Positions 1-64,000 of a DNA stretch of 64,000 nucleotides are shown here, piece after piece. How positions within the stretch are numbered: the stretch's first letter is position 1; each line of letters starts with the position of its first letter. The stretch is taken from positions 1 through 64,000 of the forward strand of contig CAWDWO010000007.1 of the NCBI GenBank assembly GCA_963806035.1, in the 5' to 3' direction. The translations under genes were made by a program, and so were the position numbers. The notes below the pieces were generated by a model. That model had not been told where the DNA came from. It saw only the letters and a program-made list of their open reading frames with translations, and did not search any database. This DNA is from Candidatus Krumholzibacteriota bacterium (GTDB taxonomy: Bacteria; Krumholzibacteriota; Krumholzibacteriia; JAJRXK01).

Positions 1-2
1 TG

Positions 3-3000
3 CCGCACGCCCGAGGGATCCAGATAGAGGGTGACGTTCTCTTCTTCCCCGGTGTCGGGATTCAGGCGCGTTTCCACGCGGGTACGCCGTACCGCGATCG
101 CCCGGTTCTCGCTGTAGCTTCCCGTGAACTGGAGATCCGGCTTCAGCCAGCCAATCCCCGGGAAGAGCGGCGTGTAGTTGGCGCTGAAGCGCTCGGTGTG
201 GCCGTTCTCGGCCCCCCAGTTGATCCCCAAAAAATCTACCTTCTGTTCGCCGATCACCAGGCCGGTGTCATCGACGATCAACCGATTGCGAGCCGGATCA
301 CGCACCGAGTTGATGCTGTACAAGAGTCTCAGATTGCGCGCGGGTGACCAGGTGACCGAAGAACTGTTGGACACCACTCGCCGCGAGGTTCCCGTGAGTT
401 GGAAGCTTCCATCCTCGAACTTGTTGGTGATCTTGTTCTCATCCTTGGACCACACGCTGCCCAGGGAGATCTGGTTGGGCAGATAGCGGAAATCGTAACC
501 AAGCAGCGGGATCTTCATGATCGAACGCGTGGCGAAGTTCAGATCGTAGTTGTACTGGGACTTGCTGCTGAGCCGCCGTGTGTTTTGCCGGGGCGAACGT
601 CGCCGGCTCCGGGTCAAGCTGTAGGAATAGGAGAGCCGGTCCACGGTATAGGCGAGGACTTTGTTCTGGCTCGATCCCTGTTTGCGCAATTGGAAGTTGA
701 AGCTCTCGTTACTGTCCTTCGTGGTCAGCGAATCCTGAAGTGCGCTGTCCAAAAGCGTGATGTCATTGTCCGGGTAGTACTTTGGCACGGAGGTACGCTT
801 GGCGGCACTGAAGCTGAAGGGTACGTCCAGGCCGAATGTCGGGATCAGGTTCTGCAGTTTCGAGGAGGCTCGCATCTGCGCGTTCTGGTCCGTCGCGCCG
901 CTTCCCCGGTCGCGGTTCAGGCCCCGGAATTCGGCATCGGTCTCGCTGATCGAACCCGAGAAATCACCCAAGCCCGGAATGTTGGAACTCACGGAGAGCT
1001 GCTTGGCGTAACCCGTTTTGCGATTGACGCGGCGGAGGCGCAGTTCATTGAACAGAACGTCGCCAGTGAGCAAGGGACCCACCGGCACGCCGGTGCCGTC
1101 CGTCGCCTTGGGATACCGCAGACCCGCGTAGTATCTGCGCACGCGCCTCAAGTCGGGCCGGCCGCGGATCACCAGGTCGTAGATGCTCCCACTCAAATTG
1201 TCATGAATCGTTCCCTGCCGAATGACTTCGCCCGAGGGTAGAGTCACGTTGCGCGCAACGCTGTCATCCACCTTGGCGCTGGTCATCTTGTCGATGGGTA
1301 CCTGTACCTCGACCCATCCGGTGTTCGGATCCACCTCGACCTGATCGAAGGGAAAGGAGATTTCGTAGTAGTTGAGAGAGTCCGTACCCACCCAGAAGAA
1401 GGGCACCAGGCCCTGCTGGTCGGGATCGAGCTGAGCGGGTAATCGAGACGCGAGCGGCGCGCGCCAGAAGAAGTTCAATTCGTTGTACTGGCTGAAGTCC
1501 TGCCCCTGGCTGCCAGGAACGTCCTTGCGCACGCGGATCTCCTGTCCCGGCCCGAGATTGGCGTAGTCCAACTGGAGAGACTGTTCCTTCTCCGCCACGT
1601 TGTTGCGCGTGTCGGGAAACACCGGCGGGATGTAGTCCGGGTTGTCCTTGTTGTTGAGCACTCCCACCCGGAATTCCGCCGGAGCCTCCGCTCCCGCGGG
1701 AAAACGATCGTGGCTCTGCGAGTCGTGGATGCCGTCGGTCAGCCAGCGATTCCCCAAGAAGCGCATCTCCGCGAACTGAATGTCGCGTCTTCCCGTCGAG
1801 CTTCCGCCGGGCACCTCGTACCAGATACGCAGGAAGCGTACTCGGGAGAGATCCGGGGCTTTGGTGAGGTACTTGAACTCGCCCTGGCGCGCGAGTCGCA
1901 ACTGAACCTCCTTCATGTCCAGACGGTACTTGCGCCACGAGTTGTTGACCTTGCGCTCATCGCTCGAGACAAAAGCCGGATAGTCCCGGTTCACGTCCAC
2001 CAGCACGTGATCGGTATCATCGAGAGGCACGGACAGGGTGTAGTAGGCGTCAGCCATGTCCAGGCTACCGTTGAGGTTGATGTCCTCGCTGTCCAGGCGT
2101 TGGTTGAGCTCCAGACCGTTGATGCGCGGAAAAGGATCCGCATCGTCTTCGCGGCTGGAATCGAAATCGTCTCCACCGTGGTCGTCGCTGCGGTCCGGGA
2201 CGTTCAGATAGGGTGGAAGCGGTCCCTCTGCGGCACTCTCCTCGGCGCTGGCGATGCCGTCCAGACCCACGTCCTCGGCCGTACTCAACTGCCCGTCGTT
2301 GTCCGTGTCCTCCTGATCCAGAACTCCCCGCTGCAATACGTTCCTCTGCAGCGCATCGTCGAAGACCGTCTTCCAGTAGAAATCCTCGTTGATGAAGCCG
2401 AAGTCGAAGTGCAGTACGCCTTCGCGATTGGCAACGCTCTTCTGGAAATCGTTGACCCAGAACTCCAGGTACTGTGCTTCGGTGAGATCGAGGTCGGAGC
2501 CGTAGCCGCGCATGATGCCGGTGAACAGGGTGTCGGCGAAAGTCTCGGTTCCCTTGGGAGGTTCCATCTGGAGCTGGAGGGCCGGCACCACGTCGCGCCG
2601 TTCCTGCTCACTGAGATCGGGATTCAGATCCTCGCGGTTCACCGCGGGGGTGGGCCGGTACCAGCGTACGTAGGCGCGGTCCTGCGGCTGAAAGCGACGG
2701 TCGACGTCCGTCTCGTTCGCATACTCCGCCGGGAGACTTGCCCACCACCAGCCCTCGCGACCCATGGGAATCACGTCGCTCTTGTCCACCGCCTCGAAGT
2801 CGTCGAGATAGGCGCTACCGTTGGTGTTCGGATTGGGTATCGAAACCGCGAGTTCCCCGTCGACGGTCAAACGGCTCGGCGTGTCCGAATCGACCATGGG
2901 CAAGAGATTGGCGAGGCTGGTCAGGATCTTGGGTTCGAACTGCAGCTTCGCCGAAACGTTTCCCACCCAGTTCTTGGTGGGTTCCTCGCCCAAGCGCGGC

Positions 3001-5504
3001 TTGCGGTTGTTCGACGGTTTGCTTTGCAGGAGCCAGGTCGTGGAGAGTGTCTTGTTCTGCCCCAGATGGTAGCCGAGGTTGATGCCGTTCAGGCTGGTGC
3101 GCCCTCCTCCAAAGAGGGGGTCCACCTCGAAATCTACCGTGATGTTGGTCTGCGCGTTCAACTCGCTGGCGGCGCCGGTGAGAGTGATTTCCCCGCTGAA
3201 GTAGTCGATGTCGTAATCCACTCCGCGGGTCAGGATCCGGCCGTCCAAACGCACCTGCTCGCTGTTCTCCTTGATGTTGATCGTGCCCAGAGAGAGGCGC
3301 GAGGAAGTCGAAGAGTGCTGGAACTCCAGGTCGAAGAAATGATTGCTCTGCAAGCCGGTGGAGGTGAGGGACTTGAGGTAGAGATCGGGGGCCGGCACCC
3401 CGTCGTTGCCGCCGTTCTCGAACTTTCCGGTCAGATACTTGGCCGCGAACGGCGTCGGATTGGGGAACTCCAAGAGACCCAAATCGGGGAAGACCAGATT
3501 CGCCTCGCTGCCCGTGTCGATGGTTCCGTCTCCCCCCTCGACCGGATTTCCCTGTGGATCGAACTTGTCCAATCCGAAGATGTTGATCCAACGCCTTCGC
3601 GTGCCGTCCGGGGGCACGGTGTCGAACTCGTTGAGAGTCTGCTTTACCGTGGTGAGGATCTGCACGTCGAGGGTGGTGAGATCGATGCCCACGCCGCGCA
3701 TGAAGTAGAAGTTGCGGAACATGTACTCCCAGCACAGATCGTAACCCTGGCCGTAGCTCGACGGATTCGTCGGATCCGGTGCGGCCTGTGAGAGGGGTTT
3801 GATGAGTTTGAAGTAGTAGATCTTGTCGTTGGGGTCGCCGGGGTTGTCGGGATTATCGATTGCATCGAAGTCCCCGCTGAACCAGGGCCGGCCCACCCGC
3901 ATCACCAGATTGCCCTTGTCGTCCACGACGTTGTAGGTCACGCCAAGGGCCACGTTGTCGTCCAGCTCGCTGTTCAGAAGCACGCCGATCAACTGCCCGC
4001 TGTTCGCGTCGACCAGCGGCCGCCACTCTTCGACCCCCAGACGACGCCAACGGGGGGCATCCGTGAAGTCGGTTCGATTGGCCAGGGCGGGGTTCGCGTC
4101 GGGGTCGGGGACTCCGCCGGAATAACCCCAGTAGTAGCCGGTGGTCTCCATGTAGGCCCGGCCCGGGTGAACGTCCAGGATGTCCCCCTTGTCCCCACTC
4201 ACCACGCCGTGGGGAACGCTCACGTAGAGATCGACGGTGGAGACGTCGATCCTCCAGGAGGGGTCCCAGCTTCCGCTCTGGTCCTGGAGGTTGGCCGGAA
4301 TGTCCAGGGTGTCCCCCGGCGCTATGATGTAGGGCTCGCCCTGCACGAAGAAGAAGGGGTAGGGGGCGTTCAGGCGGAAGATCCGGTTCTTCACGTAATC
4401 GGTCGAACTCACGGTGAATTCCTGGGTCGTTCCCCCCGCGGCCGAGAACGAGCGCTTGCCCTGCTTGCTCTGCTCCTTCGAGGTGAGCACGGTGAAGTCC
4501 AAAGGCCCCAGGGCGCCCTCCACCTTGACTCCGAAGAGCCCACCGCGCTGAGCTTGGATACCCAGGAGCCGGGATGAGGGCAGGGTCACGTCGATGTTTC
4601 CGGCGCGAATCGTGCGGATGATGTCGTCCTCATCACCTTCGAAACTCAATTTCACCTGCGTCGCGTCGCTGCCGAACTGCTCGCTGTCGTGACTCACGCG
4701 GACTTTGATCTTCTCGCCCACCTGGCCATCCAGGTTCACCCGCAAACTCTGTTGCATCTCGAGGGTGGGAAAGAGACTCTGCGACTGCTGGATTTCGTTA
4801 CCCAGGAAGTTGTCGCGCACCGTCGAGGTCCCGCTGATCGAGATGCGTTCCTGACCACTGATCCGGATGTTGGTGGCCTCCCCCTTTCCGATCAACCGCT
4901 CCAGGGTGCGCGGCAATTTGATGGGCAGGGTGAAGTTCAAGAGGCCCTGGTTGGCCTGGGTGGCGATCGCGTGCGCCTGCAGGCTCTTGCGCCACTGATC
5001 GTCCAGAGCCACCGTGGTCACGCTCCGCATGTATCCCTGGAGGGTCATCATCCGGATGTCGACCTGCGGATCCTCCACCGGGCGTGGTTTCTCGAAGGCG
5101 ACTCCGACTTGATTGGTGTCGACCTGGCTGAAAAAGAGAAAAGTCTCGGGAAAGCGGTAGCGCACCACTCGATCGAGCCCGTCCTCGGCCTCGAGGACTT
5201 CCACCTGCCGTGGCGGCTGGAAGAGCTGCATCTGCGCCGCGTCGGCGAAGCGCTTGCGCAAAAGCGTGCCCAAGGAAACGCTCTCCCGCGTTCCGCGCGG
5301 ATCGACCCCCATGTCCAGGAGTCTCTGCCGGAGCAGGGCCTCGTGCGCGCTGAGGAGATCGGGGTTGTCGCTGACCCGCAGGATGAGGTCGAAGAGCCAC
5401 TTGTCGCGGGGGTAGCTGGGCCGGCCGAACTCGGCGGCCCGGGCCGAGTTCAGCGCGCAGAGAAGCGTCAGGGCGAGGAATACCAATCGTTTCGGGTTGG
5501 CCAA
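3..5504 (-). CDS. sprA: SprA/Sov-like T9SS outer-membrane translocon (3'-truncated by window edge, >1830 aa)
   Basis: Absent from the ORF track because it runs off the window. TTG at 5504 with GAGG upstream. Signal peptide (ANPKRLVFLALTLLCALNSARA). SprA-type segment QQSLRVNLDGQVGEKIKVRVSHDSE...VKLSFEGDEDDIIRTIRAGNIDVTLP...GLFGVK. The frame at both ends of the span is the same. Confidence 0.85.
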   Translation of the reverse strand, partial: MANPKRLVFLALTLLCALNSARAAEFGRPSYPRDKWLFDLILRVSDNPDLLSAHEALLRQRLLDMGVDPRGTRESVSLGTLLRKRFADAAQMQLFQPPRQVEVLEAEDGLDRVVRYRFPETFLFFSQVDTNQVGVAFEKPRPVEDPQVDIRMMTLQGYMRSVTTVALDDQWRKSLQAHAIATQANQGLLNFTLPIKLPRTLERLIGKGEATNIRISGQERISISGTSTVRDNFLGNEIQQSQSLFPTLEMQQSLRVNLDGQVGEKIKVRVSHDSEQFGSDATQVKLSFEGDEDDIIRTIRAGNIDVTLPSSRLLGIQAQRGGLFGVKVEGALGPLDFTVLTSKEQSKQGKRSFSAAGGTTQEFTVSSTDYVKNRIFRLNAPYPFFFVQGEPYIIAPGDTLDIPANLQDQSGSWDPSWRIDVSTVDLYVSVPHGVVSGDKGDILDVHPGRAYMETTGYYWGYSGGVPDPDANPALANRTDFTDAPRWRRLGVEEWRPLVDANSGQLIGVLLNSELDDNVALGVTYNVVDDKGNLVMRVGRPWFSGDFDAIDNPDNPGDPNDKIYYFKLIKPLSQAAPDPTNPSSYGQGYDLCWEYMFRNFYFMRGVGIDLTTLDVQILTTVKQTLNEFDTVPPDGTRRRWINIFGLDKFDPQGNPVEGGDGTIDTGSEANLVFPDLGLLEFPNPTPFAAKYLTGKFENGGNDGVPAPDLYLKSLTSTGLQSNHFFDLEFQHSSTSSRLSLGTINIKENSEQVRLDGRILTRGVDYDIDYFSGEITLTGAASELNAQTNITVDFEVDPLFGGGRTSLNGINLGYHLGQNKTLSTTWLLQSKPSNNRKPRLGEEPTKNWVGNVSAKLQFEPKILTSLANLLPMVDSDTPSRLTVDGELAVSIPNPNTNGSAYLDDFEAVDKSDVIPMGREGWWWASLPAEYANETDVDRRFQPQDRAYVRWYRPTPAVNREDLNPDLSEQERRDVVPALQLQMEPPKGTETFADTLFTGIMRGYGSDLDLTEAQYLEFWVNDFQKSVANREGVLHFDFGFINEDFYWKTVFDDALQRNVLQRGVLDQEDTDNDGQLSTAEDVGLDGIASAEESAAEGPLPPYLNVPDRSDDHGGDDFDSSREDDADPFPRINGLELNQRLDSEDINLNGSLDMADAYYTLSVPLDDTDHVLVDVNRDYPAFVSSDERKVNNSWRKYRLDMKEVQLRLARQGEFKYLTKAPDLSRVRFLRIWYEVPGGSSTGRRDIQFAEMRFLGNRWLTDGIHDSQSHDRFPAGAEAPAEFRVGVLNNKDNPDYIPPVFPDTRNNVAEKEQSLQLDYANLGPGQEIRVRKDVPGSQGQDFSQYNELNFFWRAPLASRLPAQLDPDQQGLVPFFWVGTDSLNYYEISFPFDQVEVDPNTGWVEVQVPIDKMTSAKVDDSVARNVTLPSGEVIRQGTIHDNLSGSIYDLVIRGRPDLRRVRRYYAGLRYPKATDGTGVPVGPLLTGDVLFNELRLRRVNRKTGYAKQLSVSSNIPGLGDFSGSISETDAEFRGLNRDRGSGATDQNAQMRASSKLQNLIPTFGLDVPFSFSAAKRTSVPKYYPDNDITLLDSALQDSLTTKDSNESFNFQLRKQGSSQNKVLAYTVDRLSYSYSLTRSRRRSPRQNTRRLSSKSQYNYDLNFATRSIMKIPLLGYDFRYLPNQISLGSVWSKDENKITNKFEDGSFQLTGTSRRVVSNSSSVTWSPARNLRLLYSINSVRDPARNRLIVDDTGLVIGEQKVDFLGINWGAENGHTERFSANYTPLFPGIGWLKPDLQFTGSYSENRAIAVRRTRVETRLNPDTGEEENVTLYLDPSGVR

Positions 5505-5781
5505 AGCAGTTGTCGCCTCACGCGTTCTGGAGCTTCAGGATTGATCCCCGCCACGGGCATACCCCAACGACTGTCCCCTCTCAAGGACAAACTCTGACCC
5601 CCAAGGAGGTCATCCGGGGACGGTCTTCAGGCCCCACCCGACGGCTCAGGGTCCATCTCGCCCTCAGAAATCGCGTTCCTCCCGGGAACCGATCGTCGAA
5701 GCGGCAAGTATCGGTTGAGGTGGCATAGAGAGCAACATAGACTCACGCCGCGAGTCCACTTCCCAGGCTGGAAAACCGTCC

Positions 5782-7149
5782 ATGTCCTTGATTGATCGGC
5801 ACATCCTACGGACCTTCTTCCCGCCGTTCTTCTTCGGACTGGTGGTCACTACCTTTATTTTGATGATCGACATTCTGCAAAAGTATGTCGATCTCTTCCT
5901 GGGCAAGGGCATCAGCCTGACACTGGCCAGCGAAGTGTTGCTCTTGAGCCTGGGCCATATTTTTGCACTTACCGTACCAATGGCCATTCTGATCGGGGTT
6001 CTGATGTCCGTGGGACATCTAGCGGCCGACAACGAGATCACCGCCCTCAAGGCCACCGGGGTGAGCCTCTACCGGGTGGCCGCCCCCCTGATCCTGGTGG
6101 GACTTTTGACCGGGATCGTGATGGTGGGATACAACCACTACGTTCTGCCCCGGACCAACCTGCGATTGACCGGCCTTCTGATCGACATCCATCACAAGCG
6201 TCCCACCTTCGCCATCCGGGAGAACGCATTCGTCAAGATCGACGATGAGTACACGATTTTCGTGCGGCACAAGGACGATCGTACCGGACGGCTCGAGGAC
6301 GTCATCCTCGTCCAACGGGAAGGCAGGGGCGACACGCACCCCGATCTCATCGTGGCCAAGTGGGGACAACTCTCGACCAAGACTCCCGGGCGCATCGAGT
6401 TGGATCTCTACAACGGGGAGTACCACAGCCTCCCCGATCGCCAGGACCTGAACGTCTACCATCGGACTGCGTTCGAAAGGCAAAAGGTCACCATCACTCT
6501 CGACGACGATTTCGGATTCGGCGGCAACCAGGTGGTCAAGAACGACCGCTCGATGGATCTCAACGAGCTGCGGAGCGAGCGGAAATCGGAGTTCGGGCTC
6601 TACCGGAAATCTCTCTCGGAATCACAGGAGCTGGTGGATCAGGCCCTCGCTCCTCTCATGGCACTGTGGCGGCAAGGCAGAGTGGAGCAGGCGGGCACCG
6701 ACGGATCGCAGCTCGATGAGCGCAGACAGCTGGCCAGCGAGTTCGACCGCAAGTCGCGAGCGCTCGCGGTAAAATCGCAAGTCGCTCGCTCACACCTGAA
6801 TCGCTCGGGCCGCTACGCGGTGGAATATCACAAGAAGTTCGCCATCCCCGGCGCTTGCCTGGTCTTCGTTCTCATCGGTGTGCCCCTGGCGATCACCACC
6901 TCCCGCGGAGGCCGGGGCGTTTCGATCGGGCTGAGCCTCGCCGCCTACATCGTCTATTATCTCTTTCTCTCGGGAGGCGAAAAACTCGCGGACCGTGGCT
7001 TGCTCTCGCCTTGGGTGGCGATGTGGGCCGCCAACCTCGTCTTGGGCCCCTTGGGACTTCTCATTCTCTATCAGTCCGTACAGGAAACCCGGATCGTCGA
7101 AATCCGCCTGCCGGCCAGGTTCAAGCGCGTGTGGAAATCGCAGGCATGA
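5782..7149 (+). CDS. lptF: LPS export permease LptF/LptG family (YjgP/Q)
   Basis: MSLIDRHILR start, TM helices, LTVPMAILIGVL..GHLAADNEITALKATGVS, VEYHKKFAIP motifs. Confidence 0.85.
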   Translation: MSLIDRHILRTFFPPFFFGLVVTTFILMIDILQKYVDLFLGKGISLTLASEVLLLSLGHIFALTVPMAILIGVLMSVGHLAADNEITALKATGVSLYRVAAPLILVGLLTGIVMVGYNHYVLPRTNLRLTGLLIDIHHKRPTFAIRENAFVKIDDEYTIFVRHKDDRTGRLEDVILVQREGRGDTHPDLIVAKWGQLSTKTPGRIELDLYNGEYHSLPDRQDLNVYHRTAFERQKVTITLDDDFGFGGNQVVKNDRSMDLNELRSERKSEFGLYRKSLSESQELVDQALAPLMALWRQGRVEQAGTDGSQLDERRQLASEFDRKSRALAVKSQVARSHLNRSGRYAVEYHKKFAIPGACLVFVLIGVPLAITTSRGGRGVSIGLSLAAYIVYYLFLSGGEKLADRGLLSPWVAMWAANLVLGPLGLLILYQSVQETRIVEIRLPARFKRVWKSQA

Positions 7150-8222
7150 AGCTCATCGACCGCTATGTTCTCAGCGCCTTCTTACGGGTGCTCTTCTGGT
7201 CCATCCTGGCTTTCGTCGCCATCTTCCTCTTGATCGATCTCTTCGATCACCTCGACAACTTCCTGGACGACAACGCGCGTCTCCTGGCCATCCTCCGCTA
7301 CTACCTCTATCAGTTGCCGCTCGTCATCGATCTCTGCCTCCCGGTGGGCATGCTCCTGGCGAGTCTCTTCACGGTGGGGGTGCTCTCAAAGAACAACGAA
7401 TACACTTCGCTGCTCTCGGCGGGAGTGAGTCTCACGCGCCTCTCGCGATCCATTCTCATTCTGGGCATTCTCGTTTCGCTGGGAGCTCTGGTATTCCGAG
7501 AATACGTGGTGCCCGAATCGAATCAACGTCAGCGGGAGATTCTCAAGTACGAGATCGAGGGCAAGATCCGCCAGGACCTCATGTCCAAGCGCAACTTCAC
7601 CTACATCGGCCAGAAGGGAGAGGTGTACGTCATCGCCTCGTTCAGACCCAGTCCTCCCACTCTGACCGGCTTCTCGATGGAAGTGTTCGCGGATAGCGTG
7701 ATGGTGCGCAGAATCGACGCGGAGCGCGCGCGCTGGGACGGCCGGAAGTGGGTGGCGGAGAACGGCGCGATCCGCGAATTCCATGACGGGAAGGAAACGG
7801 TGCAGCCCTTCACCAAGTATCGCGTGGAGGAGTCACTGGAGAAGCCCGAGGATTTCAGCCGCCGCGAGATCGACCCCGCGGACATGAATTACTTCCAACT
7901 GGGGCGCTTTGCGGAATGGGTGGGGCGCAACGGGGGCAACCCCACTCCCTACCGGGCCACCATGGCCAACAAGCTGGCCTTCCCCATGGTGAACTTCCTG
8001 ATGGTGGTGCTGGGACTCTCGCTCGGCGCGTCTCGCCAGAAGACGACACTCTGGGCCGGCTTCGGTCTGACGGTGGCGCTGGGCTTCGTCTACTGGATCC
8101 TCATGGACTTCGGACTGTCTCTGGGCAAGACCGGTGCTCTGCCGGTATGGATCTCCGCCTGGGGTCCCAACATCTTCTATGCGATCCTGGGGGGGATCCT
8201 GTTCTACCGGGCGAATCGCTGA
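7146..8222 (+). CDS. lptG: LPS export permease LptG
   Basis: ATGA overlap with lptF stop; MKLIDRYVL, LSKNNEYTSLLSAGVS, C-terminal AWGPNI. Confidence 0.85.
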   Translation: MKLIDRYVLSAFLRVLFWSILAFVAIFLLIDLFDHLDNFLDDNARLLAILRYYLYQLPLVIDLCLPVGMLLASLFTVGVLSKNNEYTSLLSAGVSLTRLSRSILILGILVSLGALVFREYVVPESNQRQREILKYEIEGKIRQDLMSKRNFTYIGQKGEVYVIASFRPSPPTLTGFSMEVFADSVMVRRIDAERARWDGRKWVAENGAIREFHDGKETVQPFTKYRVEESLEKPEDFSRREIDPADMNYFQLGRFAEWVGRNGGNPTPYRATMANKLAFPMVNFLMVVLGLSLGASRQKTTLWAGFGLTVALGFVYWILMDFGLSLGKTGALPVWISAWGPNIFYAILGGILFYRANR

Positions 8223-8226
8223 GCTC

Positions 8227-9387
8227 TCAGAGCATGTCGCGGATGGCGTCCACGCGATCCAGCTTCTCCCAGCTGAAGCCCTCTTCCTCGCGACCGAAGT
8301 GCCCATACGCCGCGGTCCGGCGATACAGGGAGCCGCGTCGCAGCTTCAACTCGGTGATGATCCCGTTGGGAGTCAGATTCCAGAGCTCACGCACGATGGA
8401 AGTCATGCGTTCGTTGGGAACCTTGGCTGTGCCAAAGCTCTCGACGCGAACCGAGACCGGCTCGGCCACCCCGATCGCGTAAGCGAGTTGAACTTCCAGC
8501 TTCTCGGCCGCACCCGCCGCCACCAGGTTCTTCGCGATGTGACGCGCGACATAGGAAGCGGAACGATCCACCTTGGAGGGGTCCTTCCCGCTGAATGCGC
8601 CGCCTCCGTGGCGTCCCATTCCGCCGTAGGTATCCACGATGATTTTGCGGCCGGTCAGTCCACAGTCGGCCTGCGGACCGCCGAGAACGAAGCGACCGGT
8701 GGGATTTACGAAGAACTTCGTGTTCGAGTAGTCCAATCCAGAAGCCTCGAGCGTGGGTTTGGCGACTTCCGACACCATGTCTTCGCGAATACGATCGAGC
8801 GTGGCGGCCTCGGCGTGCTGGGTGGAGACCACCACGGCGGAGACCCGCACGGGCTTGTGGTCTTCGTACTCCACCGTCACCTGGGTCTTTCCATCGGGAC
8901 GGAGGTAGCCGAAGGTTCCCGCCTTGCGCACCTCGGCCAGACGGCGCGCCATCTTGTGGGCCAGGGAGATCGGCGCCGGCATGTACTCGGGAGTCTCGTT
9001 GCTGGCGTATCCGAACATGAGCCCCTGATCACCCGCGCCCTGCTCCTCCGGCTTGTCGCGATCCACTCCCTGCTTGATGTCGGGAGACTGCGCATCGATG
9101 CTGGTGAGCACCGCGCAGGTTTGCGCGTCGAAACCGTAGGCCGCGTCGGTATAGCCGATGGCACGGATCGTGGCCCGCGTGATTTCGGGGATATCTACGT
9201 AGACCTCGGTGCTGATCTCTCCCGCGACCAAGCACAATCCCGTGGTCACCAGAGTCTCACAGGCGACGCGACCGTTGGGATCCTTGGCGAGAATCGCATC
9301 CACCACGCTATCCGATACTTGGTCCGCGACCTTGTCCGGATGGCCTTCGGTTACCGACTCTGAGGTAAAAAGATGCTTCTCGGCCAT
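8227..9387 (-). CDS. metK: S-adenosylmethionine synthetase
   Basis: [37 protein letters not shown]. Confidence 0.98.
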
Positions 9388-9490
9388 CGAAGGCCCTCCT
9401 TGCTACTTCCGGGGAGATCGCGGTTCCTTCGCGCGTAGGCGCCCAAAACTCACGAATTGTGCTCCTGAACTTTGGAGACTTTAGCTGGCC

Positions 9491-9519
9491 ATGCTAACGC
9501 AATGCGCGCCTCAGCGCAA
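9491..9519 (-). promoter_or_regulatory. Putative sigma70 promoter of metK (TTGCGC-17-TAGCAT)
   Basis: -35 at 9514-9519, 17-nt spacer, -10 at 9491-9496, about 100 nt upstream of the metK ATG. Confidence 0.5.
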
Positions 9520-10497
9520 TTCCACTTGCGAGAAGTCCCCCACATTGAGCCCGGAGCCCCGCCCTATCACCTTGGCCTTCGCGCCGATCAGACTTCCTTC
9601 GAGATTGGCCCCGTCAATGGAGGCACCGTCGTTGATGATGCTGTTGGCGACGATACTTCCCTTGATGACCGCGTCCCGCCCCACCGTCACGTGGGGTCCG
9701 ATCACGCTTCCGGTGAGCCTGGCCGTGGGATGCACGACCACGGGTTCCTTGATCACCACGGATCCCTCCGCGTAGATCGGTCCCTCGTCGCCCAAAAGCA
9801 CGCGGTTCGTCTCGAGCAGAGTCTCGGGCTTTCCACAGTCATACCAGCCATCGATTTCCTGCGAATAGAATTCCTCACCGCGCTGGAGGAGCAACTGGAG
9901 CGCGTCCGTCAGTTGGAATTCGTTCTTGGTGCGGATGCCTTCCCGCACGATTTCGTCCAAGGCATCAAACAAGAGCTCGCTCTTCTGAAAGGTGTAGAGT
10001 CCGACGATGGCCTGATTGCTGGTGGGATTTTCCGGTTTCTCCACGAAGCGCGTCACCCTCGTCTTGTCCAGCTCCACGATCCCGAAGCGCCGCGGATCCT
10101 CCACCGCGCAGGTAGCGATGATGTTCTGGGGACTTCGGATGATCGAGGGCAAGTCCGCGCGCACCACGGTATCTCCGAGGATGGTCAAGAGAGGACCACT
10201 TTTTACCACGTCCTTGCACATCCCCACCGCGTGCCCCAATCCCAGGCGCTGCTTCTGCTCCACGTAGCTGACGCGCAAATCGGGATGCTCTTCGGCGATG
10301 TACTTGCGAATGCTGTCGCCCCGATAGCCCACCACGATCACGAACTCATCGATTCCCGCACTGGATAGATCTTCGAGGATGTGGCCCAGGATCGGCCGGC
10401 CAGCCACCAGCAGCAACGCTTTGGGAACGGTGATCGTGTGGGGACGCAGTCGTTTGCCGGCTCCGGCGGCGGGAATCAGAGCTTTCATCGCGGACAT
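9511..10497 (-). CDS. Sugar-phosphate nucleotidyltransferase (glucose-1-P thymidylyltransferase long-form-like) with C-terminal hexapeptide repeats
   Basis: KALIPAAGAGKRLRPHT..PK, RFGIV, EKP, WYDCGK, left-handed beta-helix-like tail. Confidence 0.88.
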   Translation of the reverse strand: MSAMKALIPAAGAGKRLRPHTITVPKALLLVAGRPILGHILEDLSSAGIDEFVIVVGYRGDSIRKYIAEEHPDLRVSYVEQKQRLGLGHAVGMCKDVVKSGPLLTILGDTVVRADLPSIIRSPQNIIATCAVEDPRRFGIVELDKTRVTRFVEKPENPTSNQAIVGLYTFQKSELLFDALDEIVREGIRTKNEFQLTDALQLLLQRGEEFYSQEIDGWYDCGKPETLLETNRVLLGDEGPIYAEGSVVIKEPVVVHPTARLTGSVIGPHVTVGRDAVIKGSIVANSIINDGASIDGANLEGSLIGAKAKVIGRGSGLNVGDFSQVELR

Positions 10498-10520
10498 TCC
10501 TCCGGGGGATTTCTCGAATT

Positions 10521-11573
10521 CTAAGTTTGCGGCTCGGAGAGTTTCTGCTTGAGCAGGTCGATCGCCGACACCGGAGTGGCTTCGATGCCTCCGGCCTGCG
10601 CCAGATAGACGGAGAGATAGTCACCGAAGAGCACGAGGCTCATGGCGCGTGCGATCGGCGAATTTCCCACGCTTTCGACATTCTCCCACTGGGGCACGCG
10701 GGCTCCCAGAACGGATTTGGTGAGGGTGAAGCGGCGCTGCACGCGCGGATGGTCGGCCCGGTCGCGCAGGGCGATCACGAAGCTCTCGGCCCGCACGCGG
10801 GTGGGAACTTCCCAGCCCACGATCTCGTTGTGGTTCAGCTCGGGGAGAACGCTGCAGTAGGCCAGTGCTTTACCGTTCTCGTTGATTTGCGCGCACCAAC
10901 GCCGCGCGACGGCGGCGCCCAATCCTTCCGCGGAGTAAATCAAGGGCAGCTTTCCGTAGAGTCTCCGCGCCAGACGCCGGGCGGGATTGTTCGTCTCGTT
11001 CGCGGCTGCTCCCATGCTCGCCACGCCCTCCTGCAAGACCTCCACCGTTTCCGCGAGCCCCTCTTGGACTCCCTCCATGAGATCGAAGTGCGAGAGCGCG
11101 CGTAGAAGAACTCCCAGGCCGAAGCCCAGACTGGCTCTCGGAGCTAACCCCCCGGGTAGGATCAAACAGGGCACTTCGGCACTCTTGGCCTTCTCGACCA
11201 GAGAACCGCCTGAACTGATGACGAGCTTGGGCGCGGAGGGGAAGCTCTTCTCGGCAGAAGACCAGCAGGAGAGGACCTCTTCGGTGTTTCCCGAATAGGA
11301 GGAAAAGATGATGAGGGTATCCTCGTCGACCCAGGCGGGAAGCCGGTAAGCGCGATTGAGCGCGAGGAGGACCGGCGCGTCGAGGAGTAGGCCCTGCGCC
11401 AACATTCCCGCGGCAGCGCTCCCTCCCATGCCACACACGATGATGCGTTTGCGGGCGAGAGAACGCGGGATCTCCGCCTGCTCGAAGATCTGCTCGCTCT
11501 GCGCGATCTGTAGCGGCAGAGTCCCCACCAACTCGAGCATGGGTTCACCGGGCATCTTGGACGATGGACTCAT
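10521..11573 (-). CDS. Bifunctional phosphoglucose/phosphomannose isomerase (SIS domain)
   Basis: CGMGGSA, SSYSGNTEE, PRAS, QINENGK, PELNHNEIVGW; ATG overlaps ptsI stop. Confidence 0.9.
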   Translation of the reverse strand: MSPSSKMPGEPMLELVGTLPLQIAQSEQIFEQAEIPRSLARKRIIVCGMGGSAAAGMLAQGLLLDAPVLLALNRAYRLPAWVDEDTLIIFSSYSGNTEEVLSCWSSAEKSFPSAPKLVISSGGSLVEKAKSAEVPCLILPGGLAPRASLGFGLGVLLRALSHFDLMEGVQEGLAETVEVLQEGVASMGAAANETNNPARRLARRLYGKLPLIYSAEGLGAAVARRWCAQINENGKALAYCSVLPELNHNEIVGWEVPTRVRAESFVIALRDRADHPRVQRRFTLTKSVLGARVPQWENVESVGNSPIARAMSLVLFGDYLSVYLAQAGGIEATPVSAIDLLKQKLSEPQT

Positions 11574-13351
11574 GCCAACCCCTCGGCGGGATCGATGGCC
11601 GCATGTTGCTCCTCCTGAAGGATTCCCCTGAGGCCCTTCTTGGCGCGAATCCGCAGGAAATTCTCCACTTCTTCGGCGGTGGAAAAGGAGAGCGCCTCCT
11701 CGGCCCAGCTGCGCGCCTTGGCGAAGGGAAAGCTGCGAATCGCTTTCTTCACCAGGGGAACCGTGGCGGCGTTCGTCGAAATTTCGTCGATCCCCATGCC
11801 CATGAGCAGGACTGCGAGACTGGGCGTGCCCCCCATCTCTCCGCACAGACCCACCCAGATCCCGGCCTCGTGGCCGGCATCGATCGTCTTCTTGATGGCC
11901 CGCAGGACCGCGGGGTGAGAAGGCCGGTGCAGATAGGCGACACGAGAGTTGGTTCGATCGACCGCCATGATGTACTGGGTGAGGTCATTGGTGCCGATGC
12001 TGAAAAAATCACATTCCCTCGCGAGCTCCAATGCCATCGCCACCGCCGCGGGAGTCTCGATCATGATTCCCAATTCGACCTCATCCGCGACCGCTTTGCC
12101 CTCCTTCTGGAGTTCCTGCCGACAGCGAGCCGCAATTTTCTTCACTGCTCTCAACTCGCTGACGTCGGTGATCATGGGCACCATGATCTTCACCGGACCC
12201 AGTGCGCTCACTCGGTACAGGGCGCGCAACTGGCTTCGCAGCAGATCGGGATTGGAGAGAAGATATCGCACTCCTCGCCATCCGAGGAAGGGGTTGTATT
12301 CGCGATACCCTCCCATGGCCGTGAGGAGTTTGTCGCCCCCCACATCCAACACTCGAAAGATGACCGGCTTCCCTTCAGCGCTCTGCACCACCTCGCGATA
12401 GGCCTCGAATTGCTCTTCTTCGTTGGGAATCTGGCCCTGCAGAAAATAGAAATACTCGGTTCTGAGCAGCCCGATCCCCTCGGCTCCGTTCTTGAGCGCG
12501 AGGGAGATTTCCACCGGCAGCTCCACGTTCGCCGCCAACTCCACCGAGTGTCCGTCGGGAGTGATGGCGGGCAGAGTCCGCAACGAATTCAGTTTTTCCT
12601 CGGCCTGCCGCCGCCGTCGCACGCGAGCGGCGAATCTCTCCCTGACTTTGGCCTCGGGACCGACCACGATCTGACCGGACATGCCGTCCACCATGAGATC
12701 CTCGCCGCTCTTCACCTGACGGCTCATGGTGCCAAGCCCCACCACGCAGGGAACGCCCAAGCTGCGGGCGATGATCGCGGTATGGCTACTCGGACCGCCC
12801 TCGTCGATACAGAAACCCTGGATGAGGGTGGGATCCAGTTCGGCGGTTTGGCTGGGGCTCAACTGGTTGGCGACGATGATCACGGGCTCTTTTAGCTTGG
12901 GGGTCTCGGCCTGTCCCCCTTTCAGGGCACGGAGAACGCGCTGTTCCACGTCACGAAAATCCTCGATTCTCTCGCGGAAAAGGGACTCCCCCGAAAGATG
13001 CAGCGGTACCAGGGCCTCGCCGATGGCGCGCGCGAAGGCGGAGCCCGCGGTCAAGAGCCGCTCGCGAACGAATCCGCGGGTGACCCCGAGAACTTCCTCG
13101 TCCTCCAGAAGCAACAGTTGCGCGTCCAGTATGCGGGCGTGACCCTCCCCCAAGTGCCCGTGGAGCTGCGAACGCAAGTCCTCGAGCTCCAACTTGGTCT
13201 TGTGCAAGGCGTTCTCGAAACGGGCTAGCTCGCCCTCGACTTCTGAGGCTTCACAGTAGCTGGGACCCTCCGACAGGCTCGAGGAGGGAAAGACCAGAGC
13301 CTTGCCCAGGACGAGTCCGTTCGACGCACCGATGCCGCTGAATCTACGCAC
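11570..13351 (-). CDS. ptsI: Phosphoenolpyruvate-protein phosphotransferase (PTS enzyme I)
   Basis: GGPSSHTAIIARSLG phospho-His, GIGLLRTE, NPFLGWRGVR, SIGTNDLTQY, GLCGEM. Confidence 0.96.
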   Translation of the reverse strand: MRRFSGIGASNGLVLGKALVFPSSSLSEGPSYCEASEVEGELARFENALHKTKLELEDLRSQLHGHLGEGHARILDAQLLLLEDEEVLGVTRGFVRERLLTAGSAFARAIGEALVPLHLSGESLFRERIEDFRDVEQRVLRALKGGQAETPKLKEPVIIVANQLSPSQTAELDPTLIQGFCIDEGGPSSHTAIIARSLGVPCVVGLGTMSRQVKSGEDLMVDGMSGQIVVGPEAKVRERFAARVRRRRQAEEKLNSLRTLPAITPDGHSVELAANVELPVEISLALKNGAEGIGLLRTEYFYFLQGQIPNEEEQFEAYREVVQSAEGKPVIFRVLDVGGDKLLTAMGGYREYNPFLGWRGVRYLLSNPDLLRSQLRALYRVSALGPVKIMVPMITDVSELRAVKKIAARCRQELQKEGKAVADEVELGIMIETPAAVAMALELARECDFFSIGTNDLTQYIMAVDRTNSRVAYLHRPSHPAVLRAIKKTIDAGHEAGIWVGLCGEMGGTPSLAVLLMGMGIDEISTNAATVPLVKKAIRSFPFAKARSWAEEALSFSTAEEVENFLRIRAKKGLRGILQEEQHAAIDPAEGLA

Positions 13352-13355
13352 TGCT

Positions 13356-13625
13356 TCAGCCTTGCTCCGCTAGTTCATGTTCGATCAGGGTGGCGAGGGA
13401 GGATAGCGCCGCCTCCGCGTCGGGCCCTTCCGCGCTGATTTCAAGAGGCTCGAGATGATGCGCCACGAGCGAGGCGAGGCCGAGAATGCTCTTCGCGTTG
13501 GCTTCCACGCTCTGATAGCGAATGCGGATATCCGATTCGAACTGCTTGGCTCGTTTCACGATGCGGCTCGCCGCCCGCAGGTGCAAACCGACTGGGTCAC
13601 CGACACGTGCTGTCAAACTCGGCAT
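13356..13625 (-). CDS. ptsH: HPr phosphocarrier
   Basis: GLHLRAA (His15 equivalent), NAKSILGL (Ser46 equivalent). Confidence 0.92.
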   Translation of the reverse strand: MPSLTARVGDPVGLHLRAASRIVKRAKQFESDIRIRYQSVEANAKSILGLASLVAHHLEPLEISAEGPDAEAALSSLATLIEHELAEQG

Positions 13626-13642
13626 CGCTTGTTCTTCCTTCC

Positions 13643-14368
13643 TCACATGCTACTCGTCGAGCGCAGAATGCCCCACAGGAGAATGGTGGCCAAAATCAGC
13701 ACGCGGTCGAGCGGCCAACGGCGCCAGGCCGCCAAGAAGCCACATATTAAGGCCCCCAGCGCACAGATCAAAGCGAAGGGGCTGAATTGCGCATTCCATC
13801 GCGTGGAGAACCCGAGAGCAAGCGCGAGTCCGCAGCTCAGTCCGGCCGCGGCTCGGGCCCAGCTCATGGAGCGGTGAACCCAGGAGCGCGTGAGGAAATC
13901 GACGACTCCCGGACCCCTCTCAACGCCCAGCCGCAGGCACAGTTCCCGGATCGCACCCGACGCGATCGCAAAGAGCGCCCAGGCGGCCAGAATCCCTAGG
14001 GGGCCCAAGAGGAAGGCCGCGCTCAGACCAAGATAAGCCACCGCTGGCCGGGCGCCCTCCCAAAAGAATGGATCCCCCAATGCCCCCAGACTGCTGGCCA
14101 GCCCCTTCTGAAGGCGCAGGCTCTCCTCTTCCCGCCCCGAGCGGTCCAGATGCAGGGTCGCCCCCACGATCATTCCCGCCAGATAGGGATTCGTGTTGAA
14201 GTAGCCCAGACGGTCCCGGGCCCATCGCGCCAAGTCGGCCCCCTGAAGCCCGCGCCGCCGCGCCTCGGGGAGCAGGCAGACCAAAAAGCCCAAGCTCTGC
14301 ATTCCCTCGCGATTCCAGGAAGACTGCAAGAACCAGAGACGCCAGGCGCTGCGGTAGGAAAAACTCAC
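13643..14368 (-). CDS. PTS mannose/fructose/sorbose family IID component
   Basis: LQSSWNREGMQSLGF, YFNTNPY, LGALGDPFFW; GTGA overlap with IIC stop. Confidence 0.88.
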   Translation of the reverse strand: MSFSYRSAWRLWFLQSSWNREGMQSLGFLVCLLPEARRRGLQGADLARWARDRLGYFNTNPYLAGMIVGATLHLDRSGREEESLRLQKGLASSLGALGDPFFWEGARPAVAYLGLSAAFLLGPLGILAAWALFAIASGAIRELCLRLGVERGPGVVDFLTRSWVHRSMSWARAAAGLSCGLALALGFSTRWNAQFSPFALICALGALICGFLAAWRRWPLDRVLILATILLWGILRSTSSM

Positions 14369-15024
14369 GGCGCACCCCACAGAAGGAGGCCGAGGGAGGC
14401 CAGGCAGAGGCCGAAGATGAGCCAGGGCAGCCGCGCCCGCTGGCGCAGAAGTACACCCACCCCCAGAAGCGGAGCGCTCCACCAGATCGCCTCGAAGCTC
14501 CGTCGCGCACTCTCGTCGAAAAAGGAATCGGCCAGCCCGATCGCGAGGCGCAGCACGAGTGCCAGAATCACGGTGACGAGCAGCCCGCGCACGAAGTGGA
14601 GGAAGCTCATGCCGAAGTGGTAGCGTTCCAAGGGTGGAAGCTCACCCGCCTCGAGCCGCCGACGCAGGCGCTTACGATTGTGCAGGGCCAAGCTCCGCAG
14701 AAGATTGATGGCCCGGCCCGCCGGGCGCGCCAGCACCAGACCCAAGACGAGGGTCATGCCGAAGGCCCACTCGGGGGCGTTGGCGCCGGCGGCCAAAGGA
14801 ATTGCCACGGCTAGAGAAGTGGTATCCCGCAGGCTTTCGTAACCGACGGGGAGATTTCTCTGCATGAGGAGAGTCAGGCAGAAGCCCAACCAAATCCCCT
14901 CGGCCGGGGCGCCCACCAACCAACCGGCGAGTCCGGCGGCCACGGCCGGATGAGCCAGGAGAGTCTGGCCCACCGCGGTCCGGTCGGCGCCGGCCAGCCC
15001 GCCCAGTATCGCGGCAAGAATCAA
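14365..15024 (-). CDS. PTS mannose/fructose/sorbose family IIC component (short, divergent)
   Basis: GADRTAVGQTLLAHPAVAAGLAGWLVG..GIWLG hydrophobic N-terminus; lies between IIB and IID. Confidence 0.8.
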   Translation of the reverse strand: MILAAILGGLAGADRTAVGQTLLAHPAVAAGLAGWLVGAPAEGIWLGFCLTLLMQRNLPVGYESLRDTTSLAVAIPLAAGANAPEWAFGMTLVLGLVLARPAGRAINLLRSLALHNRKRLRRRLEAGELPPLERYHFGMSFLHFVRGLLVTVILALVLRLAIGLADSFFDESARRSFEAIWWSAPLLGVGVLLRQRARLPWLIFGLCLASLGLLLWGAP

Positions 15025-15509
15025 CGGCTCTCCAAGGCGACGCGGCCGTCGATGCGGCTCGCCCCCGGAATGCTCTGCACCGCGACGGAGATCCCGCGCC
15101 GCAAAAGTGCGCGCAGGGCCTCGAGTTGAGTATCGTCCAGGAAATAGCCAGGCCAGATCTCGCGGCTCTTCTGGTGATGGTGAATCCCGCCCAGAACGAC
15201 CTCGGAGAGCTCGAGCCCGTCCTCGACGAGTCGAAGGACGTCCTCGGGTGATTCCAACACGAGCAGGGTCGCCTTCTGGTCTGCCACCCTTTCCAGTTCG
15301 CGCAGATAGGAGGATGCCGCCTCGACGGAGAGGATCTCGAGTTCGATGGATGGCGGGACTGCCGATCGGAAGAGCCGCGATTGAAGTGGATCGTCGGCAG
15401 CCTCTTCGTTGGCCAGAACGAGTCTCTTCACCTGCAAAAATTCGCAGCAACCCACGACCACCTGGCCGTGAATCAAGCGGTCATCGACGCGTACTCCGAC
15501 CAGGTTCAT
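15021..15509 (-). CDS. PTS mannose/fructose/sorbose family IIB component
   Basis: RVDDRLIHGQV signature. Confidence 0.93.
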   Translation of the reverse strand: MNLVGVRVDDRLIHGQVVVGCCEFLQVKRLVLANEEAADDPLQSRLFRSAVPPSIELEILSVEAASSYLRELERVADQKATLLVLESPEDVLRLVEDGLELSEVVLGGIHHHQKSREIWPGYFLDDTQLEALRALLRRGISVAVQSIPGASRIDGRVALESR

Positions 15510-15889
15510 GGCTTCAACTCCATGATTCGCACTGCTTCACGGGCCCGCTGGGTCACCTTTTTCACCAGCCCCGCCGGCTCCAATCGGCCCACGCGACTGA
15601 GGTAGGTCACGACCATGGAAAGATTCACGCCAGAAAGCACCCAGGTGTCAGGGCGGCCGGAAGCCGCGAGGCAGGCCGCGGTTCCACACGATCCCAAACC
15701 CTCGTCGACCATGACGAGGGCCGGCCCGTTTTCCTGTTTCAGCCAGTCGGAAATGAGCTGCCGCATCTCGTGGCTGCCGCGGTCACGATTGCTGAGGATC
15801 GAGAGAGGGGCGTCAGATGCAACGACAAGACGAGCTGAGGCGATCAACTCTCTTCCCAGGTCGCCATGGGTGACGATCAGTCCGCGCAT
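15506..15889 (-). CDS. PTS mannose family IIA component
   Basis: LIVTHGDLGREL, SGVNLSMV. Confidence 0.88.
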   Translation of the reverse strand: MRGLIVTHGDLGRELIASARLVVASDAPLSILSNRDRGSHEMRQLISDWLKQENGPALVMVDEGLGSCGTAACLAASGRPDTWVLSGVNLSMVVTYLSRVGRLEPAGLVKKVTQRAREAVRIMELKP

Positions 15890-15929
15890 TCCTGCCGCTT
15901 CTCAAAAGACGCGATTCCTCTTGGCGGAA

Positions 15930-16895
15930 TCACTCCAGGTCGTGACGCAAATATTGGGCGGTGCGACCCAATTCCTCCATGCTCTCGATGAGTTTGCGGT
16001 TCAAGAGCTCGGCGGAATCGATGCCGTACATCTTGAGCATGAAATCTAAAGCAAGGACTTCGGTGATCACAGTGATATTCTTGCCGGGTACGATCGGAAC
16101 GTTCACCTTTGGAATGGAAACGCCCAGGATCTCGCTCTGATCTCGATCCAGTCCCAAGCGATCGTAGCTCTTTCCCTCCACCCAGTCTTCCAGCCGCACC
16201 TCGACCTCCACGCGCTTCTGCATGCGCAGGGCGCGTACCCCGAAAATCGGAAAGACATCGACGATCCCGATACCCCGGATCTCCATGTGGTGTTTGAGGG
16301 TCTTGCGCCCGGTTCCCATGAGGACGTCGTCGCGGCGTGTGATCTCCACCAGATCGTCGGCGACCAAGCGGTGACCGCGCTCGATGAGATCGAGCGCGGT
16401 CTCACTCTTGCCGATTCCACTGCGTCCGGTGAACAGCATGCCGACTCCGTAGACGTCGACCAGAGTCCCGTGGACGTTCGATCGGAGGGCGAAGTGGTCT
16501 TTGAGCAGATCTCGCAGCCGATCCACCAGATCTTCGGTCTCCAGGGCGACCCGGGCCACGGGGATGCGGTCCCCCTCGAGCTCCGCCAGAACCGGGGGCG
16601 GCAGCTCGAGATCCATGGCCACGAACACCCCGGCCACCTTGACGTCGAGCACGCGGCGGATCGCCGTGCGCTGTTCGTCCACGCTCAAACTTTCGAGGTA
16701 ACGGATTTCGCTCTCGCCGAGCACTTGCAGCCGCTCGCTCAAAAAGCCGTCGGTGTAGCCCATCAGTCCCATTCCGGGGCGATGGACGTCGTTGTCTTTG
16801 ACCGAAGCGTCGGGCGAACCGCTGACCAGGATTTCCGTCTCGGTGTTCACTCCGAGACGCTGTACGAGATCCGCAAAGCGGAGCGGGTGGGCCAC
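15930..16895 (-). CDS. hprK: HPr(Ser) kinase/phosphorylase
   Basis: HGTLVDVYGVG, GRSGIGKSE, LVADD, MEIRGIGI. Confidence 0.96.
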   Translation of the reverse strand: MAHPLRFADLVQRLGVNTETEILVSGSPDASVKDNDVHRPGMGLMGYTDGFLSERLQVLGESEIRYLESLSVDEQRTAIRRVLDVKVAGVFVAMDLELPPPVLAELEGDRIPVARVALETEDLVDRLRDLLKDHFALRSNVHGTLVDVYGVGMLFTGRSGIGKSETALDLIERGHRLVADDLVEITRRDDVLMGTGRKTLKHHMEIRGIGIVDVFPIFGVRALRMQKRVEVEVRLEDWVEGKSYDRLGLDRDQSEILGVSIPKVNVPIVPGKNITVITEVLALDFMLKMYGIDSAELLNRKLIESMEELGRTAQYLRHDLE

Positions 16896-17279
16896 TCAGG
16901 CCTCCTCGTTCTCGCCCTCGCTGCGCGCGACTTCGGCCTGCGTCAATTGTTCGAGGGCCGCCGCGGACGAGAGCTCCTGCTTGACACCCTTGCGCTGGCC
17001 GGTCACCCGATCGCGGTGCTTTCTGAGCTGATGCTCCATGCTGGCGCAGGCGCGGTCGACCGACTGCAACATGTCGTCGGAATCGGCACGGGCGTGAAAA
17101 TCCTTGCCGTAGGCCCGGATGTGGATTTCGCAGACCTTGTCCACCTTCTCCTCCGAAAGCGTGAGGTGAATCGGGCCTAGATCGCGCAGATATTTGTCGA
17201 ATTTGGCTATGCGCTCTTCCGCATGGCTGCGGACGCGCTTGGTGGGCTCGTAGTTCCGGTTCGTGATTTCGAGGTTCAT
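16896..17279 (-). CDS. hpf: Ribosome hibernation promoting factor / RaiA
   Basis: MNLEITNRN..., DMLQSVDRACASMEHQLRKHRDR; GGAGG SD; directly after rpoN. Confidence 0.9.
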   Translation of the reverse strand: MNLEITNRNYEPTKRVRSHAEERIAKFDKYLRDLGPIHLTLSEEKVDKVCEIHIRAYGKDFHARADSDDMLQSVDRACASMEHQLRKHRDRVTGQRKGVKQELSSAAALEQLTQAEVARSEGENEEA

Positions 17280-17401
17280 ATGTGCCTCCGGAAGTGAGGG
17301 GCCACCCAGCTTCACGCCGCCGGAAACGCGACGATCAGCCGTCTCCCTGGAATGTAACCCGTCGTCTTGACGGTGCCAAGCTCCTTGGCGCTCGAGTGGA
17401 C

Positions 17402-18814
17402 CTAATAGGTCTTACGCATCCGCGCGGGAAGAATCCCCAATTGTTCGCGGTATTTCGCGACCGTCCTGCGGGCGATGTTCAAACCCTCGACCTTGAGTAG
17501 ATCCACGATCTTCTGATCGCTGAGAGGCCTGCTTTTTTCCTCCTTGCTGATGATGCTCTGGATGCGGATTTTCGCCGCCTTCGATGACATGTTTTCGCCG
17601 TCGTCGGTATCGAGACTGGAGCTGAAGAAATACTTCAGCTCGAAAACTCCGCGCGGCGTCTGGACGTACTTGTTGGTGGTGACGCGGCTCACGGTCGATT
17701 CGTGCATGCCGATGCGGTTGGCCACCTGTTGCAAGGTGAGCGGCTTCAAGGCCACCGCGCCCTTCTCGAAGAATTCCTTCTGCTCCTCGACGATGCACTG
17801 CATCACCTTGACGATCGTGCGTCGCCGCTGTTCGATGGTCTGAATCAGCCAACGCGCGGAATTGAGCTTCCCCACGATGAATTCTCTGGTTTCCTTGTCC
17901 CCCTGTTGCCGGCTGCGAGCGAGTTCCTCGCGGTAGGCACGGCTGACACGGAGACGGGGAATGTTGCTGTCGTTGAGGTAAACGATGTACTCCCCCTCGA
18001 CCCTCTCCACGATGAGATCGGGCACCACGTACTTGGCATCCTCCCCGAAGGTCGAAAGGCCGGGCCGCGGGTCGAGCTGTCCGATTTCTTGCGCGATGGT
18101 CTGGACGTCCTGTGCGGTGAGATGCATTTCCTTGGCGATTTCGTTGAATTTGCGGTTCTTGAGCGCATCGAAATGTTCGCGAACGATGGTCGCGGCGGGG
18201 CCTTCCCCTTCACCCAGGGCGTTGAGTTGCAAGATGAGCGATTCCTGGAGACCGCGGGCGGCGATTCCCGGAGGATCGAAGGCCTGGATGACGCGCAGAA
18301 CGTGCTCGACCTTGTCCTCGTCCACTTCGAAGTGGCGCGCGACCTCTCCCAGATCGCAGGTCAAAAAACCGTCTTCGTTGAGACTGCCGATGATGTACTC
18401 GCCGATCTCTATCTCGAGCTCGTTGTTCAGATTGAGATGCAGCTGCACGGAGAGTTTCTCGTAGCCGTTCTCCGGCGCGACGGCGACTCGTTCGAAACGA
18501 TCGTCGATCTCCTCCCTCTCACCTTCGAAACCTGCCTGGGAAAAACCGTCGTTGAAATACTCCTCCCAGTCGACCGACTCTCCGTTGTTCTCGTTCTTGT
18601 CCCCGTTGGAAGTTTCATCTTCCGAAGCTTCGACTTCCTCTTCTTCCTCGATCGGTTCAACTTCCTCCAGCAGAGGATTCATCAGGATCTCCTGCTTGAG
18701 GATCTGTTCGAGTTCGAGGGTGGGAACCTGCAAGAGCTTGAGAGCTTGTTGCAGCTTGGGAGTCATGACGAGTCGTTGACCCATCCGTTGACTCAGAACG
18801 TGTTTCATTTCCAT
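17402..18814 (-). CDS. rpoN: RNA polymerase sigma-54 factor
   Basis: LQQALKLLQ region I, HESTVSR HTH, RpoN box ARRTVAKYRE. Confidence 0.98.
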   Translation of the reverse strand: MEMKHVLSQRMGQRLVMTPKLQQALKLLQVPTLELEQILKQEILMNPLLEEVEPIEEEEEVEASEDETSNGDKNENNGESVDWEEYFNDGFSQAGFEGEREEIDDRFERVAVAPENGYEKLSVQLHLNLNNELEIEIGEYIIGSLNEDGFLTCDLGEVARHFEVDEDKVEHVLRVIQAFDPPGIAARGLQESLILQLNALGEGEGPAATIVREHFDALKNRKFNEIAKEMHLTAQDVQTIAQEIGQLDPRPGLSTFGEDAKYVVPDLIVERVEGEYIVYLNDSNIPRLRVSRAYREELARSRQQGDKETREFIVGKLNSARWLIQTIEQRRRTIVKVMQCIVEEQKEFFEKGAVALKPLTLQQVANRIGMHESTVSRVTTNKYVQTPRGVFELKYFFSSSLDTDDGENMSSKAAKIRIQSIISKEEKSRPLSDQKIVDLLKVEGLNIARRTVAKYREQLGILPARMRKTY

Positions 18815-18826
18815 AGCGATAGCCTC

Positions 18827-19585
18827 TCAGCTGCGTGAACTCGCGTTCTCGAGATGGAATCCCTCACCCAAATAGAGGCGGCGCGCCTGCGCATCCTTGA
18901 CGATCTCCTCGGGGGTACCTTCCACCATGATCCGGCCCTCGTGCAGGATGTAGGCGCGATCGGTAATGCTGAGCGTCTCTCTCACGTTGTGGTCGGTGAT
19001 GAGAACTCCCAGACCACGTCGCTTGAGTCCAGCCACGATTTCCTGGATATCGTTGAGCGCGATGGGATCGATTCCGGCGAAGGGCTCATCCAACAGGATG
19101 AAGTGGGGCTCGATGGCCAGGGCACGGGCAATCTCCACGCGGCGTCTCTCTCCTCCGGAGAGCTCGTAGCCCTTCGCGGATTTGAGATGGCTCACTCCCA
19201 GCTCGTCCAGTAGGTGTGCGCAGCGCTGGGCTTGCTCGTCTTTTGTGATCTTCATGGTCTGCAGGATAGCCCTCACGTTCTCCTCGACCGTCATGCGCCG
19301 GAAGACCGACGCCTCTTGGGGAAGATACCCGATGCCCAACCGTGCTCTCACGTACATGGGCTTGCTCGTGATCTCGGTCTCCCCCAGGAAGACCTTGCCC
19401 GAGTTGGGTTTGATGAAACCCACCATCTGGTAGAAGGTCGTGGTCTTTCCCGCGCCATTGGGGCCCAAGAGTCCCACGATTTCACCGGTTCGCACGTGCA
19501 GGGATACCCCGTCCACCACGCGCCGCGAGCGGTACTTCTTGACCAGTTCTCGACAGGACAGCGACTTCCATGCCATCTCGCTCAA
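18827..19585 (-). CDS. lptB: LPS export ABC ATPase
   Basis: [48 protein letters not shown]. Confidence 0.96.
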
Positions 19586-20139
19586 TCCTGTTCCCCCTTG
19601 CGCAATCCCGGGGAACTCTCCGGAGCATCCCCTTCCACCTGCTTCTTGATCCTGAGATCGGTCATCTTCGGATCGGTCTCCAAACCGATACCGGTCAGAA
19701 CCTTGTCAGCGTCCGTGGCCCGGAAATAGAGGTCGGTGAAGATGATTCTACGTTCATTGTCCCAGTTCAGAACCTCGCTCTGAAGAGTCCGGTCGTCCTC
19801 GGTCACGATCTTCACGTCCCCCTTGGCGACCATGTTGCGCGTGTTCTCGTTGACCGTGCCGCGCTCGGAGGTGAGAGTCGCGCTCAACTGTCCATCGGTA
19901 TAAAAATACATGCGCACCCCGATGAGGTGGAGATCCTCCTCCCCTGCGTAGCGCTCGGCCCGGTTACCGAATAACTCCCAGCGCATTTGCCCGCGCTCGG
20001 TTTCCACCGTGTGATAGCCGTAAATGGTCTGGATGGGCGACTCATTGGTGGGCGAAGGTGCGTTCTCCTCCCGCTCACCGCAGCCAGAGCTCGCAAGCAC
20101 GCTCAAGAGGAAAAAGAGAGCGACGAACTTGCGCATCAT
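19582..20139 (-). CDS. lptC: LPS export periplasmic bridge LptC (lipoprotein-type signal LASSGC)
   Basis: Position before lptB; beta-jellyroll-like pattern ([27 protein letters not shown]). Confidence 0.8.
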
Positions 20140-21065
20140 GACTCGCTTCCCTCTGCCACGATCTCCTCCGACTCGCCGTAACGATCGTGAAACCAGGTCC
20201 ACTGCCGCGGCGCGCGCCGAATGAGCGCCTCCAACGCCGCATTGCAGCGGGCGGTCAGAACCATCTCGTCTCGGGTATCGTTCCAGGGAACCTCATCCCC
20301 CACGAGGACCCAGTGATCTTCGCCGTCGAATCGCATTCCCACAGGCAAAATCCGCGCGCGGCTGCGGCGGGCCAGTCGCTGGGGACCGACGGCGGTGGGA
20401 GCCGGGCGGCCAAAGAAGGGCGCGGAGACGCTGCTCACCTGGCTGCGATGATCCGCCAGCACCGCCAAGGAGCCGCCTCGGCGAAGCCACCGGGCCGCGG
20501 CCAGAACTTCACGCCTCCGATCGAAGGTACGCAGACCGAGGGCGGCGCGTTCCCGGGCCAGCCACGAATCGATCCAGTGGTTGTGGGGATTCGCCGTCAC
20601 GACCCCCATCGCGGGGAATCGATCCGCCAGCCAACGGCCCAAGAGTTCCCAGCTTCCCAGGTGCAAGCTCAGCACGAGTACAGGATCGCCGCTTTCCTGG
20701 ATTCTCGCCAAGCGCTCCTCATCCGCCGACGCGATCCGAACGCGCGCCTCCCCCCGCACTGAATCCACCAGGTTCCTCCCCAAGCACACGAAGCTCTCCC
20801 GCGCCGCGCGACGGCGGGTCTCTTCATCCCAGTCGGGAAAGGCGAGGGCGAGCTGCCGCATGGCCACCTCCCGGTCACCGCGCCGGCACGAATACGCGAG
20901 CAGGCCCAAAGCCTCCATGAACCCGACGGCGAGCCGGCGCGGGCTGCGCCGCGCCAGCCAGGCCAGACTCCGCACCGAGGCGTAGAACACGAAGCGACGG
21001 GCCATTCTCAGCCGCCGCTTGCGGCCCGGAATTTCGCGGAAATCCGGTAAAGAGCCCGAGACCAT
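20136..21065 (-). CDS. Lipid A biosynthesis acyltransferase (LpxL/HtrB family)
   Basis: HLGSWE, LADH, PFFGRPA, RRAPRQWTWFHDRY; start is either 21065 or 21005. Confidence 0.88.
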   Translation of the reverse strand: MVSGSLPDFREIPGRKRRLRMARRFVFYASVRSLAWLARRSPRRLAVGFMEALGLLAYSCRRGDREVAMRQLALAFPDWDEETRRRAARESFVCLGRNLVDSVRGEARVRIASADEERLARIQESGDPVLVLSLHLGSWELLGRWLADRFPAMGVVTANPHNHWIDSWLARERAALGLRTFDRRREVLAAARWLRRGGSLAVLADHRSQVSSVSAPFFGRPAPTAVGPQRLARRSRARILPVGMRFDGEDHWVLVGDEVPWNDTRDEMVLTARCNAALEALIRRAPRQWTWFHDRYGESEEIVAEGSES

Positions 21066-21117
21066 ACTGGTTTGATACGTCGAGGGAGGCGGGGTGTCAA
21101 GCAAGGATGGTGCCAGA

Positions 21118-22116
21118 CTATCCAGAAAGTCCCTGTTGTAGAATATCGTGGAGATGCAGCACCCCGATCGGCCGCTCCATGTGCACCACCACCAGCTGGG
21201 TGATGGGACCCGTGGGATTCTGCTCCATCTTCTGTAGGGCGACCCGAGCCAGGCAGGCGCCCTCCACCGTCCGCGGGGAGGTGTTCATGAAGCTCGCCAC
21301 CGGTTGACCCAGAGGATCGTCATTCGGCCCGGTGTGGTTGAGGAGAACCCGTTGCAGGTCCCCGTTGGTGAGAAAGCCGCTCAGTTTGCCCGTCTCGTCG
21401 ACGACGCAGCTGCATCCCAGACGCTTGCTGGCAATGACGAGAACGGCGTCGCGCAGGGGCTGGTCCTGCTTCACCACCGGTAGCTCCTCGCCGGTGTGCA
21501 TGAGCTCCTCGACGGTCAGCCTCAGTGTGCGCCCCAGACTTCCGCTGGGATGAAACACGGCAAAGTCTTCCCGCTTGAAGGCGCGCAGACGCAAGAGCGC
21601 GACGGTGAGCGCGTCACCCATGACCATGGCCGCCGTCGAGCTGGAGGTGGGAGTCAAGTTCAAGGGGCATACCTCTCGCTCCACCGCCGTGTCGAGCACG
21701 ATCTCCACTGCCTTGGCCAAGGGCGAGTCGGCAACGCCGGTCATCGCGATGGATCCCAGTCCCAGCGCCCGCAGCGAATGCACCAGGGTCAGGAGTTCAG
21801 CGTTGTGTCCGCTGCGCGAGACGGCCAGCACCAGATCGTTCTCGGTGGCGATTCCCAGATCCCCGTGCAGGGCCTCCACCGGGTGGACGAAGAGCGCCGG
21901 GGTTCCGGTGCTGGTGAAGGTTGCGGCCAGCTTGCGGCCCACCGCTCCGCTCTTGCCCAGCCCGGTGACCAGAACTCGGCCCTGACATTCCAGGATGCGG
22001 CGCACCGCGGCCACGAAACTGGGCCCCAGACGCGAGCCGATTTCCTTGAGGGCCTGCGCCTCCTCCTCGAAGACAGCCTGGCCCATGGCCAACACTTCGC
22101 CCTCGGGTGTCTGCAC
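21118..22116 (-). CDS. kdsD: Arabinose-5-phosphate isomerase (SIS + CBS)
   Basis: GLGKSG, EALHGDLG, PTSSSTA, FHPSGSLG, CBS pair; start approximate. Confidence 0.95.
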   Translation of the reverse strand: MQTPEGEVLAMGQAVFEEEAQALKEIGSRLGPSFVAAVRRILECQGRVLVTGLGKSGAVGRKLAATFTSTGTPALFVHPVEALHGDLGIATENDLVLAVSRSGHNAELLTLVHSLRALGLGSIAMTGVADSPLAKAVEIVLDTAVEREVCPLNLTPTSSSTAAMVMGDALTVALLRLRAFKREDFAVFHPSGSLGRTLRLTVEELMHTGEELPVVKQDQPLRDAVLVIASKRLGCSCVVDETGKLSGFLTNGDLQRVLLNHTGPNDDPLGQPVASFMNTSPRTVEGACLARVALQKMEQNPTGPITQLVVVHMERPIGVLHLHDILQQGLSG

Positions 22117-22145
22117 TGCCTTGTGCAGATCCGCGCGCGCCGGAG

Positions 22146-22724
22146 TCAGACGGTGGTGGTTGGTGGTCTTTTCCACGACTGATCCCCATGGAGTGAGAGA
22201 CGATTTCGAATTGCTTCCCACTGTCCGCGGGCGCGCAGCAGGAACTCGCACGCCTCGCGCACCGCACCCTTGCCGCCGGAAGCTTGCGTGACGAGATCCA
22301 CTCTGGTCCGGATCTCCTCGTGTGCATCTTGCGGAGCAAAGCTCAATCCCACGCGCGCGAGCATCGGAGCATCCAGAATGTCGTCGCCCATGGCCGCGAC
22401 GCGCGACTCCGGTAGTCCGAAGGCGCGCAACACCTCGTCCAGCGCCGCACCCTTGTCGCTGCGGCCCAGCAGGACGGGGTCGATCGCGAGTTCGCGAGCG
22501 CGCACGCGGACCGTCTTGCTCTCGCGTCCGCTGATGATGGCGATACGATATCCGGCTTCACGCAGCAGTGCCAGACCGAGACCATCCCTCACACTGAATG
22601 CGCGCAGCGACTCGCCACTCTCCCCGTAATAGAGCAGCCCGTCGGTCAGGACCCCGTCGACGTCCACGATGAGGGCCTGAATCTCCCTCGCTCTTTCCCA
22701 CAAGCTCTGCGCACTGTCGTCCAT
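22146..22724 (-). CDS. kdsC: KDO-8-phosphate phosphatase
   Basis: DVDGVLTDG, GDDILD, GGKGAVRE. Confidence 0.95.
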   Translation of the reverse strand: MDDSAQSLWERAREIQALIVDVDGVLTDGLLYYGESGESLRAFSVRDGLGLALLREAGYRIAIISGRESKTVRVRARELAIDPVLLGRSDKGAALDEVLRAFGLPESRVAAMGDDILDAPMLARVGLSFAPQDAHEEIRTRVDLVTQASGGKGAVREACEFLLRARGQWEAIRNRLSLHGDQSWKRPPTTTV

Positions 22725-22727
22725 GAG

Positions 22728-23564
22728 CTAGATTGCCTCCCGCACCCTGCGATGGAGATCGACCACCAGGGGCAGCCAGCTCTGCAGGGTATCCAGAGGG
22801 AGTTGGGTCGAGGCGTCCGAGAGAGCGCGCGCCGGTTCGGGATGAGCTTCCAGGAATAGGCCGTCAATCCCGGCCGCCGCCGCGGCGCGCGCCATCATGG
22901 GCGCCAAGGCCGGCGTCCCCCCGCTCACCGAGCCCTCCGCGCTGGGACGCTGCAGCGAGTGCGTGAGATCGAAGATCCACGGCCAACCCAGTTCGTGCGC
23001 GACCGCGAATCCGCGAAAATCCACCACCAGATCGTGGTAGCCGAAGCTCGTGCCGCGTTCGGTCAGGAGGATTCTCTCTCCACCGGCCGCCACGATCTTG
23101 GCGCTCACGTGCGCAAGATCTTCCGGAGCGAGAAATTGCCCCTTCTTCACGTTGACCACTCTCTTGCTGCGCCCGGCCGCCTCCAGCAGGCGGCTCTGGC
23201 GCGAGAGGAAGGCGGGAATCTGTAGGATGTCGACCCCGGCTTCGGCCGCTTCTTCGATTTCCTCCACCGCATGAACGTCGGTGAGGATGGGACATCCCAG
23301 CTCGCCACGAATGCGTGCGAGCAGGGCCAGGCCCTCTTGAGGTCCCGGACCACGCGGACTCTCACCGCGCGTACGATTATCCTTCAAATAGCTGGACTTG
23401 AAGACGTAGCCCACGTTGAGGCGCTTGGCGAGCTTCGCCAAAAAGGAAGCGGTGCGCAGCATCTCGTCAGGATCCTCGAGCACACAGGGACCCGCGATGA
23501 GAAGAAGTGGCGCGCCCGCACCCACTTCCACTTCGTCGATCATGAATCTGCGTGCCGCCGCCAA
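22728..23564 (-). CDS. kdsA: KDO-8-phosphate synthase
   Basis: IAGPCVLE, KDNRT, QIPAFLSRQ, KKGQF, ERGTSFGY, DLTHSLQ; TTG start inferred. Confidence 0.95.
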   Translation of the reverse strand: MAAARRFMIDEVEVGAGAPLLLIAGPCVLEDPDEMLRTASFLAKLAKRLNVGYVFKSSYLKDNRTRGESPRGPGPQEGLALLARIRGELGCPILTDVHAVEEIEEAAEAGVDILQIPAFLSRQSRLLEAAGRSKRVVNVKKGQFLAPEDLAHVSAKIVAAGGERILLTERGTSFGYHDLVVDFRGFAVAHELGWPWIFDLTHSLQRPSAEGSVSGGTPALAPMMARAAAAAGIDGLFLEAHPEPARALSDASTQLPLDTLQSWLPLVVDLHRRVREAI

Positions 23565-23565
23565 C

Positions 23566-25248
23566 TCAAGCCTCTTTTCTTTGCTGGACCGAAGAGGAGG
23601 AATTCTTCCGCTCGGGATCCGCTCCGGCGTGGGCAATCGCGGCCGAAACCAGTCCCAAGAACAGCGGATGCGCGCGCTCGGGCCGGCTCTTCAGTTCGGG
23701 ATGGAATTGGACTCCCACGAAGAAGGGATGATCCGCGAGTTCGACGATCTCCACCAGGCTCCCGTCGGGAGAGAGACCGCTGAAGACCATGCCCGCTCCC
23801 TCGAGGCGTGCGCGGTAGTTGTTGTTCACTTCGTAACGATGGCGATGCCGTTCGTGGATCACGTCGCTGTCGTACAGCCGGTGTGCGATCGTGTCCTGCT
23901 TCAGATGGCAGGGATATGAGCCCAGGCGCATGGTGCCGCCCAGATCCTCGACCCCCTCCTGCTCGCTCAAGAGAGCGATCACCGGATCGGGCGAATCGGG
24001 ATCGAATTCGGTGGAGTTGGCCTTGGTGAGCCCCATGATGGAGCGGGCGAATTCCACGATTCCAATCTGCAGGCCCAGGCAGATTCCCAAATAGGGCAGT
24101 CGATTCTCGCGCGCGAAACGCACCGCGGCGATCTTCCCCTCGGTGCCGCGTTCGCCAAAACCTCCGGGAATGAGCAGTCCGTCCACCTTCCCCAGATGAA
24201 CCGCGGCTCCGTCCGCGGCAACGTCCTCCGCCGGCACCCAGGCCAGATCGACGCGCACCGAGCGGGCTACCCCGGCGTGAATGAAGGCCTCGATGATGCT
24301 CTTGTACGAGTCCTTCAGACCGGTGTACTTACCCACCACCGCGATGCGCACCTCGGCCTCGGGATGGAGCAACTTGTCCACCATCTGCCGCCACGCCGTC
24401 AGGTCGGGCGCCGTCTTGGCGAAGCCCAGGCGCTCGCAGATCCGGTCGGCCAGGCCCTGCCGCTCGAAAGAGAGGGGGATTTGGTAGATGGACTCCGCGT
24501 CGGGGGCGTCGATCACGTGGCTTTCCGCCACATTGCAAAAGAGAGCGATCTTTTTCTTCTCGGCCTCGGGAAGCGGCTGCTCCGCGCGGCAAATCAGAAA
24601 GTCGGGCTGAATGCCGATCCCGCGCAATTCACGCACCGAGTGCTGGGTGGGTTTGGTCTTGAATTCACCAGCCGTGGCGATGTGGGGTACCAAGGTCAAA
24701 TGCAGGAAAAGGCAGCGCCCTTCTCCCAGCTCGAGCCGGAGCTGGCGGAGGGCCTCCAGGAAGGGCTGGCCTTCGATGTCCCCGATGGTGCCACCAATTT
24801 CGGTGATGACCACGTCGACCGGCGGATCGTCATCGCTGCGGGGAATCGCGGTCAGTTTGATGCGATGTTTGACCTCATCGGTCACGTGCGGCACGACCTG
24901 CACCGTTCGTCCCAGGTACTCGCCCTTACGTTCCCGATTCAGGATGGCGTCGTAGATCTGTCCACTGGTGACGTTGTGGATCCGCCCCAGATTGCGATCG
25001 ATGAACCGCTCGTAATGGCCGAGATCGAGGTCGGTTTCGGCTCCGTCGTCGGTGACGTACACCTCACCGTGCTGAAAGGGGCTCATGGTGCCAGGATCCA
25101 AATTGAGGTAGGGATCGAATTTTTGCAGCACCACGTTGAGCCCGCGTGCCTTCAGCAGCTTCCCCAAGGAGGCGGTAGCGATCCCCTTGCCCAGACTGGA
25201 GACCACTCCCCCGGTCACGAAGATGTAGCGGGTGTGTTTGCCGTCCAC
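23566..25248 (-). CDS. pyrG: CTP synthase
   Basis: TGGVVSSLGKG, KTKPTQHSV, GICLG, RHRHRYE, QFHPE. Confidence 0.98.
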   Translation of the reverse strand: MDGKHTRYIFVTGGVVSSLGKGIATASLGKLLKARGLNVVLQKFDPYLNLDPGTMSPFQHGEVYVTDDGAETDLDLGHYERFIDRNLGRIHNVTSGQIYDAILNRERKGEYLGRTVQVVPHVTDEVKHRIKLTAIPRSDDDPPVDVVITEIGGTIGDIEGQPFLEALRQLRLELGEGRCLFLHLTLVPHIATAGEFKTKPTQHSVRELRGIGIQPDFLICRAEQPLPEAEKKKIALFCNVAESHVIDAPDAESIYQIPLSFERQGLADRICERLGFAKTAPDLTAWRQMVDKLLHPEAEVRIAVVGKYTGLKDSYKSIIEAFIHAGVARSVRVDLAWVPAEDVAADGAAVHLGKVDGLLIPGGFGERGTEGKIAAVRFARENRLPYLGICLGLQIGIVEFARSIMGLTKANSTEFDPDSPDPVIALLSEQEGVEDLGGTMRLGSYPCHLKQDTIAHRLYDSDVIHERHRHRYEVNNNYRARLEGAGMVFSGLSPDGSLVEIVELADHPFFVGVQFHPELKSRPERAHPLFLGLVSAAIAHAGADPERKNSSSSVQQRKEA

Positions 25249-25330
25249 CGGATCCTCCTTGAAACGAGAACTCGCCGCGACCCTAACTCATCTTCGCCCG
25301 GCGGGGAAGAAGCGGCCATGGGGAGCTGCC

Positions 25331-26116
25331 TCAGCCCCCGTCGTTGGCCAATTGGCGCTCGATTCTCTCCAGATCGCGCGGGGTATCCACCCCCGGGGGC
25401 AGAGCCGCGATGGTACCCACGACGATCCGCTGGCCACTCTCCAAGAAACGCAACTGTTCCAGATTTTCCACTCTCTCCAGCCGGCCAGGAGGACGCTTCA
25501 AGAATTCCAGCAGAGCCTTCCGCCGAAAGCCATAAAGGCCGACGTGGCGCAGACCACACGGAGCATCATCACTCGCCGTGTCGCCGAGCCCGGCGCGCTG
25601 GCCAGGAATGGATGCCCGGGAAAAGTAGAGAGCGAAGCCGCGCTCGTCGCAGACCACCTTGACCACGTTGGCATCGCGGTAGGCTTCGTCCAAAAGGGAG
25701 AGAGGAGAGGCCAGGGTGCTCACGGCTGCCTGGGGATGCTCCTCGAGGAGCTCCACGAGCCGGTCGATGGCCGAGGGGCGGACCAGGGGCTCGTCTCCCT
25801 GTACGTTGAGCACGAGCTCCTCCTCGCGCTCCTGCACCACCTCGCCGATCCGGTCGCTCCCGGTGGCGTGGTCTCCTCGCGTGAGCTGTACGCTGGCTCC
25901 GGCTTCGCGGGCGGCCCGGGCGATACGCTCGTCGTCGGTCGCGACCAGGACCTCTCCCACGCGCCGCGCCCCCTTGGCCGCGCGAACCACGTGCGCAATC
26001 AGCGGCAGGCCACGAAGGAGAGCCAGTGGTTTGCCGGGAAAACGCGTACTGCCGTAGCGGGCCGGGATGACCGCCACCACCTGACCCTTCTCTATCGAAG
26101 AACTCTGCCGGCTCAT
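25331..26116 (-). CDS. kdsB: CMP-KDO synthetase
   Basis: IPARYGSTRFPGKPL, NVQGDEP, YFSRA, LEQLR, GVDTP. Confidence 0.96.
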   Translation of the reverse strand: MSRQSSSIEKGQVVAVIPARYGSTRFPGKPLALLRGLPLIAHVVRAAKGARRVGEVLVATDDERIARAAREAGASVQLTRGDHATGSDRIGEVVQEREEELVLNVQGDEPLVRPSAIDRLVELLEEHPQAAVSTLASPLSLLDEAYRDANVVKVVCDERGFALYFSRASIPGQRAGLGDTASDDAPCGLRHVGLYGFRRKALLEFLKRPPGRLERVENLEQLRFLESGQRIVVGTIAALPPGVDTPRDLERIERQLANDGG

Positions 26117-26187
26117 CGACGTCCCTTCCCTCTTCGGGCGCTCGCCACCCCACTTAGACCCTGCATCCCTTGCTTTGTCAACAGAGA

Positions 26188-26215
26188 CGCCCACCCCCCG
26201 GCTGGGAGGTGGGCG
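26188..26215 (-). terminator. GC-rich hairpin downstream of rpmA (probable terminator)
   Basis: CGCCCACC...GGTGGGCG inverted repeat; weak U-tract. Confidence 0.5.
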
Positions 26216-26242
26216 CTTGGAGAATCATCGGGCATCGTGGCC

Positions 26243-26500
26243 TCAGTTGATCGTGAGAACGCTGACCCGTTTGCGGCCCTTGCCCCATTCCTCGTATTGC
26301 ACTTGCCCATCCACCTTGGCGTAGAGCGTGTAGTCCTTGCCCGTGCCCACGTTGGTTCCGGCGTGGATCTTGGTTCCCAGCTGGCGCACCAGAATGCTGC
26401 CCGCCGAGACGATCTCTCCTCCGAAAGCCTTCACACCCCGGTGCTGGGGATTGCTGTCGCGTCCGTTGCGGCTGGAGCCGACACCCTTCTTGTGAGCCAT
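26243..26500 (-). CDS. rpmA: 50S ribosomal protein L27
   Basis: [16 protein letters not shown]. Confidence 0.98.
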
Positions 26501-26512
26501 GGTCTTGTCTCC

Positions 26513-26827
26513 TTAGCCTTGAATGCCGGTGATCTTGACGGCAGTGTAGAGCTGGCGGTGGCCCTGTGTCTTCTGGAAGTTCTTGCGCCGCTTCTTCTTG
26601 AAAACGACCACTTTTTCTTCCTTGCCCTGACCCACGACCTCGGCCAAGACCTTCGCGCCTTCCACGAGCGGCGCCCCCACCCGGACTTCGTCCCCTCCCA
26701 CCAGGAGGACTTCGTCGAACTCCAGTTTCGCGCCCATCTCGGCCTCCATCAGAGGCACCCGGATGACGTCGTTCTCACTTACCCGAAACTGGACATCCGC
26801 GATTCGAACTACGGCGGATTGAGACAT
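26513..26827 (-). CDS. rplU: 50S ribosomal protein L21
   Basis: QFRVSE, VGAPLVEGAKV, KKKRRK..GHRQ; upstream of rpmA. Confidence 0.96.
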   Translation of the reverse strand: MSQSAVVRIADVQFRVSENDVIRVPLMEAEMGAKLEFDEVLLVGGDEVRVGAPLVEGAKVLAEVVGQGKEEKVVVFKKKRRKNFQKTQGHRQLYTAVKITGIQG

Positions 26828-26932
26828 GATAGCACCCTGCTTGTTTCGATTGCCTTCTTGCCGCGCCTTCAGGCCGACTCCGGTGGAAGTTCCCGGCGGG
26901 ACGCTCCAGGCGGCTCTCAGCACGGACCGGAA

Positions 26933-26961
26933 AATGTATCAAGGGGCTCCCCCCTCGTCAA
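26933..26961 (-). promoter_or_regulatory. Sigma70 promoter of rplU-rpmA (TTGACG-17-TACATT)
   Basis: Near-consensus hexamers with exact 17-nt spacer. Confidence 0.65.
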
Positions 26962-27097
26962 GGCCGCCGGCCGGCGCTCCTTGCCAAAGCCCCGGCCTGG
27001 GCTTAGTACTTGAGCGTCCCAAGGGCTCGGCGGGAGGCCGTCGAGCGAGTTTGCGCGCTTTTGAGGGCCCTGGCCCGCGAAAACAGAGAGGTTGGCA

Positions 27098-28030
27098 ATG
27101 AGCGAGATTCGCAAGAGCATCGTCATCGGTTCGGGCCCGGCCGGTCTCACGGCCGCCCTCTACCTCTCCCGCGCCAACCTCAGCCCTCAGGTCTTCGAAG
27201 GCGAGCAGCCCGGAGGGCAGCTCACCATCACCACCGAGGTGGAGAACTATCCCGGGTTTCCCGAGGGAATTCAGGGCCCCGAGCTCATGGACCTCTTCCG
27301 CAAACAGGCGCAGCGCTTTGGCGCCGAGTGCGAGTTCAAGACCGTGACCAAGGTGGATCTCTCCAAGAGGCCCTTCACGATCACCCTGGGCGATGAGAGC
27401 GAGCACCGGGCGCATTCGCTGGTGATCTCAACCGGGAGTTCGGCGCGCTGGCTGGGGCTGAAGAACGAGACCCGCCTGCGCGGCCACGGGGTGAGCGCCT
27501 GCGCCACCTGTGACGGCTTCTTCTTCAAGGACGAAGTCATCACCATCGTGGGCGGCGGCGACACCGCCATGGAGGAAGCCCTCTTCCTCACGAAATTCGC
27601 CAGCAAGGTGATCATCGTGCACCGCCGCGACGAGCTGCGCGCCTCCAAGGTCATGCGGGATCGAGCCCTGGCCAACGAGAAGATCGAGGTGGCCTGGAAC
27701 AAGGTGGTGGTCGATGTCCTGGGCGATGACAAGGTCGAGGGAGTGAGAGTGAAGGACACCGAGACCGACGAGGAATCCACGATCGAGTGCGGGGGATTCT
27801 TCCTCGCCATCGGGCACGATCCCAACACGAAGATCTTCGAGGGCCAACTGGAGCTGGACGAGCAGGGCTACATCAAGACGCACGACCAGGTAGTCACCAA
27901 CGTCGAGGGGGTCTTCGCCGCCGGCGACGTGCAGGATCACGTGTACCGGCAAGCGGTGACCGCCGCGGGAAGCGGGTGTCAGGCCGCGATTCGCGCGGAG
28001 CGTTGGCTGGGCGAACAGGGGATCGAGTAA
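27098..28030 (+). CDS. trxB: Thioredoxin reductase
   Basis: [36 protein letters not shown]. Confidence 0.97.
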
Positions 28031-28073
28031 TTCCCTTGCTGCGCGTCGGGCTTCATTCGCCGGCGCGAGAAAC

Positions 28074-28619
28074 TCAAGCGTCGTGCAACAGACTCAGCAT
28101 CTCGGCCCGGGTCGCGGGCCGGTTGCGGAAAGCCCCCAGCATTTCGCTGGTAATGGCGATCGAGTTCTGTTTTTCCACTCCCCGCATCATCATGCACAGG
28201 TGTTGCGCGCGGATCACCACCGCGACGCCCTGGGGATGCAAGTAGTCGTTGAGCGCGTTGGCGATTTGAGTCGTGAGGCGCTCCTGCACCTGCAGGCGAC
28301 GCGCAAAGATCTCGACGATCCGCGCCATCTTGCTCAGTCCGATGATCTTCCCGTCGGGAATGTAGGCGACGCCCGCCTTTCCGAAGAATGGCAACATGTG
28401 GTGCTCGCACATGCTGTAAAAGTCGATGTTCTTCACCATTACCATTTCGCGATTCTCGGAATCGAAGATCGCGTCGTTCATCGCTTCTTCCACGTCGCCG
28501 CGGTAGCCGTTGCAGAGGAACTGCCAGGCCTCCGCGACTCGCTGCGGGGTTCTCTGCAGACCTTCGCGATCTGGATCTTCGCCGAGTTCCACCAGCATCT
28601 TCCGGATCAATTCTTCCAT
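28074..28619 (-). CDS. folE: GTP cyclohydrolase I
   Basis: [33 protein letters not shown]. Confidence 0.97.
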
Positions 28620-28698
28620 CTCGACTCCTTTGCGCGCTAGCTCACCGGCGCAAAACTACCGCTCTCGGTGGAGCGGCCCAAAACTCATCAGAGCAAAC

Positions 28699-29088
28699 TC
28701 AGCTCGCCACGAAATGGTTCCTCGGAGTTTCGACCAGCTCCACGGAGACCAGGCGAGGACCTCCTGCGAACTCCTCATCGAGCCAGTTCTTGAACACCCG
28801 CGCGAGATTCTCTCCCGTCGTCACTTCGTCGATGATGTCGTCCAGGTGGCGATGATCCACCTTGGAAATCAGGCACTCTTCTACTCGACGGTCCACTTTC
28901 CGGCGATCGAAGAGCATACCCGTGATCGGATCGGGTTCTCCCTCGAAGAGGAGGACGAGCTCGTAGTTGTGCCCGTGGCCTCCTTCGTTGGCGCACTTTC
29001 CGTAGACCTCCACGTTCTCGTTCTCGGCAAGCGCGGAGGTATGAAGGCGGTGCGAAGCCTCGAAGCGATAGATCCGGCCGACCCTCAT
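28699..29088 (-). CDS. 6-pyruvoyl-tetrahydropterin synthase family protein (CX5HGH motif)
   Basis: FEASHRLH, KCANEGGHGHNY, DHRHL, TTGEN, ETPRN. Confidence 0.88.
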   Translation of the reverse strand: MRVGRIYRFEASHRLHTSALAENENVEVYGKCANEGGHGHNYELVLLFEGEPDPITGMLFDRRKVDRRVEECLISKVDHRHLDDIIDEVTTGENLARVFKNWLDEEFAGGPRLVSVELVETPRNHFVAS

Positions 29089-29525
29089 TGCGACGGCTCC
29101 TTCTCCAGCTCCGCGTAGAGATCTTCGCTCTCCCACAGGCGGATCAACGACAGCCGGCATTCACCCAGCTCGGCAATCGGTTGCTCCAGAACCGACCAGA
29201 GATAACGAACGAGGTTCTCGCAGCTGGGAATGAGATCGGCGAAGTATTCCACGTCGTAATTCAGAAAAGAGTGGTCGAGCTTCTCCACCACGATCTTCCG
29301 CAGCAATTTGTCCAGATCGGCCAGATTGATGACCATGCCGGTGACCGGATCCACCGGGCCTTCCACGCCGACCTCGAGGCGGTAGTTGTGTCCGTGCCCA
29401 TGTGGCCGGTTGCAAGCTCCGAACACTTCGCGATTCTGCTCTTCACTGAGCGCCGCGCTGTGATAGCGGTGTCCGGCGCAGAAGCGCACCGTCCTGAGGA
29501 TTCGAAGGCGGGAAGTCGCGGGCAA
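29085..29525 (-). CDS. 6-pyruvoyl-tetrahydropterin synthase family protein (CX5HGH motif)
   Basis: FCAGHRYH, ACNRPHGHGHNY, DHSFLN, PSCENL; TTG start after GGAGGTG SD. Confidence 0.88.
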   Translation of the reverse strand: MPATSRLRILRTVRFCAGHRYHSAALSEEQNREVFGACNRPHGHGHNYRLEVGVEGPVDPVTGMVINLADLDKLLRKIVVEKLDHSFLNYDVEYFADLIPSCENLVRYLWSVLEQPIAELGECRLSLIRLWESEDLYAELEKEPSQ

Positions 29526-29660
29526 TGGAGCACCTCCTCGCAAAGCCTTCACTTCGATCGGCTGACCGGAGCGAAGCTGCATTCACAAAAGTCCCCATAG
29601 GATATGACGCTCCAAGCCGCCTCGCCACGAGCGCAAGTGGCACGAATCATTGGGCGGAAT

Positions 29661-30398
29661 TCACACGAGGTGGAGTCCTCCATCAACCGAGAAGTCGCTG
29701 CCGGTGGTCCAGGCCGATTCCTCGCTGGCGAGAAAGAGAATCGCGCTTGCCACTTCCTCGGCCGTTCCGATGCGCCCCAAGGGATGCATTTTTGCAGCCC
29801 CACGCAAATCCGCGCCCTGGTGGATGGGAGTCTGGACGACTCCGGGGCTCACGCTGACGACGCGAATCCCATCGGCGGCCCACTCCAATGCCAGGGATTG
29901 TCCAAAGGAAAGGAGCGCGGCTTTGGACGCGCAGTAGGCGGCGGCTCCGGGAACCGGCCGGTGCGCCAGATTGCTGAGCACGTTCACGACCACGGCTTCT
30001 TCGGCGGCCTTGAGCCAGGAATACGCCGCCTTGCACAGCAGATAGGGGGCGCGCACGTTCAAGTCGAAGTGCGCCTGCCACTGGTCCAGTTCGAGTTCGG
30101 TCACTGGCTGAGGGAAATAGAGTCCGGCGTTGTTCACCAGGATGTCGATCCCGTCCATGCTGCGGGCGGCGCTTGCGACGACCCGTTCCGCCGCCTCTGC
30201 CTCATAGAGGTCCGCCGCGAGCAGCCCGGCCTTTCCTCCCGCGCTCGAGATTTCTTCCTGCACCCCGCGGAGATTGTCCTCTCCCCGCCCCACCAGGTAC
30301 ACCGAGGCGCCCGCGCGGCTGAATTGTCTGGCGGTGGCCGCGCCGATCCCGCTCCCCCCACCGGTGATCAGCGCCTTGCGACCGTGCAAAGTGAACAT
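29661..30398 (-). CDS. Short-chain dehydrogenase/reductase (SDR)
   Basis: TGGGSGIG, NNAG, YCASK, SPG. Confidence 0.92.
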   Translation of the reverse strand: MFTLHGRKALITGGGSGIGAATARQFSRAGASVYLVGRGEDNLRGVQEEISSAGGKAGLLAADLYEAEAAERVVASAARSMDGIDILVNNAGLYFPQPVTELELDQWQAHFDLNVRAPYLLCKAAYSWLKAAEEAVVVNVLSNLAHRPVPGAAAYCASKAALLSFGQSLALEWAADGIRVVSVSPGVVQTPIHQGADLRGAAKMHPLGRIGTAEEVASAILFLASEESAWTTGSDFSVDGGLHLV

Positions 30399-30517
30399 CG
30401 CAGCTCCTCTCTCCGCCTTCGGAATTCGTGTCCGAAGCTAGCAGTCAGCTTCCCCATGATTCCTCAGGATATCCGATCCTACCCCACACCACCGGCCAGC
30501 GCGACTTGGGGGCGGGG

Positions 30518-30533
30518 TGGCATCCGGGTTGCT
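30518..30533 (+). promoter_or_regulatory. Sigma54 (-24/-12) promoter TGGCATCCGGGTTGCT
   Basis: Exact TGGC-N7-TTGCW geometry in an intergenic region; rpoN is present in the window. Confidence 0.75.
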
Positions 30534-30543
30534 GTAAGTGTCC

Positions 30544-30680
30544 GCGTACTCGATTTCGCCGGAGGGCGGAACGGAAAACTTCAGAACGAATTCGGGCTCA
30601 TCACAAAGTCGTCCCCCCCAGAGATCGTGTGATGAGCGTAGTTCTGGAGCCCCCGCTTTCGTCCTCCGGCGGATTTTTTT
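30544..30680 (+). ncRNA. Putative sigma54-dependent sRNA: one long hairpin with C-rich apical loop and 3' U-tract
   Basis: Nested pairings CGCCGGAGG/CCTCCGGCG, CAGAAC/GTTCTG, GCTCATCACA/TGTGATGAGC around GTCCCCCCCAG; ends in T7. Confidence 0.65.
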
Positions 30681-30695
30681 GCCCGGTGGCCCCCT

Positions 30696-31376
30696 TCAAA
30701 TTTCTGCTCCACTTTCGTCCAGAGTCACCGGCGCCCAGCTCCCCGACTCGCTGAAAGCTCCCTGGGGAGTGAGCCTGAGCTTCCCCGCTGCGATCCAGGC
30801 CAATACGCGCGGATAGAGTCTACATTCAGCTTGAAAGACGCGAGCTCGCAAACTGGCGAGATCGTCCGAGGCGAGCACCGGGACTTTGATCCGAGCCAAT
30901 ATCTGCCCCGAATCGAAGTGCTCGTCGACCAGATGCACGGTAGCGCCGCTCTCCTTCTCCCCCGCCGCGAGCACTGCGGAGTGTACGCGATCGCCGTAGT
31001 AGCCGGCTCCCCCGAAGCGCGGGAGCAGTGCGGGGTGGATGTTCAGCACCGGTAGCCCGGCCCGGAAGGAGAGATCGAGAAGGGAGAGATAGCCCGCGAG
31101 GCACAGCAGCCGTGCTCCATGCTCGTGTTGCCAGTGAAAGATCTCGCGGTCGCGCTCCTCTTTCCCGGCGAACTGCGACTTCTTGAACACTCGCACGGGA
31201 ATCTGCGCCGCCCTGGCGATCTCGAGTCCACGGGCGCTCTCGCGATCGCTCCCCACCGCCACGATGCGCAGCGGTAGATCCCCACTCTGAATTTCTTCCA
31301 GCAAGTTTGCCAGAGTTCGGCCGGTGCCGCTCAGGAGCACTCCAACCGGAAGGGTTTGTTCATGCTCGAAGGACAT
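30696..31376 (-). CDS. purN: Phosphoribosylglycinamide formyltransferase
   Basis: LLSGTGRTL, LAGY, NIHPALLP, GATVHLVDEHFDSG. Confidence 0.95.
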   Translation of the reverse strand: MSFEHEQTLPVGVLLSGTGRTLANLLEEIQSGDLPLRIVAVGSDRESARGLEIARAAQIPVRVFKKSQFAGKEERDREIFHWQHEHGARLLCLAGYLSLLDLSFRAGLPVLNIHPALLPRFGGAGYYGDRVHSAVLAAGEKESGATVHLVDEHFDSGQILARIKVPVLASDDLASLRARVFQAECRLYPRVLAWIAAGKLRLTPQGAFSESGSWAPVTLDESGAEI

Positions 31377-31399
31377 GGATGTGGCGAAGACCTCCCCCT

Positions 31400-32983
31400 C
31401 TATTGGGGTCTCCGACTCACGAAGGCCAAAGTGATCGCCTGGAACAGAAGGAACAGCGCGAGAGGAAGCTCTCCCCACTTGGTATAGGGGGAGGAAGCGG
31501 AGCTGGGATGGAGCGTTCGCACGATGTAGGTGCGCTCCTGCAGCCGGGTTTGATCCACCACGCGTCCGCTGGCGAGCGCGAAGAAACAGATTCCGTTGTT
31601 GGAACATCGAACCGTGGGAACCCGATTTTCCGCCGATCGCATGACCCCCATGAGACCGTGCTGGTAGGGCCCAAGAGTGTTCCCGAACCATCCGTCATTG
31701 CTCATGTTCACCAGGATCTCGGCACCCTTGCGCACGGCGGCGCGGCTCGGGCCGGAAAAAATCGACTCGAAGCAGATGAGATTGGCGAAGCGATATCCGT
31801 CGACCTCGAAGATCGTGAGTTCCGGGCCCGGATCCCATTCGGCCTGTCCGAAGTCCAACTTCCCCAGGAACGGAAAGATCTTTTGGAAGGGCATGCGTTC
31901 GCCGAATGGCAGAAGGTGCATCTTACGATACCGCGCCCTCACTGCCCCCGCGTCGTCCATCAAGAGAGAGGAATTGTAGCGCAGCAGTGAGCCATCGGAT
32001 TCGACTTCCCGTTCGGGGAAACCGGTGAGCAGGTAGATCTTTTTGCTCTCGACGAGATCCTGCAGCCGCATGAGGTAGCGGGGGGCTCGCAGCACGTCCA
32101 GAGGAACCGCGGTTTCCGGCCACACGACCAGGCGCGCCCCGTCATCTGCCGCCTCTTCGCTGAGTTTGGTGAAGGGAATGAATGTCGAATCACGGCGCGC
32201 CGGATCGAACTTGTCCATGAGCGAGACGTTGCCCTGGATCACGCCGACGCGCAGTCCATCTCCGGGACCCACCGGTGTTTCCAGAGCGTGCATCGTGTGC
32301 GTACCGTAGACCAGGGTGACACCGTACAGCAGAAGCAACGCGACCAGAGCCCACCAGCGATAGAGCACAGCGCGGCCGAGTCGTGGAAACTCTCCCCGCA
32401 GCGAGAGCCAAGTCAAGGCCAGCAGAACGTTGGTCACCGCGACCAGCCAGCTGATGCCCAGCTCGCCGAAGATCCCGGCCAGCTGCAAAATTGGGACGTA
32501 ATGCAGCTGCGTCATGGCCAGGCGCATCCAGGGGAAACCCAACTCGCCCGTGCCCTCGAGCCACTCCACCACGACCCAGATGATGGGAAACCACCAGATG
32601 GCCTGCTCGTGATAGCGCCGGCGCAACTTCGCGCTCACCCAGAATACGATCCCGTCGAAGATGGTCATGTAGAGCGCGAGCAGAACGAGCCCCATCGGCA
32701 GAAACAGCCAACGGTATTTCATCGTTGCCGCGGGATCGAGCTGCAGAAGCCAGTAGAGTTCGCTCAGATGATGGGTCAGGCCAAAGGAGAGAATGAGCAG
32801 CTTGAGACGGAGCGGCCGCGCTTCCCTCAGGTTGCGTGGATGAAAGAGGACGAGCAGAACCGGAACCAGCGCCACGTAGGCCAGAAAGCCCACGGGCGAA
32901 GGCGCGCCAGCGACGCTCAGAAGGAGACCGCTGGTGATGCCGGCGAGAAATTCCGGAGTGGACCAGAACCTAGAACCTTGCAT
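31400..32983 (-). CDS. lnt: Apolipoprotein N-acyltransferase
   Basis: GFPW, WPETA, YRKMHLLPFGE, ICFES, NDGWFG. Confidence 0.95.
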   Translation of the reverse strand: MQGSRFWSTPEFLAGITSGLLLSVAGAPSPVGFLAYVALVPVLLVLFHPRNLREARPLRLKLLILSFGLTHHLSELYWLLQLDPAATMKYRWLFLPMGLVLLALYMTIFDGIVFWVSAKLRRRYHEQAIWWFPIIWVVVEWLEGTGELGFPWMRLAMTQLHYVPILQLAGIFGELGISWLVAVTNVLLALTWLSLRGEFPRLGRAVLYRWWALVALLLLYGVTLVYGTHTMHALETPVGPGDGLRVGVIQGNVSLMDKFDPARRDSTFIPFTKLSEEAADDGARLVVWPETAVPLDVLRAPRYLMRLQDLVESKKIYLLTGFPEREVESDGSLLRYNSSLLMDDAGAVRARYRKMHLLPFGERMPFQKIFPFLGKLDFGQAEWDPGPELTIFEVDGYRFANLICFESIFSGPSRAAVRKGAEILVNMSNDGWFGNTLGPYQHGLMGVMRSAENRVPTVRCSNNGICFFALASGRVVDQTRLQERTYIVRTLHPSSASSPYTKWGELPLALFLLFQAITLAFVSRRPQ

Positions 32984-33093
32984 AGAGGCCTCTGCGTGAG
33001 AAAAGAAGCAACGGTCCTCATCCCCAGGCTTCTTCTTCGGGATCCCGTCGCGCAGGCACTATAGGCGTCGGCAAGGTTCGTGTCGAGCCTCCC

Positions 33094-33780
33094 TCATTCC
33101 TCGCTGAGGATCCCGTGAATCTTGAGCTTCTGGTAGAAGACCTGCCGGCTGAGGTGGAGGGAACGCGCGGCGCGGCTCTTGTCTCCTCTGGCCCGCCGCA
33201 GGGCACGACGGAGAAGAGCCGCTTCGCGGCTCACGAGCTCAGCTCGGCTGAGTTCTCCGGCTCGCTTCTCGAGCTTCTGCTCTTCTACGCTCACGGTGGA
33301 GCGCAGGAGCCAGGCCGGTGGACCCAGCGATCGCGCGAGCGCCTCCATTCCTTGGCGCGCCACCCGCAGCCTGAGCTTCCCCGGGCGCCAGTCCGCGTCC
33401 ACTGCCGCCAAAAATGCCACACAGGGAATGCGGTCTCCGGGAAAGGGCCAACCGACGAGCCCGTGCGCAGCCCGCTCGCGTAACCACTCCGCCAATGGAT
33501 CTGCGGACTCGCGCTGGACACTGAGGGGGCGCGCCCGCGCAAAGAGCTGCCGATACCCCGCCAAAGGGAGAGCCGTCTCGGGAAACTCGGCCGGACCCGC
33601 CTGATCCACGACCTGAAGAAGCTCGAAAACCAGCGCCGGATCGTGGGGAGCCTGCGCATGCAGGCAGCGCGCGATCCCCAGGATCTCGGCTCCCAAGGCG
33701 GCTCGCAGCGCGCTGAGTCGATCGCATAGTTCCTCCTCGGGCATGGAGGGAAGGAACCCCTTAAGAGCAGCTGAATTCAT
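33094..33780 (-). CDS. Hypothetical regulator with C-terminal Fis-type HTH, no AAA+ domain (start uncertain)
   Basis: C-terminus EAALLRRALRRARGDKSRAARSLHLSRQVFYQKLKIHGI. Confidence 0.7.
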   Translation of the reverse strand: MNSAALKGFLPSMPEEELCDRLSALRAALGAEILGIARCLHAQAPHDPALVFELLQVVDQAGPAEFPETALPLAGYRQLFARARPLSVQRESADPLAEWLRERAAHGLVGWPFPGDRIPCVAFLAAVDADWRPGKLRLRVARQGMEALARSLGPPAWLLRSTVSVEEQKLEKRAGELSRAELVSREAALLRRALRRARGDKSRAARSLHLSRQVFYQKLKIHGILSEE

Positions 33781-33845
33781 CTTGAATGCACGGAGGGGGG
33801 CGCGTGGAGCTGGTGGCAGCATCGGTGCTGCAAGGCCCGTGCCCT

Positions 33846-34946
33846 TCATCCCGGCCGACACGAGGTGGAAATTTGCTCTTCTTGGAAGCGCAGGCTGTCC
33901 TCTGCTCGGGGCGCCGGACAGCGCGCGCGCGTTCTAGCCGGCGTGAAAGCGCACGGGGCGTCTTCTCCGCGCGCCAGGACGCGTCCGATGGCCAGGGGGG
34001 GCTCGCTCAACTTTGAAGCGCACTGAGGTGAAATCTCTTCACAGATCACGACCATCCCCAAGCCCAGATTGAAGACCCGCCGCATCTCTTCTTGCTCGAT
34101 GCGACCCCGCTCTTGCAGCAGCCGGAAGATCGGGGGCACTTGCCAGGAGCCCTCGTCGATTTCCACGGCAAGTTCCTTCGGGAGAACCCGCGGGATGTTG
34201 TCGACGAGACCGCCTCCGGTGATGTGGGCCAGCGCGGCGATCGGATGACGAGCGCGCAGTTCCCTCACTTGTGAGAGGTAGCTGCGATGCACCGCGAGAA
34301 GCGCATCGGCGAGCGAACTTCCCAGTCCACCCGGATCCTTTTCGAGGGGAAGCTTCGAATCGCCCTCGAGCAGGACTTTGCGCGCCAGACTAAAACCATT
34401 GGTGTGCAGACCACTGGAAGGCCAGGCGTAGACCCTCATTCCCTCTCGCACCATGGCACCGGTGATGAGGTCCTCCTCCTCCACTCTGCCCACGATGCAG
34501 CCGGCCAGGTCGAAGTCCTCTCCGTGATAGAGGCCGGGCATCTCCGCCGTCTCTCCCCCGATCAATGCACAGCCGTTCTCGCGGCAGGCCTTGGCGAGCC
34601 CCTCCACCACCGCGACGAAGGTCCCCTCGCTCAAGCTCCCCGTCCCGTAGTAGTCCAGGAAGAAGAGCGGGGTGGCTCCCTGAACCAGGATGTCGTTGAC
34701 GCAGTGGTTCACGAGGTCCTCCCCGACCCCGCGCAACTGCCTCGCCGCCAAGGCGATTTTCAGCTTGGTTCCCACGCCGTCGATGGAGGAAACGAGCAGG
34801 GATCCATCGGCTTGGCGGTAGAGACCTCCGAAGGAGCCCACCTCCGACGCGACGGCAGGGCCCCAGGTGGAGCGGATTGCAGCACGGGAGGAGGCGAGCG
34901 CTTGGCTGGCGGCGTCGATGTCGACCCCGGATTCGCGGTATTTCAT
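33846..34946 (-). CDS. purM: AIR synthetase (phosphoribosylformylglycinamidine cyclo-ligase)
   Basis: YRESGVDI, DGVGTK, VND, GGETAEMPG, SSGLHTNGFSL, HITGGG; C-terminus possibly extended by an indel. Confidence 0.96.
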   Translation of the reverse strand: MKYRESGVDIDAASQALASSRAAIRSTWGPAVASEVGSFGGLYRQADGSLLVSSIDGVGTKLKIALAARQLRGVGEDLVNHCVNDILVQGATPLFFLDYYGTGSLSEGTFVAVVEGLAKACRENGCALIGGETAEMPGLYHGEDFDLAGCIVGRVEEEDLITGAMVREGMRVYAWPSSGLHTNGFSLARKVLLEGDSKLPLEKDPGGLGSSLADALLAVHRSYLSQVRELRARHPIAALAHITGGGLVDNIPRVLPKELAVEIDEGSWQVPPIFRLLQERGRIEQEEMRRVFNLGLGMVVICEEISPQCASKLSEPPLAIGRVLARGEDAPCAFTPARTRARCPAPRAEDSLRFQEEQISTSCRPG

Positions 34947-34952
34947 GGCGGC

Positions 34953-34981
34953 ATGCTAGGGCCAGGCGGCTGTCCTGTCAA
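34953..34981 (-). promoter_or_regulatory. Sigma70 promoter TTGACA-17-TAGCAT, 6 nt before purM ATG
   Basis: Perfect -35, 17-nt spacer, TANNNT -10. Confidence 0.75.
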
Positions 34982-35033
34982 AGATAGGCATCGGGGCGGG
35001 CTCGTACGGCTCGAATGCGCCGTGTGCCGGGCT

Positions 35034-36386
35034 CTAGCCGACGGGCAGGCCGACGGGGACTTCGGCCTCGCGGGTGGCGGCGTCGTGCAGAATTCTCTGG
35101 ATCTCCAGGGCTGTACCGTCGGCCTGGGCGATGACCTTGAAGCTGCCGTCGGCGTACATCGACTCGATGGCGTCGACCACGTCCACTGCGAACTGGCTGC
35201 CTTTGAAGCGGCGCAGCTCGTCCATGCACTGCTCGAGCGAGAGCGCGGCCCGGTAGGGACGATTGGAGGTCATGGCGTCGATCGCGTCGCAGCAGTTCAG
35301 GATGCGACTGCCCAGCTTGACCTCGTCATCACGCAGACCGTCGGGATAGCCCAGACCATCCGGACGCTCGTGGTGGTGATGCACCAGGTCGGCCGCCCCC
35401 TTGAGGAACTTCATTTGCGATACGATTTCGCCCCCGATCGCCGGATGGGAAGCGAGGATGTCGAACTCGTCCTTGGTCAGGCGCGCCGGTTTGCAGACGA
35501 TGTCGTTGGTGATGGCGATCTTGCCGATGTCGTGCAGCAGACCCGCGTATTCGAGTTCCTCCAGCTCCTCGGGCCCCATCCCCATCCGCTGTCCAATCTG
35601 CACCGCATACTTCGCCACGCGATAGCTGTGACCGTGAGTGTAGGGTTCATCGGCTTCCAGGGCGGTGGTGAGCGCGGCCACGGTGTTGATGTGAGCTTCC
35701 TTCATGTCTTCGAAGAGCTTGTGACTCTGCCAGATGATGAACAGCGGCAGACCGAAGAGGAGAAGCGACCACAGTCCGGCGTATTCGTAGGAAAAGATGA
35801 GGAAGGCACTCAGCGGTGCTGCCAGCAATCCGCTCAAGAAATGCCAGGCGTAATCGCCACGCCAAACCTGATTCCAGGTTCGCCCCTCGTTCAACACGAG
35901 TACCGTGCTGGTGAGCGTCATGTTGACGCCCGAAAAAACCATGTGAGCAACGAGTGCGGGAATGAGGAAAAGCGGTGAGGAAAGACTGTCGACACTGCTC
36001 CAAGGCAAACTATGGAACACAACGCCAGCCACCCCGACGGAGAAGGTCATCATCGCGATGTTGAAGACGACCTTCAGCGGAGAGCGGCGCTTGATCAAGC
36101 CATCGCCCACTAGCAAGCTGGCGCCTTCCATCAACATGGCGGCGGCCGGGCCGAGGGTTGCGATCACTGCGATGTCCACGGTAGAGGACGCCAGCCAATC
36201 TCCACCCGCTGAGGTCTTGACTTCGAAGAAGTCGACTCCGATCAAGAACGCGCTGAAGCAGAGAACGGGAAACCAATGCGCCGATGAGATTGGATAGCGC
36301 TGAAATACCCAGGAACCCAAGGCATACGCCGCCAGGATTAGAATCAGCACGTACAGAATTGCGATTGATTTGCGGCGGATATGCAT
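35034..36386 (-). CDS. Membrane-anchored HD-GYP phosphodiesterase (multi-TM N-terminal sensor)
   Basis: About 230-aa hydrophobic N-terminus; YTHGHSYRV, LLHDIGK, HHHERPDGLGYPDGL, DAIDAMTSNRPYR. Confidence 0.93.
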   Translation of the reverse strand: MHIRRKSIAILYVLILILAAYALGSWVFQRYPISSAHWFPVLCFSAFLIGVDFFEVKTSAGGDWLASSTVDIAVIATLGPAAAMLMEGASLLVGDGLIKRRSPLKVVFNIAMMTFSVGVAGVVFHSLPWSSVDSLSSPLFLIPALVAHMVFSGVNMTLTSTVLVLNEGRTWNQVWRGDYAWHFLSGLLAAPLSAFLIFSYEYAGLWSLLLFGLPLFIIWQSHKLFEDMKEAHINTVAALTTALEADEPYTHGHSYRVAKYAVQIGQRMGMGPEELEELEYAGLLHDIGKIAITNDIVCKPARLTKDEFDILASHPAIGGEIVSQMKFLKGAADLVHHHHERPDGLGYPDGLRDDEVKLGSRILNCCDAIDAMTSNRPYRAALSLEQCMDELRRFKGSQFAVDVVDAIESMYADGSFKVIAQADGTALEIQRILHDAATREAEVPVGLPVG

Positions 36387-36394
36387 GTGACCAA

Positions 36395-36580
36395 GGCCGG
36401 TTGAGAGGAGCTAGACTACCACTTCACCTTGCTACCGAGGACCCAGAACATTTTCCCACCTCACATCGGATTGGATTTGCCGCCATGCTCCGCTAGGGGG
36501 CGGCAGTGAGGCTTCGCTATGCGCTCGGGAATGTTTGCTCCGCTCGGGGTTTCTCTGCAGACAACTCCCCTCAACCGGCC
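36395..36580 (-). ncRNA. ~186-nt rod-like structured RNA element enclosing the micropeptide ORF
   Basis: 16-nt terminal inverted repeat (36395-36410 / 36565-36580, one G-U on the minus strand) plus four nested inner inverted repeats. Confidence 0.6.
36416..36451 (-). CDS. Micropeptide MFWVLGSKVKW (11 aa)
   Basis: ATG TTC TGG GTC CTC GGT AGC AAG GTG AAG TGG TAG; SD GAGGTG 5 nt upstream; in-frame TGA just upstream fixes the start. Confidence 0.6.
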   Translation of the reverse strand: MFWVLGSKVKW

Positions 36581-36614
36581 AAAAAGAGACCACGACCGAA
36601 GTCGCGACTTGCCA

Positions 36615-37364
36615 TCAGGCCGAGGCGGCCCGCCACGAGATCTGCTCGAGGGTGGCGTCCTCGTCCTGCACCATCAAGTCCTGAAACTCCGCTTTGCCCA
36701 GGGGACGATTCAGAGCGTCAAGACAGGCGTAAACCGTTGACTCATAAAGAGATCCATTGTCCCAGCAGGTGCCGGCCAGACGCTGGATCTGGCGGTTTGC
36801 GCCAAAATCCAGCACCACGATGACCAGGGACCCGCCGGCCAGGGAAGCCACTCGGGTGGTCCTCAATTGGATCTCATACTGGGGTTTGAGCAAGTTGCGC
36901 ACCGCTTGCACCGCCGCCTGGGCCACCAGTGCCACGCAGGCATCCGCGCCCAGGGCCGGGCCCTCCGAGCGGCCCGGAAGCCCCTCGAAGGCGCCGAGGC
37001 TCAGCTCGACCTCCGCGACGAAATTGCCGCCGCTGGTGGTGGAGTGAACGGCACTGAGACGGATCCGTGGCTCAGAGCGCTCCGGAGTCCGGCTCACGGT
37101 CGATTGGTTTGAGGGAAGGGGGGAAGCGTGAGGGGAATTGAGCTGAACCACGCCGATCTTGCGATGATCGACCTGAATACCGTGGCGACGGAGCACCGCT
37201 TCGACATCGCGCACGATGGGACGAGGAGGGCGCTGGGTATCGCTCAGCACGTCGATCTGTTCGATCTCGCCCTGAGCGTCGAGAATCAGCGACGCATAGC
37301 TCACGTTGCGAATCCTGGAGAGCTCGCGCTCCACCTCCATCACTTTCTTCGAATCGAGTCTCAT
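36615..37364 (-). CDS. Conserved-looking hypothetical protein; C-terminal half resembles the LeuA allosteric-domain pattern
   Basis: N-terminal EIEQIDVL..PRPIVRDVE..GIQVDHRKIGVVQL; C-terminal AEVELS..GRSEG..AQAAVQAV..LAG..ESTVYACLDALNR. Confidence 0.75.
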   Translation of the reverse strand: MRLDSKKVMEVERELSRIRNVSYASLILDAQGEIEQIDVLSDTQRPPRPIVRDVEAVLRRHGIQVDHRKIGVVQLNSPHASPLPSNQSTVSRTPERSEPRIRLSAVHSTTSGGNFVAEVELSLGAFEGLPGRSEGPALGADACVALVAQAAVQAVRNLLKPQYEIQLRTTRVASLAGGSLVIVVLDFGANRQIQRLAGTCWDNGSLYESTVYACLDALNRPLGKAEFQDLMVQDEDATLEQISWRAASA

Positions 37365-37496
37365 GGAGCCACCTGAGTTCTTCCTGCCCGTGCCACTGCC
37401 CTGCGAGATTCGTCGTGCTACGACTCTAGCACACGAGCCGAGCCGTCACCAAGTAGGAAACATACTAAGCCATGAATTGACAAAAGATTGAAGGGT

Positions 37497-38402
37497 TTAC
37501 TTCGGCCAGGCTACGAGCTGGCGCAGCTGCGCGCGTCTCTGCTGCACGGCGGCCGGGCTGAGATCCTTCAGGCCGCGGACACTGAAGTCCTCCGCCGCGA
37601 AGCTCGCGAGTACCGTACCCTCGATCATGGCCTCCCGCAGGAGATCGTGATCCAGCTTCTCACGACCGGCCAGATGCCCCAGGAAGCCCCCGGCGAAGGT
37701 GTCACCGGCGCCGGTCGGATCCTTGACCCGGTCCAGGATCACCGCCGGCAAGGCGAAGCGCTGCGCCCCGTCGAAGAGCAGAGCACCGTGTTCGCCCTTC
37801 TTGACGACCACGCGCTCGGGCCCCATCCCCTGGATCACCTGCACCGACTCGACCAGGGAGTGCTTCCCGCTCAGCAGGCGCACCTCCTCGTCGTTGAGAA
37901 AGACGAGATCACAGCGCTGCAGCACCTTGACCAACTCGGCGCGCGAGGATTCGATCCACAAGTTCATGGTGTCCACCGCCACCAGGCGCGGATCCTTGAC
38001 CTGCTCGAGAACTTCCAACTGCAGAGAGGGATGGATGTTGGCGAGAAAGAGAAGCTCCGGGTCCTGAAAACTCTGCGGGAGAACCGGATGAAAGTGCTCG
38101 AAGACGTTCAAGTGAGTGAACAGGGTGTCGCGCCGATTCATGTTCTCGTGATAGCGACCACCCCAGCGGAAGCACTCCCCTTTCTCCACCTGGAGTCCGC
38201 TGGTGTCGATCCCCTTGCTCGAGAGCAGTTCCCGCGCACTCTGGGGAAGATCTTCTCCCACCACGGCCACCAGCCCCACCTGCGCATCGCGTGCAGCAGC
38301 GAGCGAGAAGAAAGTGGCGCTCCCTCCCAGCGCGTTTTCGGCCTTTCCCCAGCAAGTCTCCACCGAATCCAGAGCCACCGAACCTACTACCACGATCTGC
38401 AT
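37497..38402 (-). CDS. PfkB-family carbohydrate/nucleoside kinase
   Basis: VGSVALD, LGGSATFF, NDEE, KKGEHG, DPTGAGDTFAGGF. Confidence 0.93.
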   Translation of the reverse strand: MQIVVVGSVALDSVETCWGKAENALGGSATFFSLAAARDAQVGLVAVVGEDLPQSARELLSSKGIDTSGLQVEKGECFRWGGRYHENMNRRDTLFTHLNVFEHFHPVLPQSFQDPELLFLANIHPSLQLEVLEQVKDPRLVAVDTMNLWIESSRAELVKVLQRCDLVFLNDEEVRLLSGKHSLVESVQVIQGMGPERVVVKKGEHGALLFDGAQRFALPAVILDRVKDPTGAGDTFAGGFLGHLAGREKLDHDLLREAMIEGTVLASFAAEDFSVRGLKDLSPAAVQQRRAQLRQLVAWPK

Positions 38403-38430
38403 GAACATTCCCCCATCGAAATTCTTGCGT

Positions 38431-40161
38431 TCACATTTGCTCGGGGGTGTCCATCCCCAGCAGAGTCAGAGTATTGGCCAAGACGACGCGAGTCGCCGAA
38501 CTCAGAGCCAGTCGGGCGCGTGAGAGATTGGTGTCGTCCGTGAGGATCCTACAGTGTTGGTAGAAGTGGTGGAAAGCCGAGGCCAGATCGACCGCGTATC
38601 TCGTCAAGCGCGAAACGTCGCGGGTCTCGGCACTTCGCGCGATGATGTGCGGTAGATCGGGTAGAAGGCGGCAGAGCGCGAGTTCCGCGTCTTCGGAAAG
38701 AAGCCGCAGTTCCTTCTCCGTGGCCGGGTGTTTGTCCGCTCCCTGCGCCTGCGCATTGCGTAACACGCTGCAGATCCGCGCGTGTGCGTACTTCACATAC
38801 CAGCCGGGATTGTCGTTGCTCTGTTTGCGCGCCAGGTCCAGATCGAAGTCCAGGTGCGACGAGTTCTTCCGCGACAGGAAAAAGAAGCGCGCCACGTCAG
38901 CGCCCACCTCGTCGATCAGTTGATCCATCGTGACCAGTCGTCCCGCGCGTTTGGACATCTCCAGGGGACGACCGTCCTGAATGAGGTTCACCTGCTGCAG
39001 AAGAATGATCTCGAGCCAATCGTGGGGAAAACCCAAACACTCGCTGGCTGCGGCCATGCGGGCGATGTAGCCGTGATGGTCGGGTCCCAAAAGATCGATG
39101 GCAACCTCCGCCCCACGCTCCTTCTTGCTCAGGTGGTAAGCGATGTCAGGTAGAAAGTAGGTGGGCACGCCGTCGCTCTTCACCAGCACCCTGTCCTTCT
39201 CGTCCTCGAACTCGCTCGTGGCCAGCCAGGTTGCTCCGTCCTTCTCGAAGACGTGTCCGGCTTCTTTCAAAACCTCCAGGGTCTTCTCCAGCTTTCCGCT
39301 GCGGTGGAGTTCGGTCTCGAGATACCAGGAGTCGAAGCGAACCCCATAGCGGCGGCAAGTTGCTCTTTGGGAGAGGAGCATGGCGGCGATCCCGAAGGAT
39401 CCGAAGGCCTGCGCCGAACTCTCGTCGCTTTGAAGTTCGAGCCAGTCCTTGGGCTCGCCCTTGGGCAGTGAGAGATCGCCGATGATGCGACCCGCCTCTT
39501 CGTCACTTTCCTGAGTGAGAAGAGAGGTGCCACGTTCCAGCAGATCGCGCGCGAGTTCTTGCAGGTACTCTCCCTGGTATCCCTCCTCGGGAAGCTCGGC
39601 GGCCTCTCCCCTCGCCTGGAGGTATCGTGCCCGGAGACTGCGTCCGAAGAGCAGGACCTGGCGGCCGGCATTGTTTACGTAAAACTCGCTGCTGGGCCGA
39701 TAGCCCGCGCGGTCCATGACGCGATGCAGGGTCGATCCGACAGCGGCGGCGCGCGCACTCACGATGTTCAGAGGCCCCGTGGGATTCGCGCTGATGTACT
39801 CCAGGCTGATGCGCTGTCCCTCCCCGGCCTGGCTGCGTCCGTATTCCTCCGCCTCATCCAGGATGCGCAAAATCGGCTCGGTAAGCGCTTCTTGCGAGTA
39901 ACGGAAATTGATGAATCCCGGGCCCGCGATCTCCAGCGATTCCACCTGGGATTTGTCCAGCTCCAGGCTGGCTGCGATCTCTCCCGCGAGCTCCCGAGGT
40001 TTTCGCTCCAGTCGCTTCGCCAGAAGGAGAGCGACGTTGGAGCTGAGATCGCCGTGACTGGGATCCTTGGGCTGCTCCAGTTCCAGACGCACGTCTTCCT
40101 CGAAGACTCCGTAACCCTCCAGGGCTTTCATGAGAGCGTCGCGAATGAGCTTCTCGATCAT
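38431..40161 (-). CDS. argS: Arginyl-tRNA synthetase
   Basis: HGDLSSN, AGPGFINF, SANPTGPL, GPDHHGY, MSKRAG, YAHARICS. Confidence 0.97.
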   Translation of the reverse strand: MIEKLIRDALMKALEGYGVFEEDVRLELEQPKDPSHGDLSSNVALLLAKRLERKPRELAGEIAASLELDKSQVESLEIAGPGFINFRYSQEALTEPILRILDEAEEYGRSQAGEGQRISLEYISANPTGPLNIVSARAAAVGSTLHRVMDRAGYRPSSEFYVNNAGRQVLLFGRSLRARYLQARGEAAELPEEGYQGEYLQELARDLLERGTSLLTQESDEEAGRIIGDLSLPKGEPKDWLELQSDESSAQAFGSFGIAAMLLSQRATCRRYGVRFDSWYLETELHRSGKLEKTLEVLKEAGHVFEKDGATWLATSEFEDEKDRVLVKSDGVPTYFLPDIAYHLSKKERGAEVAIDLLGPDHHGYIARMAAASECLGFPHDWLEIILLQQVNLIQDGRPLEMSKRAGRLVTMDQLIDEVGADVARFFFLSRKNSSHLDFDLDLARKQSNDNPGWYVKYAHARICSVLRNAQAQGADKHPATEKELRLLSEDAELALCRLLPDLPHIIARSAETRDVSRLTRYAVDLASAFHHFYQHCRILTDDTNLSRARLALSSATRVVLANTLTLLGMDTPEQM

Positions 40162-40526
40162 TGGGAAGCTCCACTTTCGTCGAAGCGCGTGAGGGGTGCA
40201 TCACCCCAGAGCCTCTCCAGAGCGTAGTAGCTGCGGGCCCGGGGCTGCATCACGTGCGCAACCACGTCGAAGAAATCGATGAGTACCCAGCTTCCCACGT
40301 CTTTCCCTTCCACGTGGAGAGGTTTCTCGCCGCGAGTCTGCGCTCCGTCCAGGATCGCGTTGGCGATCGTCTGTACCTGGAGTTGGCTACCGCCGCTGAG
40401 AAGCACGAAATAATCGGTGACGTCGCTCAGCTCGCTGACGTCGAGGAGAACCACGTCCTCCGCCTTCTTCGAAAGACCCCACTCCACGATGGCGCGAGCC
40501 AGCTCATGGCTTTGCTCTTTGCTCAT
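40158..40526 (-). CDS. rsfS: Ribosome silencing factor
   Basis: KKAEDVVLLDV, DYFV, WVLIDFFDVVAHV, YALERLWGDA. Confidence 0.96.
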   Translation of the reverse strand: MSKEQSHELARAIVEWGLSKKAEDVVLLDVSELSDVTDYFVLLSGGSQLQVQTIANAILDGAQTRGEKPLHVEGKDVGSWVLIDFFDVVAHVMQPRARSYYALERLWGDAPLTRFDESGASQ

Positions 40527-40562
40527 AGTCTCGTCCGCAAAAGATTCCAAGGAAAATGACGC

Positions 40563-41561
40563 TCAGTTGAGGCGGCGAAGCACATAGTCCACCGCGTCGT
40601 TGAGGATCGCGGTCTGGGGATGTGGGCCGAGCGCATGGAGGCTCTCCTTCGCGCGTTCTCCGTAGTGTGCAGCCATCTTGGAGGCATATTCCAATCCGCC
40701 ATTCTGATGCACCATCTCACGGACCTCGGCCCACAGACGAGGCTCGTCCGGACCGGCCACCATCGCCTTGCGCAACCGCGCTTTCAGTGGTGCTGACGCA
40801 TTGCGCCAGGCCGCGATGAACGGAAGTGTGATGCGTCCCTCGCGCCAATCCCCGCCTACCGGTTTCCCGAGCCGCTTGGGGTCGCCGCGATAGTCAAAAA
40901 TGTCATCGGTGATCTGAAAGGCCATTCCCAGGTTTTGCCCGAATGCAGAAAGGGCGGGCCGATGGTGTTGCAACCCGGGATGGAACAACGAGCCGATTTC
41001 GCAGGAGGCCGCGATCAAACAGGCGGTCTTCTCGGAAATGATGGTGAAGTAGTCCTCTTCCGGCAGGTCGAGGCAGCTGCGGCTCTCCAGCTGCATCATC
41101 TCTGCCACGCTCATGCGATGCGTGGTGGCCGCGATGATGCGCATCGCGTCCTCCATGCCGCGCGCAGTGAGCAGGGAGAAGACCTTGGTATAGAGGAAGT
41201 CTCCCATGATGAGCGCGGCCGCGGGACCCCATTTCACGTTGACGGTGGGAAGTCGGCGCCGCGTGGCCGCGTCGTCGATGAAATCGTCGTGAACCAGGGT
41301 AGCGGTGTGAACCAACTCGACGCAGGCCGCCGCGAATGCGGCGTCCGGATGCATTTCGCTGCCGTTCTTGGAGGCAATGAGCACCAGCGTCGGGCGAAAG
41401 CGCTTGGACTTTCCCTGCTTCAGGTGCTCGCAGATCTGCCCCAAAAGCTCCAGTTCGCCGTTGAGCAGGGTCTCATACTCGTGCTCGAAGGAAATCAACT
41501 CCTCGGCCACAAAGGACTGAAGCGACTGGAGTTTGACGCGGTCCTCGCCGGCCAGAGGCAC
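40563..41561 (-). CDS. Polyprenyl diphosphate synthase (IspB/HepT family)
   Basis: KRFRP, ELVHTATLVHDDFID..RR, KTA, AFQITDDIFD, GKP. Confidence 0.93.
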   Translation of the reverse strand: MPLAGEDRVKLQSLQSFVAEELISFEHEYETLLNGELELLGQICEHLKQGKSKRFRPTLVLIASKNGSEMHPDAAFAAACVELVHTATLVHDDFIDDAATRRRLPTVNVKWGPAAALIMGDFLYTKVFSLLTARGMEDAMRIIAATTHRMSVAEMMQLESRSCLDLPEEDYFTIISEKTACLIAASCEIGSLFHPGLQHHRPALSAFGQNLGMAFQITDDIFDYRGDPKRLGKPVGGDWREGRITLPFIAAWRNASAPLKARLRKAMVAGPDEPRLWAEVREMVHQNGGLEYASKMAAHYGERAKESLHALGPHPQTAILNDAVDYVLRRLN

Positions 41562-41648
41562 TGTGATCCTGCCTTCAATGGAGATGCGACCTTCGAGCGA
41601 GCCCCGAAGGGATCACGCAAGAGCCTTACAGGTATACAATTGTCGCTG

Positions 41649-42407
41649 CTAGCTGTCAATGTCGTCCGGTTTGCGGTCTTTTCGCCTCCGCATGATCAGG
41701 GCGATGACGACACTGGTCATGTACAGCACCATGACCGGTCCAGCCAGCATGATCTGACTGATGATGTCCGGCGGGGTCAAAATGGCTGAAACGGTCAGAA
41801 TGGCGATGAGGGCGTAGCGCCAGCCCCTGAGCAGCATCTGGGGGTGCACCACTCCGGCCCAGGAGAGAGCCAGAACCACCATGGGCAGCTCGAAGAGCAG
41901 GCCGAAGGCCAGACAGAGCCTCACCGCCAGCTCGAAGTATTCCCGCGCGGTGAGGAGAGGTCGGAGCTGTTCGGTTGCGAATCCGATCGCGAAACGGATC
42001 ACCAGGGGCAAGAGAATGAAAAAGCAAAAGGCGACCCCCACGTAGAATAATCCGGTGGCCGCCACCAGCAGTGGCGTCACCACTCTCTTCTCGCGGGGAC
42101 GCAGGCCTGGCGTGACGAAGCTGTAGAGCTTGAGGAGGATCAGGGGCAGCACCAAGAAGAGACCAACCGCGGTCGAGGCCTTCAACTTGAGCAGGAAAGC
42201 CTCCATCGGTGCGGTGAAGTAGAGACTCTCCTGCCCCGCCTTGCGAGCCGGACCAAGCAATCCGTCGACGATCTGATCGCTGAAGAACCAGGCCACCACC
42301 GTGGCAAGTACCGCGAGCGCCAACGCCCAGAGGATGGTTTTCCTCAGTTCCGCGATATGCTCGATCATCGTCATTTCGCCGCGTGACTTGCCGGCTCCAT
42401 GACTCAT
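41649..42407 (-). CDS. tatC: Twin-arginine translocase subunit TatC
   Basis: EHIAELR, PMEAF, FVTPGL..E, FELP, TPPD. Confidence 0.95.
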   Translation of the reverse strand: MSHGAGKSRGEMTMIEHIAELRKTILWALALAVLATVVAWFFSDQIVDGLLGPARKAGQESLYFTAPMEAFLLKLKASTAVGLFLVLPLILLKLYSFVTPGLRPREKRVVTPLLVAATGLFYVGVAFCFFILLPLVIRFAIGFATEQLRPLLTAREYFELAVRLCLAFGLLFELPMVVLALSWAGVVHPQMLLRGWRYALIAILTVSAILTPPDIISQIMLAGPVMVLYMTSVVIALIMRRRKDRKPDDIDS

Positions 42408-42411
42408 GGCA

Positions 42412-42891
42412 TCACGTACCTTTCGCGGTGCGTCCCGCATCGCGTTTCAGGAGGGATCGAAGCTCGTCCATGAATTGGCTGGCGTTCTGAAAACTGCGAT
42501 ACACCGATGCGAAGCGCAGATAGGCCACCTCGTCGAGCTGCTCGAGCTCCTCCATCACCGCCCTTCCAATCTCTTCGCTGGGAATTTCCTCGCGCGCGGG
42601 AGCAAAAACGGTGGCTTCGACCCGATCGGCCAGGGCATCCATCTCTTCGCGCGTGACCGGTCGCTTGTGACAGGCCTGGATGACGCCCGCCAGCAAGCGG
42701 TCGCGATCATAGTTCTGGTGCCGGCCGTCTTTCTTCACGACCAGTGCCGAGGTGCGTTCCACGTATTCATAGGTGGTATAGCGATGCGAACAACTCACGC
42801 ATTCGCGGCGCCGGCGGATCGCCGCGCCTTCTTTCGTGGAACGTGAGTCGACAACCCGATCTTCGAGATTACCGCAGTTGGGGCAACGCAT
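42412..42891 (-). CDS. nrdR: Transcriptional repressor NrdR
   Basis: MRCPNC..VVDSR..IRRRREC..C, ATP cone, VAYLRFASVYR. Confidence 0.97.
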   Translation of the reverse strand: MRCPNCGNLEDRVVDSRSTKEGAAIRRRRECVSCSHRYTTYEYVERTSALVVKKDGRHQNYDRDRLLAGVIQACHKRPVTREEMDALADRVEATVFAPAREEIPSEEIGRAVMEELEQLDEVAYLRFASVYRSFQNASQFMDELRSLLKRDAGRTAKGT

Positions 42892-42908
42892 GCGGCGGAA
42901 CCTCCCTC

Positions 42909-44156
42909 TCAGGCCAATTCCGGATACAGGGGATGCGCGTCAGCGAGACTTCGGCTGCGCTGGCGAAGCTCGGGTAGCTCTGGACTCTCGAGCCCAACGC
43001 TCAGCGCGCGGCCGATGATCTGCGCGATTTCATCCATTTCGGCTTCCTTCATTCCACGCGTCGTCAGAGCGGGAGTCCCGATGCGGATCCCACTCGTGAC
43101 GAATGGAGATTCAGGATCGAAGGGAATCGTGTTCTTGTTCACCGTGATGCCGACCTTCTCGAGTATTTCCTCGGCCGCCTTGCCGGTGAGCTTCTTCCCC
43201 CTTACGTCCACCAGCAGCAGATGCGTATCCGTTCCACCGCTCACCAAGCGCAAACCGTGCTCGGTGAGGCGCTCTCCCAGCCGCTTGGCGTTGGCGAGGG
43301 TCTGCTTCTGATCGACGTGGAATGGCTCCCGCATCGCCTCCAGGAAGCAGACCGCCTTGGCCGCGATGATGTGCATGAAGGGCCCGCCCTGGGTCCCGGG
43401 GAAGTTGATCTTGTTCACCGCTTTGGAACTCTCGGGATCCATGGTGAGAATCAAGCCTCCACGAGGACCGCGCAGAGTCTTGTGCGTGGTGGAAGTCACC
43501 ACGGTCGCATGCGGCATGGGATCGGGATGCAGCTTTGCCGCGACCAGACCGGCGAAGTGCGCCATGTCCACCAGGAGCGGAATCTCGAGCTCGCGCGAAA
43601 TCTGGCCCAACTTCTTGAAATCCCATGCGCGCGGATAAGCGCTGCTGCCGGTAACCAGCAGGGCGGGGCGCAGTTCCTTGCACTGCTTCTTCAGAGCATC
43701 GTAGTCGATCCTCTCGCTCTCGCGATCCACCTCGTAGTGGTGAGCCTCGAAGAGCATGCCGCTGAAGTTGACGTTGTGGCCGTGGGTGAGGTGACCCCCG
43801 TGGCTCAAACTGAGTCCCAACACTCTCGAGCCTGGCTTCACGAAGGCGAGATACGCCGTGAGATTCGCGGAGGAACCGGAGTGGGGTTGCACGTTGGCGT
43901 AGGCCGCTCCGAAGAGTTCTTTCGCCCGATCGCGCGCGAGCCGCTCGGCCTCGTCGACGAATTCGCAGCCTCCGTAGTAACGGCGCCCGGGATAACCCTC
44001 CGCGTACTTGTTCGTGAGGACACTGCCCATTGCCTCCATCACCGCCAAACTGGTGAAGTTCTCGCTCGCGATCATCTCCAACTGCCCGCGTTGGCGGTTC
44101 AGTTCGTTGGTCACTACCTCGGCAATGGCGGGATCAACCGACTTCAGGATGTTCAT
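42909..44156 (-). CDS. glyA: Serine hydroxymethyltransferase
   Basis: [40 protein letters not shown]. Confidence 0.98.
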
Positions 44157-44628
44157 GATCTTCCCTCTCGCTCAAGTCGTCCAAGAGTCGCGGAAGCGCG
44201 GCTTGCAAATGCTCCTCGATGGCAGCCCAGGTCTCGCGGTAGCGCGCCGGATCACCACCGTAGGGATCGATGAGATCCCCTCTCTCCGTGAGACCGGAAA
44301 ATTCGGAGAGAGAGTATACCTTTCCTCGGGCCGAAGGATAGGCACGGAGGATGGCGTCCCGGTGGCTTTTGGTCATGGTCAAAATCAGATCGCTTTGCCC
44401 TACGAGTTCGAGATTCAAGGGACGCGTGCGGTGGCCGCTCAGGTCCGCCCCATGCTCGCGCGCCACCAGCACCGCATTGGCCGATGCGGGCTGGCCCGGC
44501 GGGGCCTGCAGACCGGCAGAGGAAACCGTGGGTGGGTTTTGGACCTGGGCAAAGAGACTTCGCGCCAGGGCTGCGGCCATGGGGCTGCGGCAGCTATTGC
44601 CGGTACACACGAAGAGAATAGAACTCAT
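44134..44628 (-). CDS. Low-molecular-weight protein Tyr/Arg phosphatase (YwlE-like)
   Basis: [16 protein letters not shown]; lies between tsaC-like and glyA. Confidence 0.88.
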
Positions 44629-44686
44629 AGTAAAATCGTAAGTTGTGAGAATTTCCGCTGAAGGCTATTCGTCCCCTGTGGCAAAG

Positions 44687-45250
44687 TCAAGCCGGTGGAG
44701 GCCAGGCCAGGTAACCGCTTCTGAGGAGCTCGGGGTGCTCCCCGCGCAAGTCCACCAGGGTCGAAGCCACGCCGGGGGAGACCTCCCCCAAGGCGAAAGA
44801 GGCGAGCTGCGGGAAGCGCCTCTGAGCCTCCTCGAGGCTCTCGGCGGGGGCTTCTCCCGCCCGATTGGCGCTGGTGGAGAAGAGCGGCGCATCGAGCTCT
44901 TCCAAGAGAGCGCGCAGGGGGGCGCAGGCGGGAACCCGCGCCGCGATGCTCCCCCCCTCGGCGATCCACTGCGGCGGAGCGCTTTCCTTCGGTGAGAGCA
45001 GCACGGTCAGAGCTCCGGGCCAGGTGCGGCGGAGCAGATCGAGGAATTCTTCCTTCGGCCGCGCCGCATGACGAAGCACCGCTTCGAGCGAGGGAAAGAG
45101 CAGCAGGAAGGGCCGGCGGTCCACCGAGCCCTTCAGCTCGCGGAGCGACTGCGCCGCGCCGGGCAGAGTGGCCAGGGCGTGCAGACCAGGGAGAGTGTCG
45201 GTGTCCAGAAGAACGACCTTGCCCGCGCGGAGTGTCTCCGCCGCGTTCAA
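44687..45250 (-). CDS. tsaC: TsaC/YrdC (Sua5) family threonylcarbamoyl-AMP synthase, divergent
   Basis: DTDTLPGL, WPGALT, RVP, STSAN, STLVD, LLRSG; TTGA overlap with purE stop. Confidence 0.8.
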   Translation of the reverse strand: MNAAETLRAGKVVLLDTDTLPGLHALATLPGAAQSLRELKGSVDRRPFLLLFPSLEAVLRHAARPKEEFLDLLRRTWPGALTVLLSPKESAPPQWIAEGGSIAARVPACAPLRALLEELDAPLFSTSANRAGEAPAESLEEAQRRFPQLASFALGEVSPGVASTLVDLRGEHPELLRSGYLAWPPPA

Positions 45251-45726
45251 CGTTTGCCCTCGGCCATTTCTCGGCGCAGTTCTTCGACCTTGCCCGAAAT
45301 CTCGGGGCTGGACATGGCCAGAATCCGCGCGGCGAGATGGGCGGCGTTCTTGGCGCCGGCCTTCCCCACCGCCAGACTCGCCACGGGCACTCCGGCCGGC
45401 ATCTGCGCGATCGAGAGCAGCGCATCCACTCCGTCCAACACTCCACCGGGCAAAGGAACGCCGAGCACCGGCTTCGCGCTGAGCGATGCGACCACGCCGG
45501 GCAGATGAGCCGCCATGCCTGCCATCGCGATGAAGAGAGCGCATCCCTTGCCCTCCATCTCGTTCACCCACACGCGCAAGCTCTCGGCTTGCCGGTGGGC
45601 GCTGATGACGCGGTCTTCGTAGCGAATTTGGTAGCGGTCGAGGACGGCGATACAGGCCTTCACCATCTCGGCGTCACTGGGACTCCCCGAGACGATCCCG
45701 ACCAGCGGTGGCGTATTGGAAGTCAT
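45247..45726 (-). CDS. purE: N5-CAIR mutase / AIR carboxylase
   Basis: GSPSD, SAHR, AGMAAHLPG, GVDALLSIAQMP.GVPVA. Confidence 0.96.
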   Translation of the reverse strand: MTSNTPPLVGIVSGSPSDAEMVKACIAVLDRYQIRYEDRVISAHRQAESLRVWVNEMEGKGCALFIAMAGMAAHLPGVVASLSAKPVLGVPLPGGVLDGVDALLSIAQMPAGVPVASLAVGKAGAKNAAHLAARILAMSSPEISGKVEELRREMAEGKR

Positions 45727-46988
45727 TCTGCTGCCTCCCCGGCTGCGATATCCGTGCGCATTTGAACTCCTTCGAACTGAAGACTCTCAGCCAGCTTCAA
45801 TGCCCTCGTCTTGGCGGCCGGCACGCTTTGGGAGCGAGCCACCGCACAGAGCACGCGCCCTCCCTTGGTCAGCCAACGGCCCTCATCGCGCCGGGTTCCG
45901 GCGTGGAAGACCAGCGAATCGTCCGCCAGAGTGTCCAGGCCCGGAATGACTCGCCCGAGGCGCGGCTTTTCAGGGTAGCCCTCCGAGGCCAGGACCACAC
46001 CCACCGCTGCTCCCTGCAGCGGCAGAGGGCCCTCCGCCGGGAGTTTTCCCACGGCGGCGCCATGCAGGAGGGGATAGAGATCCCCCGGGAACGCGGGGAG
46101 CACGACCTGGGTTTCCGGATCTCCAAAGCGGCAATTGTACTCGAGTAACTTCGGTCCGTCTCGGGTGAGAATCAGTCCCAAGTAGAGCAGGCCGCGGTAG
46201 TCGAGTTCCCGGCGCCGCAATTCTCGCAGAGTGGGTGTCAAAATCTCGTCGACGACGCGCCGCATCAGCCCCTCGTCGGCATCCGCCACCGGGGTGTAAG
46301 CCCCCATGCCGCCGGTGTTGGGGCCCCGGTCGCCTTCACGCAGGCGCTTGTGGTCGCGACTGGGAGCGAACCACGCCGCGCGTGTCCCGTCCAAGAGCGC
46401 GAAGACGGAGAGTTCGGGCCCGAAGAGTCTCTCCTCGAGCAGCACGACCTGCCCCGCTGCACCGAACGCGCCCTCGAGGAGGATGGCGCGCAGGGCCGCT
46501 TCGGCCTGAGTGGCATCGTCGCAGACGATGACCCCCTTGCCCGCGGCGAGGCCGCTCGCTTTCACCACGCAGGGCCCTGGATTGCGCCGAAGCCATTGAA
46601 GAGCGGAGGGCAGTTCCGTGAAGCTCGTCGAATTTGCGCAGGGAATTCCCGCCGCGCGCATGAATTCCTTGGCGTAGGACTTGTCGCCTTCCAGACGGGC
46701 GGCTCGAGCCGAGGGACCGAAGACCGCCACTCCGCTCTCTCGTAGACGATCCGCGAGGCCATCGACCAGAGGTTGCTCCGGCCCGATGACCACCAGATCG
46801 ACCTCATGCCGCAGCGCGGCGCGCAGCCAGCCTTCCGTCTCGCTGCCTTCCACCAAACGCGCGCAGGCGCCCATGGCATCGCTGCCGGGCGCCGCGAGGA
46901 TCTCCTGGACTTTCTCCGATTGTGCCAGCTTCCACGCGAGCGCATGCTCGCGCCCACCGCTGCCGATGATCAGGACCCTGCCCGCCAT
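45723..46988 (-). CDS. purD: Phosphoribosylamine-glycine ligase
   Basis: GSGGREHAL, KASGLAAGKGV, GPNTGGMGAY, EYNCRFGDPE, GGRVL. Confidence 0.97.
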   Translation of the reverse strand: MAGRVLIIGSGGREHALAWKLAQSEKVQEILAAPGSDAMGACARLVEGSETEGWLRAALRHEVDLVVIGPEQPLVDGLADRLRESGVAVFGPSARAARLEGDKSYAKEFMRAAGIPCANSTSFTELPSALQWLRRNPGPCVVKASGLAAGKGVIVCDDATQAEAALRAILLEGAFGAAGQVVLLEERLFGPELSVFALLDGTRAAWFAPSRDHKRLREGDRGPNTGGMGAYTPVADADEGLMRRVVDEILTPTLRELRRRELDYRGLLYLGLILTRDGPKLLEYNCRFGDPETQVVLPAFPGDLYPLLHGAAVGKLPAEGPLPLQGAAVGVVLASEGYPEKPRLGRVIPGLDTLADDSLVFHAGTRRDEGRWLTKGGRVLCAVARSQSVPAAKTRALKLAESLQFEGVQMRTDIAAGEAAE

Positions 46989-47032
46989 GGTTCCTTTCGC
47001 CCCGAAAGAATCCAGCTCTGCCTCGCGAACCC

Positions 47033-48205
47033 TCAGGCCAGGGTTTCCGCGTAGGCTTTCAATCGGGAGACTCCCTCGGCCAGATTCTCGCGCGAGTTGG
47101 CGTAGCTGAATCTGAGATACCCATCGCCGAAGGAACCGAAGGAGGTTCCCGCCAATGCAGCTACACCATACTCATCGAGCAGGGTCGACGCGAACTCGCG
47201 GCACGGCACGCCCAGCTTCTTGATGTTGGGAAAGACGTAGAACGCGCCGCCCGGGGTGAGACAGCTCACGCCGGGGACCTCGTTCAGGAGGCCGACGACC
47301 AGGTCGCGGCGTTCCTTGAATTCCTTCACCATGGCCTGCGCCCCGGACTGGTCCCCGAGAAGAGCCTCCACACCAGCGAGCTGCGTGAAGGTCGAGGTGC
47401 ACGAGGTGGAGTTGGTTTGCAGACGCGCGATGCTGGGAGCCAGGCTATGGGGCATCACACCGAAGCCGAGACGCCATCCGGTCATGGCGTAGGTCTTCGA
47501 ATGCCCATCGAGCACGATGGTGCGATCCTGCATGCCCTCGATCTCGAGCATGCTGTGGTGTTTTCTGTCGTAGATGATCTTCGAGTAGATCTCGTCGCTC
47601 AGCACCCAGCAGTCGTGCTCCTTGGCGACATCGGCCACGGCCTGAAGATCTTCTGGTGACAAAACTCCTCCGCAGGGATTGCCCGGGGTGTTGATGATGA
47701 TCAGCTTGGTCTTGTCATTCGCAAGACGGCGCAGTTCCTGGGGATCGATGCTGAAACCGTTCTCTTCCCGCAGGGGCAGAGGGACCGCTTTGGCGCCGGT
47801 GAAGTGAATCATCGATTCGTAGATGGGGAAGCCGGGATTCGGATAGATGACTTCGTCACCCTCTTGGACGAGCGCGGTGAGCACGAAATAGATGATGGGC
47901 TTGGCGCCGGGTGTGATCACGATCTGATCACTGTCGACCTCGACACCACGGTCCTTGCTAAACCACTTCGCGAAGCCCTCTCTCGCCTCGGGCAAACCCG
48001 CGGAGGGGCCGTAATGGGTGGCGCCGTTCTTCAACGCCTTGACCGCGGCCTCCACGATGTTCGCGGGTGTATCGAAGTCGGGCTCCCCGATCTCCAGGTG
48101 CACGACACTCTTGCCGGCAGCTTCGAGTTTCTTGGCCCGGGCCAGGACCTCGAACGCAGTCTCGGTGCCCAGCCTCTCCATCCTAGACGCCAGTTCTTTC
48201 GCCAC
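47033..48205 (-). CDS. Class I/II PLP aminotransferase (aspartate aminotransferase-like)
   Basis: GEPDFDTP, NPCG, SDEIY, SKTYAMTGWRLG, GAFY. Confidence 0.93.
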   Translation of the reverse strand: MAKELASRMERLGTETAFEVLARAKKLEAAGKSVVHLEIGEPDFDTPANIVEAAVKALKNGATHYGPSAGLPEAREGFAKWFSKDRGVEVDSDQIVITPGAKPIIYFVLTALVQEGDEVIYPNPGFPIYESMIHFTGAKAVPLPLREENGFSIDPQELRRLANDKTKLIIINTPGNPCGGVLSPEDLQAVADVAKEHDCWVLSDEIYSKIIYDRKHHSMLEIEGMQDRTIVLDGHSKTYAMTGWRLGFGVMPHSLAPSIARLQTNSTSCTSTFTQLAGVEALLGDQSGAQAMVKEFKERRDLVVGLLNEVPGVSCLTPGGAFYVFPNIKKLGVPCREFASTLLDEYGVAALAGTSFGSFGDGYLRFSYANSRENLAEGVSRLKAYAETLA

Positions 48206-48381
48206 GACGGCTACCTCCCCACCAGGGTACGTTACTTGAGATGAGACTCAGCGAATGTAGTCCCTTGGGGGCAAAAATTCCAAGCGCCCCTGTGAAAGAA
48301 AATAAGGAAGGAGAGCAGATGCGAGCCCGGCGGAACGATTGACTCCCTTGGAGCGAGATCGCGGCCGGAACTCGGCTGCGT

Positions 48382-49971
48382 TCAGGCCAGACTGCTCAGG
48401 TAGTCCTGGATTTCGTCGTAGATCTCGCGTCGCAATCCGGACTTGTCCCTGGCCAGGCGGCGCAGTTCGACACCGCGGATGTATTTGACGTGAATGAAGC
48501 GCCGGACCAGCTTCACCGGCAGACGCACTGGCGAGCGGACGATCGCTAGGGGGACGTCCTTGTTCGCGAAGCCCGAGTGGAGTTTCTTGGTGGTGGCGAT
48601 GTACTCCAGCACCGCGGGGAGCCGGCAAGAACTCGCGATGAAGGTCACGATCCCCGGTTTGTTCACGACCTTGGGGTTCCGCAACAGGCCGAGAAGAATG
48701 CTCGTATTGTTGATGTTCGCCATGATGAGGTCCTTCACGTTCTCCCTCTCCTCCCCTTCTTCCTCTTCGGAAGTGGGAGGGAAAGGCAAGCCCAGAGGCG
48801 CGCGCACGCGTCGGGCAGCGTGAAGGTCGAAGCGTACGATCAACTCCCCGTCTGCGAATTCCAGGCCGGGGAGCTGCGCGGCCTGAAGTGTCTTCTCGAC
48901 GGTGGGCCCCACCGGTAATCTCAACCCATCCTCCTCGGCATAGCGGTAACTCAGGAGAACCGACTCCAAGGAATCGATCGGAACCGGCCGGAGGTGGTGA
49001 GTAAACAGCGCTCTCCCGATCTCCATCAGCAGCCGGGAGTAATAGATCAGCTTCTTGTTCTCCAGGGGACGTTCGTGCAGACCCTGCAGCAAGCTCAGCG
49101 TGGGCTGCAGCAGCTCCTCCGTCTCACAGAGCTCCCGGACGCGAGCGAGCTCCTCTGGCGCCAGAGTTTCCAGAAACACCGAATGCTGCTCGTTGAAGAG
49201 GCGGCAGTCCCTGCTCTCGTCCAGTGCGTCCAGAAAGTTGGAGACGTCGCGGATGGATACGTCGAGTTCGGCCAATCGCGGCATCATGGCGCCCACCGCC
49301 TTGACCGCGTAGGGATCGATTTCGCCCGCGATGGCCGCCGCTCGCTGCTGAGCTGCATGCTGCTCGAGGCGGGCCAGACGCACGAAGGCCTTCAGCTTCT
49401 GCTGTGACAGTTCCCCCTTCTCGCGGATTTCCTCGTGGAGAACGCCAAAGACCTTGCGCGGCACGCGGGCCGCGCCCAGGTCGAGAGGCGAGGGAAGCGC
49501 GAAGGGATTTTGCTCGCGCGGAACGAGATCGGCCAACTCGCGTTCGACCGCTTCGATTTCGTCCAGGAGCGCGGCCTGCTGGGGTTCGAGGGTTTGGCCC
49601 CGATCCCGGCGATGACGGTAGCGGGTACCGACGCGGTGAAGGTGACGAAATTCGAAGATGCCTTCGATGACCGAGGAGCCCTGCGCCCTCACCGCCATGA
49701 AAGCGGCCAGTCCGGCAATTCCAGAGTTCTCGTCATCGGCCGCCACTGCGAAAAGTCCCTTGAGCATCTCCTTGAGCGAGTCGCTTCCGATGCGCTTGCG
49801 CAGCGATTCGGTGAGAGCCAGAGAGCGCTTGATGAGCTCCCCCTCCCCCTCGAGCTGATGCAACCAGCGCCGCACCACTGGCCGCGGGCGGCAGCGTGCC
49901 AGCGCTTTCGTCGAGATTTCGAGCAGAGGTTCAGACGTCAGAAGGGGGCTGGCTGTCCGGGATTGACTCAT
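48382..49971 (-). CDS. Hypothetical helical protein (529 aa)
   Basis: Long co-directional ORF, GAGGA SD, no recognised catalytic motif; conserved-looking C-terminus LLRNPKV..VPLAIVRSP. Confidence 0.7.
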   Translation of the reverse strand: MSQSRTASPLLTSEPLLEISTKALARCRPRPVVRRWLHQLEGEGELIKRSLALTESLRKRIGSDSLKEMLKGLFAVAADDENSGIAGLAAFMAVRAQGSSVIEGIFEFRHLHRVGTRYRHRRDRGQTLEPQQAALLDEIEAVERELADLVPREQNPFALPSPLDLGAARVPRKVFGVLHEEIREKGELSQQKLKAFVRLARLEQHAAQQRAAAIAGEIDPYAVKAVGAMMPRLAELDVSIRDVSNFLDALDESRDCRLFNEQHSVFLETLAPEELARVRELCETEELLQPTLSLLQGLHERPLENKKLIYYSRLLMEIGRALFTHHLRPVPIDSLESVLLSYRYAEEDGLRLPVGPTVEKTLQAAQLPGLEFADGELIVRFDLHAARRVRAPLGLPFPPTSEEEEGEERENVKDLIMANINNTSILLGLLRNPKVVNKPGIVTFIASSCRLPAVLEYIATTKKLHSGFANKDVPLAIVRSPVRLPVKLVRRFIHVKYIRGVELRRLARDKSGLRREIYDEIQDYLSSLA

Positions 49972-50045
49972 GATTCCTCATGAAGGCTAGGAGTTCCGCG
50001 TTGAAGTGCCTCTCTGGAAAGCATGCAATCCTCACACCACCCCAC

Positions 50046-51641
50046 TCAGTCCGCCCCTCCCAGGCGCAACGAGAAACCGAGTCCCGCGGACCATTCGAGA
50101 AGCTCGCTGCGGTCCCTCACGAGTCGCAGCCAAGCCCCGGCCCTGCATCTGCCATCCCGACGGGCCAGCGCACAGAGCAGTCCCGAGGCGCCGGGCTGAA
50201 GCCAAGTGCTGGCCAGACCCGCCGTCGCCACCCCGACCGCCCAGGGAGAGGAGCGGTCCCCCCGCGCCAGCGCCAATACCCCGCGCCAGAACCACGCTCT
50301 GCCCTTTTCCAGGCTCAGGGCCAGGAGAGTGGCCACCCCGGCATCGTCCCTTTGCTGGCGAAAGCGCAGTCCGCGTCGCAGTGCGCCGCCGCGTGCCCTC
50401 TCCTGCCAATCCAGTTTGAGGAGGAAGGCTGACGGCCCAGCTTGCTCTTCGTCGACCTGCAGGACGACGGCCAGGCGTGTCGTGGCCAAGGGCCCCGAGG
50501 CCCTCAACTGCCAGCGCTCATCGACGCGCACTGCACCCGGCTTGCCGCGACGGCGCCTCCGCGCCAGAGCCGCAAAAGTCCAGGCTCCTCCACTCAAACG
50601 ACCGCTGGTCTGAATCACGCGATGTTCACGGTCCGTGGACTGGCCGGTGATGGGATCCTGACCGGAGGCATCGCCGGGCCCGGCCTGCGTCAACGCCACC
50701 CCCCAGCGCGCCGGGCCTTCCCGAAACTGCAGGGCCGCGCACACTCGATCCGAAGCCGAGGAACCCGGAGAAAAATCACGCACCCATTCCAGACGGGCTC
50801 GTAAGTCCTCGCGCTGCAAGGCGAAAAACAGTCCCGCTTCATCCTGATCTCGAAGTGCCAGCCCCAGCTCCGTTCCCTTCGAGGGGGCGAAGCGATACCC
50901 CACGAAAGCGAGGAAGGGAGCGGCATGGGTGTCCTCTGCTGCGCCGCGGGCCAGAAGGAGATGCCAGCTCTCGAGTTCGAGTTCGATGCCCCCGCCGCGC
51001 CAACTCTCGCCATAGAAACTGAGCCGGGGACGCAGGCGAGTTGCTCCGTTCAGCGAGGGACCGGCGGTTCGCGAGCGAAGCGAGGGATTTTCCAGCAGGA
51101 GGGGCCAGGGAAGCTTGGGGCGAAAGTCACCCACGATCAGTCTGCCCCAGCTCGCACGGTAGCTGGCCGCCGCGCTGCTCACCGTGCCTGGTCCGGGTTC
51201 AGCTTGTGCGAGGATCCTCAATTCATCCCGCTGCACCAGCAATCGAGGACGATGCCGCGCCGCGGCGTCCGGCTTCCAGGCGCTGCGATCTTCGAACTGG
51301 AGTTGGGCCTGATGAACCCGCGGGTGCAAGGAAACGAAAGGAGTCAGGGCCGCGATCCTGGCTTCGTCCATGCCCGGAATGCTCAGCAGATCCTCTAAAG
51401 TGGAGAGACCACCGTGTTCTCGCAGCCCCACGATCGCGCCGGCCAAACCCGCGTCCAGCCAGGGCAACAGGGCCAACTCTTCTTCGGTGGCCGTATCGAG
51501 ATCCAAGGGTTCGTCGAGCCACTCCTTCAGTTGATCGATCATTTCGTCGCTTTCCGCAGCGTGGGCCGGATTCGCGCCTGGCAACAGAGCGAGTGAGAGA
51601 AACAGCCACAGGTGGATGCCCGCGCGCCTCATCCGCTTCAT
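50046..51641 (-). CDS. Signal peptide + ComEA-type helix-hairpin-helix + probable beta-barrel
   Basis: PLDLDTATEEELALLPWL..AIVGLREHGG..EDLLSIPGM; amphipathic beta-rich remainder. Confidence 0.75.
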   Translation of the reverse strand: MKRMRRAGIHLWLFLSLALLPGANPAHAAESDEMIDQLKEWLDEPLDLDTATEEELALLPWLDAGLAGAIVGLREHGGLSTLEDLLSIPGMDEARIAALTPFVSLHPRVHQAQLQFEDRSAWKPDAAARHRPRLLVQRDELRILAQAEPGPGTVSSAAASYRASWGRLIVGDFRPKLPWPLLLENPSLRSRTAGPSLNGATRLRPRLSFYGESWRGGGIELELESWHLLLARGAAEDTHAAPFLAFVGYRFAPSKGTELGLALRDQDEAGLFFALQREDLRARLEWVRDFSPGSSASDRVCAALQFREGPARWGVALTQAGPGDASGQDPITGQSTDREHRVIQTSGRLSGGAWTFAALARRRRRGKPGAVRVDERWQLRASGPLATTRLAVVLQVDEEQAGPSAFLLKLDWQERARGGALRRGLRFRQQRDDAGVATLLALSLEKGRAWFWRGVLALARGDRSSPWAVGVATAGLASTWLQPGASGLLCALARRDGRCRAGAWLRLVRDRSELLEWSAGLGFSLRLGGAD

Positions 51642-52396
51642 CGCGCTTCCCTCCCCTCTGGCCGGGCAAGTTCCAGCGCGAGATAGGGTCCCGCATCGAT
51701 ACTCGACACCAGAGGGAACGCGAGCGCGAGATTGAGTGAGGAAAATCGCAGTCCCAGATGCAGGCTGCCCCCCCTTGCGTCACCCCGGTACGCGAGCGAA
51801 AGCGGAGCGAGCAGCAGCTCGAGACCCGCGCTCCAAATGCCTCGCTCCTCGAAAGGGGAGTCCTCTCGCATGAGCGCCGCCGCCCAAGCGCTTCCTTCCA
51901 GCTCGAATACGTATGCGGCGCTCGAGGGAAGTCGAACACCTTCATGCTCCAGAGGAAATTCCTGCTCGATACCGAAAGCGAAGCCGCGCGCCGTGAGCAC
52001 TAGAGCCAGTTCACCCCGCGAACTCAGCTCGCTGGCGATCGTCTCCACCTCTCTCTTCTGGCGCTGCACTCGGGCGTGCACGCGGAACCCGGTCCCGGTG
52101 AATCGAAACCCCAGTCCCAGCTCCTGCTCGGAATAGGCTGCCGCGCGCAGCTGGCCGGCAAGAGTCCAGACGAGAACGGAGGAACTCAGGCCGAAGGCTC
52201 CCTCCAACCAGCTCTGACTGGAGGGCGCGAAGCTGACCGGGTTTCCCGCACCCAAGCGCAAACGGGCAGAGGGTGCGCGCATCCAGCAATCGCCGGGCAG
52301 AGCTTCCATGCGCCTCGGACCCGAAAAGGTTTCGGCGTGTGCGCTGAGCTGAAGGATGAAGAGGAGGGCGATGACGAGCAGCCCCGGCCACCTCAT
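51638..52396 (-). CDS. Hypothetical exported protein, probable small beta-barrel
   Basis: Signal peptide MRWPGLLVIALLFILQLSAHA; alternating beta strands; ATGA overlaps on both sides. Confidence 0.6.
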   Translation of the reverse strand: MRWPGLLVIALLFILQLSAHAETFSGPRRMEALPGDCWMRAPSARLRLGAGNPVSFAPSSQSWLEGAFGLSSSVLVWTLAGQLRAAAYSEQELGLGFRFTGTGFRVHARVQRQKREVETIASELSSRGELALVLTARGFAFGIEQEFPLEHEGVRLPSSAAYVFELEGSAWAAALMREDSPFEERGIWSAGLELLLAPLSLAYRGDARGGSLHLGLRFSSLNLALAFPLVSSIDAGPYLALELARPEGREAR

Positions 52397-54030
52397 GGTC
52401 GCCGTCCCAGTGCGACCAGCGCCGTCCAGCGACGCGGCGCCAACTCTCCGCCTTCGCTCTGTACCACCACCACATAGGCCCCCATGGGAACCCGTTGGCC
52501 GCGGCTGGAGCGTCCGTCCCAGATCCACTGCCGCAAATTGCCCCCCGAGGTATCGTTGCCCAGCTCGGCGACGGTCGTCCCCAGGAGATCCCTGATCTCG
52601 GCCTGGACTCTGAGCCCGCTCAGCTCGGCGTGCAGCAGCACGTGGAGGATGTCTCCTTCGCCGTCGCCATCGGGACTGAAGGGATTGGGAGAGAGCGCCA
52701 GGCCACTCTCTGGGCTGCTGAGGGCGGCGGCGGAATTCTCCTCTCCCGGACTGGGAGAGCCCGGAGAGAGAAACCAGGCACTGGGAGCCTCGGGACTGAC
52801 GAAACCACGTTCCATGCTCCTGCCGGCTTCGCCCACCAAATCGTCGCCGTAGCGAAGTTCGTCCACGACGGTTCCGCTGTCGTCACGCAAGAGAATCCGG
52901 TCCGCGAACTCGCTTCCGCCACTGGAGCTGTTGTTGAGCGAGGGCCATCCACCATCGGGGAGAACGACGGGTAGCTGCGATGAGAGCGCAAAGACGGATC
53001 GAAGTGCCTGCGGATCGGAGGAGAGGAGCGCGAAGCCCTCAGCGGAAAAGCCGAGTCCATCGAGTCCTCGCCAGTCCTCGGTGGCATCGGTGATCGCCCA
53101 GCCGTCGAGCACCTGTGGTGCGTCCGGTTCCCCCTTCAACTCGATCCACTCGGGGTGATCCGCGAGCGGCTTGGCCATGACCTCGTTCAAGAGAACCGGC
53201 CCGGGTCCCACTTGATATCCCAAGCTGGCGACCGCGGTGCTGTCGCTTCCCCAAGAGAGCTGGAAACGATGGCGGCCGCGGCTCAGCCACGCTTCCACCC
53301 GGCTTTGCAGTGTGTCACCGGGAGCGGCCTGAAGGACCTGTTGTTCCAGAGGAGTCGCGTCCAGGCTCCAACGCAGCGAGAATTCCTGCTGGGGAGCGAA
53401 ACCATCGACTTGGGCGGAGAACTCGAGTGCGACCTCTCCGGGCATTGCCAGGAAGGACGGCGAGGCACTCAGCCGCAGAAGATGCAGACTCTCGGCCCGC
53501 GCATTGGGACGGCCCGGAGTGGGAGGACTCAGGGCGGAGAAGTCCGCTCGATTGTCGTCGCTGTCGGCGCCGTCGGGGATGCGACCCAAACTCTCACCTG
53601 AGACATCCGGCGCCGCTTCGCCCTCTCCCAGCCCTTCGATTTCGCCCCAAGCCACTCGGTCGAGGATCGTCTCGTCGCGAGCCAACCACAGAGCATCCGG
53701 ACCGTTCTGCAGATTCAGTGCTGCCTCGTCGTCCCTTCCTGCGACCTCGGCCCCACCCACGAGATAGAACTCACCCGGTGCCAGACTGAGTCCCGCCTTC
53801 GCCGTCCACACCACACTTGGCTGTTCGGGCGCCGCACCATTGACGAAGAGCAAACGGACGCCATCCAGAGAAATCGCGGTGTCGCCGTCGGCGTAGAGTT
53901 CCACGAACTCCCGGCCCCCGTCACTCCCCTTTGGATCGTAGAGAATCTCGTTGAGAACGAGTTGAGCGTGCGCGCGGGCGGGAAGCGTGAGACAGAGCAG
54001 AAGACCGAGGATGCGAAGCATGTGACGCAC
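52393..54030 (-). CDS. Secreted protein with two lamin-tail domains and FlgD-Ig/T9SS-like C-terminal domain
   Basis: LNEILYDP..EFVELY, LNEVMAKP..EWIEL, PTPG/PSPG, SPNPFSPDGDG..WDG..G.Y. Confidence 0.85.
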   Translation of the reverse strand: MRHMLRILGLLLCLTLPARAHAQLVLNEILYDPKGSDGGREFVELYADGDTAISLDGVRLLFVNGAAPEQPSVVWTAKAGLSLAPGEFYLVGGAEVAGRDDEAALNLQNGPDALWLARDETILDRVAWGEIEGLGEGEAAPDVSGESLGRIPDGADSDDNRADFSALSPPTPGRPNARAESLHLLRLSASPSFLAMPGEVALEFSAQVDGFAPQQEFSLRWSLDATPLEQQVLQAAPGDTLQSRVEAWLSRGRHRFQLSWGSDSTAVASLGYQVGPGPVLLNEVMAKPLADHPEWIELKGEPDAPQVLDGWAITDATEDWRGLDGLGFSAEGFALLSSDPQALRSVFALSSQLPVVLPDGGWPSLNNSSSGGSEFADRILLRDDSGTVVDELRYGDDLVGEAGRSMERGFVSPEAPSAWFLSPGSPSPGEENSAAALSSPESGLALSPNPFSPDGDGEGDILHVLLHAELSGLRVQAEIRDLLGTTVAELGNDTSGGNLRQWIWDGRSSRGQRVPMGAYVVVVQSEGGELAPRRWTALVALGRRP

Positions 54031-54106
54031 CTCCCGGGAGACTCGAGCGAAGGAGGCGCGAAATTTCTCAGTGCAAAAGCGAGAAAGAAGCCGGCGGCGA
54101 AAGAGC

Positions 54107-56341
54107 TCAGACGAGCCCCCAGCGCCGTCGGAGCATCCACTCCAGACTGAGCAACAGTAGAAGAGGAGCGAAGAGCTTGAAGCTCGCCCACAGAGGCGTG
54201 CGAGATCGAGTCACTTTGAGCTTGGACTTCAAAGGCAAATTGCGCGCCCACTCGCTCAGCTCAGCCCTCGTGACCACGCTTCCACCGGTGGAGCGTGCAA
54301 TGGACGCGAGCTGCGCGAAGTCTACGCCGGGATGCTGATACTCCACCGAGTAGGGATCCACGGCGAGCGAACTCCAGGGAGAAAAAATACGGCCCGAACT
54401 CTCCTCCAAGGCGAGTCGAAACTGGTAGTGGCCCGCGGGCAGAGGGGGAATCGCGAGCTGTCTGCCTCCGGGCGGTCCATTTTGTGCCCGCTGCATGAGG
54501 GCGCGACCCAATACCGTGGTGTTCGAATCCGCGCCAGCAGAGGGTTCCTTTCTCCACTCGATCCACAGATCACTGCTCTCGTCCGGCTGACGACGAGCAT
54601 CCAAGACCACCGCCCGCAAGAGTGCGTCCTCGCCACGCGCGACCACGGGTCGCGGAAGGATGAGTTGCAGACGCTTTCGGCTGGCGCCCTCGGCCAGGTA
54701 GTAGATGAGATTGCCCACCAGGGCCCGGTAAACGTCCTCCCCCTCTCGCTCGCCCAGCCGCCAGAAAGACCAGCTCCACATGGGAGCCGCCGACCAGCAT
54801 GCCACCGTTCCCTTGGCGCTGCTCTTCAAGCTGAGCAACGGAGTCGTGCCTTCAGAGTCTTCCGCCTGCAGGAGAACGTCGGCGTCAGGCTTGGCAACGA
54901 TGCCGTGAACTGCATCCCACAGGGGAGGCATTTGCTCCAGTCGCTCCAGCGGATCCCCCACCGAAGCGGGAAAGGCGAAGATCGGGCTCGAGATTCCCGC
55001 GGGAAGAAGTCGTACGCGATGCCGCGCGCGCTTCCATCGAGAGGCCGAGCTGAGCTGAACCGGCAAGAGTTCGCTGGCCTCGCGAGACAGCGAGCTGGGC
55101 GGCTGCCCGCGAGCCTCACCGAAGAGCACCCAGAGTCCGGCCCCTTCCCGCACCGAGGCGATCATGCCCGGAGCCCGCTCGCTCAGTTGCGCAAAATCTT
55201 CCAGAGAGAGGATGACCCAGGCGTCGACTCCGGCCGCCGCCGTGGCATCCACGGGCGGGGTCCATGTACTGTCGCTTCCGGCTTTCTGCCATCGATCCAC
55301 CGCACGGTAGACGCCTTCGACATCGAAGCGTGGATCCTCGGCGAGACGACGCCGCAGAAAATGAAAATCCCAACCGGGTCGCGACTGGACGATCATGATG
55401 TGCAGACGGTCCTTGAGAACTTCCGCGCCAATCTCGATCGCGTTGTTGTCCTGGAGCGCTTCGGAAGGAAGTGGGGTCAATCGCAGCACGCGGCGCAGCA
55501 TACCCAGGCTGTCAGCCCGTACCACGAAACTCAAAGGGATGCGCCCGCCTCCTCTCGGCCAAGAAAAACTGAGCGTGTCCGGGCTGGCACCACCCTGCAA
55601 GATGGCGCGCGCATGTCCCGCGTTGGCGGATTCCACCACCGCCTCGGCCGTTATTTCGATCTGATCGCCGCGGTAAGCCACCGTGGGATAGTGGACGCGA
55701 TCGAGACGTAGATCGCCTGGACCATTGCTGTCACCCACGGCGAGCGTGAACACGGGCAGACTGAGGCCGCGCAGTGAGGGCAACTCCGGATCCGTGCTCC
55801 TGCCGTCACTCAAGAGCAGAATCGCCTGCAGATTGTCCTCCAGGTGGGATTGCGCGGCCGACAAGAGGAGCGCGGGCAGATTGGTCCCCTCCTGCGAGCC
55901 TGCCTGCAGCTCGCGATGCAAACGGCGCGATCCTTCCGCGCTGAAAAGCTGTGGCTTTTCCGGCCGCCCGGACAGTTGCCTCTGGGCAAGCTCGGCCAGA
56001 TCGCGCGCGTCCTGCAGGCGTGTCGAACCGTCGTGGGATTTCAAAGTCATGCTGCCGCTGTCATCCACCAGCGTGAGCACGCTGGGCGAAAGCCGCTTGC
56101 TGTGACGCGAGAAGAGAACCGGCTCGAGAATCAAGAACAGCAGGAGCAGGAGTGCGCTGGCACGCAGAAGGCGCAGGATCCAGCGGCGGCTCGTGTTGAG
56201 CGAGGGCTGGGTGCGATGGTACGCGAGATACGATACGGCGAGTCCGACGATCAAAAGCAGGATGACCAGTGACCAGTCGAGGGCGCCCTTGGGCCAGACG
56301 CTCAGTTTTGCCAAGGGGAGAGAAAGGGATGAGAGGGTCAC
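54107..56341 (-). CDS. Membrane protein with VWA (MIDAS) domain, Ig-like and glutaminase-like regions
   Basis: N-terminal TMs, DDSGSM, LLSDG, NN motif, C-terminal LEWMLRRRWGLV. Confidence 0.82.
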   Translation of the reverse strand: MTLSSLSLPLAKLSVWPKGALDWSLVILLLIVGLAVSYLAYHRTQPSLNTSRRWILRLLRASALLLLLFLILEPVLFSRHSKRLSPSVLTLVDDSGSMTLKSHDGSTRLQDARDLAELAQRQLSGRPEKPQLFSAEGSRRLHRELQAGSQEGTNLPALLLSAAQSHLEDNLQAILLLSDGRSTDPELPSLRGLSLPVFTLAVGDSNGPGDLRLDRVHYPTVAYRGDQIEITAEAVVESANAGHARAILQGGASPDTLSFSWPRGGGRIPLSFVVRADSLGMLRRVLRLTPLPSEALQDNNAIEIGAEVLKDRLHIMIVQSRPGWDFHFLRRRLAEDPRFDVEGVYRAVDRWQKAGSDSTWTPPVDATAAAGVDAWVILSLEDFAQLSERAPGMIASVREGAGLWVLFGEARGQPPSSLSREASELLPVQLSSASRWKRARHRVRLLPAGISSPIFAFPASVGDPLERLEQMPPLWDAVHGIVAKPDADVLLQAEDSEGTTPLLSLKSSAKGTVACWSAAPMWSWSFWRLGEREGEDVYRALVGNLIYYLAEGASRKRLQLILPRPVVARGEDALLRAVVLDARRQPDESSDLWIEWRKEPSAGADSNTTVLGRALMQRAQNGPPGGRQLAIPPLPAGHYQFRLALEESSGRIFSPWSSLAVDPYSVEYQHPGVDFAQLASIARSTGGSVVTRAELSEWARNLPLKSKLKVTRSRTPLWASFKLFAPLLLLLSLEWMLRRRWGLV

Positions 56342-56490
56342 CGCGATTCCACTGCTCCGGGAAGGCTCTTGAAAGAGTCGGGGTGCGGGGCCGACCCGAG
56401 GTCCACGCGTTCCTTCGCGGCGAGGACGAAGTTAGGCGTGGAGGACTTGCTGAATACTCTACATACGATGGGACCCGATTCGCCACCCGG

Positions 56491-56522
56491 AAACAAAAGC
56501 GCCGGCGGAGTCCGCCGGCGCT
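56491..56522 (-). terminator. Rho-independent terminator after the STAS gene
   Basis: AGCGCCGGCGGA-C-TCCGCCGGCGCT hairpin followed by TTTGTTT on the minus strand. Confidence 0.8.
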
Positions 56523-56547
56523 CAGGAGTTCAGGAAAGCGGATTTTC

Positions 56548-56907
56548 TCAGGTCGTCGCCGATGCGCTCACGGCCTCTTCGACCGTGGCGAAGGCCTCGA
56601 GGATGTTCTGGAATTCCAACAGTTCGAACACTTCGTAGACGTCGGGAACCATGCCAACCAAGCGTAAGTCGCCGCCGTTTTCGCGGATCTCGCGAATGAC
56701 GCTGATGAAGATGCCCCAGCCGGCCGAGGAGATGTAGGAGACCCGTGAGAGGTCCACGATGATCTTGTAACGCTTCGACTGAATCAGGGACTTGATCTCC
56801 CTCTCGAATTCCGCCGAGGTGGTCGTGTCGATGTAGCCTGCCACTTCCAGGACCTGCTGATCCGGGCAGGATTCGTGCGCCTTCGAAATGACCATGATCC
56901 CATCCAT
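56548..56907 (-). CDS. STAS-domain anti-anti-sigma factor (RsbV/SpoIIAA-like)
   Basis: GYID, DLSRVSYISSAG (phospho-Ser motif), GGDLRL, VFELL. Confidence 0.93.
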   Translation of the reverse strand: MDGIMVISKAHESCPDQQVLEVAGYIDTTTSAEFEREIKSLIQSKRYKIIVDLSRVSYISSAGWGIFISVIREIRENGGDLRLVGMVPDVYEVFELLEFQNILEAFATVEEAVSASATT

Positions 56908-56963
56908 CGAAAGCCCATCTCTTTCTATGCTTGAGCTACCTTAGCTAAGCTATTGCAGCAGAA

Positions 56964-59486
56964 TTAGTTAGGTATTTTTCCCGTTCCGGTGTCCACGGGC
57001 TCCATTCCCGGCTCCTGCGACACTGGCGGCTGCTCTTCATCCGTGTGCAAGCTTTGGTCCAAGCCATCGCCGTGATCGGTCTGATTCTCCAAAGGGGCCC
57101 CCTTCTGGGGATTCAGCCCGCGGCGCCGCAGATAGAGGCGCCGTTTGGACTCGTTGCTGAGGTCCAGGCGCACCAGCTCGTCGTAGACGATCTTGGCATT
57201 GGCCTCGTGACCCAGCTCGCAGAGGTGATCGGCCAGGCGTTTGGCACCCAGGCCTGGATCCTTTCGCACCAGCTCCAGAATCGCCTCGCGCCCTTCGACG
57301 GTGAGGCGCCGCATTCCGGACTGCGAGGCCCGGCCCGCGAGGGCCTCCTCTCCCCCGCGTTCTCTCATCCGTCGCCAGCGGTAGAAGGTGGAAACGGAGG
57401 TGCCGTAGCTCTGGCAGGCCTCCTCGATGCTCATCCCCTCGAGTTCCACCATGTCCAGCAAGCGCTGCCGGCGCTCGATCTCCAGCGAGGCCGGCCGCAA
57501 CTTCTCCTTCACCGCCACCACCGTGATGTCGTCGTTTTGCGCGTTGCCTCCGGTGAAGGCCGCGATGTCCTCGTTGAACGCGGCGATGAATTCCTCCGCC
57601 GTCCGTCCCGCATTCTTGCGCACACACTCGATGAGGCGCTGCTCGCCGTACTGCTCACGTGCCGCATTCATCGCTTCGGTCACGCCATCGGTGTAGATGA
57701 GAAGCAGATCGTCCTGTTGCAGCTGGACCTTCTCCACTTCGATCGTCTTGGAGAACAGCTCCGGATCAGGCAGCGAAATCCCCACCGGGAACCCGGCTGG
57801 ATTCAAGAAGAAGACCTCATCGGTTTCGATGCGATACAAGAGCATCGGATTGTGACCGGCCGAGGAGTAGCTGATCACGCGATTGCGCGAATCGAGGATG
57901 ATGTAGAACAGGGTGATGAACATCCCGCGGCGCATGTCCTCGGTAATGAAAGTGTTGACGCGGCTCATCACGTCGCTGGCCGAGTGATTTCCCCTCGCCT
58001 CCATGCGCATGGCGGTGCGGATCATCGTCATCACCAGACTGCCCGGGATTCCCTTGCCCGAGACGTCCGCGACCACGATTCCCACCGTGTCCTCGTCCAC
58101 CGCGAAGAAGTCGTAATAGTCGCCGCCGACCTCCGCTGCCGCGCGGTACATCGCTGCGATCTCGTAACCGGAGAGATCCGGCATCGCGGTCGGCAACAGG
58201 GTGTGTTGAATCTCCCGCGCGAGCTGCATTTCCTTCTGGAGTCGTTCCTGCTCGACCAAATGCGATTGTGCGTGACGGAACTTGGATGCAATTTCGTTGA
58301 ACGCGGCCGCGATCGTGGAAATCTCCTCGGGACCGTGCACCTCGATGTCCTCCTCGAGCACGCCGTCCCCGATGGCCAGCACGCCCTCGGTGAGCTGCTG
58401 GATGGGGCGTACGAAGAGATTTACCATCACGAGTATGAGCAGAATTCCCACCACCAGGATGATCAGCCCGATTCCCATGGCGTGCAAAAGCGCCGCGCGA
58501 TAGTGCTGCTCCAGGTCCGAGGTCTTCAGTCCCAGCACCACTCGACCCAATTCGACCCTCTTCCCGGATGGCCCTTCGATGTCCACCGGATAATTCAGCT
58601 GCAACACTCGTCCCGAGTCGAATTGGATGCGCGTCCATTCTCCCGCGTTCTTTCCATGATCGATGAGCCGGCCTGGCTCGGGATGCCAAGAATTGAAGAG
58701 ATTGTCCAGGACGCTGTCGGCCCAAATGCTGCCGTCTTTCCCGTGCACTACTCGAGCGAAGGCGATGGTGGAATCGTGACGCGCAAGTTCGCTGACGCCC
58801 TGTTGCAGAAGCGTCCGTTCCACCGAATAGGGATCGCTGCTCGCGAGCACGCTCCTGGACTGCACCGCCAGATCACGCGCGAGCGCCTCAATCCGACTGA
58901 GGTCTTGATCGAAGATGGCCTGCCGCTGTCGAAAGTGCACGACCGAGAGGGCGAGGATCACCAGGAGTGCCAGCCCGAAGGAGGCGCGCAGGGTGAAGCG
59001 CATTCTCAAACTGCGGTGCAGAGCGGAGAACTGAATACCTGGAATCCAGCGATCGATGGACGGACGCCGATCCATGCACATCCGGAGTTCGTTGCTTCCG
59101 TCGACGGTCGTGTAGTCCACCTCGTCCATGATCCGATTGATGAGGTAGATTCCGAGCCCGCCGCGCTTCCCGATCGCCACGTAGTGGTCCAGGTCCGGGA
59201 CTGCAACCGAGCCAAAGTCGAAGGACTCACCGGTATCCTTCAGGATGATCTCCACCTGACCGGCGAAGTACCTTACCCGGATGGTGATCTCGCCACCCTG
59301 ATTGTGATAGGAATGCTGGATGATGTTCGTACAGGCTTCGTCCACCGCGAGCTTGAAATTGGCGGTGTCCGCCGGATCGAATCCGGCCTGCATGCAGATG
59401 CGTGCCACGAAATCGCGTACCTGAGCCAGGTGGCTCTCGCGGGCCTCGATGACGAGCTCCGCCCTCTTGATCCGGCCGCCGATCAC
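56964..59486 (-). CDS. RsbW-like kinase - TM - periplasmic sensor - TM - HAMP - PP2C/SpoIIE phosphatase - IS481-like HTH fusion (840 aa)
   Basis: LAVDEACTNII.H, D.G, GGLGIYLI..IMDEV; two TMs; HAMP; GGDYYD, ADVSGKG, SAGH, YTDGVTEA, DDIT; C-terminal HTH; GTGA overlap start. Confidence 0.9.
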   Translation of the reverse strand: MIGGRIKRAELVIEARESHLAQVRDFVARICMQAGFDPADTANFKLAVDEACTNIIQHSYHNQGGEITIRVRYFAGQVEIILKDTGESFDFGSVAVPDLDHYVAIGKRGGLGIYLINRIMDEVDYTTVDGSNELRMCMDRRPSIDRWIPGIQFSALHRSLRMRFTLRASFGLALLVILALSVVHFRQRQAIFDQDLSRIEALARDLAVQSRSVLASSDPYSVERTLLQQGVSELARHDSTIAFARVVHGKDGSIWADSVLDNLFNSWHPEPGRLIDHGKNAGEWTRIQFDSGRVLQLNYPVDIEGPSGKRVELGRVVLGLKTSDLEQHYRAALLHAMGIGLIILVVGILLILVMVNLFVRPIQQLTEGVLAIGDGVLEEDIEVHGPEEISTIAAAFNEIASKFRHAQSHLVEQERLQKEMQLAREIQHTLLPTAMPDLSGYEIAAMYRAAAEVGGDYYDFFAVDEDTVGIVVADVSGKGIPGSLVMTMIRTAMRMEARGNHSASDVMSRVNTFITEDMRRGMFITLFYIILDSRNRVISYSSAGHNPMLLYRIETDEVFFLNPAGFPVGISLPDPELFSKTIEVEKVQLQQDDLLLIYTDGVTEAMNAAREQYGEQRLIECVRKNAGRTAEEFIAAFNEDIAAFTGGNAQNDDITVVAVKEKLRPASLEIERRQRLLDMVELEGMSIEEACQSYGTSVSTFYRWRRMRERGGEEALAGRASQSGMRRLTVEGREAILELVRKDPGLGAKRLADHLCELGHEANAKIVYDELVRLDLSNESKRRLYLRRRGLNPQKGAPLENQTDHGDGLDQSLHTDEEQPPVSQEPGMEPVDTGTGKIPN

Positions 59487-61498
59487 TTGGGTCCGTCCTT
59501 CTCGCCGGCGCCCTGCTCGAGGCGGTCGATCCGTGCCTTGGCCTCTGCAATGTTGTTCTGAGCGCCCTGGTTTCCGGGATCGATCTTCAAAATCTGCTCC
59601 CACTGTCGAATCGCTTCTTCGTAGTTGCCATCGGTGAAGGAACGGAGGCCCGCCAGGTAGTACTGGCGCACCTGCTTCTCCTCGCTCGGGCTGAGGCTGG
59701 CCGGTCCCGACCTGCGGTGGGCGATCTGGTCGAGAAGCGCCAAGGCTTGCGCATGCTTGGGCTCCCGCTTCAAAACCTCGCGGCAAAGCGCTTCAGCCTG
59801 GTCCAGCTCGCCTTTCGAGAACGCCTCGAGCGCTTCGGTGAAGCGGCGCTCCTGTGCCAGCTCCCCGCGGGCGCGTTCGGCGTCGGCCTGCGCTTGCTCG
59901 CTCTCATGGCGAGCGGCATCCAACTCCGCCTTCCAGCGCTTCAGGGCCGCGGCGGGAGCAGGATTATCCGGGTCGAGAGAGGCTACGACGCTCCAGGCAT
60001 TCAATGCGGATTCCCAGTCGCCTGCCTCCTCCGCCGCGGTGGCTCGTGAGGATGCGCTTGCCATCGCGCTGGCCTCGAGGTCCTCCACCTGCTGACGGAG
60101 ACGCGGCAGCATGGGATAGTCCGCAGCGAGATCGCCCAGAGCGTTCAATTCCGCTCGCGCTTTCAGCGCATCGTGTTGGTCCAGCGCGGCCCGGAGTTGA
60201 TTTTCGGTGTCTTCGATCCGGAGCGTGCGCCGCTGCTCGTCGGCCTTTTGCTGCGTGACGCGCTTTTCCAGCTGCTGCAGGCTTGCCAGCTGGGTCCTCA
60301 GAGAATCATCGGCCACACCAAGACTGCGGGCCCGCGCCAGGCTCTTCTGCGCGTCCTGGAGCGAATCCCGGCTGAGCGCATCCTGGAAATCCTGCACCGC
60401 ACTCGTGATTTGGGCCTTGCGCCAGTTCTCCACGGCTTCCATGCGCGCCTGCATCAACTCTTTGGCCCGCAGTTCGTCGCGGTGACGGCGCCGATCCTTC
60501 ATGTCCTGGCCGAAGTACCAGGAGAGGCTCAAGAACTGGGATGATCCCAATTCTCCGCCCGAACGAAACGCATAGTCCACGGAGTAGTCCCGCCAGCGTC
60601 CACCCAGACCGGCGTTGAAATGGCCATCGTCGTAGCTGAGACGCAGGGTGTAGAGTCCTTGGTACTCGGCTTCCGCGCCCAGTCCGAGACGCTTGGCGGC
60701 GTACTGTGGTTTGTCGTAGACCGCGGCCAACTGGAGAGCCGTGTTCTCGCTGAATTCATGCCGTTTGCTCAGGGCAAAGCGCTGCGCATAGGGCAGCGTG
60801 TCTTCGCGCTCGATGAGCCTGAAGCTCGGTGCGATCAGATTCTGGTATACAAAGGAGAGCCGGACTCCCCCGAGACGCGGAGGGACCCAGGCCAGGCCCA
60901 AGTCCATGCCACCGCTGGTGCTCTTCTCTTCCAGATCCAGGCTGTGGATCTTGGCGCTCGTGCCCAAATCGAGCCTGCCGCCGAGGTACGGCAGCCTTCC
61001 CCCATATCCGTAACTCAAGAAAAGCTGTGTCTCTCCGTAGCTGATGCTTCCGGTGGGTCGGCTGGTACTGTCGTAGGTTTCGATGTCCCCCAGTTTGAGC
61101 CGCAGGAAGCCGATGCCGAAGCCTCCGGCGTTCAGAGTAGGATAGGCGAGTCCCAAGTAGCCGTAGGAGGCTCCGCCATCGAGACCGTAAAGACGGTTGT
61201 AGCTGAAGGTGAGCTGTGATCCTCGAGCATGGGGCAAGAGTGCCGGGTTCCAGAAGCAGGCGCTGGCATCATCGGCCAGGCCCACCATCGTCGATCCCAA
61301 ACCCACTCCGCGCGCGGTAGGACCGAGCTTGAAAATAGACTCGGTGCCTCCACCGTCGTCCGCGGCTCGGGCCAATCCCGCAGGGAAGAAGCACATGAGC
61401 AGAAGCAGCAGAAGGGCAGAAGCCGCGGCTCCGCGCGCGTTCTCACAGCGCGAAGTGTGCCTCGAGGTGGGCACGAAGTTCGGATAGCCGCGCCTCAT
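59483..61498 (-). CDS. PorV/PorQ-family outer-membrane protein with C-terminal coiled-coil/TPR extension
   Basis: Signal peptide; GPTARGVGLG..LADDASACFWNPA; barrel ending DYAF..G..QFLSLSWYFG; TPR tail EAIRQWEQILKIDPGN. Confidence 0.85.
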   Translation of the reverse strand: MRRGYPNFVPTSRHTSRCENARGAAASALLLLLLMCFFPAGLARAADDGGGTESIFKLGPTARGVGLGSTMVGLADDASACFWNPALLPHARGSQLTFSYNRLYGLDGGASYGYLGLAYPTLNAGGFGIGFLRLKLGDIETYDSTSRPTGSISYGETQLFLSYGYGGRLPYLGGRLDLGTSAKIHSLDLEEKSTSGGMDLGLAWVPPRLGGVRLSFVYQNLIAPSFRLIEREDTLPYAQRFALSKRHEFSENTALQLAAVYDKPQYAAKRLGLGAEAEYQGLYTLRLSYDDGHFNAGLGGRWRDYSVDYAFRSGGELGSSQFLSLSWYFGQDMKDRRRHRDELRAKELMQARMEAVENWRKAQITSAVQDFQDALSRDSLQDAQKSLARARSLGVADDSLRTQLASLQQLEKRVTQQKADEQRRTLRIEDTENQLRAALDQHDALKARAELNALGDLAADYPMLPRLRQQVEDLEASAMASASSRATAAEEAGDWESALNAWSVVASLDPDNPAPAAALKRWKAELDAARHESEQAQADAERARGELAQERRFTEALEAFSKGELDQAEALCREVLKREPKHAQALALLDQIAHRRSGPASLSPSEEKQVRQYYLAGLRSFTDGNYEEAIRQWEQILKIDPGNQGAQNNIAEAKARIDRLEQGAGEKDGPK

Positions 61499-63999
61499 CG
61501 TGTCACCGCGATTCTGAAGTAGATCTCCCCGCCGGCCGCACGCACACGACAGATGTAGACCCCGTTCCGCACCTCTTGACCGAGACCGTTGCGCCCGTCC
61601 CACAGCACATCACCGTCATGAATTCCAGGCTCCGCTTGCGAACTCCCGGCGGCAAAGCTCCACTGGCGAACTCGCTTTCCCAAAAGATCGAAAATCTCGA
61701 TCTCGACCGGACCGCTCTGAGGGAGTGAATACGAGAGAGTGGCGGGCTCTCGACTCGGAACGAAGGGATTGGGATAGCTGTGAGCATCGAACTCGGAAGA
61801 CGCCTTCGCCGTGACACTCGGACCGGCCAGGATGAGCGAGTGGCCGCCCCCCTCTTCGTCGAGTAAGGCATAGCTGAGCGCAAATCCCCCGGAGTCCAGG
61901 ATGGAAGCGCTGCCGCCGTCCAACGCAAAACGGAAGGAGACATAGTCCGCATCGGCCTTGGCCTGCACCCCGACGCGGAACGCGGCCGAGCTGTCCGAAT
62001 CGATGACGAGGTCCACGGGAACGATCACGGGATTACCATTGACCGCCGCGCTCCAGTTCTGAGTGCCGTCGGTACGCCGCACCTGAATCGTCTGCAAGAA
62101 GCTCGACGGATTGGCGAAGGGCTGTCCCGCGTCGTCGACCAGGTTCAGCGCGAGCTGGGTGAAGTGCACCGCTTCGGGGTGACCGTTGCTGATGTGAACG
62201 GCAAAGCGCTCGTAGATGCGGTCGCTACCGATCAGCGGGCCGGTGTCGCTCAAGTCGCTGATTTCAAGCCGCAGTGGATCGGCCAGAATCGATAGCGCGA
62301 CCGAACTCTCGGCCGTCGCTTCGCCGGCCGGCAATCCGCTGTTCTCGTCTAGGGGGATCTGCTCGGCGGTCAGAGTGATCTTCTGTACGCCCAGGTCCAA
62401 GCTGGTCGGACCCTGTAATCTCCACACGACCTCGTCGCTCGGATCGACGAGATCGACGCTGGCCGTCTTGCCATCGAGAATGCTGAAGCCGGAGGGAACC
62501 GAAAGGTGCAGCCGTGCTGGCGGTAGGGTTTGCGCACTGCCACTGAGTACAAAATTTCCATGAAGTTCGACGACCGCTCCCGGCGGCAGTTCTCCCCGAT
62601 CGCGGGCACTGTTGGGCTCCAGAATCGTCAGTCGAGGAACGGCATGGGCGGCTTCCACGACCTGAAGATTCACGCTCGCGCAGGTATCCGCCAACACGCT
62701 GCTGCTCTGCACGTCAGTGGCGTGTGCCACCGTGCGCAGCAGCAGGCCTGCCGCCGGGGTATTCGGGCAGAGAACCTGCCAGTTCACCGTGGTCTGTCCA
62801 TCCGTCAGCATCTGACGGGCATTCCCTCCCACCAGCGCCAACTGCGGCGGCAAGAGCAGCTCGAGAGATCGCTGTTGCAAATTCGCTGGCCCGTCCACTT
62901 CTCCCTGCAGGGTGAAGGTCTGTCCCGTACTCAGAACGGTATCCTGAGCGCCCTGGGGCGAAATGATGCTCAAGCTGCAAGTATCGAAGGCGGTCCCGCC
63001 GAAAACCTCGAGCTGCAAAGTGCGGCTGGAGGCGCTGGTGAGCGGCCGCGCATCGGGATCGTTGGCGTCCAGGTCCACGCGCGAGAGCGCCGCCACCAGG
63101 TCGACGGTCTGTACCGTCGAAGGGGCCACGAGTCGAATCGTCGCTTCGGGATTGGAAGGATCGAGCTGAACCGGAAGAGTGCTTTGGGAGTCCAGAGTGA
63201 AACCCTGCAGACTGTTGAAATCGACCTCCACCGGCAACCAGGACCCGGATTGCTGTACGGAAGCATCCTGATCCACCGCGAAACGCACGGAAAAAATCTG
63301 GCCTGGCGATACGGACATGGCGAGCGGATCGACGCTGTCCACGAGTTCTGCGCGGAAGCTGAGGGAGACTGGCCGCTGAACCTGAAGATTCGCCAGATCG
63401 TCCAGCGGACTCTGGGGCACGATTTCCTGCTGAGTAGTGGAGGACAATGCGCGCACGATCAAAGCCCGCAAGGACTCCGGTCCTGGAGTGGTCGTGATGC
63501 TCGTGTCGAAGTACAGGGTATCGATCTCGCTCGACTCCAGGCGCGGAACCGAAATGTCCGCCGCGCTCGAAGCGGGCGTCGCGCTTCCAGCCAAACGCAC
63601 GGTGAGCGAATCGATGGCCTCGCCGGCGTTGTTGCCCACGACGACCCTCACCCCGATGTGCTGGCGGGTGTTGACTTGACTGAGAGGGGCACTCGGGTTC
63701 AGGGCAGTGGTCGAAAGAATGCGCAATCCGGCCGGATCGAAGAGGGTGAGCGTACCGTTCGGCAGAGGCAGATCCGAGTCGAAGGGCAAACCGTTCTGTG
63801 TGCCTCGCACCCGCAGGTAACCCTGCGGGGTGCCCAAAATTAGATCCGAGGGCAAGGCCAGAGGGGAGAAGGCGAGCTGGGTGGTGCCCGTGGGCACGCT
63901 CGCCGGCGAAAGCGGATCGAGCACCGCCCCGATGCGCGCGCCCTGAGGCTCGCCGAAGTCAAGACGTGTCGTGAGGGGATCGAGTACGAGCTGTGCCTC
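61495..63999 (-). CDS. Large Ig-like repeat secreted protein with FlgD-Ig/T9SS-type C-terminal domain (5'-truncated by window edge)
   Basis: Frame open to the window end; C-terminus YPNPF..LSYSL..V.IEIFDLLGKRVR..WDGRN..G..V.NGVYICRV. Confidence 0.85.
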   Translation of the reverse strand, partial: EAQLVLDPLTTRLDFGEPQGARIGAVLDPLSPASVPTGTTQLAFSPLALPSDLILGTPQGYLRVRGTQNGLPFDSDLPLPNGTLTLFDPAGLRILSTTALNPSAPLSQVNTRQHIGVRVVVGNNAGEAIDSLTVRLAGSATPASSAADISVPRLESSEIDTLYFDTSITTTPGPESLRALIVRALSSTTQQEIVPQSPLDDLANLQVQRPVSLSFRAELVDSVDPLAMSVSPGQIFSVRFAVDQDASVQQSGSWLPVEVDFNSLQGFTLDSQSTLPVQLDPSNPEATIRLVAPSTVQTVDLVAALSRVDLDANDPDARPLTSASSRTLQLEVFGGTAFDTCSLSIISPQGAQDTVLSTGQTFTLQGEVDGPANLQQRSLELLLPPQLALVGGNARQMLTDGQTTVNWQVLCPNTPAAGLLLRTVAHATDVQSSSVLADTCASVNLQVVEAAHAVPRLTILEPNSARDRGELPPGAVVELHGNFVLSGSAQTLPPARLHLSVPSGFSILDGKTASVDLVDPSDEVVWRLQGPTSLDLGVQKITLTAEQIPLDENSGLPAGEATAESSVALSILADPLRLEISDLSDTGPLIGSDRIYERFAVHISNGHPEAVHFTQLALNLVDDAGQPFANPSSFLQTIQVRRTDGTQNWSAAVNGNPVIVPVDLVIDSDSSAAFRVGVQAKADADYVSFRFALDGGSASILDSGGFALSYALLDEEGGGHSLILAGPSVTAKASSEFDAHSYPNPFVPSREPATLSYSLPQSGPVEIEIFDLLGKRVRQWSFAAGSSQAEPGIHDGDVLWDGRNGLGQEVRNGVYICRVRAAGGEIYFRIAVTR

Positions 64000-64000
64000 T

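Follow-up and report, generated by a model that had tools for sequence, protein, structure and literature searches.

Comparative analysis of the window, i.e. the whole 64,000-nucleotide stretch considered here, suggests with good confidence that positions 30518-30680 constitute a genuine sigma-54-type small RNA (sRNA) gene. The locus displays a promoter motif, a long hairpin fold with a C-rich apical loop and a terminator signature, accompanied by conserved synteny, a box and a loop that are conserved together, and covariation in the hairpin of the relatives. Judging from the contigs compared, the family appears to be always located between a divergent folE (pterin/folate) operon and purN, in Krumholzibacteriota-like uncultivated bacteria. 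The original prediction of an unannotated sigma-54-dependent hairpin sRNA that acts in trans stands as regards the gene, by virtue of comparative conservation, whereas translational repression is an analogy. The complete statement, comprising a stand-alone sigma-54 sRNA gene whose product pairs in trans through a poly-C loop, is held at slightly better than even confidence.

Promoter, hairpin and terminator in the window

The canonical -24/-12 element that had been proposed is present upstream of the hairpin (Table 1), its GG and GC elements showing the exact spacing of TGGCAC-N5-TTGCW. A scan of both strands of the 64-kb window with TGGCAY-N5-TTGCW returned two matches against 0.09 expected, a number reached by one of 100 shuffled windows. 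The box starts 95 nt before the C-run, and simple arithmetic from the motif scan places the chance of finding a sigma-54 box on the right strand within 70 nt upstream of a given C7 at ~5e-5. The predicted transcription start of the candidate RNA falls at about 30543-30546. The host encodes sigma-54 itself, with rpoN present in the lptC-lptB-rpoN-hpf-hprK cluster of the window. No gene for an enhancer-binding protein (EBP; Sigma54_activat domain) was found among the window proteins scanned, and no conserved inverted repeat was recognised upstream of the box as an upstream activator site; the cognate EBP may sit elsewhere in the genome.

The second canonical box of the window, TGGCACCATCCTTGCT at 21100-21115 (-), overlaps the annotated start (21104) of an lpxL-like ORF that heads the gene string lpxL-like - lptC - lptB - rpoN - hpf - hprK, an arrangement by which sigma-54 could control its own operon.

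Table 1. Positions in the window of the features of the candidate RNA gene and of its neighbouring and related genes
Feature	Position	Strand	Basis
sigma-54-type -24/-12 promoter box TGGCATCCGGGTTGCT	30518-30533	+	motif scan
Predicted primary transcript, ~137 nt, a single long imperfect hairpin with a U-tract behind it	30544-30680	+	MFE fold
Outer helix, 5' arm, pairs with 30653-30673	30555-30574	+	MFE dot-bracket, inverted-repeat search
Middle 9-bp helix, 5' arm, pairs with 30641-30649	30579-30587	+	MFE dot-bracket
Inner perfect 10-bp helix, 5' arm GCTCATCACA, pairs with 30628-30637	30596-30605	+	MFE fold and inverted repeat, 100% complementary
Apical block AGTCGTCCCCCCCAGAGA holding the exposed C7, proposed seed	30607-30624	+	P(unpaired), match to L001
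Inner helix, 3' arm TGTGATGAGC	30628-30637	+	inverted-repeat search
Middle helix, 3' arm	30641-30649	+	MFE fold
Outer helix, 3' arm, terminator stem	30653-30673	+	MFE fold, terminator scan
T7 tract, U-tail of the predicted intrinsic terminator	30674-30680	+	sequence, terminator scan
purN, convergent with the RNA, synteny anchor	30696-31376	-	Pfam Formyl_trans_N; TIGR00639 PurN 150.8 bits
SDR - PTPS - folE operon, divergent from the RNA promoter, synteny anchor	28074-30398	-	Pfam/TIGR matches
SDR	29661-30398	-	
PTPS	29085-29582	-	
folE	28074-28619	-	
lnt	31400-32983	-	
rpoN	17402-18814	-	TIGR02395, 450.8 bits

The long imperfect hairpin of ~135 nt with three nested helices was likewise recovered as described. 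The segment 30544-30682 (+) folds with an MFE of -65.7 kcal/mol, corresponding to a z of -6.14 against 200 dinucleotide shuffles (mean -43.2, sd 3.7), none of which folds as well, whereas the reverse strand of the same segment reaches -56.8 kcal/mol with a z of -3.2. The 137-nt RNA includes five G-U pairs and its reverse complement is 8.6 kcal/mol weaker. Only about 11 unpaired nucleotides precede the hairpin. The apical loop exposes the C7 tract (30613-30619), as anticipated, with P(unpaired) of at least 0.98 for six of the seven C, and C7/G7 runs are rare in the window (5 vs 18.4 expected).

The hairpin ends in the predicted T7, and the terminator scan identified a G+C-rich stem at 30658-30673 (+) followed by TTTTTTT, a pattern that is itself not above chance in the region (3 found vs 2.1 expected in 2.5 kb). 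The T7 occurs on the + strand only; on the - strand the hairpin is preceded by A7 and lacks a following T-run. A primary transcript that depends on sigma-54 and ends at its own hairpin is indicated by the conserved box, by rpoN and by a T-run on the same strand; we infer both transcription and its dependence on sigma-54 and an EBP in vivo. According to the proposed mechanism, sigma-54 RNA polymerase, activated by an EBP, would start near 30544 and generate a ~137-nt RNA that would fold into one long hairpin doubling as the intrinsic terminator.

The claim that no credible CDS lies on the + strand agrees with the lack of a Pfam match in the ORFs 30428-30754 and 30538-30816. No ORF of at least 15 codons is common to the family, and L002 and L016, two of the related loci introduced below, lack any; a coding reading was rejected on these two observations.

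The RNA gene lies in a 297-nt gap between purN and SDR, in a neighbourhood where lnt, purN, SDR, PTPS and folE are all encoded on the - strand and are followed by trxB on the + strand; the hairpin begins 22 nt beyond the purN stop. The window also encodes a PorV-family type IX secretion protein, which fits the FCB group. As a side observation, a 940-aa ORF at 56964-59786 (-) combines matches to an RsbW-like anti-sigma kinase and a PP2C-like phosphatase with an IS481-transposase-like stretch (residues 773-883), and could represent a fusion, what is left of an insertion, or an artefact of ORF picking.

Syntenic copies in related genomes

The relatives comprise 65 loci obtained by a purN-anchored search of genome contigs, with a best purN identity of 57%; the top relatives are MAGs labelled Krumholzibacteriia/Krumholzibacteriota, 'uncultured Fibrobacteraceae', Gemmatimonadales or 'bacterium'. 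Searches of these loci with the 201-nt region of the window by blastn-short and nhmmer returned nothing significant; a 12-nt exact match to the loop in L001, seen with the same programs, led to a syntenic copy. Altogether, 12 of the 16 closest loci hold a copy (L001, L002, L004-L011, L014 and L016). In two others of the 16, L003 and L012, a GltD-like gene is present and the contigs end before the expected RNA site, and no copy was detected in L013, L015 and the 49 more distant loci by a box-C-run scan and the covariance model described below.

The 12 copies share a common architecture, in the same place and orientation, consisting of (i) a GG-N10-TGC box, (ii) a long terminator hairpin, and (iii) a C5-C8 apical loop. 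The box is found in 11 of 11 assessable relatives, or 12 of 12 counting the window; the exception to assessment is L009, in which ~9270-9370, upstream of the RNA copy, is masked as N. Promoter and loop are thus jointly conserved, as box, terminator hairpin and C-rich loop occur together in 12 related loci. The placement of the RNA between folE and purN is kept across a lineage in which purN is only 50-57% identical.

When the loci were scanned for C-runs preceded by a GG-N10-GC box, eight were picked out (L004-L008, L010, L014 and L016), in which the box, e.g. CGGCACAATCCCTGCA, precedes a C6-C8 run by 89-119 nt, antisense to purN; with L001 included, the distance from box to C-run spans 83-119 nt. 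Their predicted folds comprise a short 5' hairpin (SL1) followed by a hairpin of ~80 nt (109 nt in L008), which has the outer stem AAGGGCC.../...GGCCCTT and is capped by an apical loop of 7-8 nt, for instance CUCCCCC or UCCCCCC, and in the lower-GC genomes among them a T6-T8 run follows the hairpin. L002 and L011 carry the box GGGTAYACTTCCTGC, a 5' hairpin and T-runs, with the RNA directly after purN as in the window. T-runs of at least five residues follow the hairpin on the RNA strand in the window, L002, L010, L014 and L016. The RNA strand is not favoured by fold energy throughout, seven of 12 members folding equally well or better as the reverse complement, and in those seven the strand assignment relies on the box and the T-run.

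A covariance model, R1, was built from the hairpins of the eight scan-derived loci and searched against the window plus all 65 loci (722,762 bases). R1 retrieved three untrained members, L011 (35.5 bits), L009 (35.0 bits) and L002 (32.3 bits), with E <=5e-6, the next match on the strand of the family having an E of 0.049. The resulting R1 group comprises 11 members (L002, L004-L011, L014 and L016), which have in common the loop motif (C/U)UCCCCCC. In the model-fitted alignment of the 11 sequences (A3), which is biased toward structure by being fitted to R1, 85.2% of the cells form standard pairs compared with 71.3% in shuffled alignments (0/500 reaching the observed value), double-sided changes occur in 13 of 22 pairs (1/500 shuffles), and slid controls gave 27.6-54.3% paired. 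In the apical helix, five of the six pairs show compensatory changes, and the loop stays C-rich. Single-sequence MFE folds, independent of A3, display the same architecture. Two earlier alignments made with MAFFT only (A1 and A2) were out of register and were replaced by the model-based A3.

The window hairpin scored 2.7 bits with R1, in the loop only and with filters off, which is not significant, and L001 scored 7.3 bits. The search for homologs and covariation suggested with the original prediction thus yielded 12 related loci, compensatory changes in the alignment of 11 of them, and a model that does not score the window hairpin.

In L001, GGCACGCCCGTTGCA lies directly after purN and antisense to it, and ~70 nt further on a hairpin carries the loop block AGTCGTCCCCCCAGAGA, which matches AGTCGTCCCCCCCAGAGA of the window with C6 in place of C7; the order of PTPS, folE and trxB is as in the window. 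The stem below the loop differs, GCTTGTG/CGCAAGC in L001 vs GCTCATCACA/TGTGATGAGC in the window. The window and L001 form a subtype without the 5' hairpin and with a longer rod, in which the block AGUCGUCCCCCC..AGAGA is kept in the loop above a stem that has changed. The segment 6737-6620 (-) of L001 has an MFE structure in which half of the C-run is base-paired to a G-run further upstream, GGGGCGAC, the loop-exposed fold being 3.1 kcal/mol worse; a seed-occluding alternative fold is possible in this copy, as modelled.

The subtype and the R1 group share (i) the location, divergent from folE, on the purN side and antisense to purN, (ii) the GG-N10-TGC box, the long terminator hairpin and the C-rich 7-8-nt apical loop, with the box-to-loop distance of the window within 80-120 nt, and (iii) CGUCCCCCCC, present in L004 and L008 as in the window, CGTCCCCCCC also forming the loops of these two loci. 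They differ in SL1 and the AAGGGCC/GGCCCUU outer stem, both absent from the window and L001, and in the length of the hairpin, ~80 nt vs ~119 nt in the window. Homology of the subtype to the 11-member group is very likely, an assessment that draws on position, orientation, promoter class, box-to-loop distance, terminator hairpin and loop motif instead of a model score.

Inspection of the flanking genes reveals that folE or PTPS-folE diverges from the RNA in L001, L002, L008, L010, L011 and L016 according to Pfam, and that in L004-L007 and L014 the first codons resemble those of these folE genes (by inspection only). On the other side, the RNA is separated from purN by 2.6-3.7 kb in eight loci (L004-L007, L009, L010, L014 and L016). 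In L010 and L016, two co-oriented genes, encoding a 288-aa PyrK-like protein and a 494-aa GltD/NfnB-like flavoprotein, occupy the interval and begin ~135 nt downstream of the RNA. The suggestion that the hairpin might act only as the convergent purN terminator is not in line with these distances, nor with its position upstream of co-oriented genes where checked. No co-oriented gene follows the RNA in the window, L001, L002 and L011, in which box, hairpin and loop are kept, and from this we argue that the RNA is an independent unit.

Two further sequence elements border the RNA in the relatives. A conserved Fur-box-like block, TTGAnAA-N4-AATCATTATCA, then TTGC and TAnnTTT(G/C), is located just after the RNA terminator on the - strand in L004 (~3700-3745), L005/L006 (~9110-9160), L007, L010, L014 and L016, and is probably the promoter/operator of the PyrK-like/GltD-like operon itself. 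On the opposite side, a TTGAC(G/T/C)-N14-18-TAtnnT-like element, directed toward folE on the opposite strand, lies 17-45 nt upstream of the -24 box of the RNA and is conserved in L002, L004-L006, L008, L010, L011, L014 and L016, which suggests a back-to-back arrangement of the promoters for folE and the RNA. A further recurrent motif, CTGCAA, is found some 35 nt before the ATG of folE.

Candidate targets and known RNAs

The apical loop would present the unpaired poly-C tract GUCCCCCCCAG as a seed that would pair in trans with G-rich Shine-Dalgarno sequences or leader G-tracts, leading to altered translation or stability. Pairing with G-rich mRNA sites would be the most likely mode of action in trans in view of the parallels with RepG, 6C and sX13, and action by loop pairing in trans is, by this analogy, about an even proposition.

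The genes lptB and pfkB had been put forward as possible targets. The GGGGGA motifs do exist, the one at 19592-19597 lying 12 nt before the start of lptB and the one at 38409-38414 lying 6 nt before that of the pfkB-like gene, but do not exceed background: GGGGG[GA] has 85 overlapping occurrences on both strands, of which only four, at lptB, the pfkB-like gene, purN and 51638-52528, fall in the 40 nt that precede a predicted start. Loop duplex energies calculated with RNAduplex against 51 start regions are alike in the mean to those of random windows (-12.3 vs -11.9 kcal/mol). The best duplex, -21.7 kcal/mol at 51638-52528, lies in the ~1% tail of 3000 random windows, with 0.5 such duplexes expected among 51; purN comes ninth (-17.3 kcal/mol), and neither lptB nor the pfkB-like gene reaches the top ten. 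None of the 51 start regions in the window stands out as a loop target.

The leaders of neighbouring genes give a similar picture. No G-run of at least seven residues occurs in a 5' leader within the window; a G5 Shine-Dalgarno precedes purN in four of 13 genomes (window, L004, L005 and L010), and no consistent G-tract was found in the folE leaders of 11 loci, the SDR/PTPS leaders of the window and L001, or the 13 purN leaders. A perfect 10-nt complement of the loop segment 30612-30621, CTGGGGGGGA, occupies 8187-8196 (+) within the 3' end of lptG, 26 nt before its stop and facing the convergent metK; with 0.21 such matches expected, self-match included, it is not significant alone.

No family of Rfam release 15, tRNA included, reached its gathering score in the 64-kb window, and the three matches at E up to 10 (E 0.063-6.3) do not fall on the hairpin. 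The RNAs of the relatives returned no Rfam match either, which upholds novelty by this measure for both the window RNA and its relatives. The 6S RNA, SRP RNA, THF-II/folE riboswitch and other known RNAs were rejected, with no Rfam match on either strand, and a folE leader element was rejected on our own reading that in relatives the hairpin is upstream of the apparent folE promoter. Searches of openly available full texts turned up no account of an RNA of this type, nor any regulatory RNA described from Krumholzibacteriota-like bacteria.

Paralogous copies, also envisaged in the original prediction, were not found within the window: the 43-nt apical hairpin, allowing up to three mismatches, occurs once, and the best R1 match in the window has 13.1 bits (E 2.3). 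A box and C6 pair at 33843/33800 (-) was considered as a paralogue and discarded, the leader behind the box showing no stable fold (z -0.12). This sigma-54-like box, GGGCACGGGCCTTGCA at 33828-33843 (-), is followed 44 nt on by the C6 run. It precedes the likely start, the ATG at 33726 after GAGGAGG, of the gene 33094-33861 (-), which encodes a small protein with a C-terminal Fis-type HTH_8 as sole Pfam match.

C-rich-loop sRNAs include RsaE/RoxS from Firmicutes, and a parallel is offered by RepG from Helicobacter pylori, whose promoter is not known to be sigma-54-dependent. The C/U-rich terminator-hairpin loop of RepG is described as pairing with a G-tract in an mRNA leader (PMC8295292), and the poly-C tract of the window RNA is likewise the apical loop of a terminator hairpin. 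The two RNAs differ in that they belong to different phyla and show no sequence or Rfam relation, and no G-repeat leader target was found for the window RNA within the 64-kb window. Exposed C-rich loops that bind G-rich mRNA sites are also reported for 6C from Actinobacteria and sX13 from Xanthomonas (PMC6486639, PMC3771888). 6C, sX13 and RsaE/RoxS carry at least two C-rich loops on separate short hairpins, in contrast to the single poly-C loop on one long hairpin seen here; they also differ in promoter class and taxa, and none has an Rfam match to the window RNA.

Regarding the promoter, sigma-54 dependence is reported for Pxr from Myxococcus (PMC5568312), Qrr1 from Vibrio (PMC10162802) and GlmY/GlmZ from Enterobacteria (PMC3045617). 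Qrr, Pxr and GlmY/GlmZ resemble the present RNA as stand-alone sRNA genes behind a -24/-12 promoter with conserved synteny, and differ from it by adjoining or being served by a known EBP (LuxO, nla19 and GlrR), for which no counterpart was found here. Their folds and seeds are also different, and the window RNA has no Rfam match to them. Both sigma-54-driven sRNAs and C-rich-loop sRNAs are therefore already known, and the present family is apparently undescribed.

Alternative readings and biological meaning

The RNA may be real and sigma-54-driven and nevertheless bind or titrate a protein through its poly-C loop or long helix, instead of pairing with mRNA. The loop is kept beyond what a short seed needs (AGUCGUCCCCCC..AGAGA in the window and L001, (C/U)UCCCCCC in the 11 others), no mRNA target stands out, and the rod-like long helix is conserved in architecture, all of which favour a protein ligand; yet none of the loci shows a linked protein that could be its partner, the length of the C-run varies from C5 to C8 in the family, and the solved C-rich-loop sRNAs pair with RNA in the accounts cited (PMC8295292, PMC6486639, PMC3771888), so that we regard protein binding as unlikely. 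An alternative in cis considers the element as a sigma-54-driven leader or attenuator of an nfnAB/gltD-like operon, the window copy, where that operon is missing, being a remnant whose hairpin would mainly terminate convergent purN transcription or give antisense read-through into purN. The position upstream of the co-oriented PyrK-like and GltD/NfnB-like genes in L010 and L016, the RNA of L004-L007, L009 and L014 lying at the same distance from purN as in those two loci, a terminator signature of the kind found in attenuators, and an RNA 3' end that abuts the purN stop in the window, L002 and L011 speak for this reading. Against this, box, hairpin, loop and T-run are intact in the four loci without a co-oriented downstream gene, unlike a decaying remnant; the TTGAnAA..AATCATTATCA block and following TTGC between terminator and operon look like the promoter/operator of the operon itself; no alternative anti-terminator pairing is evident; and no T-run follows the hairpin on the purN strand. 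A cis-acting element is accordingly judged improbable.

That there is no RNA gene at all, the hairpin being a purN or bidirectional terminator next to a chance sigma-54 match, is suggested by the 22 nt between hairpin and purN stop and by a terminator-like pattern no commoner in the region than chance would have it. This reading is highly improbable in the face of a box that is expected 0.09 times in the window and yet recurs at a similar distance in 12 of 12 assessable members, a loop conserved over changed stems, a hairpin that is away from purN in eight loci, and a T-run on the wrong strand for purN. The preferred reading, a stand-alone sigma-54 sRNA gene, is compatible with a more specific role as a riboregulator of the one-carbon node, set between folE and purN, the purine step that uses formyl-folate, that would tune the translation of G-rich-leader folate, purine or redox mRNAs on an EBP signal, with the C5-C8 length setting pairing strength in the manner of the G-repeat length of RepG; we consider this role a long shot. 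For the sRNA in general, we infer its action in trans, the pairing of the C-loop and the existence of targets.

If true, this would be, as far as the searched literature shows, a first conserved sRNA family in Krumholzibacteriota-like bacteria, which are known from metagenomes only. It would add an independent case of a poly-C loop facing a G-rich site, as in RepG, 6C, sX13 and RsaE, and no new principle, and R1 provides a covariance model that is missing from annotation pipelines. The family would have a promoter class that can be read, a structure that is defined and an evident seed, and would offer a handle on post-transcriptional control and on the sigma-54 regulon in an uncultivated lineage.

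Follow-up and report, generated by a model that had tools for sequence, protein, structure and literature searches.

Leader ORFs are known to control ermC and ermB, cat and cmlA, secA (through secM), and yidC2 (through mifM). In the tnaC leader, the ribosome stalls at the end of the leader in a Trp-dependent manner. Small membrane proteins can also tune membrane sensors, as in MgrB-PhoQ, SafA-PhoQ, and PmrR. These modulators have 26-65 residues and a full transmembrane helix. A third kind of small product is the SHP and XIP pheromones of Gram-positive bacteria, which need genes for export, processing, and import as well as a cytoplasmic TPR/HTH receptor (Rgg or ComR). As for c-di-GMP itself, the HD-GYP enzymes are the less understood branch of its degradation. 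To our knowledge, MASE9 is an orphan membrane sensor domain without a known ligand.

We analyzed 64,000 nucleotides of contig CAWDWO010000007.1 from a Candidatus Krumholzibacteriota bacterium (GCA_963806035.1). We will refer to this whole stretch as the window. Within it, a gene that we call A, a micro-ORF, and a gene for a membrane HD-GYP protein all lie on the minus strand and are flanked by a pfkB-family kinase gene (37497-38408) and purM (33846-34946). A preliminary description had listed a 249-aa ORF, an 11-codon ORF with a strong Shine-Dalgarno (SD) site, and a 450-aa HD-GYP ORF 29 nt further on, and this triplet is correct to the base. (The 29 nt, 36415-36387, are the exact distance from the micro-ORF's stop to the ATG of the 450-aa ORF.) That description overlooked the RNA: the micro-ORF sits in a covarying long-range helix, P1, and a role in cis, in translational coupling or attenuation, is at least as well supported as a role as a ligand. 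The features of the two genes and of the 228-nt stretch between them are, from high to low coordinates:

36615..37364, minus strand: gene A, an ORF whose 249-aa product is acidic, cytoplasmic, and two-domain and belongs to no family described so far
36581..36608, minus strand: terminator-like hairpin GTCGCGACTTCGGTCGTGGT followed by CTCTTTTT, immediately after the stop of A and immediately before the 5' arm of P1 (from a consensus scan)
36562..36580, minus strand: 5' arm of the long-range helix P1, GGCCGGTTGAGGGGAGTTG, which pairs with 36395-36414 in the MFE fold
36537..36545, minus strand: box 1, GAGCGGAGC, a single-stranded conserved repeat that is nearly invariant in alignment A2
36511..36519, minus strand: box 2, TAGCGAAGC (from the sequence)
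36478..36505, minus strand: hairpin P2 (TGCCGCC / GGCGGCA), from RNAalifold and the MFE fold
36487..36495, minus strand: third box, TAGCGGAGC, in the loop of P2 (from the sequence)
36456..36464, minus strand: SD site of the micro-ORF, GTGAGGTGG, whose GAGGTG is invariant in 29 aligned leaders
36416..36451, minus strand: micro-ORF of 11 codons closed by a TAG stop (ATG..TGG TAG), encoding MFWVLGSKVKW*, with relatives of 11-37 codons
36395..36414, minus strand: 3' arm of P1, CTAGCTCCTCTCAACCGGCC, from 1 nt past the stop codon to 8 nt before the HD-GYP ATG (from the fold)
35034..36386, minus strand: gene for a 450-aa membrane protein with MASE9 and HD-GYP domains, a predicted c-di-GMP phosphodiesterase (from Pfam)

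As in the erm, cat, and secM leaders, a short upstream ORF with its own strong SD precedes the regulated gene. Also as in these leaders, a helix is predicted to involve the sequence shortly past the leader's stop and ahead of the regulated start, and to be opened by a ribosome at the end of the leader. However, P1 is a long-range helix within which the entire leader lies, with the ORF and the conserved GAGCGGAGC boxes. Also, the peptide is hydrophobic along its whole length (11-37 aa), and the regulated gene encodes a c-di-GMP phosphodiesterase. As with the MgrB-type modulators, a small hydrophobic product is encoded next to a membrane signaling protein, but the window's peptide, at 11 residues, has no membrane-spanning length, and the micro-ORF lies inside the sensor gene's own structured leader, with proposed translational coupling. 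Finally, the c-di-GMP-I and c-di-GMP-II riboswitches are also structured leaders before genes for c-di-GMP turnover, but the leader described here has no Rfam match at E ≤ 1 and has an ORF inside its closing helix. An Rfam 15 scan of 34000-38500 found no known riboswitch or leader family. (Its only match at E ≤ 1 is a chance IRES match inside purM.) We found no published description of such a leader in the literature.

In the 450-aa protein, residues 241-399 match HD_5 (PF13487; E = 1.7e-31, with a score of 109.7 bits where the curated cut-off is 27.2), and the translation includes the motifs HD, HHHHE, and DGLGYP, as well as LLHDIGK and HHHHERPDGLGYP. In an alignment of 21 sequences that includes the window's, H297, D298, H352, H353, E354, D357, G358, G360, Y361, and P362 are invariant. 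The HD, HHE, and GYP motifs are intact, as had been proposed. The preliminary description also suggested checking the transmembrane domain against the MASE families of Pfam, and residues 70-208 do match MASE9 (PF20972; 38 bits against a cut-off of 24.3). Kyte-Doolittle peaks suggest about 7 hydrophobic segments in residues 1-221. MASE9 is described as having about 8 membrane segments, two of them short, and its describers propose that it binds a ligand within the membrane (10.1101/2021.11.05.467447).

The micro-ORF is conserved. A comparison of short ORFs and synteny at homologous loci found that the triplet is real and recurs across lineages. In the window's family, the micro-ORF is kept in 9 of 10 loci (the tenth is interrupted by masked bases), and two further families also carry it. 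By our counting rule, 33 of 80 genome loci have a micro-ORF, and so do L038 and L042. A strict 14-codon pattern was found in 35 of 208 genomes of the phylum, compared to 0 for a reversed control pattern, and it occurs once per genome. (One genome has a second match, which is a contig-end duplicate.) Relatives of the micro-ORF, which have 11-37 codons, occur at the same position in Krumholzibacteriota, in MAGs labelled as Eisenbacteria, and in many metagenome contigs. They encode hydrophobic peptides with a Trp among the last three residues (0, 1, or 2 residues from the end). Similar Trp-ended triplets had been mentioned in the preliminary description, and they do recur in other lineages, although the "GxxxxW" form given for them fits only the window's own family.

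The pattern of conservation is that of a coding sequence. Across 20 distinct 14-codon relatives, the entropies of the three codon positions are 0.68, 0.52, and 1.04, so the third position is the most variable. Residues 13 and 14 (E and W) of the 14-codon relatives are invariant, and their hydrophobic positions always have T at codon position 2. Among 42 distinct peptides from metagenomes, the mean GRAVY is +0.78 and 7.2% of residues are Trp. Runs of 15-20 hydrophobic residues are present in relatives with 19-37 residues. All three stop codons are used, and the micro-ORF is kept at the same place despite differences in nucleotide sequence and length. These comparisons indicate that the micro-ORF is not a chance ORF and is selected as a coding sequence. 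The peptide gene that was first proposed from the window is real, with a hydrophobic product and coding-type entropies. Its translation in these uncultured organisms is inferred from conservation.

We also examined the RNA around the micro-ORF. The window's leader has an MFE of -98.1 kcal/mol, compared to -82.9 +/- 4.9 for shuffles (z = -3.14; 1 of 200 shuffles was as good), and P1, P2, and the anti-SD pairing are all formed in this fold. The P1 duplex in the window has an energy of -43.9 kcal/mol (z = -4.6 against shuffles). Its z score is -2.4 or below in 30 of 36 genome leaders and below -2 in 32 of 37 metagenome leaders. The sequence of the P1 arms differs among lineages while their complementarity stays, and RNAalifold reports pairs that changed on both sides in P1 and in P2. 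(In P2, alignment positions 144-148 pair with 170-174, and two pairs have double-sided changes in 4 sequences each.) A caveat is that P1 is as stable on the opposite strand, with the sense strand more stable in 18 of 36 leaders. G-U pairs therefore do not fix the strand of P1, and an inverted repeat at the DNA level is compatible with this test.

The 3' arm of P1 starts at the stop of the micro-ORF and ends just before the HD-GYP start. In 32 metagenome leaders, the arm starts at a mean of 4 nt past the stop (sd 6.8), and in 36 genome leaders it starts 0-12 nt past the stop. A helix that masks the regulated start and is opened by the leader ribosome is predicted from this fold and from covariation. 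The SD of the micro-ORF may be masked as well: of 75 folded leaders, 73 have it paired to a segment further upstream, a count that has no shuffle control. In the window's MFE fold, the partner is the segment of box 2 and CTCAC. (The last bases of box 2 and the following CTCAC, together GCCTCAC at 36506-36512, are complementary to GTGAGGT in the SD.) The boxes have a 5-nt NAGCG period; two of them are single-stranded and one is often in the P2 loop. Upstream of P1, the terminator-like hairpin is kept in the genus (the sequences of L002-L005), and the consensus scan found 3 terminator-like sites in the region against 2.1 expected, which is weak on its own.

The leader goes with the HD-GYP gene rather than with A. 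Searching metagenomes with the GAGCGGAGC box as the pattern found the module again, and this RNA-only scan gave 80 loci. An ORF of 10-40 aa with a W in its last 3 residues is present in 45 of these 80. Where such a locus has at least 1400 nt of downstream sequence, an HD-GYP gene is always present (24 of 24), compared to 0 of 20 among the 35 loci that lack such an ORF. The linked proteins usually have MASE9, with a match at E ≤ 0.01 in 11 of 12 and above the curated cut-off in 7 of 12. In one MAG labelled as Gemmatimonadota, HD-GYP and purM are found together with the boxes and with an ORF of 24 codons whose last residue is W, and A is elsewhere in the genome. The HD-GYP gene starts 20-45 nt past the micro-ORF's stop in 18 of 24 metagenome loci (range, -10 to 101) and 29-63 nt past it in the window's family. 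In the window, the HD-GYP ATG has no SD-like sequence, and the upstream TTGGTCAC has no GGAG-like run.

There are also loci without the leader. In 18 of them, A and HD-GYP are 5-27 nt apart, and in 9 more, gaps of 107-224 nt have no recognizable micro-ORF. Because these loci exist, the enzyme does not need the peptide. Another family of the phylum, f2, has the HD-GYP start about 130-190 nt further downstream, with its own SD-like run (as read from the sequence). The peptide is nonetheless conserved in f2, a hint that coupling is not all that it does. By eye, we identified T-rich runs and promoter-like boxes after the 3' arm of P1 in this family, so the micro-ORF of f2 may end a separate transcript and may not be coupled to translation of HD-GYP.

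We propose that the micro-ORF probably controls the synthesis of the HD-GYP enzyme. When P1 is closed, the start region of HD-GYP would be masked. To finish the micro-ORF, a ribosome would have to melt P1, and this would allow initiation or re-initiation at the HD-GYP ATG, so that synthesis of the phosphodiesterase would be coupled to translation of the micro-ORF. Translation of the micro-ORF would itself be gated by the upstream structure, with its sequestered SD and with boxes that might have a ligand or partner. Less firmly, we suggest that the short, hydrophobic, Trp-ended peptide, whose synthesis would keep pace with that of the enzyme, acts on the enzyme as well. Inserted at the membrane, the peptide would bind MASE9 as a small subunit or ligand and tune the hydrolysis of c-di-GMP. 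As a whole, the reading that we tentatively favor, at close to an even chance, is a module of a structured RNA and a translated micro-ORF that couples HD-GYP synthesis and whose peptide also acts on the enzyme.

Our evidence that the peptide may also bind the MASE9-HD-GYP enzyme is from predicted complexes. For a 34-aa relative of the peptide (the window's has 11 residues) with residues 1-245 of the MASE9 protein from metagenome locus L140, using alignments that we built ourselves, the median score was 0.47, compared to 0.02 for the best control. At least 90% of contacts agree among the runs, and the pLDDT of the partner is at least 73. Among solved complexes, 116 of 157 reached the mark for these scores, as did 2 of 215 mismatched pairs, but the range of 0.60 or under contains only 18 of the 157 solved complexes and both of the passing mismatches. 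Another caveat is that the controls were unrelated and possibly non-hydrophobic proteins, so that any membrane domain might give a score with a hydrophobic helix. So the idea that the peptide is a ligand or subunit of the sensor, which began with the preliminary description, gains weak support for a longer relative, while the window's own peptide is too short to span the membrane.

A pure leader peptide is another explanation. Here only the position of the ribosome, or its arrest at the Trp codon or codons, would matter, and the peptide itself would be functionless. Either free Trp or charged tRNA-Trp would be sensed through the conserved terminal Trp codons, or the arrest would be due to the nascent chain. 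While the ribosome stays on the last codons, P1 would remain open and HD-GYP translation on, and in f2 this would prevent formation of P1 with its U-tract as a terminator. Several observations fit: a Trp is always in the last three codons, and 7.2% of residues are Trp; the arm starts so close to the stop that it must be covered when a ribosome reaches the end of the ORF; the window's HD-GYP gene lacks an SD and its peptide has only 11 aa; and T-runs follow the 3' arm of P1 in several f2 loci (L036, L075, and L097). The erm and cat leaders and tnaC have a similar design. But hydrophobicity is conserved along the whole peptide and not only next to the peptidyl-transferase center, and the variation in length and in the position of the Trp is a poor fit to a precise arrest motif. 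The arm's distance to the UGG varies about as much as its distance to the stop (sd 6.7 vs. 6.8), and a mixture of stop codons is used. We know of no reason for the supply of Trp to control a MASE9-HD-GYP enzyme. Overall, a peptide that acts only in cis seems to us a serious but doubtful alternative.

A more elaborate version of our preferred reading is an integrated switch. In this version, a ligand or protein that is sensed by the boxes gates the micro-ORF, and the peptide is the cognate intramembrane ligand or subunit of MASE9, made one for one with it. We consider the full switch to be unlikely.

Alternatively, the leader could be an RNA switch that responds to a ligand or protein, with the micro-ORF being secondary. 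(This is compatible with either our preferred reading or a pure leader peptide.) The boxes would bind a small molecule, such as c-di-GMP or an amino acid, or else a repeat-recognizing protein like TRAP or HutP, possibly A, whose C-terminal domain resembles a regulatory domain that binds amino acids. Across very distant lineages, no other primary sequence in the module is as conserved as the GAGCGGAGC-type boxes, and they lie in junctions between covarying helices, as the cores of riboswitches do. Protein A is directly upstream in 29 of the 36 metagenome modules that have enough upstream DNA, and its fold is also suggestive. A has no family in Pfam (at E ≤ 0.01) or NCBIfam, but in the AF2 model (pLDDT 81.6), residues 1-77 form a ferredoxin-like domain (alpha-beta-beta-alpha-beta), and residues 99-223 form two beta-beta-beta-alpha units, which is the same fold as the regulatory domain of LeuA and citramalate synthase. 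The Foldseek match is 1sr9_B (E = 8.9e-5), and the VIA-align matches are 3f6g_B (Z = 9.2, rmsd 2.9, 108 of 115 residues aligned) and 3fig_A (Z = 8.2). The C-terminal domain has no sequence match to the LeuA family, and a profile from alignment A1 had no PDB match at E ≤ 1. A common fold between these modeled and regulatory domains does not demonstrate a common function.

Against an RNA switch, the leader matches no Rfam family at E ≤ 1, and GAGCGAAGC-type words are common in unrelated repeats as well (31 of the 80 metagenome scan loci). We found no CsrA gene in the window's genome, which is 93.7% complete. The net charge of A is -3 to -19 in 17 of 18 homologs (it is +1 in L003), and RNA-binding proteins are not usually this acidic. 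There are loci, too, with A but without the leader, both in the 18 loci with short gaps and in 12 of the 80 genome loci, where A directly precedes purM and both HD-GYP and the micro-ORF are absent. And in the Gemmatimonadota-labelled MAG, the module is present without an adjacent A. We think that an RNA switch with a secondary micro-ORF is quite unlikely.

The same observations bear on the earlier proposal of a three-part system, one part of which would be A. Because A can precede purM without HD-GYP, and because one MAG has the module without an adjacent A, the membership of A in the system is not shown. A is present in all 41 of 41 related genomes, and the order argS-pfkB-A-(HD-GYP)-purM, in which HD-GYP is optional, is deeply conserved. 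A is a neighbor in this housekeeping-like block and need not belong to the module.

The peptide could instead be an exported pheromone, like the short hydrophobic peptides of streptococci, that is secreted or released, accumulates outside the cell, and is then sensed by MASE9 from the membrane. As with SHP and XIP, which these peptides resemble in general look, a tiny unannotated ORF beside a gene for a (membrane) receptor encodes a short hydrophobic peptide with an aromatic C-terminal part, here a Trp. However, the 11-14-aa forms have no signal peptide; the conserved argS-pfkB-A-HD-GYP-purM block has no gene for an exporter, a protease, or an importer; and the receptor is not of the Rgg/RRNPP type, with no TPR/HTH receptor in the block either. 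Also, the proposed tight translational coupling to the receptor gene is more what one would expect of a stoichiometric partner than of a diffusible signal. An exported pheromone is highly improbable, and the "quorum-like" circuit that was originally envisioned found no support, as there is no sign of export, processing, or cell-to-cell signaling. Finally, that the ORF is an untranslated by-product of a structured RNA or of inverted-repeat DNA is hardly credible: it is very short and lies inside a stable fold, and P1 is equally stable on both strands, but its frame, its start codon with a constant spacing to the invariant GGAGGTG-type SD, and its stop right after the Trp all survive in dozens of lineages whose sequences and lengths have changed wholesale, with most of the variation at the third codon position.

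Genes of 11-37 codons, which no annotation pipeline is known to call, can rank with the best conserved parts of their locus. The module of a structured RNA and a tiny peptide linked to an HD-GYP enzyme is conserved across phyla and is easy to search for. It offers a candidate partner for MASE9 and a testable mechanism for the control of the enzyme's synthesis. Although the carriers are uncultured, the module, which is the gene and about 230 nt before it, could be moved as a whole into a laboratory host. If the integrated switch is correct, then the module would be a new class of regulatory unit for second-messenger enzymes across several uncultured phyla.

The 450-aa protein at this locus, a predicted c-di-GMP phosphodiesterase with MASE9 and HD-GYP domains, is preceded by a module comprising a structured leader RNA and a micro-ORF. 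The features are all on the minus strand.

Features of the locus (positions in the window)
37497-38408, minus: pfkB-family kinase gene
36615-37364, minus: gene A, encoding a 249-aa protein
A to HD-GYP, minus: 228-nt spacer
36580-36562 (GGCCGGTTGAGGGGAGTTG) with 36414-36395 (CTAGCTCCTCTCAACCGGCC), minus: P1, a 19-bp long-range helix around the micro-ORF (predicted fold)
within P1: box 1, GAGCGGAGC, and box 2, TAGCGAAGC; a third box, TAGCGGAGC, is in the loop of the inner hairpin P2
anti-SD, GCCTCAC: paired with the Shine-Dalgarno sequence (SD) of the micro-ORF (predicted fold)
36451 (ATG) to 36416 (TGG TAG end), minus: micro-ORF, 11 codons, MFWVLGSKVKW, preceded by GTGAGGTGG
35034-36386, minus: MASE9-HD-GYP ORF, 450 aa (Pfam)
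33846-34946, minus: purM

Pfam matches in the 450-aa protein include HD_5 (E = 1.7e-31) and MASE9 (38 bits; the cut-off is 24.3), and its HD, HHE, and GYP motifs are invariant across an alignment of 21 relatives. The stop codon of the micro-ORF is exactly 29 nt from the ATG of the HD-GYP gene. The preliminary description had listed A, the micro-ORF, the 29-nt gap, and the HD-GYP motifs, and the sequence, Pfam, and the alignment show that it was exact on all of these.

A is present in all 41 related genomes, and of 20 loci that we fetched, 18 have a MASE9-HD-GYP orthologue after it. Using an alignment of A, we found 80 loci in one-genome-per-species contigs (L021-L100). The co-directional block argS-pfkB-A-MASE9-HD-GYP-purM (33094-40161 in the window) is kept in 49 of these. 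Such deep synteny of housekeeping and signalling genes that are mutually unrelated is unusual. Because the whole argS-purM block is conserved, the fact that A and HD-GYP are neighbours argues only weakly for a function in common. (MAGs with the block carry the labels Krumholzibacteriota, Eisenbacteria, and Latescibacterota, among others. After purM, the window's family has a gene for a Fis-type HTH protein. The stretch that separates the HD-GYP gene from purM has a near-consensus sigma-70-like promoter, TTGACA, 17 nt, TAGCAT, at 34953-34981 on the minus strand, so purM may have its own promoter.)

Several pieces of evidence indicate that the module goes with MASE9-HD-GYP and not necessarily with A. 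First, we scanned metagenome contigs with a pattern for the RNA only (two GAGCGRAGC boxes and GGAGGTG), which uses neither protein. At least 119 stretches matched, and we fetched 80 of them. In 45 of the 80, the SD is followed by an ORF of 10-40 aa with tryptophan within the last three residues. An HD-GYP gene is present in all 24 of these 45 that have at least 1400 nt downstream, and A is present in 29 of the 36 that have at least 900 nt upstream. Among the other 35 stretches, 20 have enough DNA and none of these has HD-GYP. (Four of the 35 are true modules that were missed by the spacing rule or cut by contig ends, and the rest are unrelated repeats or coding sequence.) Of 12 module-linked proteins that we scanned, all have HD_5 and 11 have MASE9 (E ≤ 0.01), with 7 of these above the cut-off.

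Second, A lies directly before purM in 12 of the 80 loci found with A, and the micro-ORF is absent from all 12. Of these genomes, the five that we searched (G041-G045) contain only unrelated HD-GYP proteins; they lack a MASE9 orthologue, since the matches span residues 210-427 only. Third, one MAG labelled Gemmatimonadota has the boxes, a 24-codon ORF (ending in ..IRW), HD-GYP, and purM together, with A 2.4 Mb away. (The phylum-wide search around this MAG took in 2 genomes.)

Some loci fall outside these groups. In 18 loci there is no leader and the gap from A to HD-GYP is 5-27 nt, and 9 further loci have a gap of 107-224 nt with no recognisable micro-ORF. In one MAG (L043), the place of HD-GYP or purM after A is taken by a B12-binding radical SAM protein (Radical_SAM_N2 and Radical_SAM). 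L056 and L070 have no micro-ORF and keep the word GCCGGTTCCC, which resembles one P1 arm, immediately 3' of the stop codon of A; they look as if the leader had been lost by deletion between its arms. Among the 80 fetched box-pattern loci, 31 are not modules (such as L126, L153, L170, L184, L196, L199, L202, and L203), and many of these are tandem or palindromic intergenic repeats with GAGCGAAGCG words. These words are a common building block of repeats in metagenomes and inflate the pattern matches.

We then examined the micro-ORF, which is conserved and, judging from its codons, behaves as coding sequence. An ORF is at the same position in 9 of 10 loci from the window's family, and the tenth is interrupted by masked bases. 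The forms in this family are MFWVLGSKVKW, MFWVLGSKIRW, (V)IAWLLGSKIKW, MRWLMSVMLAGHIKW, MRFLEMLLQAINLGGKVYW, and MTFLEMMLDFFSLAGVIKW, all with GTGAGGTG upstream and Trp-stop at the end; MLHWLLGFLSKFEW and MFKFIFDLLFGDLLLTKTWW are forms from two other families. Across the 80 genome loci, 33 have an SD and a short ORF whose last or penultimate residue is tryptophan, and L038 and L042 also have a micro-ORF, with longer SD spacing. The commonest form has 14 residues, M-[LI]-[DE..]-[WFY]-[LIV]-[LM]-x-[LIM]-[FL]-[STFY]-[KR]-[WF]-E-W. Among 20 distinct nucleotide versions of this form, the entropies of codon positions 1, 2, and 3 are 0.68, 0.52, and 1.04. T is always kept at codon position 2 of the hydrophobic positions, and E13-W14 is unchanging. 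We searched the phylum's 208 genomes with a strict DNA pattern for this form: 35 matched, each of them once, and the reversed control matched none; all 35 belong to one family (35 of 91 genomes). (An apparent second copy in G030 was rejected as a contig-end duplicate of the same locus.)

Peptides from the metagenome lineages are typically about 23 residues long, such as MEFMAQLVSAFWSFVLADGKTWT, with a hydrophobic run of 15-17 residues, then a short polar tail, and then tryptophan. Codon-position entropies for 13 distinct 23-codon ORFs (1.32, 1.13, and 1.24) are not informative, since this set is too mixed and too divergent. Across 42 distinct peptides, the mean GRAVY is +0.78 and 7.2% of residues are tryptophan. 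The peptide family is broad, and no member that we saw is shorter than the window's 11-mer. In the MAG labelled Gemmatimonadota (L118/L243; G213:C1, about 5.016 Mb), the micro-ORF reads (V)KKLFGVIFLLMMASSSFGCVIRW and has 100 masked bases immediately upstream. It resembles the signal peptide of a lipoprotein and has a lipobox-like ..FGC with no more than four residues after it; tiny lipopeptides might thus be the products of some family members. MAGs labelled Eisenbacteria (L029-L031, L044, L038, L042, L072, and L166) have longer variants (MWELLLDLLSLVFEGKSGWM, MPKLIYTIIAALLSYITVSGGQSNWW, and LIALWIAAIYVVLNGGRAGW), and their leaders have AAGCGAAGCGA-type boxes and no convincing P1 (z from -1.5 to +0.8).

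The leader is predicted to be structured. In the window, 36380-36614 folds at -98.1 kcal/mol, as compared to -82.9 ± 4.9 in 200 shuffles (z = -3.14). The 3' arm of P1 extends from 1 nt past the stop codon of the micro-ORF to 8 nt ahead of the HD-GYP ATG. P1 was found in 30 of 36 distinct genome leaders (duplex z ≤ -2.4 versus shuffled 3' flanks; the exceptions are five Eisenbacteria-type leaders and L020) and in 32 of 37 metagenome leaders. The arms differ widely by lineage and remain complementary (GGAACCGGCAC/GTGCCGGTTCC, GGGGGTCGATCTG/CAGATCGACCCC, CCCCCGTCCCGG/CCGGGGCGGGGG, and others). RNAalifold recovered P1 and P2 from 29 leaders; in 5 of the 14 pairs, both partners have changed. From the 5' parts of 30 metagenome leaders it recovered only 5 invariant pairs (box 2 with the SD flank) and no covariation. 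P1 is equally stable on the opposite strand (sense is more stable in 18 of 36), so a strand test based on G-U pairs is uninformative. When we folded 75 leaders, 73 had the SD of the micro-ORF paired with sequence upstream of it, at a mean pairing probability of 0.79 (figures without a shuffle control).

In metagenome leaders, the 3' arm of P1 starts on average 4 nt after the stop codon of the micro-ORF (sd 6.8). In 18 of the 24 loci from metagenomes that we examined, HD-GYP starts 20-45 nt after this stop (overall range, -10 to 101 nt). The layout is different in f2, a family of the phylum with a 14-codon micro-ORF, where about 130-190 nt separate the 3' arm from a GTG or TTG start with its own SD-like run. 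By eye, several f2 loci have T-rich runs after P1, and there are TTGC..TAxxxT-like boxes between P1 and the start; P1 may act as a terminator in this family. In L034, L036, L053, L054, L058, L077, and L082, the extra 130-190 nt contain recurring words (TTGC..N17..TAxxxT-like, CTCAAGCAC, and TGCCGAT(A)), which resemble a distinct promoter or a further conserved element.

A search of Rfam with 34000-38500 (E ≤ 1) gave no relevant family match, and a keyword search of the literature found no published description of such a module. The design of this module most resembles leader-ORF controls (erm/cat, secM, and tnaC, for example) and possibly also small proteins that modulate membrane sensors (MgrB, for instance). 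Unlike these, the module has a closing helix that surrounds the ORF, conserved repeat boxes, and a family of hydrophobic, Trp-ended peptides, and it is attached specifically to MASE9-HD-GYP genes in several phyla.

What might A do? Its AlphaFold2 model (pLDDT 81.6) has two domains with a disordered linker between them. Residues 99-223 resemble the leucine- or isoleucine-binding regulatory domains of LeuA and citramalate synthase (Foldseek 1sr9_B, E = 8.9e-5; VIA-align 3f6g_B, Z = 9.2, rmsd 2.9, 108 aligned). The fold of residues 1-77 is a ferredoxin-like alpha-beta-beta-alpha-beta unit (Z of 7-8.5 to C-terminal domains of CDF transporters and to EscJ), which is common and not diagnostic. A has no Pfam or NCBIfam match, and searching PDB sequences with its profile gave 0 matches, so by sequence A is not linked to a solved structure. 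None of 89 homologues has a Pfam domain, and all are unnamed or "hypothetical" except for one that its source labels "predicted nucleic-acid-binding protein." A role as an RNA-binding factor is disfavoured because A is acidic: of 18 homologues, 17 have a net charge between -3 and -19, and the other has +1. A may be a small-molecule-binding protein. We found no mechanistic tie between A and the module.

With the module's anatomy and conservation established, we propose how it might work. P1 would mask the start region of HD-GYP, which in the window has no SD. A ribosome that completes the micro-ORF would have to melt P1, and therefore translation of HD-GYP would be coupled to translation of the micro-ORF. 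Whether the micro-ORF is translated would in turn depend on the fold that sequesters its SD and on the reader of the boxes.

The main rival is that the leader acts purely in cis, via the terminal Trp codon or arrest of the nascent chain. The distances do not tell the two readings apart: the standard deviation is 6.7 from UGG to the arm and 6.8 from the stop codon to the arm. The boxes may also bind a ligand or a protein, which could be layered on either reading. (The box words are not enriched genome-wide, and the genome has one box cluster of this kind. CsrA was considered as a reader of the GGA-containing boxes and rejected, as the 93.7%-complete genome has no CsrA gene.) The preliminary description guessed at a quorum-like circuit, and nothing in our analysis points to an exported signal of the quorum type.

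As for the peptide, we predicted the complex of a longer relative in place of the window's 11-aa peptide: the 34-aa peptide of L140 with residues 1-245 of the L140 MASE9 protein. The median score was 0.47, as compared to 0.02 for the best control. The contacts agreed across runs (at least 90%), and the partner's pLDDT was at least 73. Among solved complexes, 116 of 157 pass the mark for this score, and 2 of 215 mismatched pairs also do; with scores of 0.60 or below, only 18 of the 157 pass it, together with both of the passing mismatches. This lends weak support to binding between the peptide and MASE9. The peptide is hydrophobic along its full length despite large changes in sequence and size, and it is conserved in f2, where the coupling distance is lost. 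Also, the domain's describers proposed that the ligand site of MASE9 is within the membrane (10.1101/2021.11.05.467447). Together, these last three features suggest that the peptide itself is functional, most simply as a membrane partner of MASE9.
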